From an uncultured Phycisphaerales bacterium (GTDB lineage: Bacteria > Planctomycetota > Phycisphaerae > Phycisphaerales > SM1A02), in NCBI GenBank assembly GCA_949373145.1, contig CASICI010000008.1, positions 63,078 to 127,077 of the forward strand: a stretch of DNA of 64,000 bases, given 5' to 3'. Every line of letters starts with the position of its first letter. Position 1 is the stretch's first letter. The notes under the pieces were generated by a model. It was not told where the DNA came from. It worked only from the letters and a program-made list of their open reading frames with translations, and made no database searches. Of the stretch, positions 1-64,000 are shown one piece after another. The translations under genes and the position numbers were made by a program.

Positions 1-551
1 GCCTGAAGAGTCGAAAGTGGAATCGATCCGAGGCGAGTGTCGAAGCGTCGAGACATCTCGGCGCCACCAAGACGACCGGAGATGAGCACTCTGATTCCAA
101 GTGCTCCGTTGGTCATGGCGGCTTCGCATCGCATCTTGATCTGACGGCGGAAGTTCGAACGCTTCTTGAGCTGCTCCGCAAGCGCCTCGGCGAGGAGCGT
201 GGCGTCGATTTCAGGGTTCCTGATTTCAACGATCTTGATCACGACCTTGCGACCGGTCATCGCCTGGAGATCGGCGGTGAGCGACTCGACGTCCTGCCCC
301 TTGGGACCCACGACCTGACCCGGACGTGCCGTCCGGATGATGATGGTGAGCACTTCACGGGTGCGTTCGATGAGAATGTCCGAGACCGCCGCGAATGGTG
401 GCGTCCTGTTGAGTCGCTTGTCGACGTACTGTCGAATGCGATAGTCCTCAACGAGGAGTTCGCCGAAAAGCGCCTTGGGCGCGAACCAACGAGACTTGTG
501 GGCCTCGGTGATTCCGACTCGGAATCCGAATGGGTGGGTTTTCTGTCCCAT
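1..551 (-). CDS. rpsC: 30S ribosomal protein S3, N-terminal part only (gene runs off the left edge)
   Basis: Reverse-strand ATG at 549-551 opens MGQKTHPFGFRVGI..., the canonical S3 N-terminus. It lies directly downstream of rplV in S10-operon order. Absent from the ORF track because it is cut by the window edge. Confidence 0.9.
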   Translation of the reverse strand, partial: MGQKTHPFGFRVGITEAHKSRWFAPKALFGELLVEDYRIRQYVDKRLNRTPPFAAVSDILIERTREVLTIIIRTARPGQVVGPKGQDVESLTADLQAMTGRKVVIKIVEIRNPEIDATLLAEALAEQLKKRSNFRRQIKMRCEAAMTNGALGIRVLISGRLGGAEMSRRFDTRLGSIPLSTLQ

Positions 552-620
552 GTACTGGTCCTTGCAGCGACCTTCGTGGCCGCGTCTTGATCTTGAAGTA
601 GATCTACTGATTCAACTGAT

Positions 621-950
621 TCAACGCTCGGCGAGCCGCACGTGAATGTGACTGGTTCTCTTGCGAATTGGATGAGCCCGACCTCGGTCCTTGGGCTGGA
701 AACGCTTGATCGTGGGCCCTTCATCGACCCAGGTGGACTCGACGAAGAGATTGGCGACGTCGGCGTCACTCTCTTCAGCGTTCGCGATCGCACTCTTCAG
801 AACGCCGCGCAGAAAGTACGCGCCGCGTCGTTTGGAGAAATCAAGGGCTGCGATCGCCTGTTCGATGCTTTCGCCACGAACCATGTCCGCGACCAGACGA
901 GCCTTGCGCGGTGAGATTCGAGCGAAACGATGTGATGCTTGGTAGGTCAT
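621..950 (-). CDS. rplV: 50S ribosomal protein L22
   Basis: 109-aa ORF MTYQASHRFARISPRKARLVADMVRG... matches the L22 pattern. Position between rpsS and rpsC. Confidence 0.95.
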   Translation of the reverse strand: MTYQASHRFARISPRKARLVADMVRGESIEQAIAALDFSKRRGAYFLRGVLKSAIANAEESDADVANLFVESTWVDEGPTIKRFQPKDRGRAHPIRKRTSHIHVRLAER

Positions 951-998
951 CTTGAGTGTCTCCGGGAATGGAGCACCTGGCGTGAGACGCCGAGTGCG

Positions 999-1277
999 TT
1001 AATTCCTGATGCCTTCCTTCTTGTTGGTATGGCCTCGGAACAGGCGGGTGGGCGCGAACTCACCAAGCTTGTGACCGACCATGTCCTCAGTACAGAAAAC
1101 ATCGACGAATGCACGTCCGGTGTGCACCTGGAAGGTGTACCCGACGAACTCTGGAACGATGGTGCAGGATCTAGCCCAGGTCTTGATGGGGACGCGTTGT
1201 CCGCTTTCGACCTGCTTCTGCACCTTCAAGTAGAGCTTTTCGTCTACGTATGGGCCTTTTTTCGTTGATCGCGACAT
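999..1277 (-). CDS. rpsS: 30S ribosomal protein S19
   Basis: 92-aa [18 protein letters not shown]...[16 protein letters not shown], the classic S19 sequence. Operon position. Confidence 0.95.
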
Positions 1278-1293
1278 GTCTGCCTCGTGTTCC

Positions 1294-2148
1294 TTAGATC
1301 TTCAACTGTCCGTAACGCACCGACTTGCGGCGACGAATGATTCTGGCGTCACTGCTCTTGCCGCGCTGCCTGGTACGACCACCCTTTGCACCGGTACCGG
1401 CTGCATTGGAAGGTTCGCGTCCACCCTTGGACTTGCCGTCACCGCCACCATGGGGGTGACAATGGTGACTCATGGCCACGCCGCGGGTGGTTGGTCTTCG
1501 GCCGAGCCATCGGGCACGACCGGCTTTACCGAGCTTCACGTTGGAGTGATCGGAATTTCCGAGCACGCCCACTGAAGCACGACACTCCATTGAGATCTGA
1601 CGGATCTCGCCGGAAGGGAGAACGATGGTCGCCCATCGCCCCTCTTTATTCGTAAGTCTCGCACCGACACCGGCACTTCGACAGATCTTGCCACCACGGC
1701 CGGGCTCGAGTTCCACGTTGTGCAGAACGAGGCCGGTGGGAATGTGCTTGACCGGCATGCAATTGCCGGGCTTTGGTTCGACCGCATCGGCCGAGCTGAC
1801 CAGGACGTCGCCATCGGTCACACCCTTGGGAGCCAGGATGTAGCGGAGCGTTCCATCTTCGTACTTGAGAAGTGCGATGTGGCACGAACGGTTGGGATCG
1901 TATTCGACACCGACGACGACCGCGTTCATGTCGTCCTTGGTGCGACGGAAATCAATCCGTCGGTAACGGCGCTTGTGACCGCCGCCACGACCTCGGACGG
2001 TCTTCTTGCCTTGGTTGTTACGGCCACCGGTCTTGGAGAGCGGGGCGAGCAGTGACTTTTCAGGTGTACGCTTGGTGACCTCAACGTGGAGGTTCACCGA
2101 CGCGTTGCGTCGTCCTGGAGTCGTCGGCTTGTAGATTCGAATCGCCAT
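1294..2148 (-). CDS. rplB: 50S ribosomal protein L2
   Basis: The ORF track gives 1294-2184. The canonical L2 N-terminus [14 protein letters not shown] begins at the internal ATG (2146-2148). The C-terminal [10 protein letters not shown] / [11 protein letters not shown] region is typical of L2. Confidence 0.95.
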
Positions 2149-2209
2149 GGGAATTTCCGTTCGTAACTTCAAATGAACCAACACTGGATTCCGTTCCTCG
2201 AGGAGCGGA

Positions 2210-2488
2210 TCAGAAGAGCTGGATCGAGTCCTCCGAGTGAACTTTCACGATTGCTCGTTTGATCGAGCCCGTGGTGACGTAGCCGTGCTTGCGGCGAAGC
2301 GTCTCGCCCCGACGCCGCTGAGTCGCGACACCGACGACACGTACGCCGTAGATTTCTTCAACCGCACGCTTCACGTCGGCCTTGTTGGCCCGACGATCGA
2401 TTTCGAACGTGAATCGGTTGCATTCGTTGGAGTCGATCGTCGCCTTTTCGGTGATGACCGGCTTCTTAATGATCGTGGTGGCTTCCAT
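2210..2488 (-). CDS. rplW: 50S ribosomal protein L23
   Basis: 92-aa ORF with an L23-like sequence (KPVITEKA...). Its start overlaps the rplD stop by 1 nt (TAATG). Confidence 0.9.
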   Translation of the reverse strand: MEATTIIKKPVITEKATIDSNECNRFTFEIDRRANKADVKRAVEEIYGVRVVGVATQRRRGETLRRKHGYVTTGSIKRAIVKVHSEDSIQLF

Positions 2489-3165
2489 TAGGCGGCCTCC
2501 TTCTCTTCGCTGTCCTTGCCGTAGCAGGAGGAATCGATGAAGGATTCGAGCGAAGCCCGATCGATCACCAGGTAGCGGTGGTTGAGTACGTCGAAGGTGT
2601 TGAGCTGATCGACTCGGATGGTGTCGACGTTGGCCAGGTTCCTCGCGGAAAGCGCGGCATCCCGATTGGTGGGATCAAGCGCGACGAGGCAGGTTCGATC
2701 GATGCCGAGCGCCTTGAGCACTGCGGCCATCTCACTGGTCTTGGGAGCGTCGAAGTCGAGATTGTCGACGACCTTGATCTCTTCGATCATGGTGCCTTCG
2801 TAGTTCATCATCTTCGCCAGGACCGAGTTTCGGTTCGCGAGACGACGCATCTGCTTGCTCATCTTGCGACGGAAGCTCTCACGAGTCTTCGCAAACGCGA
2901 CGCCGCCGCCCTTTCGGATGACGGTGCGGTTGGCACCCATTCGTGCGTTGCCGGTGCCCTTCTGGCGATAGATCTTTCGGGTGGAGCCCCGGACCATGCC
3001 GCGGCTCTTCGTACGAGAGCTCGCCTGGCGCTGGTTTCCGTGGACGATCACGTAGGCCTGCTTCAGCAGTGCGCTTCGGATCTCGGGTCCGCCAAGCGTG
3101 GTCTCGTCGATTTCGACGGTATCCACTTTGGCGCCGCTCTTGTTGTAGACAGGAAGTTCAATCAT
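2488..3165 (-). CDS. rplD: 50S ribosomal protein L4
   Basis: 225-aa ORF with the L4 signature ...RQKGTGNARMG...IRKGGGVAF.... Operon position. Confidence 0.9.
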   Translation of the reverse strand: MIELPVYNKSGAKVDTVEIDETTLGGPEIRSALLKQAYVIVHGNQRQASSRTKSRGMVRGSTRKIYRQKGTGNARMGANRTVIRKGGGVAFAKTRESFRRKMSKQMRRLANRNSVLAKMMNYEGTMIEEIKVVDNLDFDAPKTSEMAAVLKALGIDRTCLVALDPTNRDAALSARNLANVDTIRVDQLNTFDVLNHRYLVIDRASLESFIDSSCYGKDSEEKEAA

Positions 3166-3325
3166 CGTCTCATTACCTTGCCGGGCCTTCTGGCCCGCTT
3201 TCGCCGTTCTCTCCGCGCATCTGTCGATATCGATGCGGGGCAGAGGTTGACTCAGGTCCTTGGTGTTGTCACGAACGAGTGGTTCCGTCGCCCCACAGGG
3301 GTGGCGGCCTTCTCGATCTCAGCGG

Positions 3326-3988
3326 TCAGCCTTTGTCAGCTGCCGCCTGTGCCTTTGCTTTCGGCTTGTAAAGCCTCGAGGGTGTCTTGATGTACAGAAT
3401 GCCAGTGTTGGGACCGGGGACCGGACCCTTGACCAGCAGGAGATTTCGTTCATTGTCGATCGAGACCACGTCGAGCGACCGCATCGTGACGCGTTCGCTG
3501 CCCATGTGGCCGGACATGCGCCGGCCCTTCTTGATCTTGGGACCGGTACCGAGGTTGATGCCGCCGCCGCCGATGGAACCGGGGGAACGGTGCGCACGCT
3601 GAACGCCGTGCGAAGCTTCAAGGCCTCGGAAGTGGTATCGCTTCATGACACCCTGGAAACCCTTGCCCTTGCTGACGCCTTCGACGTCGACGTAGAGCAG
3701 ATGGGAGAGCGCGTCGACGGTCAGGATCTGACCGAGCTCGTACTCGGCGACCTCGTCGTCGGAGTCACAGCGGAATTCCGCATGGACACGCTTGGGAGTG
3801 GCGCCGACCTTGGCATCGTGTGCGATCAGCGCACGAGTCGAACGACGGGCCTTCATGTCCTCGAAACCGACCTGGACCGCGCTGTAGCCGTCGGTTTCGA
3901 CGGTCTTGAGCTGCGTGACGACACAGGGACCCACTTCGATCACGGTGACGGGAATGTTCATTCCGTCCTCGGTGAAGTAGCGGGTCAT
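3326..3988 (-). CDS. rplC: 50S ribosomal protein L3 (true start probably upstream, see findings)
   Basis: 220-aa ORF MTRYFTEDGMNIPVTVIEV.... The in-frame codons just upstream (3989-4015) encode IELVGRKVG, the conserved L3 N-terminus, but contain no ATG/GTG/TTG. Confidence 0.9.
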   Translation of the reverse strand: MTRYFTEDGMNIPVTVIEVGPCVVTQLKTVETDGYSAVQVGFEDMKARRSTRALIAHDAKVGATPKRVHAEFRCDSDDEVAEYELGQILTVDALSHLLYVDVEGVSKGKGFQGVMKRYHFRGLEASHGVQRAHRSPGSIGGGGINLGTGPKIKKGRRMSGHMGSERVTMRSLDVVSIDNERNLLLVKGPVPGPNTGILYIKTPSRLYKPKAKAQAAADKG

Positions 3989-4130
3989 TCCTACTTTTCT
4001 GCCGACGAGTTCGATGTGGCATGTCTGTCTTTCAGAGTCTCGAGGTTGTAGTCAGAGGTTCGTGAACGTGACTGGAATTTCAGAACGAAGAAGGCCGCTC
4101 ATTCGTGAGCGACCGGAGGTATGTCAAGGC

Positions 4131-4439
<309 letters not shown>

Positions 4440-4842
4440 AGGGGACCAATCCAAACCGATTCAAAGAGGAGTGTCACCGAAGTGGTGAGTCGTCCCTGCC
4501 GTTCAAGCGATGGACTGCACGTTGCGGTCCATCTCGCGCACCCTTCTTCAAGGAAGACGTCCGGTCTTTTCTGCTGCGCACGAAGGTGACTTCGATCCAG
4601 GAACGATCAGACGGTCGGTCTCTCGAACACTCGGAACACAGAGTGAAGGACCTTCCTGACGTGCGGTGGCGGACGCTGTTAAGACAGGACGCCTGCATGG
4701 AGACAGGCGCGAATCGGAGATGATAGGGATTCGACCTAGCCTGTCAACACGCCCGGAGCTTGGGGCCAAGAGAATACGGGGACTGGGATCGGAGCTGGAG
4801 CCACATGGCAGGGGCTCAAGTCAGGTAGAATGGGCGCCTGAA

Positions 4843-5463
4843 ATGACGCTGCATCGAATCATCCTCTTGTACGGCGCACTGTTCACGGCAACTCTGCCCT
4901 GCTCTGAAGCTGTCGGCTGGACCAATCCGCTGGAAACGGGTCTCATAAGAACCGCCCTGAAATGGACGGAAAAGCCTTTTCAGCCACAACAGGACGTTTC
5001 CACCGAGCCAGAGTCTGTCGAAGGGTACTCCGAAGAACTGGGGCTCCGGTATCCCACCGGACCCGGAATCGCGGCCAGAACGATTCGGGCCAACGGCCAA
5101 GTGATCCTCGAACTGCAGGACACCAGTACTCCACCAAAATGGAAGATTTCTCTTCAGAAAACGCAGGTGGCGCAACTTGGAGAAACGACCCACCTCACGA
5201 ATCGACACACTTCTGCAGGGCCTGAAGTCTCGAAACGACCCACGCCACTCTTGATGGAACGCAGCACACTGAAGATTCGGGTCATGGGCTGGCCGGAATC
5301 ACAGGGTTTTCCCGCAGAATTGATGTATCTGAATGTCCCCCTCGATGGTGACCGCACTGGTCGTCAGTGGCCTTTTGATCATCAGACGGGCTTTCGAACT
5401 TTCTCTACGGGACGCTCTTTGCCGAAGGCGAGTCCTTCGACGCCACCCTCAAACCGATGCTGA
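4843..5463 (+). CDS. hypothetical protein with predicted N-terminal signal peptide
   Basis: Internal ATG at 4843 gives MTLHRIILLYGALFTATLPCSEAVG..., which is signal-peptide-like. I recognised no family. Third-position GC looks weak after about 5330, so the 3' part may not be coding in this frame. Confidence 0.35.
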   Translation: MTLHRIILLYGALFTATLPCSEAVGWTNPLETGLIRTALKWTEKPFQPQQDVSTEPESVEGYSEELGLRYPTGPGIAARTIRANGQVILELQDTSTPPKWKISLQKTQVAQLGETTHLTNRHTSAGPEVSKRPTPLLMERSTLKIRVMGWPESQGFPAELMYLNVPLDGDRTGRQWPFDHQTGFRTFSTGRSLPKASPSTPPSNRC

Positions 5464-5469
5464 ACGAGC

Positions 5470-6378
5470 ATGTATGCCGACCTTCGAATCGAACCCGAGG
5501 ACACTCGGCGCCAGCTCGACTCCACAAGAATCGCTTCCGGAACCCAATTGATCGACACTGATCACTCCGGAGGTCCTTCGAACCATCGCGACCGATACGA
5601 CCCGAGATCTACAGCATCTATGAAGAAGGTCCGGATGGGACCGCGACCGAGAATCGGCTGGCAGAGGCTCTCCACCAGACTGGCACCGATCGAGGCGGTC
5701 GAAGGCAGAATCCCCTCGGAGGATCCCAAAAAGGAGGATCTCGGCCTTCTGATCACCCTTGAAGGTGAAATCGTCAGTGGATTCACCCAGTCCAAGGTGA
5801 CCACCGACACCATTCGAAGACATTGGATCTCACTCGATCGCACCCGAGAACGCTGGTCCGTGCAACGAACCCCCCGAAGAATCATTTCGAGTGGACCCGG
5901 CGGGTTGAATCGGAAGTGGGAAACACCAAGGCGGAAACAGGCGTCGGAACGCCCCCTCAGCCACGATCCACCATCACAATCATCGACTCAGAAGGCATTC
6001 GACAGACCCTCGATGTCCCCCAGCCACCCGTTCCATACATGACTCAGACCGAGTTGTACGTCCTGGGAAGAATCCTGAACCAGATCACATTGACCGACGA
6101 AGTGCAGGCCGACTGGTACGTCCTGGATCGCTCGATCCCTCGTGGTGACGGGATCAGAAAACGACAGGATCGAATCATGCCCATCCCGCGAAGATGGCGG
6201 ATGGACCGTCTCCACGTTCGGCCCTTCAGGAACGTTTCAGCAGAAATTCGATGCCGATGGCTCCAGGCTGTTCAGGCGAACCCCCATCATGGATGGCGAT
6301 CGTCTTCTGATCCTTGAGAAAACAGACCCTAATCGCCTGCTTGAGCTCTATGCTGAACAGGGAATCCCCACCCGTTGA
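5470..6378 (+). pseudogene. unknown coding region whose protein-like signal hops between frames (possible disrupted gene or genes)
   Basis: Protein-like stretches with GC-rich third positions occur in different plus frames. Examples: 5415-5470 LFAEGESFDATLKPMLNEHV, 5960-6190 TITIIDSEGIRQTLDVPQPPVPYMTQTELYVLGRILNQITLTDEVQADWYVLDRSIP, and 6190-6378 DGGWTVSTFGPSGTFQQKFDADGSRLFRRTPIMDGDRLLILEKTDPNRLLELYAEQGIPTR. No family recognised. Confidence 0.25.
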
Positions 6379-6430
6379 GTGATCATCTCGACATCAAGAC
6401 AACTCAAAGACATGTTTCACGAGGCATGAC

Positions 6431-7194
6431 ATGAATCAAGCGTCGCACGAATCCACGAAGGATCGCTCGAGAATCCTTCTGGCCATCCCCGTCTACAACG
6501 AAGCCAAGTACATCGAACCCGTTCTCAGCGAGGTCGGAAAGTATGCACGAGACATTCTGGTGGTCGACGATGGTTCGACCGACGACACTCCCCTGCTGCT
6601 CGCGAAACATCAGGTCGAAGTGATCCGCCATGCGGTCAACCGAGGCTACGGGCGTTCGATCACGGACATGTTGCGCTGGGCGGACTTCGATGGATACGAC
6701 TGGCTCATCACGATGGACTGCGATGAGCAGCACGAACCTGCCGCCATTCCGGAGTTCATCGAGGCGATCGAGACGATGGACGCCGATGTGATCTCGGGAA
6801 GTCGCTATCTGGTCGACGGAAGAAGGCAGCGACACGCCACCGGCAGACCGACGAGCGATCAACGGCATCATCACCGAAGAGATCAATCAACTTCTGGGAT
6901 TCAAACTGACGGATGCCTTCTGCGGCTTCAAGGCGTACCGGATCTCATCCTGCAAGGCGTTGTCTCTGGACATCACCGGGTATGAATTCCCGATGCAGTT
7001 CTGGGTTCAGGCGGCCGCGCAAGAAGCTTCGAATCGCGGAGATTCCGGTGCGTCTGATCTACAACGACCCCACCAGAAGCTTCGGGGGACCGCTCGATCA
7101 ATCCGACAACAGACTGGCCTCGTATCGCTCGACGATCCAGAGAGAGCTCGACCGCTGCGCGGATGAGCTGTCCATGTTGAAACTGAACGGATGA
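6431..7194 (+). pseudogene. family-2 glycosyltransferase (DPM1-like) interrupted by two +1 frameshifts
   Basis: Frame 2 gives ILLAIPVYNEAKYIEPVL...VVDDGSTDDT...DCDEQHEP...SGSRYL. The sequence then continues one base further on as EEGSDTPPADRRAINGIITEEINQLLGFKLTDAFCGFKAYRISSCKALSLDITGYEFPMQFWVQAA. It continues one more base on as KKLRIAEIPVRLIYNDPTRSFGGPLD.... The break points lie within 6792-6830 and at about 7017-7022. Confidence 0.8.
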
Positions 7195-7198
7195 TCAG

Positions 7199-8420
7199 AT
7201 GAGTCGAGGGACTCTCCTCTGCGGACACCAACCTGGTTTTCATCACCCGGGCATTCTCGCGAAGAGAGTCATGCAGCACGCCTGCGCCTCATCCGACGGC
7301 GTCGAGGCGACCTGGATGCTGGTCGATCAGGATGTCGGCGACCCGGGAGCGATCCGGTACCCCGATCTGAACGATCGAGGCGAGCTGATCGAAGGAACCT
7401 GGCACGCCGTCTCGCACCTGAGCGACCATCCGACGGGCACCACCGAATGGACGGGTGCACTTGACCGAACCACCCCGGGTCTCGAAGGAGATGCCGGACT
7501 CCGTGCAAAGAGGACTGCAGGACATCCACCGCGCGCTCCATGACGCGGAAGGCGACACGCTGGCCGAGCGCTTTCACACGGCACAGGAACAACTCCTCCA
7601 GACACGACTCCCTGATCTGGTCGGTCCGACTCCGGAGACCCTGCGTGCCACGACGATTCTCGAGAGCGATGCCGGCAACGCCATGGTGTCCTCGGTGCTC
7701 GAGTCGCCCGTAGCCTGCGCGTTGGCCTGGAACGAAGCAGGACGTCTGGTGCCCAGAGCCGCTCGAGCCCTGAAGATCGACCGAGCGACGCCTCACCGAA
7801 CGGAAGTCCCCTGCTGGACGCTTGACGATGCCGGGCGCCGAATCCCCGCGACGGTCGAGGATCTGCAGAGACATCGTGATGGCACGGGTGTGATTCATCC
7901 CCGAGCTTTCTTGATGACTGCCGTGCTTCGTTCGACCAGCACGCTTCCCATGATTCATGGAACCGGTGGCGAACGGTACGAACGGGTCACCGATCGATGG
8001 GCCGCCGAATTCCTCGGACTCGACCTGCCCTCCATCCGCGTCTGCACGGCTGACCTGCGACTGCCGCTGGAAGCACCGGGCGCCGAACTGGACGAGGTCG
8101 ATCCACAGGACGCACTCAGACGCCTGGAGCATGACCCCTGGCCGGACGAGACGACCAAGGCGGACCTCGCAGAGGCGATCAGACTCGCGCCACGTCGAAG
8201 CGTCGAAAGACGCCGACTGTTCGATGAGATGCAGTCGATGCTTCGTGCGGAGAGAGACCGTCAGGCACCACGACTGGAAGCACTCAGGGAGGAAGGCAGA
8301 CTCCAGAGTCTCCACTCGGGGCAGCGGCGCGTGGCCAGAGACCGAAGCTGGGCATGGCCGCTCCATGAAGATCAGGCCCTTCGCGGACTCGAGCTCAGGA
8401 CCTCACCACTCGAGGGATGA
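7199..8420 (+). pseudogene. uncharacterised protein, apparently one gene with a +1 frameshift near 7422-7460
   Basis: ORF 7199-7543 (MSRGTLLCGHQPGFHHPGILAK...) has GC-rich third positions only up to about 7450. From there the +1 frame (ORF 7455-8420) carries the coding signal, and that frame is open from 7422. The N-terminal G-H-Q-x-G...P-G...K...W-x4-D-x-D pattern weakly recalls the BshC-family N-terminus (low confidence). Confidence 0.5.
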
Positions 8421-8435
8421 CCAGAACCGGGTGGC

Positions 8436-10547
8436 TCAGTTGCACGGGCCCCAGCCACTGAGCAAGACGGTCAGGTCCGAACCACCGATCACCAAGTCAC
8501 CGTTGAGATCGAGCAACGGATCCTCCTCACCCCAGCTGGAGAGGAGCTGAGTCAGATCGCTGCCATTGATCACGCCATCCTGGTTGTAATCACCGGGGCA
8601 GGAACAGTCTGAATTTCCACCGTCATCCACCCAGTCATCGGAATCGATGTTCTCGGGCTGGTTGTCGCAGAGGGATGTCTCTTGAATGTGGAGACGCGAA
8701 CCGTCACCGGAGACGAAGATGCCGCCACCGGCAAGCGCCTCGTTTTCGAGGATCTCGACTCCGTCGATCAAGGTCACGCTGTCGCTGAGATCGTGAAGCA
8801 TCAGGGAGATCGCGCCGCCATGCTCGACTGCGATGTTCGAGCGCAGAGCGCCACCCTCGATGGTCGTCCCACCTTCGAGGATGTGCAGGGCACCACCTGA
8901 ACGGCCGGCAAGATTGGAATCGAATTCACAGTCCACGATGTCCATCGCGGAGTCGATCGAAAGGATCGCGCCGCCATCAAGCACGGCTTCATTGGAGATG
9001 AACTGACATCGATCGAGCTTCGCATCGGACGCCTGAGCGTAGAGTCCACCACCGAAGTCGGAACGACTGGAGGCGATCGTGCAGTCCTCGATCAGAGGCG
9101 AAGCGCCACTGATGAAGATCGCGCCACCCACCAGCACCGAAGGTGCCTCGGGGAACGGACTTCCAGTGTTGCCGTTGATGATGGTGAATCCTCTGAGGAT
9201 CGAGTCCTGGGTTTCCGCCGTGACGAATCGAACGATGGAGCCCTCAAGGCCTTCACCATCGAGAATCGTGGTCTCGGCACCCTTCGAGCCGTAGACCGTC
9301 ACGGCCTTGCCGAGGAAGTCGAGGCGTTCGGCATAGGTACCGGCATCCACTCGGATCACGTCACCCGAGACGGCCGCTTCGATCGCACTCTGGATCGTCA
9401 TGAACTCGGAGGGGACGTCGAGCTCCTTGTCTTCGCAGACATCGGGCACTCCGTTGAGATCGGCATCGGCATAGGTGCCATCGAGGATCTGTCGGTAGTC
9501 GATGATTCCGTCACTGTTGCAGTCGTCGGACCATTCGATGAAGTACCCGGTGGAGAGGCGCATGCCGTTTTCACAGTCCTGCTGAGCGGCTCCGCTCACG
9601 TCGACCCACTCCGGAGTCAAGGTGGAGGAGGAGATCGCAAAGGCCATGAAGGAGACCTGGGCTTCGCCGTCGCAACTGGAGTCGTCCGGCTGGTTCTGAG
9701 CCCAACGATCGAGCTCGAAGGCTTCACCGGTCACCCAACGCCAACCCCCGGCGGGCTCGACGTAATCGAATGCGGAAAGATTCTGATAGCCGCCGAGCCA
9801 GACATGTGATTCCAGACCGCTGTCGAAGGTCATGTAGCTGAAGAATCGCTCCTCGAGGAACGACATTTCGGCGTCGTCGGAGAGGGTCACGAGATGTCCA
9901 CCCAGCGCACGAGCCTGTTCGTCCGCATTCTCCCAGGTGATGCCACCGGCATCAGCGGAGGAGACGTACAGGTAGAGGTGGCCGTTGCCACCGAGTTCGG
10001 TGGGCCAGAGGACGGGTTCACCCATCTCGACACAGTCGGCCACACCATTGCCATCGATGTCCTGGTCGAGAACACCACAGCCGCAGGTTCCAGGCTCGAT
10101 CTTGTTCGAATCCTCGGGACACTCATCGATGCAATCCGGGGTGCCGTCACCATCGGTGTCACCTTCGGGAAGACCGCAGCCACAGTCGCCGGCGAGAATC
10201 TTCTCGGGATCATCGGGGCAGTCGTCGAGGCAGTCGAAGGTTCCGTCGGAATCGGTGTCGACATCGGCCACGCCACATCCACAGGTCCCGGCAAGCGTCT
10301 TCGAGGCATCATCCGGACATTCGTCATCACAGTCGGCGGTGCCGTCGCCATCACTGTCATCATCGGAGACGCCGCAGCCACAGGATCCGGCGCTCGTCTT
10401 CGCAGCGTCATCGGGACAGTCGTCCGTGCAGTCGGCGGTTCCATCACCATCGCTGTCGTCGTCGGAGACGCCGCACCCGCATGAACCGACGACCACCTTC
10501 AGAGGCATCCTCGGGGCAGTCATCCACACAGTCGGCGGTTCCGTCAC
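8436..10547 (-). CDS. C-terminal portion of the giant repeat protein: 5 TSP3-like repeats, C-type lectin fold, parallel beta-helix and dockerin-like tail
   Basis: 703-aa ORF starting at a GTG that overlaps the upstream stop (GTGA). Residues 23-176 are CGCG...DxDxDG..DC.D.CP repeats. GHLYLYV...WENADEQARALGGHLVTLSDDAEMSFLEE...HVWLGGYQ...WRWVTGEAF...WAQNQPDD is C-type-lectin-like. IQSAIEAAVSGDVIRVDAGTY followed by repetitive G/N/D-rich turns indicates a right-handed beta-helix. The C-terminus GDYNQDGVINGSDLTQLLSSWG...DLNGDLVIGGSDLTVLLSGWG is a dockerin/EF-hand-like pair. Confidence 0.8.
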   Translation of the reverse strand: MTEPPTVWMTAPRMPLKVVVGSCGCGVSDDDSDGDGTADCTDDCPDDAAKTSAGSCGCGVSDDDSDGDGTADCDDECPDDASKTLAGTCGCGVADVDTDSDGTFDCLDDCPDDPEKILAGDCGCGLPEGDTDGDGTPDCIDECPEDSNKIEPGTCGCGVLDQDIDGNGVADCVEMGEPVLWPTELGGNGHLYLYVSSADAGGITWENADEQARALGGHLVTLSDDAEMSFLEERFFSYMTFDSGLESHVWLGGYQNLSAFDYVEPAGGWRWVTGEAFELDRWAQNQPDDSSCDGEAQVSFMAFAISSSTLTPEWVDVSGAAQQDCENGMRLSTGYFIEWSDDCNSDGIIDYRQILDGTYADADLNGVPDVCEDKELDVPSEFMTIQSAIEAAVSGDVIRVDAGTYAERLDFLGKAVTVYGSKGAETTILDGEGLEGSIVRFVTAETQDSILRGFTIINGNTGSPFPEAPSVLVGGAIFISGASPLIEDCTIASSRSDFGGGLYAQASDAKLDRCQFISNEAVLDGGAILSIDSAMDIVDCEFDSNLAGRSGGALHILEGGTTIEGGALRSNIAVEHGGAISLMLHDLSDSVTLIDGVEILENEALAGGGIFVSGDGSRLHIQETSLCDNQPENIDSDDWVDDGGNSDCSCPGDYNQDGVINGSDLTQLLSSWGEEDPLLDLNGDLVIGGSDLTVLLSGWGPCN

Positions 10548-13500
10548 CAGTCGGTATCGGCATCAAGGACACCACACCCACAGGCACCCGCGGTGACCTT
10601 CGACGCGTCATCGGGGCAGTCATCGAGGCAGTCAGCGGTGCCATCCGAATCGGTGTCGGTGTCGGCGATGCCGCAGCCGCAGAGGCCGGCGAGAATCTTG
10701 GAGGGATCCTCGGGACACTCATCCACACAGTCGGCGGTTCCATCCAGGTCGGTGTCGGTTTCGATCACGTCGCACCCGCAGGCACCGGCGACGACCTTGT
10801 CGGCATTCAGAGGACATTCGTCGTTGCAATCGAGGGTGCCGTCGGCATCACTGTCAGAGTCGGGCACGCCACAACCGCAGGTTCCGGCGACGACCTTGGT
10901 GGGATCACCGGGACAGTCATCATCGCAGTCCGGGGTGCCGTCGGCATCGGAGTCGTCATCGGAGACACCGCAGCCACAGGTTCCGGGAGAGGTCTTCTCG
11001 AAGTCGACCGGACAGTCATCGAGGCAGTCCGGAGTGCCATCGGAATCCGTGTCGGTCTCCGGCACGAAACACCCACAGGCACCGGGAAGAACCTTGGCTT
11101 CATCAAAGGGACACTCGTCAAGACAGTTCGGAGTGCCATCGGAATCGCTGTCGAGGTCGGGGGCACCGCAACCACAGTCTCCAGGGGTGATCTTGAGAGG
11201 ATCGGCAGGACAGTCATCGAAACAGTCAAGCGTGCCATCTGAATCGGTGTCGGCATCGGAGACGCCGCAGCCGCAGGCACCGGCCACGCTCTTCAGAGGA
11301 TCACCGGGGCACTCATCGACACAGTCGGCCGTGCCATCCGCGTCGGCATCGAGATCGGCGATGCCACAACCACAGGCACCCGGGAGTGTCTTGAGGGGAT
11401 CGGTCGGACAGTCATCGAGACAATCAGCGGTGCCATCAGCATCGGAGTCGGTGTCAGCGACACCACAACCGCATGCGCCGACTGCGATCTTCAGAACGTC
11501 ATCAGGGCAGTCATCGACACAGTCAGCGGTGCCATCGGAGTCCGTGTCGGTATCAGCGACACCACAACCACACACACCGGCTTCGGTCTTCAGAACGTCA
11601 TCAGGACAGCCATCGACACAGTCGGCGGTGCCATCGGCGTCCGTGTCGGTGTCGGCGACACCACAACCGCACACACCGGCTTCGGTCTTCAGAACGTCAT
11701 CAGGACAGCCATCGACACAGTCGGCCGTGCCATCCGCGTCCGTGTCGGTGTCGGCGATGCCGCAGCCACAGAGTCCGGCTTCGGTCTTCAGAACATCATC
11801 AGGGCAGCCATCGACGCAGTCGGCCGTACCATCCGCGTCCGTGTCGGTGTCGACGATGCCGCAGCCACAGAGTCCGGCTTCGGTCTTCAGAACATCATCA
11901 GGACAGTCATCGAGACAGTCCGCCGTACCATCCGCGTCCGTGTCGGTGTCGGCGATGCCGCAGCCACAGAGTCCGGCTTCGGTCTTCAGAACATCATCAG
12001 GACAGTCATCGAGACAGTCGGCCGTGCCGTCGGAATCAGTATCCGTCTCGGCCACGCCGCATCCGCAGTCGCCCACTTCAGTCTTCAGAACATCCTCAGG
12101 GCAGTCATCGAGACAGTCGGCCGTGCCGTCCCCATCGGTGTCGGTGTCGGCGACGCCGCACCCACAGAGTCCGGCTTCGGTCTTCAGAACATCATCAGGG
12201 CAGCCATCGAGACAGTCGGCCGTGCCGTCGGAATCAGTATCCGTCTCGGCCACGCCGCACCCGCACGCACCCGCTTCAGTCTTCAGAACATCATCGGGGC
12301 AGCCATCAAGACAGTCCGCTGTGCCATCGGCATCAGTGTCGGTGTCGGCGACGCCGCACCCACAGTCACCTGGCTCGGTCTTCGAGACGTCGTTGGGACA
12401 TTGGTCAAGACAGTCCGCCGTGCCGTCGGAATCAGCATCCGTGTCGGCCACGCCGCATCCGCAGTCGCCCGCTTCAGTCTTCAGAACATCCTCAGGGCAG
12501 TCATCAATGCAGTCCGCCGTGCCGTCGGCATCCGTGTCGGTGTCGGCGATGCCGCAGCCACAGAGTCCAGCTTCGGTCTTCAGAACATCATCAGGGCAGT
12601 CATCGAGACAGTCGGCCGTGCCGTCGGAATCAGTATCCGTGTCGGCGATGCCGCAGCCACAGAGTCCGGCTTCGGTCTTCAGAACATCATCAGGGCAGTC
12701 ATCGAGACAGTCGGCCGTGCCGTCGGAATCAGTATCCGTCTCGGCGATGCCGCAGCCACAGAGTCCGGCTTCGGTCTTCAGAACATCATCAGGGCAGCCA
12801 TCAAGACAGTCCGCTGTGCCATCGGCATCAGTGTCAGTGTCGGCGACGCCGCACCCACAGTCACCTGGCTCGGTCTTCGAGACGTCGTCGGGACATTGGT
12901 CAAGACAGTCCGCCGTGCCGTCGGAATCAGCATCCGTCTCGGCCACGCCGCATCCGCAGTCGCCCGCGTCAATCTTCAGAACATCTGCAGGACAGCCATC
13001 AATGCAGTCCGCCGTGCCGTCGGCATCAGTGTCGGTGTCAGCGACGCCGCACCCACAGTCGCCTGGCTCGGTCTTCGAGACGTCGTTGGGACATTGGTCA
13101 AGACAGTCGGCCGTGCCGTCGGAATCAGCATCCGTGTCGGCCACGCCGCAGCCGCAGTCGCCCGCTTCAGTCTTCAGAACATCAGCAGGACAGCCATCAA
13201 GACAGTCGAGGGTGCCGTCGCCATCGGTGTCGGCGTCGGCAACGCCGCACCCGCACTCGCCCGCGTCGGTCTTCAAGACATCGTCGGGGCATCCATCAAG
13301 GCAGTCAGCGGTGCCATCCAAATCGGTGTCGGTGTCGGCAACGCCGCACCCGCACTCGCCCGCGTCGGTCTTCAAGACATCGTCGGGGCATCCATCGAGG
13401 CAATCAGCGGTGCCATCCAAATCGGTGTCGGTGTCGGCAACGCCGCAGCCGCAGTCACCCGCGTCACTCTTCAACACGTCATCAGGGCAGCCATCGATGC

Positions 13501-16500
13501 AGTCGGCAGTCCCGTCAGAGTCACTGTCAAGATCTGCGACACCGCAGCCACAGTCACCGGCAAGAACCTTGGCAGGGTCAGCTGGACAGTCATCAAGGCA
13601 ATCGAATGTTCCATCGGAATCCGTATCAAGTTCCGCGACCCCACAGCCGCAGAGACCGGCTTCGATCTTCAGGACGTCATCGGGACAAGCATCAACGCAG
13701 TCGAGCGTGCCATCGCCATCGGTATCGACGTCGGCGAGGCCGCACCCACAGTCGCCTGGCTCGGTCTTCAAGACATCGTCGGGACAACCGTCAACGCAGT
13801 CGAGCGTGCCGTCACCATCGGTGTCCGTGTCGGCAACACCACATCCACAGTCACCGGGAACGGTCTTGAGAACATCGGTGGGACACTCATCGATGCAATC
13901 GGCGGTGCCGTCCGAGTCGGTATCGATGTCCGCCACACCACAGCCACAGTCACCAGGTTCGATCTTGAGTACGTCATCAGGGCATTGATCCGTGCAGTCG
14001 GCGGTGCCGTCACCATCGGTGTCGGTACCGATCTCTCCACAGCCACAATCGCCGGCAAGGATCTTGCTCGAGTCGTTCGGGCACTCGTCGACACAGTCAG
14101 CCGTCCCGTCGGAGTCCGTGTCGAGGTCGGCGATACCGCACCCGCACGCACCCGCGTCAGTCTTGAGGACATCCTCGGGACAACCATCGACGCAGTCGAG
14201 CGTGCCGTCGCCATCGGTGTCGATGTCGGCCACGCCGCAGCCGCACTCGCCGGTTTCAGTCTTCAACACGTCCTCAGGGCAACCATCGACGCAGTCGAGG
14301 GTGCCGTCGCCATCCGTGTCGGTGTCGGACACGCCGCACCCGCACTCGCCGGCTTCAGTCTTGAGAACATCTTCAGGACATCCGTCGACGCAGTCGAGCG
14401 TGCCGTCGCCATCGGTGTCGGCGTCGGCAATGCCGCAGCCGCACTCACCCGCGTCCGTCTTCAGGAGATCGTCGGGGCAGCCGTCGAGGCAATCGGCGGT
14501 GCCGTCCCCATCAGTGTCGGTATCGGCAATGCCGCAGCCGCAGTCGCCCGCTTCAGTCTTCAGGAGGTCGTCGGGACAGCCGTCAACGCAGTCGAACGTG
14601 CCATCGGAATCGCTGTCGAGATCCTCGGCACCGCATCCGCACGTACCCACGAGAATCTTGCCTGGATCATCTGGACACTCGTCGACGCAGTCAGCCGTCC
14701 CGTCGGCGTCCGTGTCGAGATCAGCAATACCACAGCCACAGATGCCGGCGTCGATCTTCAGAAGGTCCTCAGGGCAACCATCGACGCAGTCGAGGGTGCC
14801 GTCGCCATCCGTGTCGGTGTCGGACACGCCGCACCCGCACTCGCCGGCTTCAGTCTTCAGAACATCTTCAGGACATCCGTCGACGCAGTCGAGCGTGCCG
14901 TCGCCATCGGTGTCGGTGTCGGCAATGCCGCAGCCGCACTCACCCGCGTCCGTCTTCAGGAGGTCGTCGGGGCAGCCGTCGAGGCAGTCGGCGGTGCCGT
15001 CCCCATCGGTGTCGGTATCGGCAATGCCGCAGCCGCAGTCGCCCGCTTCAGTCTTCAGGAGGTCGTCGGGACAGCCGTCAACGCAGTCGAACGTGCCATC
15101 GGAATCGCTGTCGAGATCCTCGACACCGCATCCGCACGTACCCACGAGAATCTTGCCTGGATCATCTGGACACTCGTCGACGCAGTCAGCCGTCCCGTCG
15201 GCGTCCGTGTCGAGATCAGCAATACCACAGCCACAGATGCCGGCGTCGATCTTCAGAAGATCCTCAGGACAACCATCGACGCAGTCGAGGGTGCCGTCGC
15301 CATCCGTGTCGGTGTCGGACACGCCGCACCCGCACTCGCCGGCTTCAGTCTTCAGAACATCTTCAGGACATCCGTCGACGCAGTCGAGCGTGCCGTCGCC
15401 ATCGGTGTCGGCGTCGGCAATGCCGCAGCCGCACTCACCCGCGTCCGTCTTCAGGAGATCGTCGGGGCAGCCGTCGAGGCAGTCGGCGGTGCCGTCCCCA
15501 TCGGTGTCGGTGTCGGCAATGCCGCAGCCGCAGTCGCCCGCTTCAGTCTTCAGAACATCTTCAGGACAGCCGTCAACGCAGTCGAACGTGCCATCGGAAT
15601 CGCTGTCGAGATCCTCGACACCGCATCCGCACGTACCCACGAGAATCTTGCCTGGATCATCTGGACACTCGTCGACGCAGTCAGCCGTGCCATCGGCGTC
15701 CGTGTCGAGATCAGCAATACCACAGCCACAGATGCCGGCGTCGATCTTCAGAAGGTCCTCAGGGCAACCATCGACGCAGTCGAGGGTGCCGTCGCCATCC
15801 GTGTCGGTGTCGGACACGCCGCACCCGCACTCGCCGGCTTCAGTCTTCAGAACATCTTCAGGACATCCGTCGAGGCAATCGGAAACACCATCGGTATCGG
15901 TGTCGAGATCTTCCGTCCCGCACCCACAGTCCCCGGCGATTGACTTCAGAGGATCGATCGGACATTCATCGACGCAATCAGGTGATCCATCATCGTCGGT
16001 GTCGGTTTCGGGAAGGAAGCAGCCGCACGTCCCGGGGTCGATCTTCGTGGAATCGAACGGACAGAGATCGATGCAATTGGCGGTTCCGTCACCATCGGAA
16101 TCGATTTCCGGGATCTGGCAGCCACAGTCTCCCGCGAACACCTTGAGTGGGTCGCTGGGACACTCGTCAAGACAATCGATCGTACCGTCCGAGTCCGAAT
16201 CGACGTCGGAAACACCACAGCCACAGAGCCCGGCAGACGCCTTGAGTGGATCATTCGGACAGTCATCAAGGCAATCGACCGTGCCATCCAGGTCGGTGTC
16301 CGTTTCAGGGATACCGCAGCCACACAGACCTTCGAGCATCTTGAAGGGATCTTCAGGACAGTCGTCGAGGCAATCAGGAATCGAATCCAGATCGGTATCG
16401 ATCTCGGAGACCGAACAACCGCACTCGCCTTCGGTGGTCTTGTCGGGATCATCAGGGCAGTCGTCGTTGCAATCAAACGTGCCGTCACCATCGCTGTCGG

Positions 16501-19030
16501 TGTCGGACACACCACAACCACAGGTTCCTGCAGCGACCTTCGCCGCATCATCGGGACACTCGTCGTTGCAATCAAAGGTCCCGTCGCCGTCGCTGTCGGC
16601 ATCGGACACGCCGCAGCCACAGGTTCCCGCAGCGACCTTGGCCGCATCATCGGGGCAGCCATCAAGGCAGTCGGCGGTGCCGTCGCCATCGGTATCGGTG
16701 TCGGCGACACCGCAGCCGCAGTCGCCGGGCTCGATCTTCAGGAGATCTTCGGGGCATCCGTCGAGACAGTCAGCGGTACCGTCGGAATCCGTATCGGTCT
16801 CGGAGACGCCGCAGCCGCACGAGCCCGCTTCGGTCTTCAGGACATCATCGGGGCAGGCATCAAGACAGTCGGCGGTGCCGTCGGAGTCCGTGTCGGTGTC
16901 GGGAACACCGCAGCCACAGGCACCGGGCAGGATCTTGGTGGGATCGTCCGGACATTGATCATCACACTCGACGGTTCCGTCACCATCGGGGTCGAGGTCT
17001 TCGAATCCACAGCCGCAGACTCCGGACACGATCTTGAGTGGATCGAGCGGACAGCCGTCGACGCAGTCCAGCGTGCCATCGCCATCGGTGTCATCATCGG
17101 CGACCAGGCACCCACACTCACCAGCGAGAATCTTCGCCGCGTCGGTGGGACAGTCATCATTGCAGTCGACGGTTCCATCATCATCGGTGTCGGCATCCGA
17201 CACACCACATCCACAGATTCCTTCGAGGATCTTGTCGACGTCCTCGGGACACTCATCATTGCAATCGGGGGTGCCATCGGCATCGGAATCCGCCTCGGAC
17301 ACACCGCACCCGCAGAGTCCGGCAAGGATCTTGGTGGGATCGTCGGGACAGTCGTCGTTGCAATCAAACGTGCCGTCCAGATCCGTATCGACATCGGCAA
17401 CACCGCAACCACAGACGCCGGGAACGACCTTGTCGGGATCATCGGGACATTGATCTTCGCAATCAGGCTGACCGTCGCCGTTGAAATCCTCTTCGGACAC
17501 GCCGCAGCCACAGACGCCCGGATCGATCTTGGCCGAGTCGGCGGGACAGTCGTCGAGGCAGTCGGGGGTGCCATCGGCATCGGAATCGACTTCGGAGACA
17601 CCACACCCGCATGAACCAGCGAGGGACTTGTCGGGATCGGTCACACATTCATCGAGGCAGTCGGGGACACCATCGAAATCGGTGTCGATGTCCGCAACAC
17701 CGCAGCCACACTCGCCCAGGGAGATCTTCGTCGGATCGTCGGGGCAGGCATCGATGCAGTCGGGTGCACCATCCGAGTCACTGTCGGTCTCGGGCGCGGA
17801 ACAACCGCAGAGACCGGGTTGAGTCTTGTCGGCATCGAAGGGACAGGAGTCAATGCAGTTGGGTGAACCATCACCGTCTGAATCGATGTCGGGAATACCG
17901 CAGCCACAAATGCCGGGTTCAGTCTTGTTGGGATCGAAGGGACAGGTCTCATTGCAGTCAAGGGTGCCGTCCGAGTCGGTGTCGACGTCCACGAGTCCGC
18001 AGCCACAGAAACCAGGTGTGGTTTTCGCGGGATCTTCGGGACACGCATCGATGCAATCCGGGAAGGAGTCACCATCGGTGTCGATGTCCAGGATCTCGCA
18101 GCCACAGGCACCTGGTTGGATCTTGTTGACGTTGTCCGGGCAGCCATCGACACAATCAGGGATTCCGTCACCATCGGTGTCCAGTTCATCGACCCCGCAC
18201 CCGCAGAAGAGCGGGTCGGACTTCAGGGGATCGTCGGGACAGTCATCGACGCAATCAAAGGCACCATCACCATCGGAGTCCAGGTCGAGCAGACCGCAGC
18301 CGCAGCCCCCCGGTTCGATCTTGTTCTGGTCGAATGGACAGCCATCGAAGCAGTCGAGCGTGCCGTCTTCGTCGAAGTCGGAATCGAGCACGCCGCATCC
18401 ACAGATGCCGACCTCGATCTTGTTGGGGTCGACGGGACAGTCATCAAGGCAGTCAAGGGTCCCATCACCATCGCTGTCGATGTCGGACACTCCGCAGCCA
18501 CACAGACCCGCTTCACTCTTGAAGGGGTCATCGATGCAGCCATCGATGCAGTCCGAGACTCCATCACCATCGGAGTCGACGTCGGCACCGACGCATTGAT
18601 CGCATCCATCCGGGACACCATCGAGGTCTTCATCGACGGCGTCATCGGAACCTGGACAGATGTCGTCACAGTTCAGGACACCATCGCCATCGGCGTCACC
18701 TTCCGCGAAGTCGCATCCACAGACGCCGGGTTCGATCTTCTCGGAATTCAGTGGACACAGATCGTCGCAGTCGAGGGTGCCGTCACCGTCGGAATCAGCA
18801 TCGGAAAGACCACACCCGCAGAGACCGGGGGCGACCTTGGCAGGATCATCGATGCAGCCATCGAGGCAATCCGCGGTCCCATCACCATCGGTGTCGATCT
18901 CCGAAAAACCACACCCACACTGACCGAGGTCGACCTTGCTGGAATCATCGGGGCAGTCATCACAGGCGTCGATGACACCGTCGAAATCACTGTCGAGGTC
19001 ACAGGCATCATCAAGCCCGTTTTCATCACA
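10020..19030 (-). repeat. coding tandem array of 99-bp (33-codon) units, about 89 copies, spanning both ORFs of the giant locus
   Basis: I counted 83 full units plus one broken unit in the 3527-aa ORF and 5 more in the 703-aa ORF. Central units are near-identical at the DNA level and outer units more diverged. Confidence 0.9.
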
Positions 19031-21127
19031 GTCACCGGACTCACGCTTGACGACCAGCTCGATGCGCCAGCCTGCAAGCACACCGGGGTTGTCTTCAGCC
19101 TCATCGGAAATCTTGAGCGTCCACTTGCCGGAGCCGTTTCGACCGGCGAAGACGGGAGACATGAGTTGCTTGGGAACGAAACTGAAATCGTTTCGAAGAT
19201 CCTGAGTCACATCACTGAAGGGCGCGCTGGGGCAGAAATTCCGCTGGCCATCGTCCCTGAAGCGGAAGATGCCGTTGAAGTGCCATGTCGAGCCGCAGTC
19301 ATCCGAGATCAGCGCGGAACGCTGCTGGGAATTTTCATCGAGATGGAAGAGCTCGATCTTCAGTTCTTCAGCCCAGGTCTGCTGGATGTCGTCGATGTAG
19401 AGCCTGACCTCGACGATTTCACCGACGGTTGTAGGAACGTCGATCACACTGAGGAAGGAACCGAAACCATCGGGGATCGCTCCGCCTTCTCCGCTCATCC
19501 TGATGATGCGTTCATCACATTCGACCGCCTGGCATTCATCTGGAATGCCGTCGTTGTCGTCGTCTTCGCTGAGTCCGAGTTCGATGTCCAGCGCATCATC
19601 GATGTCGTTGCCATTGCAGTCGATGTCGAAAGGAAGAGCGTTTCTGAGTTCGTTGATGTCGGAGAGACTGATCACACCATCGAGATCGAAATCCGCCACG
19701 GCGCAGGGATCATCGGGGGTGACGGACGAGCCGAGGCATTCCAGGGCAAGTGCGAGGTCCGAGGAGTCGAGATCGTTGTCTCCGTCCATGTCGAATTCGC
19801 GTTTGCCGAGAGACTCGAGGAACTCGACGATCTGGACGCGTCCCTCCGGCTCGAGATCATCGAATTCACGACGAGACCGGTTCGCCTCGCCACGATGGAC
19901 GTCGACCACCTCGACGATGCGATCGAAGAACGAAGGCGATGCAGCACGTCCATCGTGAAGCAACCTGGTCCGATTTCGCAGATTCCAAAGCGCTGGCGTA
20001 CGAAAGTGCGAATCAGTGGCGATGCCATCGATGATTCGGTCGCGCAATCGACTTCCCATGTCGTGCAGGAGCAGGTCGCTGTACGGCTTGATCGTCTTGC
20101 TTCGAAGAGCATCTTCAAGACCAGGGTCGTCGGAAGTCACCCAACTCGGTCGGTGGCAGCCGGCACAACCGATGTCGATGAACAACTGCTCTCCGGTCAT
20201 CCCGGAGGGAGGCGTCTGCGGCGGGGCCGCCAGAAATCTCTGGAAGTCATTCACTCGAGCGAGGAAGGAATCGGGATTGGTTCTCGGGTCGGGCAGTTCG
20301 GGATCAGGGACCGTGTCGCACGCGAAATTCGGACCATCCGGTCCGTTGGGAAGACTCTCAAGAGGCATGAACGGACTGGTCAGGCCGAGTTCTTCCTTGG
20401 AAGCTCCGATGGAAAAGGTGAGCACCGTCGGGGCCTGGGATTTCCAACCGAATCGACCGACTTTTTCAACTGCGCCAGGCTGACCGACGTCTTCTCGTGG
20501 CATGACCATTCGTGCGAGACCACGGATGCCGTCGCCGTCCAAGTCTTCGGGGTCCGCGCCCGCGATGATTTCATCCTCGGGGATCGCTTCGATCAGACCG
20601 TAGCCGAGTGTGCCAAGAGTCAGACGAGGTGTCACCACGTTCGTGAACGCCGGCACATCTTCGGGACCACACGCGAGATCGACCCCGGGGATCACTTCAG
20701 ACTGCAGCACCGGACCACCGAGATGTTCCAAGGGATCGAAGGTGTTGTCTGCAAAACGACCGAAATTGATGACCGTGATCACACCCGCGCCACCCAGAGG
20801 CTGGGAATGACAGGCGCCACAGAAGCGCTTGTTGTAGATCGGACCAAGCCCCTGCTCGACCGTCACCGGCGTGCTGTACGCCACCAACCCACTCTCGAAA
20901 CGAGCAAACTCTTCAGGAGAGAGACCGGGGAGAGGATCTCCCGCGATGGGCTGAAGTGTTGGCGAGTTGGAATCCTGGGGTGCGGAATTGGCCTTGGTGC
21001 TGCAAAATCCTGCGAAAACAAGCGCGAAAAGCATGACCACTGATTGGAAGCATCGGCTGAAGGCGGAGGAATGACCCCTGGCTCTACCCGCAGAAACGAT
21101 GGAAGTGTTGTCAATTCTTTCGAACAT
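10544..21127 (-). CDS. giant secreted or cell-surface protein: DUF1111-type di-haem domain, P-domain-like module and about 84 thrombospondin-type-3-like Cys/Asp repeats
   Basis: An uninterrupted 3527-aa ORF with a hydrophobic N-terminal segment (VVMLFALVFAGFC). Two CXXCH motifs (CGACH, codons 103-107; CAGCH, codons 321-325) sit in DUF1111-like context: RFGWKSQ, PYSDLLLHDMG, FRTPALWNL, LLHDGRA, HRGEA...FLESL. P-domain-like ending GKWTLKISDEAEDNPGVLAGWRIELV. From residue 737 onward there are 33-aa units of the form CGCGvaDtDtDgDGTaDClDgCPdDvlKteaG. Confidence 0.9.
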   Translation of the reverse strand: MFERIDNTSIVSAGRARGHSSAFSRCFQSVVMLFALVFAGFCSTKANSAPQDSNSPTLQPIAGDPLPGLSPEEFARFESGLVAYSTPVTVEQGLGPIYNKRFCGACHSQPLGGAGVITVINFGRFADNTFDPLEHLGGPVLQSEVIPGVDLACGPEDVPAFTNVVTPRLTLGTLGYGLIEAIPEDEIIAGADPEDLDGDGIRGLARMVMPREDVGQPGAVEKVGRFGWKSQAPTVLTFSIGASKEELGLTSPFMPLESLPNGPDGPNFACDTVPDPELPDPRTNPDSFLARVNDFQRFLAAPPQTPPSGMTGEQLFIDIGCAGCHRPSWVTSDDPGLEDALRSKTIKPYSDLLLHDMGSRLRDRIIDGIATDSHFRTPALWNLRNRTRLLHDGRAASPSFFDRIVEVVDVHRGEANRSRREFDDLEPEGRVQIVEFLESLGKREFDMDGDNDLDSSDLALALECLGSSVTPDDPCAVADFDLDGVISLSDINELRNALPFDIDCNGNDIDDALDIELGLSEDDDNDGIPDECQAVECDERIIRMSGEGGAIPDGFGSFLSVIDVPTTVGEIVEVRLYIDDIQQTWAEELKIELFHLDENSQQRSALISDDCGSTWHFNGIFRFRDDGQRNFCPSAPFSDVTQDLRNDFSFVPKQLMSPVFAGRNGSGKWTLKISDEAEDNPGVLAGWRIELVVKRESGDCDENGLDDACDLDSDFDGVIDACDDCPDDSSKVDLGQCGCGFSEIDTDGDGTADCLDGCIDDPAKVAPGLCGCGLSDADSDGDGTLDCDDLCPLNSEKIEPGVCGCDFAEGDADGDGVLNCDDICPGSDDAVDEDLDGVPDGCDQCVGADVDSDGDGVSDCIDGCIDDPFKSEAGLCGCGVSDIDSDGDGTLDCLDDCPVDPNKIEVGICGCGVLDSDFDEDGTLDCFDGCPFDQNKIEPGGCGCGLLDLDSDGDGAFDCVDDCPDDPLKSDPLFCGCGVDELDTDGDGIPDCVDGCPDNVNKIQPGACGCEILDIDTDGDSFPDCIDACPEDPAKTTPGFCGCGLVDVDTDSDGTLDCNETCPFDPNKTEPGICGCGIPDIDSDGDGSPNCIDSCPFDADKTQPGLCGCSAPETDSDSDGAPDCIDACPDDPTKISLGECGCGVADIDTDFDGVPDCLDECVTDPDKSLAGSCGCGVSEVDSDADGTPDCLDDCPADSAKIDPGVCGCGVSEEDFNGDGQPDCEDQCPDDPDKVVPGVCGCGVADVDTDLDGTFDCNDDCPDDPTKILAGLCGCGVSEADSDADGTPDCNDECPEDVDKILEGICGCGVSDADTDDDGTVDCNDDCPTDAAKILAGECGCLVADDDTDGDGTLDCVDGCPLDPLKIVSGVCGCGFEDLDPDGDGTVECDDQCPDDPTKILPGACGCGVPDTDTDSDGTADCLDACPDDVLKTEAGSCGCGVSETDTDSDGTADCLDGCPEDLLKIEPGDCGCGVADTDTDGDGTADCLDGCPDDAAKVAAGTCGCGVSDADSDGDGTFDCNDECPDDAAKVAAGTCGCGVSDTDSDGDGTFDCNDDCPDDPDKTTEGECGCSVSEIDTDLDSIPDCLDDCPEDPFKMLEGLCGCGIPETDTDLDGTVDCLDDCPNDPLKASAGLCGCGVSDVDSDSDGTIDCLDECPSDPLKVFAGDCGCQIPEIDSDGDGTANCIDLCPFDSTKIDPGTCGCFLPETDTDDDGSPDCVDECPIDPLKSIAGDCGCGTEDLDTDTDGVSDCLDGCPEDVLKTEAGECGCGVSDTDTDGDGTLDCVDGCPEDLLKIDAGICGCGIADLDTDADGTADCVDECPDDPGKILVGTCGCGVEDLDSDSDGTFDCVDGCPEDVLKTEAGDCGCGIADTDTDGDGTADCLDGCPDDLLKTDAGECGCGIADADTDGDGTLDCVDGCPEDVLKTEAGECGCGVSDTDTDGDGTLDCVDGCPEDLLKIDAGICGCGIADLDTDADGTADCVDECPDDPGKILVGTCGCGVEDLDSDSDGTFDCVDGCPDDLLKTEAGDCGCGIADTDTDGDGTADCLDGCPDDLLKTDAGECGCGIADTDTDGDGTLDCVDGCPEDVLKTEAGECGCGVSDTDTDGDGTLDCVDGCPEDLLKIDAGICGCGIADLDTDADGTADCVDECPDDPGKILVGTCGCGAEDLDSDSDGTFDCVDGCPDDLLKTEAGDCGCGIADTDTDGDGTADCLDGCPDDLLKTDAGECGCGIADADTDGDGTLDCVDGCPEDVLKTEAGECGCGVSDTDTDGDGTLDCVDGCPEDVLKTETGECGCGVADIDTDGDGTLDCVDGCPEDVLKTDAGACGCGIADLDTDSDGTADCVDECPNDSSKILAGDCGCGEIGTDTDGDGTADCTDQCPDDVLKIEPGDCGCGVADIDTDSDGTADCIDECPTDVLKTVPGDCGCGVADTDTDGDGTLDCVDGCPDDVLKTEPGDCGCGLADVDTDGDGTLDCVDACPDDVLKIEAGLCGCGVAELDTDSDGTFDCLDDCPADPAKVLAGDCGCGVADLDSDSDGTADCIDGCPDDVLKSDAGDCGCGVADTDTDLDGTADCLDGCPDDVLKTDAGECGCGVADTDTDLDGTADCLDGCPDDVLKTDAGECGCGVADADTDGDGTLDCLDGCPADVLKTEAGDCGCGVADTDADSDGTADCLDQCPNDVSKTEPGDCGCGVADTDTDADGTADCIDGCPADVLKIDAGDCGCGVAETDADSDGTADCLDQCPDDVSKTEPGDCGCGVADTDTDADGTADCLDGCPDDVLKTEAGLCGCGIAETDTDSDGTADCLDDCPDDVLKTEAGLCGCGIADTDTDSDGTADCLDDCPDDVLKTEAGLCGCGIADTDTDADGTADCIDDCPEDVLKTEAGDCGCGVADTDADSDGTADCLDQCPNDVSKTEPGDCGCGVADTDTDADGTADCLDGCPDDVLKTEAGACGCGVAETDTDSDGTADCLDGCPDDVLKTEAGLCGCGVADTDTDGDGTADCLDDCPEDVLKTEVGDCGCGVAETDTDSDGTADCLDDCPDDVLKTEAGLCGCGIADTDTDADGTADCLDDCPDDVLKTEAGLCGCGIVDTDTDADGTADCVDGCPDDVLKTEAGLCGCGIADTDTDADGTADCVDGCPDDVLKTEAGVCGCGVADTDTDADGTADCVDGCPDDVLKTEAGVCGCGVADTDTDSDGTADCVDDCPDDVLKIAVGACGCGVADTDSDADGTADCLDDCPTDPLKTLPGACGCGIADLDADADGTADCVDECPGDPLKSVAGACGCGVSDADTDSDGTLDCFDDCPADPLKITPGDCGCGAPDLDSDSDGTPNCLDECPFDEAKVLPGACGCFVPETDTDSDGTPDCLDDCPVDFEKTSPGTCGCGVSDDDSDADGTPDCDDDCPGDPTKVVAGTCGCGVPDSDSDADGTLDCNDECPLNADKVVAGACGCDVIETDTDLDGTADCVDECPEDPSKILAGLCGCGIADTDTDSDGTADCLDDCPDDASKVTAGACGCGVLDADTDW
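14270..15872 (-). repeat. higher-order repeat: a 495-bp block (5 x 99 bp) in about 3.2 near-identical tandem copies
   Basis: The string aaccatcgacgcagtcgagggtgccgtcgccatccgtgtc recurs at 14281, 14776, 15271 and 15766, with an exact 495-bp period. The protein shows the same 5-unit block three times (GCPEDVLKTEAGECGCGVSDTDTDGDGTLDCVDGCPEDLLKIDAGICGCGIADLDTDADGTADCVDECPDDPGKILVGTCGCG...). Confidence 0.85.
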
Positions 21128-21140
21128 TGAAGCGACCCCA

Positions 21141-21159
21141 GATGCGTCTCAAACGCATC
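21141..21159 (-). promoter_or_regulatory. 7-bp stem hairpin in the 5' leader of the giant gene
   Basis: gatgcgt-ctcaa-acgcatc is a perfect inverted repeat ending 13 nt upstream of the ATG at 21127. Function unknown. Confidence 0.3.
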
Positions 21160-21178
21160 CGCTGAAATCCCATTGAAA

Positions 21179-21599
21179 ATGAGAGATCAGGTGTCTCGTG
21201 CCTGCCTTCAGAAAGCATGCACCCAACAGCCGCTCAACATCTTCATCTCAAATTAGAAGGAAGCACATTGCCCCTCCTTATTTGAATCACCTATGGCCTA
21301 AAAAAACTCTTGCCGACAATGACCCACTTCGCAGGCCTCCTACGCCTGTGAAGTTCAACAAGAGTAGCCGGTGGAGCTTGGTGGTTGAGGAAACTCGTCG
21401 TTCAAAAAAGAAGATGTGAACAACGACCCCGACTCAAATGACTTAAAGTACTTTAAAAAAGACACTTAGAGTATTTGAAACAGGACCCATCCAGTCATGT
21501 ATTGAAAAGAAAAGTTCAATCTGATGGCTGGAAATGGTTTTTTCAGTGGCCTGTCGGCCGTGAAAGGGCTGATGATCCCCGGGGAGATGAGAGATCAGG
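21179..21599. repeat. 13-bp exact direct repeat (atgagagatcagg) bracketing an AT-rich, roughly 395-bp intergenic segment
   Basis: Copies at 21179-21191 and 21587-21599. The second overlaps the stop codon of the yhaM-like gene. The intervening DNA is visibly AT-richer than its surroundings. Confidence 0.5.
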
Positions 21600-22620
21600 A
21601 CAGCAAGGATGGATCCGGTCGATAGATCTTGGTCTCAAGCGCCCAGATCTTTTCACTGAAAGTCTGCCCCGGCTTGAGATTCGCTCGATCCGCGGCAGAC
21701 AGTGCCATCGCCGTCTTCGCGTCAAGATTGTCCAGCTGCGAGACGAAGATCGCTTCCGGAGTCGAGGGCAGAACGGGTGAGCCGTACTCACGCTTGCCAT
21801 GATGACTCAGAATGATGTGCTCGATGCAGTGCCGCAGAGGAAGAGGAAAACGCTCGCCACTCAAAGCCTGCTCGGCGACCTTGATCTTCACACCGAGCAA
21901 TTGAACACCGAAGACGATGTGCCCGACGAGGTTGCCGGTCAAGGTGTAGTCGAAGCCGCGCTGCCACTGAAGTTCGTAGCCCTTGCCCAGGTCGTGAAGG
22001 AAGAGTCCGATGAGAACGAGATCACGATTCAAATCGGGATAGAGCGGCAAGGAGGCATCGGCGATCTTCAGGAGTTGCCGGGTGTGTTCGAGCAGGCCGC
22101 CGATGAACGCATGATGCAGCGCCACCGCGGCAGGCGCCTGTCGAAAACGACGCATCAACTGATCATCATCGAGATAACTGTCCACCAGAGCGCGAATCAT
22201 CGGATCCTTCACGGATCGCATGATGCCGCAGACTTCCTCGAACATCATCGACACGTCCTGCGTGGTGTGCGGAAGCAGAATCGCGAGGTCGGCATCATCA
22301 GGTTCGTAGGACTTGATCTCTTCGATCTTGAGCTGGATCTGATCCTTGTAATTCTCGGTGCAGCCCGAGATCCAGGCGTACCCGGTACGAGTGATCTCTT
22401 CAGCAGCATCGGGGTCGATCGACCACAGTCGAGCGGAAATCTGCCCGGTCGCATCACGGACGAGACACTTGAAGTACGGAGAACCATCACGCTTCGGAGC
22501 CACCTGCGGATTGACCAGTGAATAGGCGCCGTCGACACGGGTCCCTGAAGTCATGTCCGAAATATTGAGGTGGTAACGTCCGTCCGAGTATTGAGCCATT
22601 TGGTGAGGCCTCCTGTTCAT
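21595..22620 (-). CDS. OB-fold plus HD-domain protein, YhaM-like 3'-5' exoribonuclease family
   Basis: 341-aa ORF. The N-terminal OB-like region is followed by HD-domain motifs HHAFIGGLLEHT and LFLHDLGK...SHHGKREYGSP. An alternative start at Met8 is possible. Confidence 0.7.
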   Translation of the reverse strand: MNRRPHQMAQYSDGRYHLNISDMTSGTRVDGAYSLVNPQVAPKRDGSPYFKCLVRDATGQISARLWSIDPDAAEEITRTGYAWISGCTENYKDQIQLKIEEIKSYEPDDADLAILLPHTTQDVSMMFEEVCGIMRSVKDPMIRALVDSYLDDDQLMRRFRQAPAAVALHHAFIGGLLEHTRQLLKIADASLPLYPDLNRDLVLIGLFLHDLGKGYELQWQRGFDYTLTGNLVGHIVFGVQLLGVKIKVAEQALSGERFPLPLRHCIEHIILSHHGKREYGSPVLPSTPEAIFVSQLDNLDAKTAMALSAADRANLKPGQTFSEKIWALETKIYRPDPSLLS

Positions 22621-22632
22621 GGAGGAGTGTAC

Positions 22633-23535
22633 TCAAGATCCTGACTCGAACACGGCGATCGCAGCGGGAACTGCTTGAAGAAGTTCACGAGAAAGAAGGC
22701 GGCGTGTGCCACGGGAATCACAGACTTCCCGTGCTGCCAAGGCGTGAACCCGCACCGCAAGCGCGGCGGCTTCGAAGAGGCCGAGGGCCTCGGGAAATTG
22801 TGCCGCGAATCCCGCACAAAGCCCGGTCAGGACATCCCCGGACCCCGCGGTTGCCAGAGCGGGGTCGACGGTTGGTTCGACGAACGCCCGCAAGCCGTCG
22901 CTGACCACGGTTTCGGCACCTTTGAGCACCACGACCACACCAAGCCGCGAAGCCAGAGATGAGGCCGCATCAAGACGCTCCTCAGGCGAGCGCGGGGAGG
23001 GGCGAATGCCAAGGCGTTCGGCCAACCTCTGGTATTCCCCGGGATGAGGGGTGAGAATCGCAGGCGCACGAAAATCGGATTGGACCGAATCGGTCAGGGC
23101 CAGGACATTCAATGCATCGGCATCCAGAACGAGTCGGTGCGATTCCCGACTGATGAGTCGCAACACGATCTGACGCTGCGCTTCACCCACGCCGAATCCG
23201 GGGCCGACCGCCAGGACCCGGGCGGCACTCATGTGATCGTCGATACGCACCGCCGCGTCCGATGCGATGGGCGCACCGCTTGCCGTGACCGGCAGAGTGA
23301 ATCCAGTCGCCTCCGGGACGAGTTCGAGAATGCTTGGCAGGATTGGCTCGGGTGCTCCGACGATCGCGAGGCCGCATCCGCTGCGAAGAGCGGCCTCGGC
23401 GGTGAACGCGGGCCCACCGACCATCATCCGTTCGCCGACCGAACCGCCGATGACACCGACGGAACCGAAGGTTCCCTTGTGGCCACGTGGCTCACGCGCG
23501 GGCAGGGATACGGACGAGATCATTTCGAGAGTCAT
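22633..23535 (-). CDS. nnrD: ADP-dependent NAD(P)H-hydrate dehydratase (YjeF C-terminal domain family)
   Basis: Motifs HKGTFGSVGVIGGS, TPHPGE, VLKGAETVV and GSGDVLTG. 4-nt overlap with the upstream gene. Confidence 0.8.
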   Translation of the reverse strand: MTLEMISSVSLPAREPRGHKGTFGSVGVIGGSVGERMMVGGPAFTAEAALRSGCGLAIVGAPEPILPSILELVPEATGFTLPVTASGAPIASDAAVRIDDHMSAARVLAVGPGFGVGEAQRQIVLRLISRESHRLVLDADALNVLALTDSVQSDFRAPAILTPHPGEYQRLAERLGIRPSPRSPEERLDAASSLASRLGVVVVLKGAETVVSDGLRAFVEPTVDPALATAGSGDVLTGLCAGFAAQFPEALGLFEAAALAVRVHALAAREVCDSRGTRRLLSRELLQAVPAAIAVFESGS

Positions 23536-25034
23536 CGGTCGTCACCTCTTTCATCAGTCGTCTTTTCATCAAGCACCAGACCATCCACGCAGATCACCTC
23601 CACGCGCATGCGACCGAGCAGCAGAAGCATTTCAGACAGAGCGCGCTCACCGGTTCCACCTTCGAGCGAACTGGTCGACACCAGAAGATGCCCGGCATCG
23701 AACCGATTCTTCCGCGTGGCATCGAAGTCCCACCAGATTCCGTCGATGAGGACCTGGGTCCACATGTGCCAGGCGAAGGCACCATGGTCGAACCCCGCCG
23801 CAGGTGCGTGCACGAGACCGGTGGCGATGCGAGCGGGCAGACCCGAAAGCCTGAAACCGGCGGCCAACAGGACGGCGTGCTCCGTGCAATCACCGGAACG
23901 CGAACGCAGGGCGTCGCTTGCACTTCCAAAGGCGACACCGAAGGTCTTGTTGGAGATATGTCGAGCGACGGCGACTCGAAGACGATCACAGGCTTGCAGA
24001 GAGGTGTCGGCCGGCGTGCTTTCAACTTCGCGAAAGAACCGACGAACCCCGGGGTCATCGATGTCGATGTACGCGGAAGCCGAACGTAACGCGGGATCCG
24101 CGAGTTCCTTCGCACTCGCGGATGAACCACTGGCGGCATCGATCGTCACTTCGAACCCACCGGACCGGAGTTTCCTGATGTGCTGCGAACCGGCATCGGG
24201 AAGTACCCATGGGCGATCGGTCTCGAAGAACACCCGATATCCGGCGGTGACCGCGTCATCGGTCCGACCGATCATGTTTCGTATGGGGACCAGCGTGGCG
24301 TCGAGAAGTTCCGGCGGAGGGGCGTTCAAGGCTTCGAGTGCGGTCTCTCGATCGACCAGTTCGATCGTCATCATGCCCAATCCGACGTCGGCGACACTCG
24401 AGACGAGGATGCCTTCGGCAGTACGGAGTTCCTCGGCCAGAATCGAGGAACCGTCGGACTGCATGCGCCATCGTCCCAGCTCGAGTGTTCGTCCGAGCAC
24501 GTCACGACGCACCGATCCGGTGCGAGTCAGCTCGATCTGAAGCAGTCGCATGCCGGCGTAGGGATCCAGAGTTCGATAGGTGACGCGGGTCGCCCCTGCC
24601 GCGATGCGAGCCTTGAGAAACCCACGGACTTCGGCGGGTGTGAGCCAGGCGTCATTCACGTTCTCTCGAGCAGTTTGCACTCCGCTCTCGGGCGAACGAT
24701 CCCGAGGATGTCCCTCGGGAAAGTCATACTCGTGACGCACGGGGCGACCACCGGTGTCGACGCGAACCGTCGCGAAAAGTGGTGTGCCACGAAGGTCCTC
24801 TTCGAAGGTGGTGCCCTGACTCAATTCGACCACGGTGCCCCCCCGATCGATTCGAAGGTGTTCCAGGGACTCGGTGCGGACCCGAGTTCCGCTTTCGACC
24901 ACGGTTTCGTGAAGATAGCCGCAGGGAGCGTCTCGAATCGTGATCCGGTACCAGAGATCCTGTTCGTTCGAGCCGAAGAACGAGGCGGAGATCGTCATCG
25001 CCCAGGCGACGACGAGGCTCAGCCCGACACTCAC
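23532..25034 (-). CDS. transglutaminase-like superfamily protein with N-terminal signal or anchor
   Basis: C-terminal core SGDCTEHAVLLAAGFRLSGLPARIATGLV...FAWHMWTQV...WWDFDAT, a Cys-His-Asp transglutaminase fold pattern. 4-nt overlaps on both sides. Confidence 0.7.
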   Translation of the reverse strand: MSVGLSLVVAWAMTISASFFGSNEQDLWYRITIRDAPCGYLHETVVESGTRVRTESLEHLRIDRGGTVVELSQGTTFEEDLRGTPLFATVRVDTGGRPVRHEYDFPEGHPRDRSPESGVQTARENVNDAWLTPAEVRGFLKARIAAGATRVTYRTLDPYAGMRLLQIELTRTGSVRRDVLGRTLELGRWRMQSDGSSILAEELRTAEGILVSSVADVGLGMMTIELVDRETALEALNAPPPELLDATLVPIRNMIGRTDDAVTAGYRVFFETDRPWVLPDAGSQHIRKLRSGGFEVTIDAASGSSASAKELADPALRSASAYIDIDDPGVRRFFREVESTPADTSLQACDRLRVAVARHISNKTFGVAFGSASDALRSRSGDCTEHAVLLAAGFRLSGLPARIATGLVHAPAAGFDHGAFAWHMWTQVLIDGIWWDFDATRKNRFDAGHLLVSTSSLEGGTGERALSEMLLLLGRMRVEVICVDGLVLDEKTTDERGDDR

Positions 25035-26680
25035 TCGGTCACCTCGGCGGCAGACTCATCCGAACCCGTGCCCAGCGGACGCATCAGCGGGAACAGAATC
25101 ACATCGCGAATCGAAGCGCTGTCGGTGAGAAGGATCGCGATTCGATCGATTCCCAGTCCGAGACCGCCGGCGGGTGGCATGCCGACCTTGAGCGCATCGA
25201 GAAAATCCTCATCGAGGGATCTGAATGTCGTCTCTTCATCGTCGATGCCGGTCAGTTGTTCGGTGAACTTCTCATACTGAAGGTCGGGATCGTTGAGCTC
25301 GGTGTAGGCGGGGCCGATCTCCATGCCTCCGATGAAGAGGTCGAACCGCTCCGCCAGATTCGGATCGTCCTTGCGGGGCCGCGTCAACGGTGAGATCACG
25401 CTCGGCCAGTCGAGCACGAAGGTGGGCCTGGCCGGATCGATCGTGGTTTCGGCACATTCCTCGAAGACCGCGTTGACCGCGAAGTAATGATCGAGCTTCT
25501 CGGCGTTTTCAACGCCGATCTCCGTGGCCTTGGCAAGCACTTTGTCACGGTCGTCGGCGGAGAATCCGAGCGCCTCCTCGAAGAGGTCGAGAAACCGGAC
25601 GGATCTGAACGGCTTGGCGTAGTCGACCATGAGGTCACCGTAGGGAAGCCGGGGCGCGTCATCGGAACCAAGGTCGAGTTCGCTGCCCGCCTCCAGAAGA
25701 TCGTTGCGTCGGGCACGCGCGAGCTCGTGAATCAAGGACTCGGTGAGTTCGAGCATCGTCTCGTAGTTCCCGAACGCCTCGTAGACCTCCATCGAGGTGA
25801 ATTCCGGATTGTGCGAACGGTCGATGCCTTCATTTCGAAAGTTTCGATTGATCTCGTAGACACGAGGAAGGCCGCCCACCAGAAGCCGCTTGAGGTAGAG
25901 CTCCGGGGCGATTCGCATGAAAAGCGGAATGTCGAGCGCGTTGAGATGCGTGGTGAACGGCCGTGCCGCGGCGCCACCAGCCATCGGCTGCATCATCGGG
26001 GTCTCGACTTCGAGAAAGTCACGACCATCCATGAACGTGCGGATGCGTGAGACCATGCGTGAACGTGCCTTGAACGTCTCGATCGTTTCGGGATTGGCGT
26101 ACATGTCGACGTAACGCCGGCGATACCTTGCTTCTGGATCGGCGAGTCCATGATGCTTGCCGGGCGGTGGTGCGAGACTCTTGGTCTGAATCGTGAAGTG
26201 GTCGGCCCAGACGCAGATCTCACCACGCTTGGTGCGACCCATTCGTCCGCCGGCGACGACGATGTCGCCGTAGTCGATCTTCTTGGCGAGCTTGAAACTG
26301 CCACTGACCAGTTCCGACTTGGAGATGCTCAGCTGAAGATCTCCGGTGTGGTCGCGCAGCACCATGAAGACCAGCTTGCCGACGTCGCGATGCTGGACCA
26401 CCCGACCGGCGACGAGGACCGTCGCCCGATCATCGACGAGCTCGATGGAGTCATCCTCCTTGCGAGCGGCGACCGACGTGGCGTGCGCCTCTTCGGCGGC
26501 CTCGTCGAAGAGGCCACGTGCCTCATGCAGGGAGATCAGACCGTCGACCCGCTCTCCGAAAGGGTTGACATCGAGTTCATCGCGAATCCAGTCGAGCTTC
26601 GCACGACGAGCTGCGATCAGCGAACTCTCATCGGGATCAGGCTGTTGATTCTGCACGGTTGGTTCTTTGCTCTGGGACAT
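25031..26680 (-). CDS. lysS: lysine--tRNA ligase, class II
   Basis: 549-aa ORF with class II motifs and the typical C-terminus GMPPAGGLGLGIDRIAILLTDSASIRDVILFPLMRP. Confidence 0.9.
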   Translation of the reverse strand: MSQSKEPTVQNQQPDPDESSLIAARRAKLDWIRDELDVNPFGERVDGLISLHEARGLFDEAAEEAHATSVAARKEDDSIELVDDRATVLVAGRVVQHRDVGKLVFMVLRDHTGDLQLSISKSELVSGSFKLAKKIDYGDIVVAGGRMGRTKRGEICVWADHFTIQTKSLAPPPGKHHGLADPEARYRRRYVDMYANPETIETFKARSRMVSRIRTFMDGRDFLEVETPMMQPMAGGAAARPFTTHLNALDIPLFMRIAPELYLKRLLVGGLPRVYEINRNFRNEGIDRSHNPEFTSMEVYEAFGNYETMLELTESLIHELARARRNDLLEAGSELDLGSDDAPRLPYGDLMVDYAKPFRSVRFLDLFEEALGFSADDRDKVLAKATEIGVENAEKLDHYFAVNAVFEECAETTIDPARPTFVLDWPSVISPLTRPRKDDPNLAERFDLFIGGMEIGPAYTELNDPDLQYEKFTEQLTGIDDEETTFRSLDEDFLDALKVGMPPAGGLGLGIDRIAILLTDSASIRDVILFPLMRPLGTGSDESAAEVTE

Positions 26681-26761
26681 AGGTCAATGGTACGTCTTCG
26701 GACAGCCGAAGGGGCGAAAGCTCGCACAAGAATGGGTTCGGATCACTCACCAGTCGATTCC

Positions 26762-28144
26762 TCACTCCGAGGGAGTCGGAACCGCCTCGAACGCCAATTC
26801 GGTCCGTTGCCCGGTGGCATCCACTCTGTAGAGTCGGCCTTCATCGTGCAGAAGGCCTTCGGCCTCGGATGGATCCCGCCAGGCGACATCGATGCCGATC
26901 AGTTGAACACGACCGTCGATGTGGCCGACTTGATCGACCACCGTATGCCCGACCACGATGTGCTTCGCACCGTGCCGGGTCAGAATCGCCTCCAGTGCGT
27001 CATCACCGGGTCGACCTCCCCACCGCTCGGCATGCTCGGGAAAATACCCGCGGTACCAATGGGGACCTTGCTGATGCCAGATGAGCCCGGTGCGAAGATC
27101 GGCCCGCGCCTCGGACGGCCAGGCCGGTGGCCCGAGACCGACCCGGATCGTCTCATTGATCTCATCGAGGTCGAGACCCAGCCGATCAAGCTGCGGTGAA
27201 TAGCCGGCATGGACGAACAGAAGCGGACCGACACGAACCACGCTGTTGTGGTTTCGAAGCCAGCGCCCGAGTTCGCTGTCCGGACCGTGAAGTCGGTCGT
27301 AGGAGAGTCCTATTCGATCGGTGCTGAAACGGTAGTTCGGGTGGATGTACCGAAGGTCACCCGCCAGCACCATCGATTCATGGTTGCCGAGAACGAAATG
27401 AACATGGCCACCGGCGTCACCGGCCTGTCGTTCGAGTCGGCGGATGAGCCACAGAAGTTCGGTCACGCGGTCGCCCCGGTCGACGATGTCACCGTTCAAG
27501 ACCAGATGACCATCACCCCAGGCCCAGTTTCCGGCACCGTCGATGACGCCGTTTCCCGTGAGAAAGGTGAGAAACGTGTCGTAGTTTCCCTCGAGATCGC
27601 TGACCGCGAGAATCCTCCGGGCAGCGGGAAGAGACGCCGGGGGACACACCGGGTCGGACTCGACTCTGATCATGGGAACGGCTCGACTGGGCGTGGGAAG
27701 TTCATCACCATCGGAAAGGCCGGTGTGTTCGGTTCGAATCACCTCACCATCCACGACGGTGATCATGGTCGCACTGGTGGCATTCTTCCAGATCAGATGG
27801 GGACCGTCCTGAACCGCTTCCGGACCATGACCGAGACGTTGCATCGAGATGACGTATCGAATTCCGTCTTGAAGGTCGTAGCCGACTCGCACCAGGTGGC
27901 CGAGCACCGGGACCACGGCACCGTCGACGGAGGAGACCCCGGGGATCGGATTCTCGGAGTCCGATCGGACCACGTAGTTCTCTCCATCGATCCGCCACAC
28001 CCCGGCACCCTCGGAACCGCTTGGGTCGAATGAATCGAGAACACCGATCGCTTCATCGGCGTCGAGCGGAACGACGCCCCACAGGCAGCTCAGAGCCATG
28101 ATGAGAAGGGCTGAAAAACGCGGCGGAATGACGGAACGTGACAT
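26762..28144 (-). CDS. secreted calcineurin-like metallophosphoesterase
   Basis: The track ORF is 26762-28543. The plausible start is the ATG at 28142-28144 (MSRSVIPPRFSALLIMALSCLWG, signal-like). Motifs: VSDLEGN, GDIVDRGD, GNHE. Confidence 0.75.
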   Translation of the reverse strand: MSRSVIPPRFSALLIMALSCLWGVVPLDADEAIGVLDSFDPSGSEGAGVWRIDGENYVVRSDSENPIPGVSSVDGAVVPVLGHLVRVGYDLQDGIRYVISMQRLGHGPEAVQDGPHLIWKNATSATMITVVDGEVIRTEHTGLSDGDELPTPSRAVPMIRVESDPVCPPASLPAARRILAVSDLEGNYDTFLTFLTGNGVIDGAGNWAWGDGHLVLNGDIVDRGDRVTELLWLIRRLERQAGDAGGHVHFVLGNHESMVLAGDLRYIHPNYRFSTDRIGLSYDRLHGPDSELGRWLRNHNSVVRVGPLLFVHAGYSPQLDRLGLDLDEINETIRVGLGPPAWPSEARADLRTGLIWHQQGPHWYRGYFPEHAERWGGRPGDDALEAILTRHGAKHIVVGHTVVDQVGHIDGRVQLIGIDVAWRDPSEAEGLLHDEGRLYRVDATGQRTELAFEAVPTPSE

Positions 28145-28230
28145 GGCGGACTCCGACGGTGTTTGTGAACGGGTGAGAAAGGATCGGAGAGGACGACCGT
28201 TTGATTCTCGAAGCGCGCGGCCCCGGGCGT

Positions 28231-29532
28231 TCAACGAAGAACGAGCGGCGGGAGCTCGCCGTCGACCAGATATTCGAAACGCTCGCGGAAGACCTCGGAA
28301 GTCATCCCCGCAGTCGATGCCAGACGGGCGAGTGCTTCGGGATCTGTGAAATCGGCGTGTTTCAGTCTGATCATGTAGCTTCGCGAGATCGCGTAGCGAG
28401 TGCTTGAGACATCGATCATGCGCACCTGCATGCGTCCGGTTTCGGGATCGAGAAGATCGGTCAGTGGAATCGGAATGAACCGGCCACCCTGCATGGAGAT
28501 CAGATCTCCGGAACCACCTTCGAGCAGATACTTGCCGGCGCAATACCCGAGATCGCGGCAGTATTCCATGTCGCTTGGAACCGGATCCGCACAGCGAAGC
28601 TCGTACCCGATGTTCTTGGAGACCAGAGTGCAGTCGATGCCGAATGCCTGCAGACGCTCATGGACGGCATCCTTGAGAAGGTTCCCGAGGTCGACTTCGG
28701 CAAGCCTGATGTGGCCGTGTTCGTCGCGCTCGAGATTGTCGAGAGACTCGAGTTCCTTCGGATCGAACGCGAGGGCCACGCCTTCGGCGATGACCGCGAC
28801 ACCATCTCCCCGTCCTTCCGAACGACGCTTGATGATCGATCCCGTGAGGATGTCGGCCAGTCGATCGAGCGACATGCCGGTGGTGTCGCATTCCTCGGGA
28901 ACGACGGTCAGCGTCGCTCCGGCGGCCTTGCCGATCCCCAGCGCGAGATGCCCGGCCTTGCGCCCCATCGCGATCACCAGATACCAGCGATTCGTGGTCT
29001 TGGCATCGACCATCAGGTTCTGAACCACTTCGACGCCGACCGCTCGAGCGGTCTGGTAGCCGAAGGTGTCGATGGACGGTGGCAGATCGAGGTCATTGTC
29101 GATCGTCTTGGGAACATGCGCCACGGACAACGTGCCAGCGGAACGTTCGGCGAGACGTGAACATGTGAAGGAGGTGTCATCCCCTCCGATGGTCACCAGC
29201 TTGTCGATGCCGGCGGCTCGAAGATTCGTGAGCACCTGATCCAGCATGCCCTCGCTCTTCGTCGGATTCGCACGAGACGTTCCCAGCATGGAACCACCAC
29301 GAAAGTGGATTCGCGACACATCCTGAATGTCCAGATCTCGAAACGCGTGGGCAGCCTTCGCATCGGGGGTCATCAAACGTTCGAAGCCGTTCTGGATGCC
29401 GACCACACGTGTCCCGGAAAGCCTGGTGCGAATGGTGGCGGCGGCGATGACCGCGTTGATGCCGGGTGCGGGGCCACCCCCCACCACGATGCCGAGTGCG
29501 CCATTGCGATGGGCGTCATCCATGTCGCTCAT
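28231..29532 (-). CDS. pfp: phosphofructokinase with the pyrophosphate-dependent signature
   Basis: GGGPAPGINAV, IGGDDT (Asp where ATP-dependent enzymes have Gly, E. coli position 104) and PKTIDND (Lys in place of Gly124). The start at 29530-29532 forms an ATGA overlap with the upstream aminotransferase stop. Confidence 0.85.
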   Translation of the reverse strand: MSDMDDAHRNGALGIVVGGGPAPGINAVIAAATIRTRLSGTRVVGIQNGFERLMTPDAKAAHAFRDLDIQDVSRIHFRGGSMLGTSRANPTKSEGMLDQVLTNLRAAGIDKLVTIGGDDTSFTCSRLAERSAGTLSVAHVPKTIDNDLDLPPSIDTFGYQTARAVGVEVVQNLMVDAKTTNRWYLVIAMGRKAGHLALGIGKAAGATLTVVPEECDTTGMSLDRLADILTGSIIKRRSEGRGDGVAVIAEGVALAFDPKELESLDNLERDEHGHIRLAEVDLGNLLKDAVHERLQAFGIDCTLVSKNIGYELRCADPVPSDMEYCRDLGYCAGKYLLEGGSGDLISMQGGRFIPIPLTDLLDPETGRMQVRMIDVSSTRYAISRSYMIRLKHADFTDPEALARLASTAGMTSEVFRERFEYLVDGELPPLVLR

Positions 29533-30764
29533 GCTCTCTCCGAATAGGCTTTCAAACCGGATTCTAGGATCGCGACGCACCGGGTGATGACGTCCTTGTC
29601 CAGAACGTAGGCCATGCGAACTTCGTTTCGACCCAGTCCTTCGGTGGTGTAGAAGCCACCCAGTGGCGCCATGCAGAGCGTCTCGCCGTCGAGCTCGAAG
29701 TCACTGACCAACCAGCTGCAGAACTCCGCGGCGTCTTCGACCGGCAGGGGAACCGCGATGTAGAAGGCACCTTCGGGCGCGGAAACCGGGATGCCGATCG
29801 CCTTCAGACCCGCGACCAGGACGTCACGACGCTCACGATAGGTCTCGATCACTTCGGCGAAGTACTCAGGGGGTGTCGCAAGCGCGGCCATGGCGGCATG
29901 CTGATCGACGGTCGCCGGTGAGAGACGAGCCTGAGCGAAATGAAGTGCCGCGCGACGGACGTCCTTGTTTCGAGTGACAAGACAGCCGACCCGCGCACCA
30001 CAGGCGCTGTATCGCTTGGACACCGAGTCGATCACGATGGCGATGTCCTCGGCGCCCGGTACCGCGAGCATGGAGGGCGCAAGGGTTCCTGCAGGTTGGT
30101 CGTAGACGAATTCACGGTAGACCTCGTCGCAGATGAAGAAGAGTCCATGGCGGGTGCAGATCTCGGTGATTCTCTCGAGGTCTTCGAAGGAAAGCACCAC
30201 TCCGGTGGGATTGCCAGGGGTCGGCAGCACGATCGCACGAGTCTTTTCGGTGATGGCGGCTTCGATCATCTCGGGATCGATCTGATAGCCATCCTGCACG
30301 TGCGTGGTCACCGCAGCCGCGGTCACTCCGAGCAGATGGGTGTAGCCGGCGTAGTTCGTGTAATAAGGCTCGCACACGAGAATCTCGTCCCCGGGATCGG
30401 TGACGGCGGCGATCGCGAACAGAAGCGCTTCCGAACCTCCCACGGTGACCACGATGTCCTCGGCGGTGATGGGAGCCAGCGTGCCGACGACCTTGCTGTA
30501 GTAGTCGCAGGCAAGCGCTTCCCGGTAGGCCGGATAGCCGTCGCTGGGCGAGTAGGCCAGGACCTTCTCGTCGTAGTTCCGATAGGCCTCGATCATGCCG
30601 CGGGGCGTCGCGATGTCGGGTTGACCGATGTTCATGAAGTGAACGGTCTTGCCTGATTCGACGGCGGCTCTGGAGGCGGCCTCAAGAGCACGGATCGGTG
30701 ATGTCGGGGCATTGAAGCCTCGAGACGATGGTGAGATGGTGGTGGTCATTGTGGTCCTCCGCAA
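29529..30764 (-). CDS. PLP-dependent aminotransferase, class I/II (aspartate aminotransferase-like)
   Basis: 411-aa ORF with GNPTG and SVSKRYSACGARVG (PLP-lysine motif). An alternative start at Met6 is possible. Confidence 0.85.
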   Translation of the reverse strand: MRRTTMTTTISPSSRGFNAPTSPIRALEAASRAAVESGKTVHFMNIGQPDIATPRGMIEAYRNYDEKVLAYSPSDGYPAYREALACDYYSKVVGTLAPITAEDIVVTVGGSEALLFAIAAVTDPGDEILVCEPYYTNYAGYTHLLGVTAAAVTTHVQDGYQIDPEMIEAAITEKTRAIVLPTPGNPTGVVLSFEDLERITEICTRHGLFFICDEVYREFVYDQPAGTLAPSMLAVPGAEDIAIVIDSVSKRYSACGARVGCLVTRNKDVRRAALHFAQARLSPATVDQHAAMAALATPPEYFAEVIETYRERRDVLVAGLKAIGIPVSAPEGAFYIAVPLPVEDAAEFCSWLVSDFELDGETLCMAPLGGFYTTEGLGRNEVRMAYVLDKDVITRCVAILESGLKAYSERA

Positions 30765-30845
30765 CCCTGGTAAGACGGTCTCGAACGTTGGATTCTAGCA
30801 ACGAAAAGTCCTTTGTATGGGAAGGCGGGTATTCTTGGCAGGACG

Positions 30846-31400
30846 ATGACAGCAGCAATCTTTCTCGATCGTGACGACACCCTCATTTCCAACGACGGAG
30901 ATCTCGGAGATCCCGCGGAGGTTGTCCTTCTGGACGGCGTGTCGCAGGGTCTCGAAAGACTCCGATCGATGGGATTCGAGCTGGTGGTCGTGACCAATCA
31001 GGGCGGGGTGGCGCGCGGGCGCTACGAAGAGAAGGACGTCATGCTGGTTCATGAACGAATCCAGGAGCTGGTGGGTGAGACCACCCCTCTTCACTTCTAC
31101 TACTGCCCGTTCCATCCCAAAGGCACCGTTCAGGAATACACCCGGGAACACCCATGGCGCAAACCGGCGCCGGGAATGTTCTACGCGGCGGCCCAGCGAC
31201 TGGGTCTCGATCTCTCGCAATGCTGGGTGATCGGTGACCAGCATCGAGACATGGAAGCCGGTCGCTCCGCGGGATGTCGGACCATTCTCTTCTCCAGACC
31301 AGGCACCCGGGCGGACGAATGCAAGAAGGCACCGGACCACACGGTCGACTCCTTCGGCCAGGCCGTGGAAGTCATCGGACTGGCGGTCTCCGAAGGATGA
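30846..31400 (+). CDS. gmhB: HAD-IIIA phosphatase, D,D-heptose 1,7-bisphosphate phosphatase-like
   Basis: From the ATG at 30846: AIFLDRDDTLI, VVVTNQGGVARG, YYCPFHPKG, RKPAPGM, IGDQHRDMEAG. The next-but-one gene downstream is a GT9 heptosyltransferase. Confidence 0.75.
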   Translation: MTAAIFLDRDDTLISNDGDLGDPAEVVLLDGVSQGLERLRSMGFELVVVTNQGGVARGRYEEKDVMLVHERIQELVGETTPLHFYYCPFHPKGTVQEYTREHPWRKPAPGMFYAAAQRLGLDLSQCWVIGDQHRDMEAGRSAGCRTILFSRPGTRADECKKAPDHTVDSFGQAVEVIGLAVSEG

Positions 31401-31660
31401 GTGCCGGCGTGAGACTCACCGCATTGATCGGCACCCCCCTCGCGGATCCGGGGGTCCGCGAGATCGTGACCTCGACCGCCGAGGCACTGGGTGAACGAAA
31501 CGGCATCCGAGTCAAGGTCACGTTCGTGAGCGATGACGCGATCGAACTCGAGGTGGAGGGCTCGCAACTGAACGCGACGGCCGCCGCGGCGGAATTGAGA
31601 CGACTCACGGATCAATGGCACCGCGGAAAATACGACGCCCCACTCTGGAGCGCCTCATGA
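31397..31660 (+). CDS. 87-aa hypothetical protein, translationally coupled on both sides
   Basis: ATGA overlaps at both ends (31397-31400 and 31657-31660). No family recognised. Confidence 0.4.
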   Translation: MSAGVRLTALIGTPLADPGVREIVTSTAEALGERNGIRVKVTFVSDDAIELEVEGSQLNATAAAAELRRLTDQWHRGKYDAPLWSAS

Positions 31661-32691
31661 CGACGACGCCCGAACATCTCATGGTGGTGATGCCCTCCTG
31701 GATCGGGGACATCGTGATGGCGACTCCGGCACTGCGCGCGCTCAAGGAAGCGCATCCGATGATGCGCATCACCGCCACGATCCGCCCCGGACTGCAGCCC
31801 ATTCTCGAAGGCGCTCCGTTCGTGGATGCCATCGAAGAAGCTGGTTTTCGTGGCCTTCTGGGCCCGGTGAAGGACGGCCGGCGACTCGCGAAACTCGCAC
31901 CGGACACCGCACTGCTCTTTCCCAACAGTCCGCGTTCGGCGTTGTTCGCACGCGTGACCGGCAGCACCCGGCGAATCGGATACGCCACCCAGGGCCGACG
32001 CTGGCTGCTGACCGATCCGATCAATCCGATCAAGCCCCGACAAGGCACGTCCACCCCCACCACCACTCTGGACGACTACGCCCGGCTCGTCGAGGAGGCG
32101 TTCGGCATCGAAGTACGAGACCGGACTCCGCGCCTGGGGCTCAGCGAAGAACAACGTTCGGCGGGCGACCGACTGCTCGAAGGAGTCGACGGACCGTTCG
32201 TCGTTCTGAATCCGGGAGCCAACCGCGAGGACAAACGATGGTCCGCGGAATCGTTCGCCGCGGTCGCGGACGACCTTCGCTCGAACCGTGACGTCACCAT
32301 TCTGGTGAACGGATCACCCGCTGAAGCCGGACTCATCACGCGTGTCGTCGAACTGGCCCGGCCCGGGTTGATCGATCTGCCGGCACGAGGTGGTTCGATC
32401 GCCGCGCTCAAATCGGTCATCAGCAGGTCGGAGCTCCTCATCACCAACGACACCGGACCACGGCATCTCGCCGCGGGACTCGGCACGCCTTCGGTGGTCC
32501 TCTTCGGACCGACGGATCGACGCTTCACGGTGCTCCCTGAGATTCGCGAACGTCACCTCGTGGCCGAACCGTTTCTGACCGAAGAACACGTCGCCGACGA
32601 TCATGCGAAAGCCTGTCGGATCGGGCGAATCTCGGTCGGCGACGTGCTGCACGCCGCGCGAACACTTCTAGAGAAAGGCACATCCCGATGA
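31657..32691 (+). CDS. glycosyltransferase family 9 (LPS heptosyltransferase-like)
   Basis: LMVVMPSWIGDIVMATPALRALK, VLNPGANREDKRW and ITNDTGPRHLAAGLGTPSVVLFGPTD are GT9 hallmarks. Confidence 0.8.
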   Translation: MTTTPEHLMVVMPSWIGDIVMATPALRALKEAHPMMRITATIRPGLQPILEGAPFVDAIEEAGFRGLLGPVKDGRRLAKLAPDTALLFPNSPRSALFARVTGSTRRIGYATQGRRWLLTDPINPIKPRQGTSTPTTTLDDYARLVEEAFGIEVRDRTPRLGLSEEQRSAGDRLLEGVDGPFVVLNPGANREDKRWSAESFAAVADDLRSNRDVTILVNGSPAEAGLITRVVELARPGLIDLPARGGSIAALKSVISRSELLITNDTGPRHLAAGLGTPSVVLFGPTDRRFTVLPEIRERHLVAEPFLTEEHVADDHAKACRIGRISVGDVLHAARTLLEKGTSR

Positions 32692-33431
32692 CTCCGACCG
32701 GCTGGTTCCTCTGGTGCTTGATCGCATTTTCATTCGGATCGATTCCTTTCGGCGTGGTCCTTGCGAAACTCAAGAAGATCGACCTTCGCACCGTCGGGTC
32801 CGGCAACACCGGTGCGACCAACGTGGGACGTGCTCTGGGGCGACGTTGGGGTCTTCTCTGCTTCGTGCTCGATGCCGCCAAGGGAGCCACGCCCGTGATT
32901 CTGGCGGGGATGATTGCGGGAACCATCGGTCAACCGGCGGGCGCTCTCGCTCCTGCGGAAGCCTCAGGCTGGCTCGCGGTGGGTGTCGCCTCGATTCTGG
33001 GCCACGTCTTCTCTCCCTTTCTCAATTTCAAGGGTGGCAAAGGCGTCGCCACCGCATGTGGCGCCCTCCTGGCGATGTGGCCATTGATGACGATTCCGGT
33101 TCTGGTCGCCGCAGGCGTCTTCATCGTCATGATTCTTGGCCTGGGCTTCATGTCCCTGGCGAGCATGGCCGCCGCCAGTGCGGTTCCCTGTACCGCACTG
33201 ATTCTGGGATTGATCAGCAATGACGGACAAAGCGCCTCGGGGGCGGTGCTTCCTCAGACGATCACCGGGCTGGTGATTGCTTTCATGGTGATCTGGAGAC
33301 ACCGTACGAACCTGAAAAGACTGCTTGACGGAACCGAACCAAGAGTCTTTGGGGCCGGTAGGATGAGGCGCGAATCCAACTCAGGAGAGACGACATCGGA
33401 TCGCAACACGACATCTACCAATCGCCACTGA
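32688..33431 (+). CDS. plsY: glycerol-3-phosphate acyltransferase PlsY
   Basis: FGSIPFGVVLAK...DLRTVGSGNTGATNVGRALG...DAAKG, the canonical PlsY pattern. ATGA overlap with the upstream gene. Confidence 0.9.
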   Translation: MTPTGWFLWCLIAFSFGSIPFGVVLAKLKKIDLRTVGSGNTGATNVGRALGRRWGLLCFVLDAAKGATPVILAGMIAGTIGQPAGALAPAEASGWLAVGVASILGHVFSPFLNFKGGKGVATACGALLAMWPLMTIPVLVAAGVFIVMILGLGFMSLASMAAASAVPCTALILGLISNDGQSASGAVLPQTITGLVIAFMVIWRHRTNLKRLLDGTEPRVFGAGRMRRESNSGETTSDRNTTSTNRH

Positions 33432-34834
33432 CCGCTCGCAGCGCGACGCCTGAAATGGCCAAGCTCTTTTCGCCGAGAAAACGCATCACGACCTGGCGTC
33501 GGATCTGGCTCGCGCTGGCCGAGGCACAACACGAACTTGGTCTCGAGATCACGGAAGACCAGGTTCGCCAGCTTCGTGAAGCGCTCGAGGACATCGACTT
33601 CGAGGCTGCAGCGGCCCATGAGAAGACGCTTCGACATGATGTCATGGCACACGTCCATACCTACGGGGAGGCCGCCCCGGATGCTCTGGGCATCATCCAC
33701 CTTGGTGCGACCTCGCAGGACATCGTCTGCAATGCGGACCTCCTTCTGTTTCAGGAAGCCCTGGAGCTGATCGCGAGGAAGATCGCACTGGTGATCGATC
33801 AACTGGGCAGTTTCGCCGAGCAGTACCGATCACTTCCGACCCTCGGCTTCACGCATTACCAGCCCGCCCAACCGACGACCGTCGGCCGACGAGCGACGAT
33901 GTGGACACAGGACTTCACCATCGCCCTCCAGGACGTGGAACAACGAATCGAAGCGATGCGCCTGCGAGGCATGCGCGGCGCGACCGGCACCCAGGCATCC
34001 TTCCTCGGCCTCTTCGATGGCGATGGGGCCAAGGTCGACGAACTGGAACGGAAGATCGCGGAAAAACTCGGCTGGGATCCGACACGCTGCTGGGACGTCA
34101 GTGGCCAGACCTACCCGAGGATGGTCGACGCTCAGATTCTGTCGGCACTTTCTCTGACCGCCACCGCGATTCACAAGACCTGCAACGACATCCGCCTCCT
34201 GGCGAATCTCCGTGAACTTCAGGAACCGATCGAAAAATCCCAGATCGGGTCCAGCGCCATGGCGTACAAGCGCAACCCGATGCGCTGCGAGCGTGCCACG
34301 GGGCTCTCACGATTCGTGATCTCGCTCTGGCAGAACGGCGTGGACACCGCCGCCACGCAGTGGCTGGAGCGCACGCTCGATGATTCCTCGAACCGACGCA
34401 TGAGCCTTCCGGAGAGCTTCCTCGCACTGGACAACGCACTGGACATCATGGGCAACGTCACTGACGGCATCGTGGTCAATGAAGCCATCGTCACCGCCAA
34501 CCTCGCCCGTGAACTCCCCTTCATGGCCACCGAGGATCTGATGCTTGCCGCGGCGCGAGCAGGCGCCGACCGCCAGGAAGCCCACGAGGTCATCAGAACG
34601 GTCTCTCGAGAGGTCGCCGCCGAACTTGCCGGAGGGTCGATGAAGAACGATCTTCTGGAACGCTTGGCGAGGGAACCCCTGTTTGCAGCCGTGCCTCTGA
34701 GCGAGTTCGAGGATGCTTCCCGCTTCGTTGGCCGAGCACCGGAACAGGTCGATGGCTTCATCCAAGCAGTGGTGGCCCCCATTCGTGCGAGATATCGGGC
34801 CTCTTTTCCCCAGAAAGCAGAACTTTCGGTGTGA
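33395..34834 (+). CDS. purB: adenylosuccinate lyase (ADSL type); 5' end placed at a putative ATC start, first ATG is at 33455
   Basis: HDVMAHVHTYG, HLGATSQDI, GFTHYQPAQPTTVG and SSAMAYKRNP. The conserved N-terminal YQSPLTARSATPEM (compare eukaryote-type YRSPLASRYASPEM) is encoded in frame upstream of the first ATG. AGGAG at 33383-33387 lies 7 nt before the ATC at 33395. Confidence 0.85.
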   Translation: MGSQHDIYQSPLTARSATPEMAKLFSPRKRITTWRRIWLALAEAQHELGLEITEDQVRQLREALEDIDFEAAAAHEKTLRHDVMAHVHTYGEAAPDALGIIHLGATSQDIVCNADLLLFQEALELIARKIALVIDQLGSFAEQYRSLPTLGFTHYQPAQPTTVGRRATMWTQDFTIALQDVEQRIEAMRLRGMRGATGTQASFLGLFDGDGAKVDELERKIAEKLGWDPTRCWDVSGQTYPRMVDAQILSALSLTATAIHKTCNDIRLLANLRELQEPIEKSQIGSSAMAYKRNPMRCERATGLSRFVISLWQNGVDTAATQWLERTLDDSSNRRMSLPESFLALDNALDIMGNVTDGIVVNEAIVTANLARELPFMATEDLMLAAARAGADRQEAHEVIRTVSREVAAELAGGSMKNDLLERLAREPLFAAVPLSEFEDASRFVGRAPEQVDGFIQAVVAPIRARYRASFPQKAELSV

Positions 34835-35002
34835 GCGACACCATGGCGCACAACTCCATTGCGCACAGTTGTTTACAGTCGAAACATTGGCGTTTCAAGA
34901 GGCCTTGTTTCAAGGAAATACCCCTTTTTAGCCCAATATCGGCGAAAAACGTGGTGACAACACCGCATACGCCCCGATAACGTGGATAACACATAGCCAC
35001 CG

Positions 35003-35027
35003 TGGAGACCGGTTGGGTCGGTCTCCA
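35003..35027 (+). promoter_or_regulatory. 9-bp stem hairpin in the leader of the hc1-like gene
   Basis: tggagaccg-gttgggt-cggtctcca is a perfect inverted repeat, 24 nt upstream of the ATG at 35051. A purine-rich gagagg lies between the two. Confidence 0.35.
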
Positions 35028-35050
35028 TCATTAGAGAGGTCTTCAAGAAA

Positions 35051-35230
35051 ATGGTCACGCAGCACTACGAGAACATGAAAAGAGTCCTGGCCGAATGCGA
35101 AGCAGATGTCCTGAAGGCCGCTGGCGGCAACAAGGCAGCTGGCACTCGGGTTCGAAAAGCAATGCAGGATGTGAAGAACATTGCACAGGAACTCAGAAAG
35201 TCGATTCTGGACGCCCAGAAGACTGACTGA
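35051..35230 (+). CDS. histone H1-like protein, Hc1 family (N-terminal domain only, 59 aa)
   Basis: Hand-translated because it falls below the ORF-track length cutoff: MVTQHYENMKRVLAECEADVLKAAGGNKAAGTRVRKAMQDVKNIAQELRKSILDAQKTD. The core GNKAAGTRVRKAMQ..K.IAQELRK matches the Hc1-family motif (KGNKAAAQRVR in chlamydial Hc1, from memory). A strong terminator follows. Confidence 0.7.
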   Translation: MVTQHYENMKRVLAECEADVLKAAGGNKAAGTRVRKAMQDVKNIAQELRKSILDAQKTD

Positions 35231-35262
35231 CTCCGGCGCTTCGGCGCAGGCATACGATTCAA

Positions 35263-35303
35263 GCGAAGCCGTTCATGTTCATGAACGGCTTCGCTTCTTT
35301 TTT
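35263..35303 (+). terminator. Rho-independent terminator
   Basis: Perfect 14-bp stem gcgaagccgttcat / atgaacggcttcgc with a 4-nt loop, followed by ttctttttt. It lies 32 nt after the hc1-like stop. Confidence 0.8.
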
Positions 35304-35398
35304 GGACTCGAAAAGCGACCCGTGCCTTTCCTTGAGGGAATCAACAAGCCCATTGGGAATGATGACATGGAACATGAATGTGCCCTATCCTTGAAGAC

Positions 35399-35893
35399 AT
35401 GACAAAAACAATCCAACCAATGGCTTCTGACCGATACCTCATCGATCTTTCGAAGATCGATTTCGAGCAGACCATGGGGGATGCTGAAAAGATCGAGTCC
35501 ATCAATCCCCACCGTGGCGACATGCGCCACCTCGACGAAGTCATCTGGTGCAATGACGAGTGCACGCAAGGCGTGGGCATCAAGAACATTCGTGACGATG
35601 AATTCTGGGTTGCAGGGCACATTCCCGGTCGGCCGCTTTTTCCCGGGGTGCTGCAGATCGAAGCCGGCGCGCAGCTGTCGAGTTACGTCATCAGACATCG
35701 ATTTCCAGAAGGCTTCCTGGGCTTCACCCGCGTCACCGACTGTTCCTTCCGAGGACAAGTGGTTCCGGGAGACACCCTGATCCTTCTGACCCGAGAAGTG
35801 AAGGCCAACCGAAGACGTTTCGTCACCGATGCTCAAGGCATCGTCAACGACAAACTGGTCTTCGAAGCGCAGATCTCCGGCATGGTCTTCTGA
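35399..35893 (+). CDS. hotdog-fold 3-hydroxyacyl-ACP dehydratase, FabZ/FabA-like
   Basis: HIPGRPLFPGVLQIEAGAQL matches the FabZ active-site region (H.P..P..PGVL.IEA.AQ). Start taken at the ATG at 35399. Confidence 0.7.
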   Translation: MTKTIQPMASDRYLIDLSKIDFEQTMGDAEKIESINPHRGDMRHLDEVIWCNDECTQGVGIKNIRDDEFWVAGHIPGRPLFPGVLQIEAGAQLSSYVIRHRFPEGFLGFTRVTDCSFRGQVVPGDTLILLTREVKANRRRFVTDAQGIVNDKLVFEAQISGMVF

Positions 35894-35906
35894 TCCGAAC
35901 ACCCCG

Positions 35907-36965
35907 ATGACACTCCCACCACTTGCATTCGAACCGCTCCTCAAGCATCGCGCCTGGGGAGGGCGTCTGTTGTCGTCGTACGGGAAGGAACTTCCGGATG
36001 AAGGATCGATCGGTGAATCCTGGGAGATCGCAGACCTCCCGGACTCGATCCCGGATGGCTGCTCCCGGGTGGCCGAAGGCCCCTTCAAGGGACGAAGCCT
36101 GCGGGACCTTCTTCAGACACATCGGAGTGAACTTCTGGGTCGAGCCGTCCCCGGCCCGGACGGTGGTTTTCCACTGCTGATCAAACTTCTCGATGCTCGT
36201 GAGAATCTCTCGGTGCAGCTGCACCCCTCCGCCGAATACGCCCGAGCACATCCGGAGGCTGCGCTGAAGACCGAAGCCTGGATCGTACTGGCGGCACAAC
36301 CCGGAGCCAGGGTCTACGTGGGATTGAATGACACGGTCGACGCCGCGAGGTTTCGCGAAGCGATCGAGACCGGAGCGTTCCTCGACATTCTTCAGACCGC
36401 GGACGTCTCTCCGGGTGATGCCATCTTTCTGGAAAGCGGTCTCTGCCATGCACTGGGTGAAGGCATCCTGGTGGCGGAGGTTCAGACGCCATCGGACACC
36501 ACCTTTCGGACCTGGGACTGGAATCGAAATGACCCAGCCAGACCACTTCACATCGAACCAGCGTGTGCGTCGGTGAGACTTGGCGCGAATCAAAGGACCG
36601 CGTGGCCCAGGATCACCAGAGGCTCGGAGGCGAGCACACTCACCACCGATGCACTGAGAACCAGACGTCTGATTCGGTGTGACTTTTTCGAGATCGATCA
36701 ACTCGACCTCCCGGAGAGCAGCGATCCGAATGCGACCATGAGCTTCGAGCAACCTTCCGGTGGAATTCCTCTGGTCGTGATGTGCACCGGAGGCTCGGGC
36801 ACCATCGAATCCGGTGGAGAGACACTCGAACTTTTCACCGGGCGCAGCGTATTGATTCCAGCATCCTGCGATCTTTCGAAAATCAGGCTCCACGTCCGGG
36901 ATAATGAAAAACCATCGTTGCTGCGTGTCAGGCCGACCGATGTGCTCGATAACTCGCTGGCCTGA
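35907..36965 (+). CDS. manA: mannose-6-phosphate isomerase, class I
   Basis: From the ATG at 35907: FEPLLKHRAWGG, GESWEI, LLIKLLDARENLSVQLHP, KTEAWIVL, CHALGEGILVAEVQTPSDTTFR. Confidence 0.8.
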   Translation: MTLPPLAFEPLLKHRAWGGRLLSSYGKELPDEGSIGESWEIADLPDSIPDGCSRVAEGPFKGRSLRDLLQTHRSELLGRAVPGPDGGFPLLIKLLDARENLSVQLHPSAEYARAHPEAALKTEAWIVLAAQPGARVYVGLNDTVDAARFREAIETGAFLDILQTADVSPGDAIFLESGLCHALGEGILVAEVQTPSDTTFRTWDWNRNDPARPLHIEPACASVRLGANQRTAWPRITRGSEASTLTTDALRTRRLIRCDFFEIDQLDLPESSDPNATMSFEQPSGGIPLVVMCTGGSGTIESGGETLELFTGRSVLIPASCDLSKIRLHVRDNEKPSLLRVRPTDVLDNSLA

Positions 36966-37030
36966 AAAAAGATGTGAACGGAAATTCGAGCTGAATCAAC
37001 AAGCTGTCGAAGGTATAGTCCTACAAGACC

Positions 37031-38965
<1,935 letters not shown>

Positions 38966-38987
38966 GCCGATCCGAACGATCACACCC

Positions 38988-39025
38988 AAGACCGTCGGAG
39001 CCTCGCTTCGACGGTCTTTTTCTTT
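38988..39025 (+). terminator. Rho-independent terminator after atpD
   Basis: 10-bp stem aagaccgtcg / cgacggtctt with an 11-nt loop, running into tttttcttt. Confidence 0.65.
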
Positions 39026-39047
39026 GCGCCCATCCTGCCGAGGAGCG

Positions 39048-39446
39048 TCAGCGACTTCGCGAGGGAATCATGTCGGGGAATTCGACGGGTCGAGGCCCGG
39101 AAACGCCCAGCACCGGTGACTGCGCCTTGATGACCAGGCCCTCTTCGTCGAAGAAGACGGCCCAGACCTCGTCGCTCGGCAGATCGGAAAACACCATCCC
39201 GGTGGCGAGCGTGCTCGGTGTGTCTCCGTACTGCCAGCGTTCGAAGCGGACGAGCACTCCGTCGGTACCGATCAGCCGATCGTAGGTCGAGGACGGGTCA
39301 CCGAGAATCGACCGCACCTCGGCCTGATCCATCCCGGGCGTGATCTTTTCGAACCCCGGAGTGGCCACTGTCTGGCACCCGGAGGCGGTCACCATCAGGA
39401 GAATGAGCCCGAAGAGAAGGCGGGATGATGTGGCGCGAACGTTCAT
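39048..39446 (-). CDS. lipoprotein, SmpA/OmlA (BamE)-like
   Basis: From the ATG at 39444-39446: MNVRATSSRLLFGLILLMVTASGC (lipobox), then ITPGMDQAEVRSILGDPS, typical of the BamE domain. Confidence 0.6.
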   Translation of the reverse strand: MNVRATSSRLLFGLILLMVTASGCQTVATPGFEKITPGMDQAEVRSILGDPSSTYDRLIGTDGVLVRFERWQYGDTPSTLATGMVFSDLPSDEVWAVFFDEEGLVIKAQSPVLGVSGPRPVEFPDMIPSRSR

Positions 39447-39528
39447 GGGAACAGGATACCCCACATCATCGAAAACGAGGGCGCCTCGAGATGAGGCGCC
39501 CCCGCGGAACCATCGAATGATGGAAGGA

Positions 39529-41814
39529 TCAGTCCCAGGCAGCGAGCATTCGAGCCAGATCCGCTCCGTTCACTTCGCCGTTTCCGTCGAAGTCAGCGGG
39601 TCCCCCGCCGCCCCATGATGCAAGCAGCTGAGCAAGATCGGCGCCACCGACTCGACCGTCACCATCGAGGTCCTCGATGACCGAGGTCTGAGTGTCGACC
39701 TGGATCGTTGACACGACATCGATGCCGTTGCGATCGTCGACCCAGGCTCGGAGAGTCAGTTCCTCATGATCGCCGAGGTCGAGACCAGCGGGGATGAGGA
39801 ACGATCCGTTGGGGTCGGAGAGTCCCGTGAAGATGGGACCTTCGGGCCCGCTCAGAGTGACGATGGCCTCGGAAACACGTCGACCGAGATCATCGAACAC
39901 ATTGACTTCGAAGGGGAGCTCGGGTCGGATCACGTCAGGACCGGGGAAGTCGAGGATGATCTGGAATGGTGCATTGTTGTAGACGCGCATTTCAGGATCA
40001 CCGAAGACCGAGTACACCTGCTGATTCCAACGTGACCACTGATCACCATGTGCGCTTGCGGCCGAGTTGAGCGCGCACATCGTCGTTGCCGCGATCGAAT
40101 GAACCGATTCGGACTGGAGCCAGATCCATGAATATTCGGCGAAAGTGTTGTTCTGCGGGCGATAGGATACGTGCATGGCGCCGACGCTCGCACTCGCGGC
40201 GGCTTCGTAGTGCATCCATTCACGGCCGATGGCCTCGGGATTGTCCTGAATGCCATGGTTGCTGCAGGAGACGCTGAAGACGACCGGGTTGTAGGTGGTG
40301 TTGGTGAGCGTGCCGAGATCGGTGTCGTTCAGACGCTGGTTGTCGAAGTCCCATGGGGACCAGGCAGTGGTGGAACCGTGCCCACGGTACATCACGAGCC
40401 CGACATGCTTGTCGTCGATGTCCGAGATCACGAGTTCATCCTTGCCGTCGGCGGTGTCGCCACCACGATCGATGAAGTTCCGAGGACGTTCGTAGAGATG
40501 CGTCTGGGCCATGATGGTGTCGATGCAATCCAGATAAGCGTCTTCTTCTCCGGGGTGAGCGGCGAGTGTCGCGGTCTCGTAGAAGTCGCTGTCGAAGAGC
40601 CTCTTGGTCTGATAGCTCACCGACTTGTCGACCATGACCTGGCACTCGGCATCGGTCTCTGCGGGAAGACGACCGATCCACAGGCTGGGCGAGAACTCCG
40701 AATGCAGGAATGAATATCGCATGTCCGAGCTTCCGATCACGCCAACGTCATTCGTGACGGAAGTCTGCCGGTGTGGGATCAACGAGGTGTCCCCGACGAG
40801 AAGAACGTACTTCTCCTCGATGGCGGAGTGATCGAAGTACCAGTCGTTGATCGCCGCGAAGAAATCCTCGGAATCGGCACTGGCGATCTCCTCGATGGTG
40901 ATTCGATCGACTCGATAGCCTCGCTGTCTCTTGAGAGTGATGAGAGGTTCGAGTTGCTCGAGCCAGCTTTCAGGATGGATGATGAGGTAGCGTCCCTTCC
41001 AGTCGATGAAAGGCGTGAGAATATCCTTCTCGAGAAGCCAGTCGTAATTCTGAAGGAATTCACTGGCGGCTCGCGCCCAGGAGCGTGAAAGAGCGATCCG
41101 CTCACTGGATTCGGCCCGATAGATCAGATCGAATTCGATTTCACGCGCGACCTGAAGCTGGTTCTTCAAGGGCTCGTACTTGAACATCTGCAGAGAGGGT
41201 TTGGCGTATGGAATGGTGCCGAAGACATGGTCGGGACCGGCCGCCGCCGTGCCGGCACCTGCCGGCCACGAGTCGGGATGGTTTCGATAGAAGCTCTCAT
41301 CGATCTTGAAAGGCCTGGGCTGACCATCGCCCCCGAGAGGCTCCAGGTCAGGGCCTTGATGCGGCAGGATCGGAGCATTGTCGAAGGTCGCGTACTGACG
41401 AAGATCAGGGGCGGCGATCTCGACCTGAGTCGCCTTGCCGGTGAGCCCGAGCGCCGTGTGAATCAGAGGCAGCTGAGGGAGACCGACGACATCGGTGACG
41501 CCCATTCCCGGAACACGAACCTCCAGGAAGGACAGATCGATCTCAGAATCAGCATTGCGATGGGGTTCGACCCAGAATCCATGAACACGAGCAATCACTC
41601 GGTAGCGCTGTTCATCTCCCTGAGAAACGTATTGGATGTTGAATGAAGGCTTCGAACCGACATTCTCACGTCCGATGTCATCCAGAGGAATCCATGTCGG
41701 TGCATCGGAGAGCACCGAAGGTGAGGGAAAATAAGGGTCTCCCGGGTTCCATTCATCTCCACCTTGAAGGAATGGGGCGGCGGTAAGAACGAGGCAGCTG
41801 AGTGAGAAAGACAT
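39529..41814 (-). CDS. secreted peptidase family C25 (gingipain-like) with dockerin-like C-terminal module
   Basis: Start at 41812-41814 (MSFSLSCLVLTAAPFLQG, signal-like). YVLLVGDTSLIPH, IGRLPAE, MYRGHGSTTAW (catalytic His region) and VVFSVSCSNHG (catalytic Cys region). The C-terminus DLDGDGRVGGADLAQLLASWGGGGPADFDGNGEVNGADLARMLAAWD. Confidence 0.7.
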   Translation of the reverse strand: MSFSLSCLVLTAAPFLQGGDEWNPGDPYFPSPSVLSDAPTWIPLDDIGRENVGSKPSFNIQYVSQGDEQRYRVIARVHGFWVEPHRNADSEIDLSFLEVRVPGMGVTDVVGLPQLPLIHTALGLTGKATQVEIAAPDLRQYATFDNAPILPHQGPDLEPLGGDGQPRPFKIDESFYRNHPDSWPAGAGTAAAGPDHVFGTIPYAKPSLQMFKYEPLKNQLQVAREIEFDLIYRAESSERIALSRSWARAASEFLQNYDWLLEKDILTPFIDWKGRYLIIHPESWLEQLEPLITLKRQRGYRVDRITIEEIASADSEDFFAAINDWYFDHSAIEEKYVLLVGDTSLIPHRQTSVTNDVGVIGSSDMRYSFLHSEFSPSLWIGRLPAETDAECQVMVDKSVSYQTKRLFDSDFYETATLAAHPGEEDAYLDCIDTIMAQTHLYERPRNFIDRGGDTADGKDELVISDIDDKHVGLVMYRGHGSTTAWSPWDFDNQRLNDTDLGTLTNTTYNPVVFSVSCSNHGIQDNPEAIGREWMHYEAAASASVGAMHVSYRPQNNTFAEYSWIWLQSESVHSIAATTMCALNSAASAHGDQWSRWNQQVYSVFGDPEMRVYNNAPFQIILDFPGPDVIRPELPFEVNVFDDLGRRVSEAIVTLSGPEGPIFTGLSDPNGSFLIPAGLDLGDHEELTLRAWVDDRNGIDVVSTIQVDTQTSVIEDLDGDGRVGGADLAQLLASWGGGGPADFDGNGEVNGADLARMLAAWD

Positions 41815-41898
41815 GAGAAATCTCCTGAAAACGGGTGAATCGATCCGGAATGATCCGGTGACACGTGGGGTGTCGAAGGACTTCCGGACGAGAGGAGC

Positions 41899-43944
41899 AT
41901 GTCTCTCAGTGAAAAAGCGAGAAAGCAGGAATACGCCTCGGCAAAAGAGTCCGAAACCCGTCTCATCGCCGACTATCATGCAGTCATGAGCACCACCACA
42001 GCCACCACCGGTACCGAGCACGTCACGAGTCAGTTGATCGAAAGACACGGTGAGGAGCACCGAGCGAGGATCGAATCAGGAGTCGCCCGTTGCGCCGAAC
42101 TGTGGCAGGAAGCGGATGGCGATGACGCGGCATTCGCGACGTTCTGCCTCGATCATTTCGTCGCGGACTCCGATGATCTGGACAGGCTCGTCGAACGTCT
42201 CGAGACCTCGATCGCCCAGGTACGAGGCCATCTCTACGAAATGAGACGCACCTTGAGGCGGTGGGCCGATCTGCGTGGTGACGAGATGGCGAACATCGAC
42301 GAGCTGCTCGCCACCTTCGACCCGGCACCCGATCTCTCGGAACAGGTCTACATCCAGAAACTCGCGCATCTCGCGCTCTTGAATCTGGATCGACCTTCAC
42401 TGACCGAGATGCTCGAACACGGCGATTCCTGGTCCACCGAAGACTGGGCGAGAAGCAGGATCTCTCGACACTTCGGCGCTCGCATCCCGAAGGATGTCGC
42501 CGACATGGCGCGAGACCTCGGATTCAAGGCATCACACTGGGTGTCGAACTTTCATGTGCCCGTGGGGACGATGGTGGATGCCACCGGCAAGCGATGGTTC
42601 GAATCGGATCGCAAGCTGGTCGCACACTGGCTCATCCGCGAGGAACTGAAGGCCGGATACAACGAACCGGACGGCATTCACAAGCAACGCGCCCTCGCAT
42701 GGGTCCTTGGACGTCACATCGATGGTTCGATTCCCCGCTCGGTCATGGATGGAACCAACGAACTCGATTGGGATCCGGGTATGAACACGCTCGGTGGCGA
42801 GAAGACCGAGGATGTCGTGGGTCTCGAACGCTACGACCACTGGATGATGCAGGTCGAAGTCGCCAAGGCACTCGATCCCCACCACCCGGAGCATCCGACC
42901 GCGATCTCGCGGAAGTGCGAACTGCATCGAGAGATCCCGGAGGCCGACGTCGAGAAGATGCTGGTCGATCTGCTCTCCGCTGATGTTCGCAAGGACCTCT
43001 CCGCCAAGATGGAGCACCAGCTCGGTCGTGAGCTGGAAGCGCATGACGTCTACTACGACGATCTCTTCGAATCCCGCAAGGCCTCCGAGATGGACGATGC
43101 GGTCAGAGCGCTCTTCGAGGATGAAAAAGCCTTCGAGCGAAAACTACCCGAAGTCCTCCGGGGACTGGGCTTCGAGGATGAACTGGCCGATTTTCTCGGG
43201 ACGAGAATCCGGGTCGAGATCGGAAAGGGAGCCGGACACGCGATGCGACCGATGCTGCATCAGTACGACGCCTGGCTGCGTACGAGCCGGCTGAAGAACG
43301 AGCTCGGCTGGGACGGCTTCGACACCGCGATGCATGAACTCGGCCACAATCTCGAGCAGCTGTGTTCGTGCTACTTCGCACCGAGACCGATTCTCGAGGG
43401 CGTTCCGAACACCGCCTGCACCGAAGCCTTCGCCTTCCTCTATCAATCACTGGCGAAGCGTGTCCTCGGCATCGAGGATGCCGCGGCGGCACAACGTGCC
43501 TTCCACGAGACCACGCTCAGCACGATGCTCATGGCCTGCCAGATCGCGGGACCGTCGTTGATGGAACTTCGCACCTGGCGATGGATCTACGAGAACCCGA
43601 AAGCCGATGCCGCGGCTCTGCGTGAGACCGTGCTGCGGATCTCGGACGATGTCTGGTCGGAATTCTTCGCCGACCATTTCGGCCAGGATCCCTATCGAAT
43701 CCTGGGAGCCTACCAGCACATGGTGGCGCATCCGCTCTATCTTCCTGACTATGCCATCGGACAGATGATCAGCCACCAGGTGAGAGCGCATGTGAGAAAC
43801 AAGGACATCGCAGCCGAGACCAAGAGGATCTGCTCGATCGGACGACTCACACCGGCGGCATGGATGAAGGTCGCCGTCGGAGGCGAGCTGTCCGCGATGC
43901 CCTTGATCAAGGACAGCGAGCGGGCGATCAAGGCGCTCGGGTGA
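41899..43944 (+). CDS. HEXXH zinc metallopeptidase-like protein (family uncertain, M3/oligoendopeptidase-like size)
   Basis: 681-aa ORF with AMHELGHNLEQ. Alternative start at 41986. Divergent from the C25 peptidase gene. Confidence 0.55.
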   Translation: MSLSEKARKQEYASAKESETRLIADYHAVMSTTTATTGTEHVTSQLIERHGEEHRARIESGVARCAELWQEADGDDAAFATFCLDHFVADSDDLDRLVERLETSIAQVRGHLYEMRRTLRRWADLRGDEMANIDELLATFDPAPDLSEQVYIQKLAHLALLNLDRPSLTEMLEHGDSWSTEDWARSRISRHFGARIPKDVADMARDLGFKASHWVSNFHVPVGTMVDATGKRWFESDRKLVAHWLIREELKAGYNEPDGIHKQRALAWVLGRHIDGSIPRSVMDGTNELDWDPGMNTLGGEKTEDVVGLERYDHWMMQVEVAKALDPHHPEHPTAISRKCELHREIPEADVEKMLVDLLSADVRKDLSAKMEHQLGRELEAHDVYYDDLFESRKASEMDDAVRALFEDEKAFERKLPEVLRGLGFEDELADFLGTRIRVEIGKGAGHAMRPMLHQYDAWLRTSRLKNELGWDGFDTAMHELGHNLEQLCSCYFAPRPILEGVPNTACTEAFAFLYQSLAKRVLGIEDAAAAQRAFHETTLSTMLMACQIAGPSLMELRTWRWIYENPKADAAALRETVLRISDDVWSEFFADHFGQDPYRILGAYQHMVAHPLYLPDYAIGQMISHQVRAHVRNKDIAAETKRICSIGRLTPAAWMKVAVGGELSAMPLIKDSERAIKALG

Positions 43945-43980
43945 TTCCCGCAGGGCGCGGGGACGCAGGCATGAGTGGCG

Positions 43981-44403
43981 TCAGGCGGTGGTGGCGACGG
44001 AGCTTCTTTTCAATCGCATCGCCAGCGAGGCCGCGAACCAGGCGACCAGGAGGTAGCCGGGCACCTCGATCCACATCCACATGGGATGCGGCAGGTCGAT
44101 CAGGTTGACCACTCCACCGATGAGGCTCAGCACTCCGATGATCAGTGCCATCGTTCGAGGTCTGTCCTTGCTGAGAAGTGCCGCGACCAGCCCGCCGAAG
44201 AAGGACTGACCGAGATGCGCGGCGAGCACGATCAGGAATCCCGTGGCGGGAATGCTCGCGAAATACTCGGGCATCGCTTCAGTGTCGGTGAAAGCGACGC
44301 CTTCAGGCATGGGATACAGGACCAGCGCGACCATCACGAGGGACATGTTGACGGCCATGCCGGCAAGCATTCCCAGGAAGACCGCGATGAGGTTTCTGAT
44401 CAT
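43981..44403 (-). CDS. small integral membrane protein, unknown function
   Basis: Four hydrophobic segments. The start at Met18 (44401-44403) avoids overlap with iscA. Last gene of the isc cluster. Confidence 0.45.
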   Translation of the reverse strand: MIRNLIAVFLGMLAGMAVNMSLVMVALVLYPMPEGVAFTDTEAMPEYFASIPATGFLIVLAAHLGQSFFGGLVAALLSKDRPRTMALIIGVLSLIGGVVNLIDLPHPMWMWIEVPGYLLVAWFAASLAMRLKRSSVATTA

Positions 44404-44423
44404 GTCGGGGCGGATCCGCTCGG

Positions 44424-44792
44424 TCAGGCTGAGAAGCTGGAGCCGCATCCACATGAGCTCGTTGCATTCGGATTGTTGAAGACGAATCCTCGTCCCATCA
44501 GCTCGTCCTTGAAGTCGATCGAGGTCCCGTTCAGATACAGGTAGGACTTCGGATCGCAGACGACGTTGATCGAGACATCTCGCTCGTTGTCTTCATCCTT
44601 GAGGGTGTAGTCATAGGACCACCGCTCGTCGGAGTCCTTCTGGACCTCGGTCAGGTCGAGCAGGTAGGAGAATCCACTGCAGCCTCCACCCTTCACGCCG
44701 ACGCGAAGGTGGATCTTCTCGGCATCGAGACTCTGCTGCTTGATGATGGATTCGATTTCTCGGGCGGCGGTATCGGTCACGGTGACGGGCAT
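44424..44792 (-). CDS. iscA: iron-sulfur cluster insertion protein, A-type carrier (IscA/ErpA/HesB family)
   Basis: LRVGVKGGGCSGFSY and the C-terminal SCGCGSSF motif. Confidence 0.85.
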   Translation of the reverse strand: MPVTVTDTAAREIESIIKQQSLDAEKIHLRVGVKGGGCSGFSYLLDLTEVQKDSDERWSYDYTLKDEDNERDVSINVVCDPKSYLYLNGTSIDFKDELMGRGFVFNNPNATSSCGCGSSFSA

Positions 44793-44810
44793 AACTCGGA
44801 ACTCCGTATC

Positions 44811-45272
<462 letters not shown>

Positions 45273-45291
45273 GATTGCTTTCCTTCGGGGA

Positions 45292-46530
45292 TCAGTGGGC
45301 CTGCCACTGGATGGTGCTGATGTCGATGCCTTCGTTGTGGAGATCGTAGAGAGGGCTCATCGAACGAAGATGCTTCACTGCTGTGATGATGTTCTCGATC
45401 GCGTAGTCGACTTCCTCGGCCGTGGTCCAACGCCCGAAGCTCATGCGAAGTGATGAATGCGCGAGGTCGTCGCCGACTCCCAGAGCCTTCAACACGTAGC
45501 TGGGCTCGAGGCTCGCACTGGTGCAGGCCGAGCCGGAGGAACAGGCGATGTCCTTGACGCCCATCATCAGGGATTCGCCTTCGACGAACCCGAATGAGAT
45601 GTTGGTCAGATGGGGGAGGCGCTTTTCGGCGTGACCGTTGACCTGGACCACGTCGATCGCATCGACGAGCGAGCGTTCCATGTGCTGCCGAAGCTTGAGA
45701 AGTCGTTCCCCTTCGGCTTCCATCTCACGACCGGCGATTTCACAGGCCATGCCCATGCCGACGATTCCCGGGACGTTGAGCGTTCCGGAACGCATGCCGC
45801 GTTCGTGACCGCCACCGTCGAGCATCGCTTCGAGACGGACTCGGGGCCGGCGACGTCGAACGTAGAGTGCGCCGACACCGTTGGGGCCGAACAGCTTGTG
45901 GCCGGAGAAACTCAGAAGATCGATGTTGTCCGTATCGACGTTGGTGGGCATCTTGCCGACCCACTGGGTTCCGTCGGTGTGGAAGATGGCGTTGTGTTCG
46001 TGGCAGAGCGCACCGATCTCGGGAACTTCGTTGATCGTTCCGATCTCGTTGTTCGCCCACATGATGGAGACGAGGATCGTGTCGTCTCGCATCGCACCCG
46101 CGACCATGTCGGCGGTGATGAGACCATCGGCACCGGGTTCGAGCCAGGTCACGTCGAAGCCTTCTCGCTCGAGGCGCTTGCACGGGTCGATCACGGCCTT
46201 GTGCTCGTGGATCGCGGTGATGATGTGCCCGCGGCCGCTCTCCCCTGCCGGGGCCTTCGCGTACATCCGGGCGGCGCCCTTGATGGCGAGGTTGTTGCCT
46301 TCGGTGGCACCGGAGGTCCAGATGATCTCCTTGGGACCGGCACCGATCAGATCGGCGACCTGACGGCGGGCGCGGTCGACCCCGTCTTCGGCGGCCCAGC
46401 CGAAGGAGTGATTCCTGCTGGACGGATTGCCGTAGGTGTCGAGGAAGAAAGGCAGCATGGCTTCGAGCACTCTCGGGTCGGTTCGAGTGGTCGAGGCGTT
46501 GTCCATGTAGATGGGCAGGTCAAGGGTCAT
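45292..46530 (-). CDS. iscS: cysteine desulfurase IscS/NifS
   Basis: IYMDNASTT, TSGATEGNN, SFSGHKLFGPNGVGALY (PLP Lys) and SSGSACTS (active-site Cys loop). Confidence 0.9.
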   Translation of the reverse strand: MTLDLPIYMDNASTTRTDPRVLEAMLPFFLDTYGNPSSRNHSFGWAAEDGVDRARRQVADLIGAGPKEIIWTSGATEGNNLAIKGAARMYAKAPAGESGRGHIITAIHEHKAVIDPCKRLEREGFDVTWLEPGADGLITADMVAGAMRDDTILVSIMWANNEIGTINEVPEIGALCHEHNAIFHTDGTQWVGKMPTNVDTDNIDLLSFSGHKLFGPNGVGALYVRRRRPRVRLEAMLDGGGHERGMRSGTLNVPGIVGMGMACEIAGREMEAEGERLLKLRQHMERSLVDAIDVVQVNGHAEKRLPHLTNISFGFVEGESLMMGVKDIACSSGSACTSASLEPSYVLKALGVGDDLAHSSLRMSFGRWTTAEEVDYAIENIITAVKHLRSMSPLYDLHNEGIDISTIQWQAH

Positions 46531-46647
46531 GAGGCTCTCTCGAATGGCATTCCGAGAACGCTCGGAACGGGCTAGAAATCTAGTGAGGATCGCTCCATAT
46601 CATACCAGTGCTCGGATGGTATCTCCACCTAGAAACAACTTCATATC

Positions 46648-47610
46648 ATGCAGCGACGTCAGAGCGAGCCTTTTGACCCAGAACCGGATACCCTAGTCAT
46701 CGTGAAAATCATCAGCACAGGTTCAGAACTCACCAAAGTGTCGCGAAAACTCTCAATCGAGGATTCGCGCCCGGTGGTCGTGATGACGATGGGCGCGCTG
46801 CACGAAGGGCATTGCTCGTTGATCAGAAAGGCCGCCACCATCGGCCGACCGGTGCTGGTGAGCATCTTTGTGAACCCCACCCAATTCGCTCCTCACGAGG
46901 ATTTCAACGATTACCCGAGAGATCTCGCCCGAGATTGCAAGGTGGCGGAGGACTCGGGAGCGGACCTGCTCTTCACCCCTGATTCGGACGAGATCTATCC
47001 AGAGGGTCTCAAGAACGCGACCACGACGGCGCAGAGGCTGAAACTTCCTGACGTGGCCACCCGTCCCGGACTCGAGGATGCGATCCGGCCGAATTTCTTC
47101 AGTGGCGTGTGCCTCGTCGTGAGCCGCCTTCTGGAACTGACCAAACCAAGACATTGCCTCTTCGGCGAAAAGGACTACCAGCAACTGCTGGTGCTGAAGG
47201 ACATGATCAAGGACAGATCCGACCGATTCGGCATCATCGAAGTCGAGGGGGCTCCCACGATCAGGGCGGAATCCGGACTTGCGCTCAGTTCACGAAACAT
47301 GCATCTCAGCGAAGAACAGAAGGACCATGCACTGGGACTTCGACGCTCGCTGGAAGCGGCAAGCACCTGCTCGACCATCGAAGAGGCCCAGGTCCGCATG
47401 AGACAGATCCTGGTCGAACATGAGCTCGACATCGACTACGCCGCCATCAGAGACGCGGAGACGCTCACGCCACCGACACAGTCGAATCGTCCGCTGCGAG
47501 CACTCGTGGCCGCACGGCTCGGGTCGGTCAGGTTGATCGACAACTGTGAAATCACACTCGCCCAGTCGCCTCCGCGCGCGGATGAGGAAGTCGCCCCTCC
47601 GGAGGAGTGA
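46648..47610 (+). CDS. panC: pantoate--beta-alanine ligase
   Basis: MTMGALHEGHCSLI, VSIFVNPTQF, FGEKDYQQL and LALSSRN. Confidence 0.85.
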   Translation: MQRRQSEPFDPEPDTLVIVKIISTGSELTKVSRKLSIEDSRPVVVMTMGALHEGHCSLIRKAATIGRPVLVSIFVNPTQFAPHEDFNDYPRDLARDCKVAEDSGADLLFTPDSDEIYPEGLKNATTTAQRLKLPDVATRPGLEDAIRPNFFSGVCLVVSRLLELTKPRHCLFGEKDYQQLLVLKDMIKDRSDRFGIIEVEGAPTIRAESGLALSSRNMHLSEEQKDHALGLRRSLEAASTCSTIEEAQVRMRQILVEHELDIDYAAIRDAETLTPPTQSNRPLRALVAARLGSVRLIDNCEITLAQSPPRADEEVAPPEE

Positions 47611-47682
47611 CCTGGTGAGTCGGTTCGAACGAAACGGGCTCCAGATTCTTTTCAGACCTGTCAACCAGTGAGGACGACACCC

Positions 47683-48918
47683 ATGCCTCGAAGACGACTT
47701 TTCGCGACCGCTCTCGGTGTTTCGATTCTGTGCGCGCATGCCACGTGCGCACATGCGGGCTCCAACGCATCCTCCCCGTCGCCCGAGCAACGCTCATCCG
47801 ACAGTCAGTTGAAGACGGAGCGGACATCCGACGGCGGCAAGAGCGAGCAGCTCTGGCTGGAACGACTGAATCAGGAGGATGCCCTCGCGGCATCCAAAGC
47901 CGCAGGCTGGGCCGCCCCCCCATTTCCTGCCGACGCACGGTGGTTTTCCGAAAAGGGCCCCGCACTCGAAGATCTCAGGGGAAAGGTGGTCGTGATTCAG
48001 ACCATGTCCACGAAAGGCCCCGGAAAAGCCGCCGGGACCAGACTGGGCAGAACGCTCAAGACTCTGAAGGACGAAGAGGATCTCGCCGTGATCGCGGTTC
48101 ACATGCCTCGAAATCTGGAGCGAGCGGACGTCATTCTCGAATCGATGGACATGACGGTCCCGGTCATGATCGACGAGGATGGTTCGTGGTGCGACCTGGT
48201 CGGGGCGTTCGAACGGCCGATCACGCACGTCATCGATCGAAAGGGAACCCTGCGATACGCAGGGGTCGCGAATGCCAGACTTGAAAAAGCCGTCAGGCAC
48301 CTGCTGGCGGAACCACGCCCGGACGAAGGGGAGGAACCTCGTGCCCGCCCAACCGCGGAAGCGCTGGAGAAGCTGAATCCGAAAACGCCTTTCCCTCCGA
48401 CGACCGGCTCCGTGAGTTCGGCCGCGGATCGACGAAATCAGCAGGCGGAACCGTTCTACGTCGAGTCGTATTTTCTTCCCACTGCCGGCAACGCGACCGG
48501 CAAGGTGGTCATTCTCGATTTCTGGGCGACATGGTGCGGACCGTGCATCAGAGCCGTGCCGCACATGAACGAGATCCAGCGACATTTCGGTTCGGAAGTG
48601 ATCTGCCTGGGCATCTCGGATGAAAAGAACTTCAAGATCGACTTCGCGGTTCGAAAACTGAAGAAACAGGATTTCGCCTACGGACTCGCGGTCGACACCA
48701 GCAGCCGGCTCAAGAATTTCTTTCAGATCAGAGGGATCCCGCACGTGGTCGTGCTCAGCTCGGACTGGGTGGTCCGCTGGCAGGGAAACCCGATGTCACT
48801 GACGATCGACATGGTGGAAGCGTTCGTGCAGGCGAATGCATCGCTCACCAATTCGGAGGAACCACTTGGTGCGCTTCCGAGGATGCGATGGAAGAATGAA
48901 CTCGGAAGGTCCGACTAG
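47683..48918 (+). CDS. secreted TlpA/redoxin-like protein with two thioredoxin-fold halves
   Basis: Signal-like MPRRRLFATALGVSILCAHA. The second half has ILDFWATWCGPC, the classic thioredoxin motif. The first half aligns in layout (GKVVVIQTMSTKGPGKAAG) but has no CXXC. Confidence 0.7.
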   Translation: MPRRRLFATALGVSILCAHATCAHAGSNASSPSPEQRSSDSQLKTERTSDGGKSEQLWLERLNQEDALAASKAAGWAAPPFPADARWFSEKGPALEDLRGKVVVIQTMSTKGPGKAAGTRLGRTLKTLKDEEDLAVIAVHMPRNLERADVILESMDMTVPVMIDEDGSWCDLVGAFERPITHVIDRKGTLRYAGVANARLEKAVRHLLAEPRPDEGEEPRARPTAEALEKLNPKTPFPPTTGSVSSAADRRNQQAEPFYVESYFLPTAGNATGKVVILDFWATWCGPCIRAVPHMNEIQRHFGSEVICLGISDEKNFKIDFAVRKLKKQDFAYGLAVDTSSRLKNFFQIRGIPHVVVLSSDWVVRWQGNPMSLTIDMVEAFVQANASLTNSEEPLGALPRMRWKNELGRSD

Positions 48919-48924
48919 ATCGAC

Positions 48925-49929
48925 TCAGGCCTGGCGGTCGACGACCGCATCGGCAAGCGTATGAAGCAGATCACGGGCGCTTGAGGGCACGAAGACCGCA
49001 AGTCCCTTCTTGGCCTCATTGACCAGTCGAGTGGCTTCGTCGCGAGCGGCGTCGATCGACCCGGATCCCGCGAGACGCTCGCGAAGTCCGGCCTGATCAC
49101 ATTTTCTGATCATCGTGACGGTCTTCTTGCGTTCCGCTTCGGTCTCGCCTTCAAGGTGGAGCAGCAGCGGAAGGGTGAGTTTTCCGGTGGCGATGTCACG
49201 TCCGGTCGATTTACCGACCACATCAAGGTCACCCAGGAGATCCAGAAGGTCGTCCTGAATCTGGAAGGCGACACCGAGATGGCTACCGAATCGTTCGGCG
49301 GCGTCGACCATTTCGTCCGGGGCGTTCGAGAGCGCGGCACCGACTCGACAGCATGCGCCGACGAGAACCGCCGTCTTTCGTCTGAGAATCTCCATGTAGG
49401 TCGCCACATCGAGCTCGAAGTTCTCACGATTCGAGAGCTGCAGAAGCTCACCCTCGCACAGGGTGTTGGTGACGGACCCGAGCAGTTCGTTGATCGATGG
49501 CTCGCCTTCGGTGGAACAGAGATGGAAGGCGTTCGAGATCAGATAGTCACCAAGCATGACCGCGGTCTCGTTTCCGCGAAGGGAATTGACGGTGGCCCCG
49601 CGGCGTCTGAAGTCCGCCTCGTCGAGAACGTCGTCATGCACCAGAGTGGCCATGTGGATCATTTCGAGAACCGTCGCCACCGTCCGATGCCGAGGAGAGA
49701 TCGCAGAGCCGTCACAGGGGTCGCCCTCGACTGCAAGGGCGGTCAGAAGAAGCAGTGTGGGGCGCAGCATCTTGCCGCGATAGCGCTCGACGTGCTCGGC
49801 GAGCGCGTTGACATCGTCGAGGTCACTGTGAAGCTGCCTGGAGAAGATGATGCCGACCTTCTCCAGTTCGGCATGAAGGACCTTGGCGATCTGAAGATGT
49901 CTTGGGGCGGTTTGGAGCATCATGGTCAA
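48925..49929 (-). CDS. ispB: polyprenyl diphosphate synthase (IspB-like)
   Basis: First Asp-rich motif LVHDDVLDEADFRRG and second FQIQDDLLD. Confidence 0.85.
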   Translation of the reverse strand: MTMMLQTAPRHLQIAKVLHAELEKVGIIFSRQLHSDLDDVNALAEHVERYRGKMLRPTLLLLTALAVEGDPCDGSAISPRHRTVATVLEMIHMATLVHDDVLDEADFRRRGATVNSLRGNETAVMLGDYLISNAFHLCSTEGEPSINELLGSVTNTLCEGELLQLSNRENFELDVATYMEILRRKTAVLVGACCRVGAALSNAPDEMVDAAERFGSHLGVAFQIQDDLLDLLGDLDVVGKSTGRDIATGKLTLPLLLHLEGETEAERKKTVTMIRKCDQAGLRERLAGSGSIDAARDEATRLVNEAKKGLAVFVPSSARDLLHTLADAVVDRQA

Positions 49930-49956
49930 TCATAGGCAACGGAGTGCCGAGTTCAC

Positions 49957-50823
49957 TCACTTCTCGGCGACTATGTAGACAATCCAGCCGGCACAGGGCT
50001 CACCCACGGTTTCGGCGGTGAATTCACCGTTTCCATCTTCGCCATCCTCTTCGGTTCCCTCCCAGTAGACCGAAGCCTTGGAGAACCCCGCTTCGAGGAG
50101 GATCTCGGTGATCTCCGGCAAGGTCCATAATCTCCACTCGTAGATGAAGGCATCCTTCATCTTGGTCCCATCCGGGAAGTGAAAGTGAATCTTGTTGATC
50201 ACGTCCCCGTTGATGGGGTTGTAGTGATTCTGGTCCCAGACATAGGTGAATCCGTCGAGGTCACGCTCCTCTTCCATCTCGGTGAAGGAGTCACTTCCGC
50301 CGTAGGCATCGAGGACGAAGAGTCCATCATCGACCAGTGAGGCATGCACTTTTTCGAAGTACCCGCGAAGATGCTCGCGAGTCTTGAAGAGGAAGTAGCT
50401 GAAATTCATCGCAAGCACGGTCTCCACCGGTCTGGTGGAGACATCAAGAACGTTTTCGAGTCTGATTTCGAGACGTTCGAGCTGCTCTTCCGTCAATCGC
50501 TCACGATTCTTGGCCATCCCCCAGGCGACGACTTCCTCGTCGAGATCGACACCGATCGAATGATTGTCTTCGCGTCTTCTCAGCCATTCGGCACTGGTCT
50601 GAGCGGTACCGCAGAAATCCTCTCGAAGCACAGAGGCCGTACGCCCGCGGATCTCGTTCCAGACCTGCTCGACGAAATCGATCTCGGCTTCGGTGTTCTG
50701 CACGGAGCGCTCGTAGAGATCGTGCCTGTCCGCGGTCTCAAGCGTCTCCCAATGGGCTCGCGCTTCGGCCTTTTCCTTCGCCTTCTTGCGGCGCCGCTTC
50801 GACTTGTCTTTGGTATCGCTCAT
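49957..50823 (-). CDS. class I SAM-dependent methyltransferase-like protein with a Lys/Arg-rich N-terminus
   Basis: VLREDFCGTA (motif I-like) and LFVLDAYGG. Family assignment is by motif only. Confidence 0.6.
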   Translation of the reverse strand: MSDTKDKSKRRRKKAKEKAEARAHWETLETADRHDLYERSVQNTEAEIDFVEQVWNEIRGRTASVLREDFCGTAQTSAEWLRRREDNHSIGVDLDEEVVAWGMAKNRERLTEEQLERLEIRLENVLDVSTRPVETVLAMNFSYFLFKTREHLRGYFEKVHASLVDDGLFVLDAYGGSDSFTEMEEERDLDGFTYVWDQNHYNPINGDVINKIHFHFPDGTKMKDAFIYEWRLWTLPEITEILLEAGFSKASVYWEGTEEDGEDGNGEFTAETVGEPCAGWIVYIVAEK

Positions 50824-50899
50824 AGGGGACCAAGTGTAGCGAACGGCAGGTTCAACGTCCCGGTTTGACCGAGGACCTTCCTTCGAGGATCCTCAGAGC

Positions 50900-51820
50900 A
50901 TGCGACTGCTGAAATCAACGCTTCTGACGACCGCGACCCTTTTCGTCGCCGGGTGTTCGGTCCACGGCCCGGTGCTTCCTGCGGAGACCACCCCCCCACG
51001 ATCGCTGACGATTCATCGAGGTGAGACGGGAACACCCACCGACTTCACGACTCTGATGTTGCCTGGTCTGACGGATGCGGATGTCATCGTGCTGGGCGAG
51101 GAACACGACGACGTCCTGGGGCACCGCCTCCAGAGAGAGATCGTGAAGGAACTCATCCGGACCCGCCCCGGACTCGTCGTCGGTCTGGAGATGCTCGAAA
51201 GAGACAAGCAAGACGCCGTCGATGCCTACATGAGCGATCAGATCGATCGTGACGAACTGCTCACCGAACTGCACGAAGGCCCGAAGGCACGGGCCAATTT
51301 CACACGTTTCTCGCTTCCCATGCTGGAGCTCGCCAAGGCACACGACATTCCGGTTTTCGCGGCGAACGCACCGCGTCACTATGTCAAACAGGCGAGACTC
51401 GAAGGATATGACTCGCTGCAAGCGCTTCCGGCCGAGGAACAAGCCCTCTTCACTCTTCCCGAAGCACTCGATGAGGGCGCCTATCGAGACCGGCTGAAGG
51501 CCCTTCTGGTCGAGAACGGCATCGATCCAACCGACGAAAGACTGCTTCCGGGACAGCGAGCACAGGAGGTCTGGGACGCGACGATGGCCGACTCCGTGTG
51601 CAACGCACTCGAGCGGGATGGTGACCCGGTGCTTCTCGTGGTGGGTCGATTTCATGGAGATTTCGGCGGCGGTACCATCGCAAGAATAGAAGGCATGAGA
51701 CCGGGAATCGATGTTCGCTACGTGGTGATGGTGGGTTCACCGTCGGGCCCGCTGCGTCACGAAGACCGGGGCCGGGCCGACTTCGTCATTTACACCGATG
51801 CCCGAAGAGCGAACGAATAG
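50900..51820 (+). CDS. ChaN-family (haem-binding, Tiki/DUF399-like) lipoprotein
   Basis: Lipobox LFVAGC. DVIVLGEEHDDVLGHRLQREIV is the ChaN-type motif. Confidence 0.6.
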   Translation: MRLLKSTLLTTATLFVAGCSVHGPVLPAETTPPRSLTIHRGETGTPTDFTTLMLPGLTDADVIVLGEEHDDVLGHRLQREIVKELIRTRPGLVVGLEMLERDKQDAVDAYMSDQIDRDELLTELHEGPKARANFTRFSLPMLELAKAHDIPVFAANAPRHYVKQARLEGYDSLQALPAEEQALFTLPEALDEGAYRDRLKALLVENGIDPTDERLLPGQRAQEVWDATMADSVCNALERDGDPVLLVVGRFHGDFGGGTIARIEGMRPGIDVRYVVMVGSPSGPLRHEDRGRADFVIYTDARRANE

Positions 51821-51847
51821 CTCGAAGGCGGAGTGCGAGATCAGACC

Positions 51848-52813
51848 ATGAAAGACCACAGAGCGGTGCCGGGACAGGCAACGAGACAAGACGACAAGGC
51901 GGTGGTGTTCATCGGCGGGTCGGGACGAAGCGGTTCAACGCTGATCGATCTGTTGTTGAACAACCACCCCTCGGTCCAATCGGTCGGTGAAGTCCACCGC
52001 TTGAATCTCTACGCACGCGAGAATTCCGAACCATGCACCTGTGGCAGTCCGGTCTCCACCTGTCCCTTCTGGCTCGAGATCGAAGCGGACATGCGAGGTC
52101 GTCTCGGCTGGGGCGCGGATCGTCATCCACTCCGGGAGACGGAGATCATGCTGATTCCAGCGGAGGTGAACCCTGCGCTCGCCATGATTCAGAAAGCCGC
52201 CATGTTCGCGGCCCCGAGACCCGTGGGGCGATGGGTCAACAAGTCGTTCGCGCCCGCACACCAGAGAGCGATCGAGATGTCGATGCTCTGGTACGACGCC
52301 ATTCGAAACGTCACCGAAACCCGGGTGATCATCGATTCTTCGAAGGATGCTCGCCGGCTGAAGGCGCTCTATCTGACGGCACCCGATCAGTTCAGGTTGC
52401 TCAACATGATCAGGGATGGCCGAGCGGTGAGCGCCTCCGCGATCCGCAGAACCGGCATGCCGATGGCACGAGCCGCCTTCGAATGGAAGCGAAGCCAGAG
52501 GCACACCCGCCTGACGTCCTACGGAATTCCGACGGACCAGAGAATGAAGGTCCACTACGAGGAACTGTGCCGTGATCCGGAAGCGACCATGAAAAAGGTC
52601 TGTGGATTCCTGGGACTGGAGTACGGCCCGGAGATACTCACACTGCGCAAGTCGCAAGCGCACAACATCGGTGGAAACCCCATGCGCTTCAAGACCGGCG
52701 AACGAGAGATCACTCTCGATGAACGCTGGCGAGATCAGTTGTCAGACCGGGAACTTCTGGAATTCGACCGGATCGCCGGCGATGAGAATCGCCGCTTGGG
52801 ATACGGGGACTGA
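51848..52813 (+). CDS. sulfotransferase family protein
   Basis: VFIGGSGRSGSTLI (5'-PSB loop-like). Overall size and layout fit. ATG at 51848 (the track start is a GTG at 51833). Confidence 0.6.
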   Translation: MKDHRAVPGQATRQDDKAVVFIGGSGRSGSTLIDLLLNNHPSVQSVGEVHRLNLYARENSEPCTCGSPVSTCPFWLEIEADMRGRLGWGADRHPLRETEIMLIPAEVNPALAMIQKAAMFAAPRPVGRWVNKSFAPAHQRAIEMSMLWYDAIRNVTETRVIIDSSKDARRLKALYLTAPDQFRLLNMIRDGRAVSASAIRRTGMPMARAAFEWKRSQRHTRLTSYGIPTDQRMKVHYEELCRDPEATMKKVCGFLGLEYGPEILTLRKSQAHNIGGNPMRFKTGEREITLDERWRDQLSDRELLEFDRIAGDENRRLGYGD

Positions 52814-52876
52814 ATGTCTCGGAGTGGTCGCAGAGGGCCGCTTCCTGAAGTGCACGAAACGTCGAACCGCCGTGCA

Positions 52877-53257
52877 CTAGAGCTTCTTCAGCCACTTCTC
52901 GAGCGTCTGGGCATTCTTCTGCATGTCGAACATCTTGTGGAAACGCATCATCTTGAAGAGCGCGGCGAGATCGTCGTTCAATCCATGAAGCGCCACTTTC
53001 GCTCCGGCGGCCATCGCCTGATTGCGAAGTGCGATGCAGGTGCCCATTCCCATCGAGGACATGAAGGTCACATCGGAAAGATCGATGACCAGCCCCTTCA
53101 GATTGTCTCCGGCCAGTTCGAAGAGCCCTTTGACATCACGATCGATGATGGGCGCTTCCCGCTGGCCCACGTTGGGCCCGACGGGCTTGACGGTGATCAC
53201 GAACGCAGCGAGTTCAGCGCAGACGATGGGATTCTTGACCGTATGTTCGGAAGACAT
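52877..53257 (-). CDS. STAS-domain protein (anti-sigma-factor antagonist-like)
   Basis: 126 aa. VIDLSDVTFMSSMGMGTCIALRNQ matches the SpoIIAA-type STAS core. No partner kinase or sigma factor lies nearby. Confidence 0.65.
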   Translation of the reverse strand: MSSEHTVKNPIVCAELAAFVITVKPVGPNVGQREAPIIDRDVKGLFELAGDNLKGLVIDLSDVTFMSSMGMGTCIALRNQAMAAGAKVALHGLNDDLAALFKMMRFHKMFDMQKNAQTLEKWLKKL

Positions 53258-53372
53258 GGGTTGACCTCTGGGAGACTGTGCAGATGGTGAGAGGGCAGTC
53301 TATCATCAAACCAATCGGACATTGAAGTGATTCATCCCATCCGTGCAGCGAAACAAGCCTGAATGGAGATCC

Positions 53373-54608
53373 ATGAGTGAAATTCTTTTCAAGAACGGAC
53401 GCATTCTGACCATTGCCGGCGAAGGCCGGCAACCAAGAAGAAATAATGCCTTGAGAGAACTCGGGGTCATCGAATCCGGCTGGGTGCACACGAAAGACGG
53501 CCTGATCACGGAAGTCGGCAGCGGACCCGCGCCTGACACCAGAGGACGCGTGATCGATCTTGAAGGCAGAGTCCTGATGCCGGGATTCGTGGACTGTCAC
53601 ACCCATGCCTGCTGGGCGGGCTCGAGGTATGACGAGTTCGATCGCAAGCTCGCTGGTGCGAGCTATCTCGAACTGCTTGCCGAGGGTGGTGGAATCATGT
53701 CCACCGTTCAGGCCGTTCGCCGTGCCTCGGTGGAGGAACTGACCTCGAACCTGATCCATCGGATCGAACAGATGGCCCGACTCGGCACCACGACGGTCGA
53801 AGTCAAATCGGGATACGGACTGAGCACCGAGGCCGAACTGAAGATGCTGGACGCGATTCGCCGTGCAGGGGACACGATGCAGTCGACCGTGGTTGGTACC
53901 TTTCTCGGCGCGCACGCGATCGACCGCGACACCCCGGATTTCGTACGCAAGACCATCAACACCACGCTTCCGGCCGTCGTCGAGGCGCACCCCGGAATCA
54001 CCTGCGATGCCTATTGCGAGGAAGGCGCCTGGTCGCTGGAGGACTGCCGGACCCTGTTCGAGGAAGCCCAATCGATGGGCTGCCCGATCAGAGTGCATGC
54101 GGATCAATTCCACAGTCTCGGGGCGACGCACTTCGCGGTGGAGGCCGGCGCACGAAGCGTCGATCACCTGGAAGCGACGACCAACGAGGAACTCGGAATT
54201 CTCGCGCACTCGGACACCATGGGCGTCCTGCTGCCGTGCAGTGGCTACCACCTCGATGATCGATACGCCGCGGGCCGAGCGCTGATCGACCTCGGAGGTG
54301 CCATGGCCATCGCAAGCAACTGCAATCCGGGCTCCGCTCCCACCCCTTCGATTCCCTTCACGATCCATCTGGCGGTGAATAGGTGCCGCCTCAAGCCGGC
54401 TGAAGCCATCGTGGCGGCCACGTACAACGCCGCCTGCGTGCTTGATCTTCAGGACGACCGAGGCTCGATCGAAGCAGGCAAACGCTCGGATCTGATCGTG
54501 CTGGACACCTGTGACGAGCGCTCATTGGCCTGGGAATTCGCCACTCCGGGACCGAGGATGGTCATGATCGGGGACAGCCTTCATGATCTCACCCCCTTCG
54601 GGGGCTGA
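53373..54608 (+). CDS. hutI: imidazolonepropionase
   Basis: PGFVDCHTHACWAGSR, GGGIMSTV, VKSGYGL and DHLE. Start at the ATG at 53373. Confidence 0.8.
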   Translation: MSEILFKNGRILTIAGEGRQPRRNNALRELGVIESGWVHTKDGLITEVGSGPAPDTRGRVIDLEGRVLMPGFVDCHTHACWAGSRYDEFDRKLAGASYLELLAEGGGIMSTVQAVRRASVEELTSNLIHRIEQMARLGTTTVEVKSGYGLSTEAELKMLDAIRRAGDTMQSTVVGTFLGAHAIDRDTPDFVRKTINTTLPAVVEAHPGITCDAYCEEGAWSLEDCRTLFEEAQSMGCPIRVHADQFHSLGATHFAVEAGARSVDHLEATTNEELGILAHSDTMGVLLPCSGYHLDDRYAAGRALIDLGGAMAIASNCNPGSAPTPSIPFTIHLAVNRCRLKPAEAIVAATYNAACVLDLQDDRGSIEAGKRSDLIVLDTCDERSLAWEFATPGPRMVMIGDSLHDLTPFGG

Positions 54609-54649
54609 GACCGAGGTCAGGTTCGGGCCCACTCGATATCATCGGGCGC

Positions 54650-55465
54650 ATGATCCTCGAATCACAATCGGAAATCGATGGCGCACAAGCTGCGGCAGAG
54701 CGCGTGGTCACCGTTCACGAACGTCTGGTGGAATGGCTCAAGCCGGGCCAGACGTTGAGTGAGGTCGACGCCTTCGTCGCCACCACGCTCAAGGACCTGA
54801 AAAGCGAAAGCGCTTTTCTGGGCTACAAGGCACGCCCGCATCCCAGATTCCCCTCGCATGCCTGCCTGTCGGTGAACGACTGCGTCGTTCACGGCACGCA
54901 CGACATGACCAGCACTCCGCTGAAGGAAGGTGATGTCTTCTCCATCGACATCGGTGTTCTGTACGAAGGCTGGATCGGAGATGCCGCCTGGACCTATGCG
55001 ATCTGCGGTACGGATCCGCAGAATCTCGCTCTGATGAACGCGGGCAAGGACTGCCTTGCCGCAGGAATCAAGATGATGCAACCGGGTCGGCCGCTTCTCG
55101 ATTGGGCACGAGCCGTGGAGGACGTGGCCGAGAAGAAAGCTGGTTTCAAGTTGATTCGTGGCCTCGGCGGCCACGGCTACGGTCGAACCCTGCACGGCCC
55201 GCCGTTCATCTCGAACGTGGTTCCCAAGCATTCGGGCGAGTGGAGCGATGCGTTCACACCATTCAAACCCGGACTGCTGGTGGCGGTCGAACCCATGCTC
55301 AGCGTGGGCACACCTTCCGTGCGCTCTGAAGGCAGAGGCTGGCCGCTGTTCACGACCGACGGTTCGATGAGCGTTCATTACGAGGCGGACATCTTCATCA
55401 CCCCGGAGGGCCCGCTCAATCTGACGGCTGGTCTCTTCGATCTGCCAGACGTCGTCGGACTCTGA
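54650..55465 (+). CDS. map: type I methionine aminopeptidase
   Basis: VVHGTHD, DVFSIDIGVLYEGWIGDAAWTY, GHGYGRTLH and VEPML. Confidence 0.85.
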   Translation: MILESQSEIDGAQAAAERVVTVHERLVEWLKPGQTLSEVDAFVATTLKDLKSESAFLGYKARPHPRFPSHACLSVNDCVVHGTHDMTSTPLKEGDVFSIDIGVLYEGWIGDAAWTYAICGTDPQNLALMNAGKDCLAAGIKMMQPGRPLLDWARAVEDVAEKKAGFKLIRGLGGHGYGRTLHGPPFISNVVPKHSGEWSDAFTPFKPGLLVAVEPMLSVGTPSVRSEGRGWPLFTTDGSMSVHYEADIFITPEGPLNLTAGLFDLPDVVGL

Positions 55466-55493
55466 ACGACTCGAACTCGAGAGGCGATCCAGC

Positions 55494-56714
55494 ATGACTG
55501 AGACGACACGTGGCAGGATCGTTCTTCTGGAAGGGATTCACCCCTCGGCCGAAGCACGCCTCGAGACGACCGGCATGGAGATCGTCAGAATGGACGGTTC
55601 CCTGGAGAGGAGCGAGCTTCAAAGCGTTCTTCGGGAAGCCACCATGCTGGGCATCAGAAGCCGGACACAGCTCGATGAGGCGCTCATCAGAAACGCTCCG
55701 AACCTCCAGGCGATCGGATGCTTCTGCATCGGAACGAACCAGGTCGATCTCACATGCTCCGCGACATTGGGCATTCCCGTCTTCAACGCACCGTTTTCAA
55801 ACACCCGAAGCGTGGCCGAGCTCACGCTCGCCGAGATCGTGATGCTGATGCGTCGCATTCCGCAGCGAAGTGCCGACATGCATGCCGGAAAATGGCGCAA
55901 GTCCGCGGCAGGCTCCCGAGAGGTTCGGGGAAGAACTCTGGGAATCATCGGCTACGGACACATCGGATCGCAGCTTTCCATTCTGGCTGAAGCGATCGGA
56001 ATGAAGGTGGTCTACCACGACCACATCTCCAAGCTGCCTCTGGGAAATGCCCATCCTGCGAAGGATCTCGACGAGCTTTTCGCCACTTCCGACGTGGTGA
56101 GTCTGCACGTGCCCGCCACCCCCGCCACCCGGAACATGATCGATGCGAAGTGCCTCGCACGGATGAAACCGAATGCCCTGTTGATCAACAACTCGCGGGG
56201 CGACGTGGTCGAGATCGAGGCTCTGGTCGAGGCCCTTCAAGGCGGCCGACTCGGAGGCGCCGCGATCGACGTGTTTCCGGAAGAACCACGCAGTGGAAAC
56301 AGTGCGTTTGAAACACCGCTGGCAGGCCTTGAAAACGTGCTCCTCACACCCCACATCGGGGGAAACACCCTGGAGGCACAGGCCTCGATCGCAGATGAAG
56401 TCGGTGACAAACTGGTCCGATTCGCTTGTGAAGGCTCCACCGGAACCGCCGTGAACCTGCCCACCGTCGACCTGCCGTCCAGGGGTGAAGGACAGCATCG
56501 AATCCTTCACTTCCATCGGAACGTCCCCGGAGTTCTCGGCACGATGCACTCCGCACTGGCCAACCTCGGGGTCAACATCAACGCCGAATACCTGCAATCG
56601 CAAGGCGAGCTCAGCTACGTGATTCTCGACGTCGACCCCGCAGACGCCGACGCCATCAGGACAGAACTCGAAAAGATCCCGGAAACCATACGCATGCGTA
56701 TCATCGTGGACTGA
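55494..56714 (+). CDS. serA: D-3-phosphoglycerate dehydrogenase with C-terminal ACT domain
   Basis: GIIGYGHIGSQ (NAD fold), SLHVP, NNSRG and TPHIGG. ACT-like C-terminus. Confidence 0.9.
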   Translation: MTETTRGRIVLLEGIHPSAEARLETTGMEIVRMDGSLERSELQSVLREATMLGIRSRTQLDEALIRNAPNLQAIGCFCIGTNQVDLTCSATLGIPVFNAPFSNTRSVAELTLAEIVMLMRRIPQRSADMHAGKWRKSAAGSREVRGRTLGIIGYGHIGSQLSILAEAIGMKVVYHDHISKLPLGNAHPAKDLDELFATSDVVSLHVPATPATRNMIDAKCLARMKPNALLINNSRGDVVEIEALVEALQGGRLGGAAIDVFPEEPRSGNSAFETPLAGLENVLLTPHIGGNTLEAQASIADEVGDKLVRFACEGSTGTAVNLPTVDLPSRGEGQHRILHFHRNVPGVLGTMHSALANLGVNINAEYLQSQGELSYVILDVDPADADAIRTELEKIPETIRMRIIVD

Positions 56715-56742
56715 CTCCACGCACCCACCCCAGAGAGAAGAC

Positions 56743-58833
56743 ATGATCACGATCACCTGCCTCGTCGCGTCCGCCCTCCTTCAGACCACGCCCCCACCCA
56801 CCAGGATGATTCCGGTGGAGGAAGTCATCCACGACACGACGTTCGTGGACGAGTATCGGTGGCTCGAAGCACTTGAATCGGAGTCGGCCGAGGTCGAAGC
56901 CTGGACCACGACTCAGAACGACCACACTCGCGCGGTGCTCGATTCCCTTCCCTGCAGAGCGGAGCTCGAAACCAAGTTCGAGGAACTGATCCTTCAGATC
57001 GGCAGCGTTTCCGCTCCGTCGATGCGGGGAAACCTCTACTTCTATCGACAACGCTCGCCGATGCAGAACCAGCCGGTGCTCATGGTGCGCGAAGGACTCG
57101 ACGGTGAGGCACGAACTCTTCTCGATCCGAACGAACTCGACGCCGATGGTCTGATCTCCCTCGACTGGTACGACCCCAGCCCCGATGGTTCGCTGGTCGC
57201 CTTCGGAATCAGCCGAGCGGGTGATGAAATGCCGGTGCTGCACATCATGCACACCGCGGATGGCATCTGGCTTGCGGACGAGATCGCCGGCAAGGCCAGC
57301 ATTTCAAGCTGGAATCCCGCAGGAGACGCATTCCTCTATTCATGCCTCGCGGACCCCGGCGACGCCTACAGCCGATCCATCAGATGGCACGAAGTCGGTC
57401 GGAACAACCGCCACGACACCGTGCTCTTCGACCAGAAGGAACCTTCGAAGGTCCCCTTCGCATCACTGGACGACAGCGGGCGATGGTTGATGCACGGGGC
57501 GACCGATGGCTGGTCGAAGAACGATCTGTTCGTGGTCGACTTCGATCGCTGGCTCCGGGAAGGCACCATGGAATCCACCCCGATCGCCGTCGGCCTCGAG
57601 GGACGATTCCGTCCGATCGCGGTGATGGGTGACACCATGTGGATGACCACCACCTGGAAGACGTTGAATGGAAGCGTCTGGTCGGTCGATCTCAACGACC
57701 CCGATCAATCACGCTGGACGTCGATCGTTCCCGAGCGCGAAGATGCCGTCCTCAGGGGTGTCTCACACGCCAGAGGCATGCTGGTCGCTCGCTACGTGAA
57801 GGATGCCGTGACCGGATTCGAACGATACGCGATGAACGGTCGCAGCCTCGGAGCGCTTGAAACTCCGGGACTGGGCAGTGCCAGCCTCTCGACTCAGGAC
57901 GACCGGACGGAAGCGTTCATGAGTTATTCCAGCTTCAATGATCCCCGATCGATCTATCGTGTCGATCTGTCGGACGGAACCAGCTCGGTCTGGGATCGCC
58001 CCACGGTCCCCGTGGACACCTCGACCGTCGCGGTCAGCCAGATCTTCACCACTTCGAAGGACGGCACCCGGGTCCCCTACTTCCTGGTCCACCACAAGGA
58101 TGTCACTCCGAACGGTGACAACCCGTGCCTGATCTACGGGTACGGAGGGTTCAACATCACGATGGAGCCTCGCTTCAACGCCTCGCTGTTCCCCTGGCTC
58201 GATGCCGGCGGCGTGTACGTGATGGCGAATCTGCGCGGAGGCGGCGAATACGGAGAGTCATGGCATCGAGACGGCATGCTTGAGAGCAAGCAGAACGTCT
58301 TCGACGACCTGTATTCGATCGCGGAGGATCTCATCGGCAGGAAATGGACCACACCCGAGCGCCTTGCGGTCATGGGCGGATCCAACGGAGGGCTGCTCAC
58401 CGGAGTCGCGGTGACGCAACGTCCGGACCTCTTCGCCTGCGTGGTGTCGAATGTGCCACTGCTGGACATGCTTCGGTATCAGGACTTTCTGATGGCACGC
58501 TTCTGGGTTCCGGAGTACGGCTCCAGCGAGGACGCCGAGCAGTTCGCATGGCTTCGAGAATACTCTCCGTATCACAACATCGAGAAGGGCCGACGCTATC
58601 CGGCGACACTCATCACCGCGGGCGAAAACGACAATCGCGTTCATCCGCTCCATGCACGAAAGATGGCCGCACGAATGCAGCAGCTCGCCGCGAACGATCA
58701 TGAGACCGATCCGATTCTTCTCTGGGTGGACAGAGAAGGTGGACACGGAAGCGGCAAGCCTCTGTCGATGAGGATTCGCGACCGAGTCGACACCTGGGCG
58801 TTCATCATGTCGCAAACGGGACTCTGCCCTTGA
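56743..58833 (+). CDS. prolyl oligopeptidase (S9A)
   Basis: VDEYRWLE at the N-terminus, GGSNGGLL (catalytic Ser), and the D/H region near the C-terminus. Confidence 0.85.
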   Translation: MITITCLVASALLQTTPPPTRMIPVEEVIHDTTFVDEYRWLEALESESAEVEAWTTTQNDHTRAVLDSLPCRAELETKFEELILQIGSVSAPSMRGNLYFYRQRSPMQNQPVLMVREGLDGEARTLLDPNELDADGLISLDWYDPSPDGSLVAFGISRAGDEMPVLHIMHTADGIWLADEIAGKASISSWNPAGDAFLYSCLADPGDAYSRSIRWHEVGRNNRHDTVLFDQKEPSKVPFASLDDSGRWLMHGATDGWSKNDLFVVDFDRWLREGTMESTPIAVGLEGRFRPIAVMGDTMWMTTTWKTLNGSVWSVDLNDPDQSRWTSIVPEREDAVLRGVSHARGMLVARYVKDAVTGFERYAMNGRSLGALETPGLGSASLSTQDDRTEAFMSYSSFNDPRSIYRVDLSDGTSSVWDRPTVPVDTSTVAVSQIFTTSKDGTRVPYFLVHHKDVTPNGDNPCLIYGYGGFNITMEPRFNASLFPWLDAGGVYVMANLRGGGEYGESWHRDGMLESKQNVFDDLYSIAEDLIGRKWTTPERLAVMGGSNGGLLTGVAVTQRPDLFACVVSNVPLLDMLRYQDFLMARFWVPEYGSSEDAEQFAWLREYSPYHNIEKGRRYPATLITAGENDNRVHPLHARKMAARMQQLAANDHETDPILLWVDREGGHGSGKPLSMRIRDRVDTWAFIMSQTGLCP

Positions 58834-59036
58834 GCGACTCAAACAATCGCCTCGGCCGGATCACGGCGTTGATTCTCAGCGCCCTGCTGCTTGTGGGCGC
58901 CGCCCTGTGGATCGGATTCGCGGAGAACAAGTCCTGGGCGATGCTGCTGGCGATGGTGGCATTGATTGTGGCCCGGACGCTCTACGTCGGAACGCCCACC
59001 GGAACGCCTCGAGAGGAACCGGATGACGCCCGCTGA
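58830..59036 (+). CDS. 68-aa two-helix membrane protein, hypothetical
   Basis: A TTG start overlaps the upstream stop by 4 nt. Two hydrophobic helices. ORF evidence only. Confidence 0.35.
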   Translation: MSDSNNRLGRITALILSALLLVGAALWIGFAENKSWAMLLAMVALIVARTLYVGTPTGTPREEPDDAR

Positions 59037-59134
59037 ACCGTGAAACTATCGGGCTTTGGCTCGAAATCACGCGAGTCAGCCCCAGAATCACGACCGTGCT
59101 CAAGACGACTCCCTCATGAGTCGATCCTGATCAC

Positions 59135-60586
59135 ATGAACGAAGACTCAGAAATCAGACGGTTCGACATGATCTGCATCGGAAGCGGCCCCGCGGGCGAG
59201 AACGCCGCGGTGCTTGCCGCCAAACGTGGCTACCGGGTCGCGATCGTGGAAGGCGAAGGTCTTCCGGGTGGCGCGATGGTGAACACCGGAACAGTCGCCT
59301 CGAAGGTCCTGCGCGAGACCGCGATCCTGTGCTCGTCATTCCGCAAGAGACCTGTTCCCGGGATCGATCCTGAAATCGATCGAAGCGTGTCGTTCGATCA
59401 GTTCCTCGCGCGCACCACGCTCGTTCAGATCGAGGAACATGATCGGATCGAGCTTGATCTGGATCGTGCCGGAGTCGAAGTGATTCGTGGCTGGGGGCAT
59501 CTGGACGGTCATGAAAACGTGATCGTCGACACCCCTGATGGTGGACGGCTGAGGCTTCACAGCCCGAGGATCCTGCTTGCAGTGGGCTCTCGACCCAACA
59601 GACCGGACCACCTGGACTTCGATCATCCGGCAATCGTCGATTCGACGGGAATCCTTTCGCTTTCACGCATGCCCGACTCGCTGACCGTCATCGGCGGAGG
59701 TGTGATCGGTTCGGAATACGCCTCGATCTTCGCTCAGATGGGCGTCGACACCACCGTCGTCGAATCCCGCTCCACGCTCATGCGTTTTCTGGATGAGGAC
59801 TGTCGTGACTCGTTGATCGATCAGATGAAGGACGCCGGAGTTCGTTTCCGTTTCTCCGCCGAGACCAGTGAGGTGATCGGCCTTGATGACGGCCGTGCTC
59901 GCATCACCTTCACCGATGGTCAGACCCACGAGAGCGACGTGGTGCTCTGGGCGATGGGACGCAACGGAAACACCAAAGGACTGGGCCTCGAGACCATCGG
60001 ACTGCAGACCGACAAACGAGGCCTGTTGAAAGTGGACCACACCTACAAGACCGAGGTCCCGGGCGTCTGGGCCGCGGGAGACGTGATCGGATTTCCGGCA
60101 TTGGCGTCGACCAGCATGGAACAGTCGCGCCTGGCGGTCGAGAACATGTTCGACGAGATCGCGCAAGGACGGATGGAAGGCCTGCTCCCCATGGGGGTCT
60201 ACACGATTCCCGCGATCGCAGCGGTCGGTGACAACGAGGAGGAACTCACCCGACAGGGGCACGAGCTTCTCACCAGCAGTGCCGACTATCGAAGAAACGC
60301 CAGGGGTCGCATGCTCGGAGATGACCGTGGCAAGCTGAAACTGGTGTTCGACGCTGAAAGTGGCAAGCTGCTTCACACGACGGTGGTCGGTGAGGATGCC
60401 ACCGAGTTGATCCACCTGGGCATGCTCATGATCGCAGAAGGATGGACCGCAACGGACATCGCGGCGGCACCGTTCAACTACCCATCATTGAGCGAGCTCT
60501 ACAAGACCGCGGCCACCGAAGCGGCGGATCGAATGGTCCGAAGAGAGGCACATGCCAGTCACGAGCGTCATGATCGGGCGGCATGA
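59135..60586 (+). CDS. sthA: soluble pyridine nucleotide transhydrogenase-like flavoprotein
   Basis: CIGSGPAGE (FAD), VGSRPNRP, VIGGGVIGSEYAS (NAD), AMGRNGNT, AAGDVIGFPALAS and FNYPSLSELYKTAA parallel E. coli SthA. No redox-active Cys pair. Confidence 0.7.
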   Translation: MNEDSEIRRFDMICIGSGPAGENAAVLAAKRGYRVAIVEGEGLPGGAMVNTGTVASKVLRETAILCSSFRKRPVPGIDPEIDRSVSFDQFLARTTLVQIEEHDRIELDLDRAGVEVIRGWGHLDGHENVIVDTPDGGRLRLHSPRILLAVGSRPNRPDHLDFDHPAIVDSTGILSLSRMPDSLTVIGGGVIGSEYASIFAQMGVDTTVVESRSTLMRFLDEDCRDSLIDQMKDAGVRFRFSAETSEVIGLDDGRARITFTDGQTHESDVVLWAMGRNGNTKGLGLETIGLQTDKRGLLKVDHTYKTEVPGVWAAGDVIGFPALASTSMEQSRLAVENMFDEIAQGRMEGLLPMGVYTIPAIAAVGDNEEELTRQGHELLTSSADYRRNARGRMLGDDRGKLKLVFDAESGKLLHTTVVGEDATELIHLGMLMIAEGWTATDIAAAPFNYPSLSELYKTAATEAADRMVRREAHASHERHDRAA

Positions 60587-60597
60587 GGCGGCTGCGA

Positions 60598-62910
60598 TCA
60601 GCCGTGGACGATTTCGAGTCTCGCGTATTCCAGAATCAGCGTCTTGGTTCCGATTCCATGAAACGCCACCTTGGCTGAGCTGACCGTGCCGCGTGGGGAG
60701 ATCGAACGCACCGTGCCGATTCCGAACTGAGGGTGACGGACCACGGTTCCGGCGGGAAAACGCGCGCCGAGTCCTCTGCCTTCTTCATCATGGGATTCAT
60801 CGATGAATTCGGAATCGTAGACGATCGAAAGTCCCTCATCGAAACCACCCGAGCCATCGAGCCGTTCGAGCGAGACATGTTCTTCCGGAACCTCGCTGAG
60901 AAAACTGCTGGGCACGGTGCGATTGCGCTGCCCTCGCACGGCCCGGCTGGCGGCCATGGTCATGACCAGTCTTCGCTTGGCACGGGTCATGCCGACGAAA
61001 CAGAGTCGGCGCTCCTCCTCGAGCTCCTGCTCCCCTTCCTGAGACCGAGCATGAGGCAACATCCCCTCCTCGAGACCCGCCATCGCGATGAAGTCGTATT
61101 CAAGGCCTTTCGCAGCGTGCAGGGTCATCAGGGTGACGGCGCCCCTTGATTCGTCGATGGCATCCTGATCACTCACCAGGGCGACCGACTCGAGAAACGA
61201 GCGAAGCGCTTCGAGCAGTCCGGCCACGGGCGCGGAGTCGACGATCGGAAGAGTCGATTCGTTCGCATCGGTGGCTTCGGGGGGTGGTCCGTCGAGCTCC
61301 TCGTCGGGCATCTCGAACTCCGCGGCGGCGTTCACAAGCTCGTTGAGGTTGGCGACGCGCTCCTGACCGTCTTCTTCGCCGGTACCGAGATGCATCGCTT
61401 CCAGCCCGCTTTCCGTGATCACCTGCGCGACGAAACCGGCAAGTTGAGCGAGATGACCGTTCTCAAGCTGCGCCTGCCAGCGTGCGACGGTCTGGGTGAA
61501 GATCTCCACGGAACGTCTGGCGCGAGGGCCGATTCCTTCGACCCGGTTCACATCAAGCAGGGCGTCGAAGAGCGAGATGTCCTCGTGCATGGCGTGGCGA
61601 CCGATCGCCTTCAATGTCTTGGCACCGATCTTTCGTGCTGGAACGTTGACGATGCGCGCGAGGGCCACGTCGTCCAATGGATTTGCAAGAGCGCGAAGGT
61701 AGGAGAGTGCATCCTTGATCTCCCGACGGGCGAAGAATGCGGTTCCACGTGCGATGACATACGGAATTCCCGCACTGCGAAGAGAATCCTCGAGCACGCG
61801 GCTGAGGGCGTTCACTCGGTAGAGGATCGCCATCGAGCGATAGTCGATTCCGTCGGTGGATGCGGAACGAATGGCGAGTGCGATCTGCTCGGCTTCATGA
61901 CGTTCGTCCTGGCATCGGATCATTCGAACCTGCTCGCCGTCGCCCAGCTCGGTGTGAAGATCCTTGTGCTTGCGGCGTCGGTTGTTTCGGATGAGTGCGT
62001 CCGCCGCGGCAACGATGTGCCCGGTGGATCTGAAGTTCCGGCCCAGGGAGATGATCTTCGTGCCGGAGTATTTCTCCTCGAATTCAAGGATGTTCGCGAC
62101 ATCGGCACCACGCCAACCGTAGATCGATTGATCGGGATCACCGACCACGAAGAGATTGCCGTGCGCGTTGGCGATGCCATCCGCGATCACGAACTGCGCA
62201 TGATTGGTGTCCTGATATTCATCGATCAGCACGTACTTGAATCTGTTCTGAAGCTCCGAACGAACGGCCTCGTTCGTACGCACGAGCTCCGCGGTCAGCA
62301 GCAGCAGATCATCGAAGTCGACCGCATTGTTGCGTCGGAGGATCTTCGAATAGGACTGGTAGGCACGAGCCACCGCTCGGGTGTAGAAATCACCTGCCTC
62401 CTCTTCGCAGGCGGCCGCCGTCTTGAGATCGTTCTTCGCCTTGCTCACAGCCGAAAGCATCGACGCGGGCGTCCAGTTTCCGGAATCGAGATTCGATGTG
62501 GAAAGGGCCTCTTTCATCGCGGAACGCTGATCGCTGGTGTCGTAGATCGAGAAACCGGAATCCAATCCCACGAGTTGTGCATGGTTGCGCATCTGCCGGG
62601 CACAGAACGCATGAAACGTCGCCACGAACAAGCCTCGACGATTCGTCATCGTCGAGGGAAGCAAGGCATCGATGCGTTCACGCATCTCGCCTGCCGCCTT
62701 GTTTGTGAAGGTGAGCGCGAGAACCTGCCAGGCAGGAATGCCCTGATGGAGGAGCCAGGCGACACGACGGGTGATGACACGGGTCTTGCCACTGCCCGGA
62801 CCCGCAAGGACCAGGGCAGGCCCATCGACGTGCGCGGCTGCTTCGAGCTGAGGTTCGGTCAGGCCATCAAGAAGATGTTCGGGATCGTTGATCATGGAAG
62901 GTGAAAGCAT
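60598..62910 (-). CDS. ATP-dependent DNA helicase, UvrD/PcrA/Rep family
   Basis: AGPGSGKTRV (motif I), VLIDEYQDTN (motif II), LGRNFRS and MTLHAAKGLEYD. Confidence 0.9.
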   Translation of the reverse strand: MLSPSMINDPEHLLDGLTEPQLEAAAHVDGPALVLAGPGSGKTRVITRRVAWLLHQGIPAWQVLALTFTNKAAGEMRERIDALLPSTMTNRRGLFVATFHAFCARQMRNHAQLVGLDSGFSIYDTSDQRSAMKEALSTSNLDSGNWTPASMLSAVSKAKNDLKTAAACEEEAGDFYTRAVARAYQSYSKILRRNNAVDFDDLLLLTAELVRTNEAVRSELQNRFKYVLIDEYQDTNHAQFVIADGIANAHGNLFVVGDPDQSIYGWRGADVANILEFEEKYSGTKIISLGRNFRSTGHIVAAADALIRNNRRRKHKDLHTELGDGEQVRMIRCQDERHEAEQIALAIRSASTDGIDYRSMAILYRVNALSRVLEDSLRSAGIPYVIARGTAFFARREIKDALSYLRALANPLDDVALARIVNVPARKIGAKTLKAIGRHAMHEDISLFDALLDVNRVEGIGPRARRSVEIFTQTVARWQAQLENGHLAQLAGFVAQVITESGLEAMHLGTGEEDGQERVANLNELVNAAAEFEMPDEELDGPPPEATDANESTLPIVDSAPVAGLLEALRSFLESVALVSDQDAIDESRGAVTLMTLHAAKGLEYDFIAMAGLEEGMLPHARSQEGEQELEEERRLCFVGMTRAKRRLVMTMAASRAVRGQRNRTVPSSFLSEVPEEHVSLERLDGSGGFDEGLSIVYDSEFIDESHDEEGRGLGARFPAGTVVRHPQFGIGTVRSISPRGTVSSAKVAFHGIGTKTLILEYARLEIVHG

Positions 62911-63599
62911 ACGGGTTCAGTTTCTCTACAGCGGTCGTAAAGTTGCCCACAGAAGACGCTCGGATTTGCATGACCCGGATGACATTCGGTAAAGTCGGTC
63001 TTTGCAAGGATTTCAAAGTCCTTTCAGCAAAAGCCACCATATTTCGTGTCTGGGCCCATTGCAGACACAAGATATAGAGTTAAAGTGGCCATGTCCTTGA
63101 CTTCAGCATCAATGAATCAAGGACAGATCTGGTGGTTTGTTGTTCGCCCCTGAAATGCGCTGAAGCGTCTTTTCTGGAGCAAAAACCCTCTGAAAATTGT
63201 TGGAGAACGATTTTCTCGGACCCACCAGAGTGAACGTGGAGGTCGAGCGTGAAGCACTCGGCACCCACGGAACGCGGACGGCCACAAAGTGGTGTGTTCC
63301 GCCTGGGGGCGTGCGCGCGACGTGTTTCGATTGGTGGAGATCCCACCGCATGAGACCCCGTCCTCTGATCACGCCCATCAGGCTGAAAGCACCCTTTCAA
63401 ATCCATCCGCGACGCTCTTCGAGTCTCCTTCTTTCGAGGCTCGAAACAAAAAGCTTCGACGCCCAGTGGGCGGTGTGCTGTCAGCCGTCTTGTTCCCAGG
63501 TGCCAGGGAAAGGCCACTCGAACCAACTTCTCAGGAAGTCGAGTGTCCGAAGGCACATGACGAACAAGACATACACAGGTTGTCAGGACCAAACTCTGG

Positions 63600-64000
63600 G
63601 ACTCTGGTGGCCAGAGCTGGATGCTTTGTCCACACCAATCAGGTCGATCACCTCGGCAGGGATGCCGGATGATCGGACGCCCTCTTTCGCAAACTCCGAC
63701 GCGAAAAAGGACCAGAGGTGCATTGCGGGTCAGCGTGTCTGAGCCCACAAGGATGGAATACGGCATGGACATGATTCGCGAGATCAGCACATCGAACACC
63801 CGCCAGGGAATGGGCGATGTCGTTTGCCGCGAAAAAGTCCGTCATACCGTTGCCCGTGATGCGCCGTTTTTTTTCCAGGCCTTGCTTCACACGTCCATGA
63901 ATTTGAAACAAGGCACCAAGAGCTGACGCTCGAAACCAGACCCCGTGGTCACGCCCAGATGGCTCTCCGAGCATGCGTGATTGCACCGACTTAAAAACGT
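63600..64000 (-). pseudogene. possible decayed tyrosine-recombinase (integrase) fragment, truncated by the window edge
   Basis: Minus-strand translation gives HGVWFRASALGAL...RRITGNGMTDFF...VFHPCGLRH, which loosely parallels TGxRxSEL...GKGxKxR...HxLRH. After a frame change it gives FASEFAKEGV...IPAEVIDLIGV in place of FA..L...G....iq.lLGH. The catalytic Tyr region is not recognisable. The surrounding DNA is lower in GC. Confidence 0.3.

Follow-up and report, generated by a model that had tools for sequence, protein, structure and literature searches.

We conclude, at a probability of roughly 0.6 for the reading as a whole, that positions 8436 to 21127 (minus strand) of the 64,000-nt stretch of DNA analysed here (the window) hold one chromosomal gene of a marine planctomycete, about 4,229 codons long, and that its product is a secreted modular protein best described as an enzyme on a stalk, with a bCCP/MauG-like di-haem head carried on a spacer. 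An earlier note on this DNA had described a single 10.6-kb ORF. That ORF is present and encodes 3,527 aa from an ATG start codon, and all other features that the note had listed were found where it had placed them, but the ORF is not the whole gene, which extends to position 8436 and is interrupted by two +1 insertions (Table 1). The ORF stops within repeat unit 84, and the repeats go on in an adjoining ORF in a different frame. Deleting two single bases produces a single ORF of 4,229 codons and 89 units, a 12.7-kb gene in which unit 84 is a perfect 33 aa. At the second of the two sites, deletion of the G of GCC brings back the consensus ...CPEDPLK. The downstream ORF also aligned collinearly with the C-terminal half of the L001 homologue, a complete protein of 2,182 aa (E 2e-51 and 1e-47). 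Homologues came mainly from Phycisphaerae, and the genome closest to the gene's host was the MAG TMED75. No record matched the 3,527-aa or the 695-aa product exactly, and with NCBIfam the first 1,540 aa had 0 matches.

Table 1. Features of the gene, with positions counted along the window; residues refer to ORF 10544..21127 unless marked as belonging to the downstream ORF.
Feature	Position	Strand	Residues	Basis or remark
Whole gene, original form	8436..21127	-		today two adjoining ORFs: 10544..21127 and 8436..10547
N-terminal leader	20984..21127	-	1-48	basic n-region and hydrophobic VVMLFALVFAGFC, then KANS/APQ; read by eye
DHOR (DUF1111, PF06537) di-haem domain	19808..20965	-	~55-440	Pfam, AF2, fold matches
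Haem-c attachment motif 1, CGACH	20807..20821	-	103-107	>=90% conserved, 113 homologues
Haem-c attachment motif 2, CAGCH	20153..20167	-	321-325	invariant, 113 homologues
EF-hand pair/dockerin-like Ca-binding module	19628..19801	-	443-500	sub-threshold Dockerin_1; polcalcin; calmodulin; AF2
Proprotein-convertase P-domain-like module	19028..19492	-	~546-700	PF01483
TSP type-3-like array, 89 'CGC' units of 33 aa	10032..19027	-		both ORFs spanned
Young core, units 31-45	14345..15829	-		three 495-bp (5-unit) copies, 95-100% nt identity
Frameshift 1, unit 84	10541..10552	-		additional T (~nt 10549) in GAC-T-GGT-GAC; yields TGA stop 10544-10546
Frameshift 2, unit 84	10494..10509	-		one surplus base in GATGCCTCTGAAGGTG; identity of surplus base ambiguous
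C-type-lectin-like module	9513..10010	-	~180-345 (downstream ORF)	Lectin_C sub-threshold
Right-handed beta-helix with PMP-type repeats	8628..9401	-	~383-640 (downstream ORF)	Pfam
Dockerin-like double EF-loop tail	8439..8597	-	651-703 (downstream ORF)	Dockerin_1 17.8 bits vs 22.9, sub-threshold

Two +1 insertions within unit 84 mean that the gene is either a fresh pseudogene or the site of two local sequence errors. As sequenced, the product would be a 3,527-aa protein without a tail, unless both insertions are sequence errors. If both are real, this copy was recently inactivated or truncated, and it would give either no useful product or a 3,527-aa head-plus-stalk that, having lost the lectin, beta-helix and dockerin modules of the tail, is set free instead of being tethered; we rate this joint outcome as a serious possibility that falls somewhat short of even odds. 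The stop within unit 84 and the different frame of the next ORF are consistent with it. Furthermore, the other Pfam-identified genes of the window mostly match their profiles nearly end to end (Pantoate_ligase 1-267/268, Aminotran_5 1-370/371, NifU_N 1-125/127), and therefore the assembly is not generally riddled with indels. However, with only about 45 nt between the two insertions and the rest of the 12.7-kb frame intact, a single local event or an error in the consensus of a repeat looks likelier than two independent insertions, and the head has all of its conserved residues and the frame no further stop codon. Across the look-ups and metagenome scans (queried with the 30-mer between the frameshift sites and the C-terminal 554 aa), 0 independent assemblies of the same species covered the frameshift. 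Programmed frameshifting was rejected because it requires two separate +1 events, neither site is slippery, and a stop codon directly follows the first.

The protein begins with a leader that, from its residues, is probably a cleavable Sec signal peptide, where the earlier note had named a signal anchor; a 99%-identical fragment (P0001) starts at the alternative M32. Behind the leader lies the di-haem domain, which the earlier note had assigned to the DUF1111 type, and profile searches placed it in DHOR. PF06537 scored 140.6 bits on aa 168-440 (cut-off 22, E 7.4e-41), and the N-terminal piece (aa 40-200) passed by itself at 25.7 bits around the first CXXCH. Exactly 2 C-x-x-C-H motifs occur in ORF 10544..21127, both where they had been reported, and the five family motifs named with them (RFGWKSQ, LLHDMG, FRTPALWNL, HDGRA and HRGEA) occur once each. 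When 113 family sequences were aligned, C321, C324, H325, Y349, H355, H391 and H411 (ORF numbering) were invariant and C103, C106, H107, W228 and M357 were at least 90% conserved, a list that is numbered on the query and whose every residue the query has by construction. The second haem motif is therefore invariant among homologues and the first nearly so. Neither of the outcomes that the earlier note would have taken as refutation here, a head outside DUF1111 or CXXCH sites lost in homologues, was obtained. On these motifs, the head would bind two c-type haems and may have a corresponding activity; candidate distal ligands are H355, M357, Y349, H391 and H411.

The AF2 model of the head had pLDDT mostly above 90, and its DHOR domain matched only di-haem cytochrome c peroxidases, MauG, MacA and YhjA among PDB folds (Foldseek). 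The match probability reached 0.99, but the relationship is distant, with rmsd of 9-16 A and a target TM of only 0.38-0.51, so that the head either contains large insertions or packs its domains differently from bCCP/MauG. The PF03150 profile did not match the query at E<=0.01 and scored 14.1 bits on the homologue P0004 against a cut-off of 25.6. Searches of structure databases found no solved DHOR structure, and we found no experimental work on members of the query's clade.

Two calcium-related modules follow the head. The first had been called an EF-hand/dockerin-like pair, correctly so, as the family profile matched calmodulin EF-hand pairs at E ~1e-6, a polcalcin matched at E 1e-3, and the AF2 model was confident; Dockerin_1 itself (PF00404, aa 446-498) stayed sub-threshold at 18.3 bits against 22.9. 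This pair is kept throughout the ~550-aa DHOR-dockerin family. The second, predicted to be a P-domain-like module, exceeded the PF01483 cut-off of 21 with 26.8-30.5 bits, although only profile positions 42-85 of 86 were matched, and AF2 did not model it (pLDDT <50). It is also found in P0002, P0007 and P0018 and in the homologues at L001 and L002. A protein search with aa 510-740 alone gave 0 matches, though P0002 has the segment at ~92% identity; we take the empty result as a word-index limit and not as evidence of absence.

The spacer is an array of 33-aa units with the consensus CGCG-x3-DxDxDGxxDC-x-D-x-CP-x-D-x2-K-x3-G, so that every unit contributes four Cys together with a calcium loop of the DxDxDG type. 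The count of about 84 thrombospondin type-3-like units in the first ORF was reproduced: there are 84 'CGC' starts, with spacing of exactly 33 aa in 82/83 cases. The invariant positions of the unit are C1, C3, C18, C22, K28, G2 and two Asp, and TSP3-like motifs of non-CGCG form stand ahead of unit 1 and within unit 3. TSP_3 (PF02412) passed on units 1-12 (34.3 bits vs 25), was sub-threshold on the last block (19.9) and had no match on the core block (window 12008-13207). One of five AF2 models of a 5-unit repeat block was confident, and with Foldseek this model matched only TSP3-containing structures, namely 5wtl, 3fby, 2rhp, 1yo8 and 1ux6 (OmpA-TSP3, COMP and thrombospondins). The array is acidic (24% Asp, pI ~4). 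It is not a special feature of this gene, contrary to the impression given earlier, but a common bacterial spacer, found in 2,006 representative proteins at E<=1e-30 with many different and unrelated heads and with C-terminal sorting tails. Examples are P0243, which joins a sulfatase and PA14 to the array and a T9SS tail, and P0247, in which seven mono-haem cytochrome c motifs are strung between CGCG units.

Sequence identity varies along the array. Units 1-30 and 75-89 are diverged (54-79% nt identity), those from 55 to 74 match a sister unit at 90-98% identity, and units 31-45 form the young core. Unequal recombination, by which the array would both lengthen and shorten, accounts for such an old periphery around a young, near-identical core. 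The repeat count in the near-identical core depends on one assembly. We therefore considered whether the size of the gene is partly an assembly product, with the copy number of the core collapsed or inflated and the indels marking a polishing or joining seam. The identity among the core's 495-bp copies and within units 55-74 is compatible with this, as are the contigs of L002 and P0018, which end inside such arrays, and the closeness of the two indels. We nevertheless regard it as possible but rather doubtful, given that the 84 units are all in frame with regular spacing, that the diverged periphery could be assembled from any read type, and that an orthologue independently shows at least 43 units.

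Two loci also exclude a wholesale chimera of head and array. At L001 (1461-8009, GCA_029246705.1, a Phycisphaerales MAG), the complete 2,182-aa protein has the domain order of the window gene, from signal peptide, DHOR, EF-hand and P-domain through CGCG units to lectin-like module, beta-helix and dockerin; it differs in having about a dozen units rather than 89, along with two lectin-like modules and two beta-helices. At L002, in TMED75, lies a syntenic orthologue of at least 2,220 aa that is 63% identical in the head and has the same module order, with at least 43 units before the contig ends vs 89 in the window gene. Four upstream ORFs at this locus have the same sizes and order as in the window. 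Between the two arrays, unit orthology resolves only at markers 2, 3 and 7, and window units 28-29 correspond to L002 units 26-27. The domain order is thus common to a syntenic orthologue from an independent assembly and to a complete homologue, which makes the repeat-induced assembly chimera about which the earlier note had cautioned unlikely. Its statement that these modules had not been seen together does not hold, since the combination recurs in Phycisphaerae-type MAGs. We found no description of the giant DHOR fusions (window, L001 and L002) in the literature. The component modules are of known kinds, and the same fusion occurs in related bacteria.

Beyond the array, the tail comprises three modules. 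The lectin-like module scored 18 bits with Lectin_C (PF00059), under the cut-off of 22.6, and aligned with both lectin-like modules of the L001 homologue. The beta-helix passed Beta_helix (PF13229, 26.8 vs 25.9), Chlam_PMP (PF02415, 26 vs 20.6) and DUF1565 (22.2 vs 20.3). P0003, P0007 and the 2,182-aa protein end in the same dockerin-like tail. Repeat matches dominated a protein search with the downstream ORF, and no close relative of the tail appeared. Further downstream, a 365-aa ORF (7269..8366) and the overlapping plus-strand ORFs matched no family and did not resemble the gene that follows the L001 homologue. Scanning for promoters and terminators yielded nothing usable.

Taken together, the order of modules (Sec leader, DHOR head, EF-hand pair, P-domain, 89 units, and a lectin-like, beta-helix and dockerin-like tail) suggests how the protein may work. 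Haem attachment and disulfide formation would take place in the periplasm, and the acidic array, stiffened by Ca2+, would form a long spacer. Tethering to the cell surface or to a cohesin-like partner may fall to the lectin, beta-helix and dockerin modules, making the C-terminus presumably the cell-proximal end; no cohesin gene was found in the 64-kb window. The di-haem head at the N-terminus would act away from the cell, and its likeliest substrate is peroxide or a metal, for example iron. The head-on-stalk geometry is plausible; the peroxidase-type matrix or adhesin role suggested in the earlier note is speculative.

In an alternative reading, the product serves as an adhesin or matrix component with a non-enzymatic DHOR head (haem- or iron-binding, or electron-shuttling), or it is periplasmic. 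Adhesins typically contain modules of the kinds seen here, namely a TSP3 array, a lectin-like module and a PMP-type beta-helix, the seven mono-haem motifs of P0247 suggest that haem on such stalks serves as electron carrier and not in catalysis, and a Sec leader by itself delivers only to the periplasm. We consider this alternative unlikely. Besides the CXXCH motifs, no family-invariant His, Met, Tyr or Trp is missing from the head; if dockerin-like matches in the EF-hand region are set aside, only peroxidase/MauG-type enzymes share its predicted fold; and ~550-aa relatives without adhesin modules are abundant (4,849 matches).

A more specific version of the enzyme-on-a-stalk reading is that the tail docks in a cohesin-type 'planctosome' and a calcium-stiffened wire keeps the di-haem head far from the cell. 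The protein would then be a working oxidoreductase, tethered at the surface, that oxidises or reduces iron or manganese, or removes peroxide, outside the cell. We view this as improbable. If true, the tethered oxidoreductase and the cytochrome-c-studded P0247 would together make up a class of their own, 'haem proteins on TSP3 stalks'.

More broadly, DHOR/DUF1111 is a large family without a solved structure or measured activity. That it forms the far end of a secreted protein with a stalk and a dockerin-like tail points to a probable site of action beyond the cytoplasmic membrane, likely on the cell surface, and aa ~49-520 provide a defined head construct for biochemistry. Where surface seawater is poor in iron and contains peroxide, metal acquisition or oxidant defence could benefit from a di-haem enzyme that is exposed. 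The locus also exemplifies how near-identical 99/495-bp repeats truncate genes in metagenome assemblies. All related public copies but one are cut by a contig end, and therefore databases under-report such architectures.

We compared the gene with several known systems. Its head belongs to DHOR ('di-haem oxidoreductase, putative peroxidase') by a profile score well over threshold and by both CXXCH motifs, and NCBI labels its close homologues 'di-heme oxidoredictase family protein'. Described DUF1111 members lie in imelysin/EfeO-like operons (with DUF1513) tied to iron uptake in other phyla (PMC3143127; bioRxiv 10.1101/072470). In contrast, the window gene lacks this context, and its domain sits at the head end of a modular protein of 4,229 aa. 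Pfam scans of nearly all ORFs of at least 90 aa in the 64 kb found no imelysin/EfeO-like or DUF1513 genes, and membership in an iron-uptake operon was rejected for want of such neighbours. The bCCP/MauG enzymes (PDB 1zzh, 2vhd, 3l4m, 4aam and 9qdt) are two-haem proteins built of two cytochrome-c-like domains and give the head its sole PDB fold matches, but they have no detectable sequence similarity to it.

At the level of whole proteins, there are parallels in proposed surface complexes. The 'planctosome' of freshwater Phycisphaerae combines P-domains, TSP3 and cohesin/dockerin (Andrei et al. 2019, PMC6461901), and Omnitrophota have dockerin-type giant proteins (bioRxiv 10.1101/2023.11.21.568195). 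Both have been read as Ca-dependent surface assemblies, and in both the repeats break assemblies (PMC6461901; 10.1101/2023.11.21.568195). These secreted proteins join P-domains and TSP3 repeats to modules of dockerin or cohesin type, a combination that the window protein resembles. They differ in bearing peptidases or glycan-binding modules with no haem domain reported, and no cohesin partner was found in the window.

A further group of relatives are the DHOR-EF-hand-dockerin proteins of ~550 aa from Phycisphaerae/Planctomycetota, among DHOR relatives that numbered 4,849 at E<=1e-5 out of 8,000 scored candidates. They share the dockerin-like tail and are 41-49% identical over head and EF-hand pair, and in P0003, which has no array, the head is 85% identical to the query. 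They differ from the window gene in lacking the P-domain, array, lectin-like module and beta-helix. Judging by these sequences, DHOR with EF-hand and C-terminal dockerin, ~550 aa in all, is the base form of the family. FG-GAP_3 genes adjoin all three of the ~550-aa loci checked, two of which also have UnbV_ASPIC and two a TPR gene, while none of these neighbours stands beside the window gene. Finally, the units resemble TSP type-3 repeats (PF02412; bacterial OmpA TSP3, 5wtl) in their DxDxDGxxD calcium loops with paired Cys, matching profile positions 12-33 of 36 only. They differ in their fixed length of 33 aa, in a CGCG that is additional and invariant, and in a Lys that is conserved, and they form an array far longer than those of thrombospondins.

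The 10544..21127 ORF, which the earlier note took for the full extent of the giant gene, is present as described but covers only part of it. Its product ends in ...CGCGVLDADTDW*, so the stop falls within a repeat unit, and the gene continues in another frame to 8436. The GTG start of the downstream ORF overlaps the upstream stop, and this second ORF, opening with ...PLKVVVGSCGCGVSDDDSDGDGTADC, carries four further full units and one degenerate unit before its C-terminal modules. In three-frame translation, the repeat unit changes frame twice inside ~45 nt. With the T at ~10549 and one base within 10494-10509 taken out, the two ORFs join into one of 4,229 codons and 89 units in all, of which unit 84 reads CGCGVLDADTDGDGTADCVDDCPEDPLKVVVGS. 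Programmed frameshifting at unit 84 is implausible because it would require two +1 events, both non-slippery. The two insertions may be true mutations, or the consensus may be locally wrong within a repeat. The remaining genes of the window mostly cover Pfam profiles near end to end, implying that the assembly is not generally error-prone; product look-ups, protein search, and metagenome scans found no independent assembly of the same species across the frameshift site.

Coordinates and composition of features in the window and its relatives
Feature	Position	Length or composition	Match or remark
Giant gene, upstream ORF	10544..21127 (-)	3,527 aa	
Giant gene, downstream ORF	8436..10547 (-)		
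DHOR (PF06537)	aa 168-440		Pfam 140.6 bits, E 7.4e-41
Lectin-like module	downstream ORF		Lectin_C 18 bits, sub-threshold
Beta-helix	downstream ORF		Beta_helix, Chlam_PMP, DUF1565 all over cut-off
Dockerin-like tail	downstream ORF		17.8 bits
Window upstream genes		549, 500, 300, 341 aa	class-II aaRS, transglutaminase-like, NAD(P)HX dehydratase, HD
rplW (L23), rplB (L2)	1294-2488 (-)		
Gingipain-type protein	39529-42060 (-)	843 aa	full Peptidase_C25 domain, E 1e-42
ChaN/Tiki-type haem-binding family protein	50900-51820 (+)		PF04187, E 2e-45
Sulfotransferase-family gene	51833-52813 (+)		directly after ChaN/Tiki-type gene
P0007 (protein match)		744 aa; DHOR, EF, P-domain, dockerin	
P0018 (protein match)		DHOR, EF, P-domain, TSP3	ends at contig edge
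2,182-aa protein, L001 (JAQWMQ010000017.1)	1461-8009	DHOR-P-domain-TSP3 paralogue	complete; neighbour of P0018; Phycisphaerales MAG GCA_029246705.1
Gene between paralogues, L001	8209-9711	500 aa	dockerin-like
Second tandem paralogue, L001	10001-12403	801 aa; DHOR-P-domain-TSP3	ends at contig edge
P0243 (array protein)		sulfatase, PA14, T9SS tail	
P0242 (array protein)		DUF7467	

A Pfam scan of the first 740 aa placed the head in the DUF1111 family, in line with the earlier note, and the N-terminal 161-aa piece by itself passes the DHOR cut-off (25.7 bits) around the first CXXCH. There are exactly two CXXCH motifs, at aa 103 (nt about 20807-20821) and aa 321 (nt about 20153-20167), as had been read by eye, and five family motifs quoted with them each occur once. 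In a 113-sequence alignment of homologues, the second CXXCH is invariant, as are Y349, H355, H391, and H411 (ORF numbering); the first CXXCH, W228, and M357 are ≥ 90% conserved. The domain reading of the earlier note is right, and neither outcome it named as refuting came about: profiles place the head in DUF1111, and homologues keep the CXXCH sites. With this alignment as input, AlphaFold2 gave pLDDT values mostly > 90 across DHOR and the EF-hand pair. Foldseek matched the head in the PDB only to bacterial di-haem cytochrome c peroxidases, MauG, MacA, and YhjA, with probability up to 0.99 yet target TM of just 0.38-0.51, and sequence searches found no DHOR structure in the PDB. These results suggest that the head, which is structurally uncharacterised, is distantly related to the bCCP/MauG superfamily.

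Of the proposed EF-hand/dockerin-like pair, the EF-hand assignment stood, with matches to polcalcin EF-hand pairs and support from a family profile match to calmodulin at ~1e-6, but the stretch scored under the Dockerin_1 cut-off; Foldseek returned weak dockerin matches in the PDB for this region. At the P-domain-like module, P_proprotein passes its cut-off (26.8-30.5 bits vs 21), with only the C-terminal half of the profile matched. A word-indexed protein search with the P-domain segment (window 18908-19600, aa 510-740) gave no matches. Since P0002, a match from the head search, contains this segment at ~92% identity, an empty word-index search with short or unusual segments does not amount to absence.

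The estimate of about 84 TSP3-like repeats of 33 aa also held for the upstream ORF, which has 84 'CGC' starts spaced exactly 33 aa in 82/83 cases. Every unit keeps four Cys, two Asp, one Lys, and one Gly without exception, and the first block scores above the TSP_3 (PF02412) cut-off (34.3 vs 25). Modeling a 5-unit block with AF2 gave one confident model (pLDDT 91.8) and four poor ones (30-42). The label 'TSP type-3-like' is justified, on one confident model of five, because the PDB matches of that model were TSP3-containing only: Capnocytophaga OmpA (5wtl), COMP (3fby), and thrombospondins (2rhp, 1yo8, 1ux6). Compared with their closest counterpart in the rest of the array, units 1-30 and 75-83 have ~68-85% nt identity, and compared with the neighbouring unit 54-78%; units 31-45 form three copies of 495 bp that are 95-100% identical, and units 55-74 have a sister unit at 90-98% nt identity. 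This pattern points to an array that is old at its periphery and recently amplified in its core; the copy number in the core depends on the assembly. The 3,527-aa product has a computed mass of 357 kDa, a pI of ~4.05, and 357 Cys, and the array is 24% Asp.

Head homologues numbered 4,849 at E ≤ 1e-5 among 8,000 scored candidates. The best 120 were nearly all ~550-aa proteins from Phycisphaerae/Planctomycetota MAGs, in which DHOR is joined to an EF-hand or dockerin module and which NCBI names 'di-heme oxidoredictase family protein'. Fragments are known at 99%, 92% (TARA), and 85% identity, and P0003 (85% identity, 579 aa) has a dockerin tail directly after the EF-hand region, without an array.

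P0007, P0018, and the 2,182-aa protein are three relatives with the extended architecture. The module combination, new to the earlier note, recurs in the 2,182-aa protein and in an orthologue from 'Planctomycetes bacterium TMED75', the genome nearest to the window among GTDB representatives. The former runs SP, DHOR, EF, P-domain, CGCG, two lectin-like modules, beta-helix, CGCG, beta-helix, dockerin; its tail half is collinear with the window's downstream ORF (E 2e-51 and 1e-47), and its tandem paralogue has TSP3 motifs of the classical kind and lacks the CGCG signature. The TMED75 orthologue is 63% identical over aa 58-736 and has at least 43 units up to the contig end, and the four ORFs upstream of it on NHEC01000045.1 (541, 503, 302, and 346 aa) match the window's in size and order. 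Because relatives including this syntenic orthologue share it, the head-array fusion is, as judged from sequence comparison, real and conserved between species rather than a chimera. In addition to the orthologue, TMED75 encodes P0361 (941 aa, partial, in P0007's 90% cluster), a second DHOR-EF-P-domain paralogue, which implies that stalked or extended forms are multi-copy within a genome.

The array itself is a common spacer. A 5-unit-block profile matched 11,515 representative proteins at E ≤ 1e-3, 2,006 of them at E ≤ 1e-30, among 1.84 billion. Such proteins, which NCBI names 'thrombospondin type 3 repeat-containing protein', carry many different partners (those tabulated plus Ig, lectin, metallophosphoesterase, VWA, CsgG, and others); the array is a generic spacer. 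None of the best 270 profile matches contained DHOR. Strict units reached a maximum of 33 among these 270 vs 80+4 of the same pattern in the giant gene, a soft comparison because many database entries are truncated. P0247 (3,000 aa, Logan/ENA) intersperses its CGCG units with seven CXXCH motifs, the first with a Cytochrome_CBB3 Pfam match (cytochrome-c-type), and is an independent, unrelated case of haem on a CGCG/TSP3 stalk. P0154 (1,036 aa, MMETSP transcript, eukaryotic transcriptome) joins CGCG units 56% identical to the window's to a C-type lectin domain, which may reflect contamination from bacteria or a genuine eukaryotic role for this module.

Elsewhere in the window, the S10 operon may have been split, since neither flanking ORF at the places expected for L4 and S19 (2578-3390 (+) and 257-793 (-)) has a Pfam match. 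Several ORFs of 180-365 aa in 2578-6042 (+) and 7007-8430, some of ambiguous coding strand, likewise had no Pfam match, among them one of 365 aa that comes immediately after the giant gene.

Module order, haem-site conservation, the TSP3-like units, recurrence in relatives, and the frameshifts are observed; beyond these, a mechanism can be inferred from what is generally known of c-type cytochrome maturation, Dsb oxidation, and calcium binding by TSP3 and dockerin modules. The giant protein would be exported by Sec, acquire haem and disulfides in the periplasm, and have its array made rigid by Ca2+. The N-terminal head would act at the far end of the stalk, with a spacer of perhaps 130-270 nm assuming 1.5-3 nm per unit. 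Peroxide and iron are candidate substrates, leads taken from the fold and from family context elsewhere. Attachment to the envelope or to a cohesin-type partner may run through the modules at the C-terminus (lectin-like, beta-helix, and dockerin), in line with the 'planctosome' that has been proposed for Phycisphaerae proteins bearing P-domain, TSP3, cohesin, and dockerin modules (PMC6461901).

In the literature searched, DUF1111 goes only by the name of a putative di-haem peroxidase, and the operons reported for it are imelysin/EfeO-like ones with a link to iron uptake (PMC3143127; bioRxiv 10.1101/072470). The giant gene has no imelysin/EfeO-like context in the window, and its neighbours are housekeeping genes. 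The ~550-aa DHOR-dockerin clade has a recurrent setting of its own: at three loci (those of P0004, P0053, and P0013), an FG-GAP_3 gene with a product of 800-838 aa adjoins in 3/3, a TPR gene is adjacent in 2/3, and an UnbV_ASPIC-bearing gene is present in at least 2/3. On these three loci, this looks like a conserved neighbourhood of the clade, and the giant gene is without it. The same literature yielded no description of a DHOR-TSP3-dockerin protein, a type present in several MAGs. The giant protein is an extreme variant built from a DHOR head, a TSP3 spacer, and a dockerin tail, each of a kind already known.
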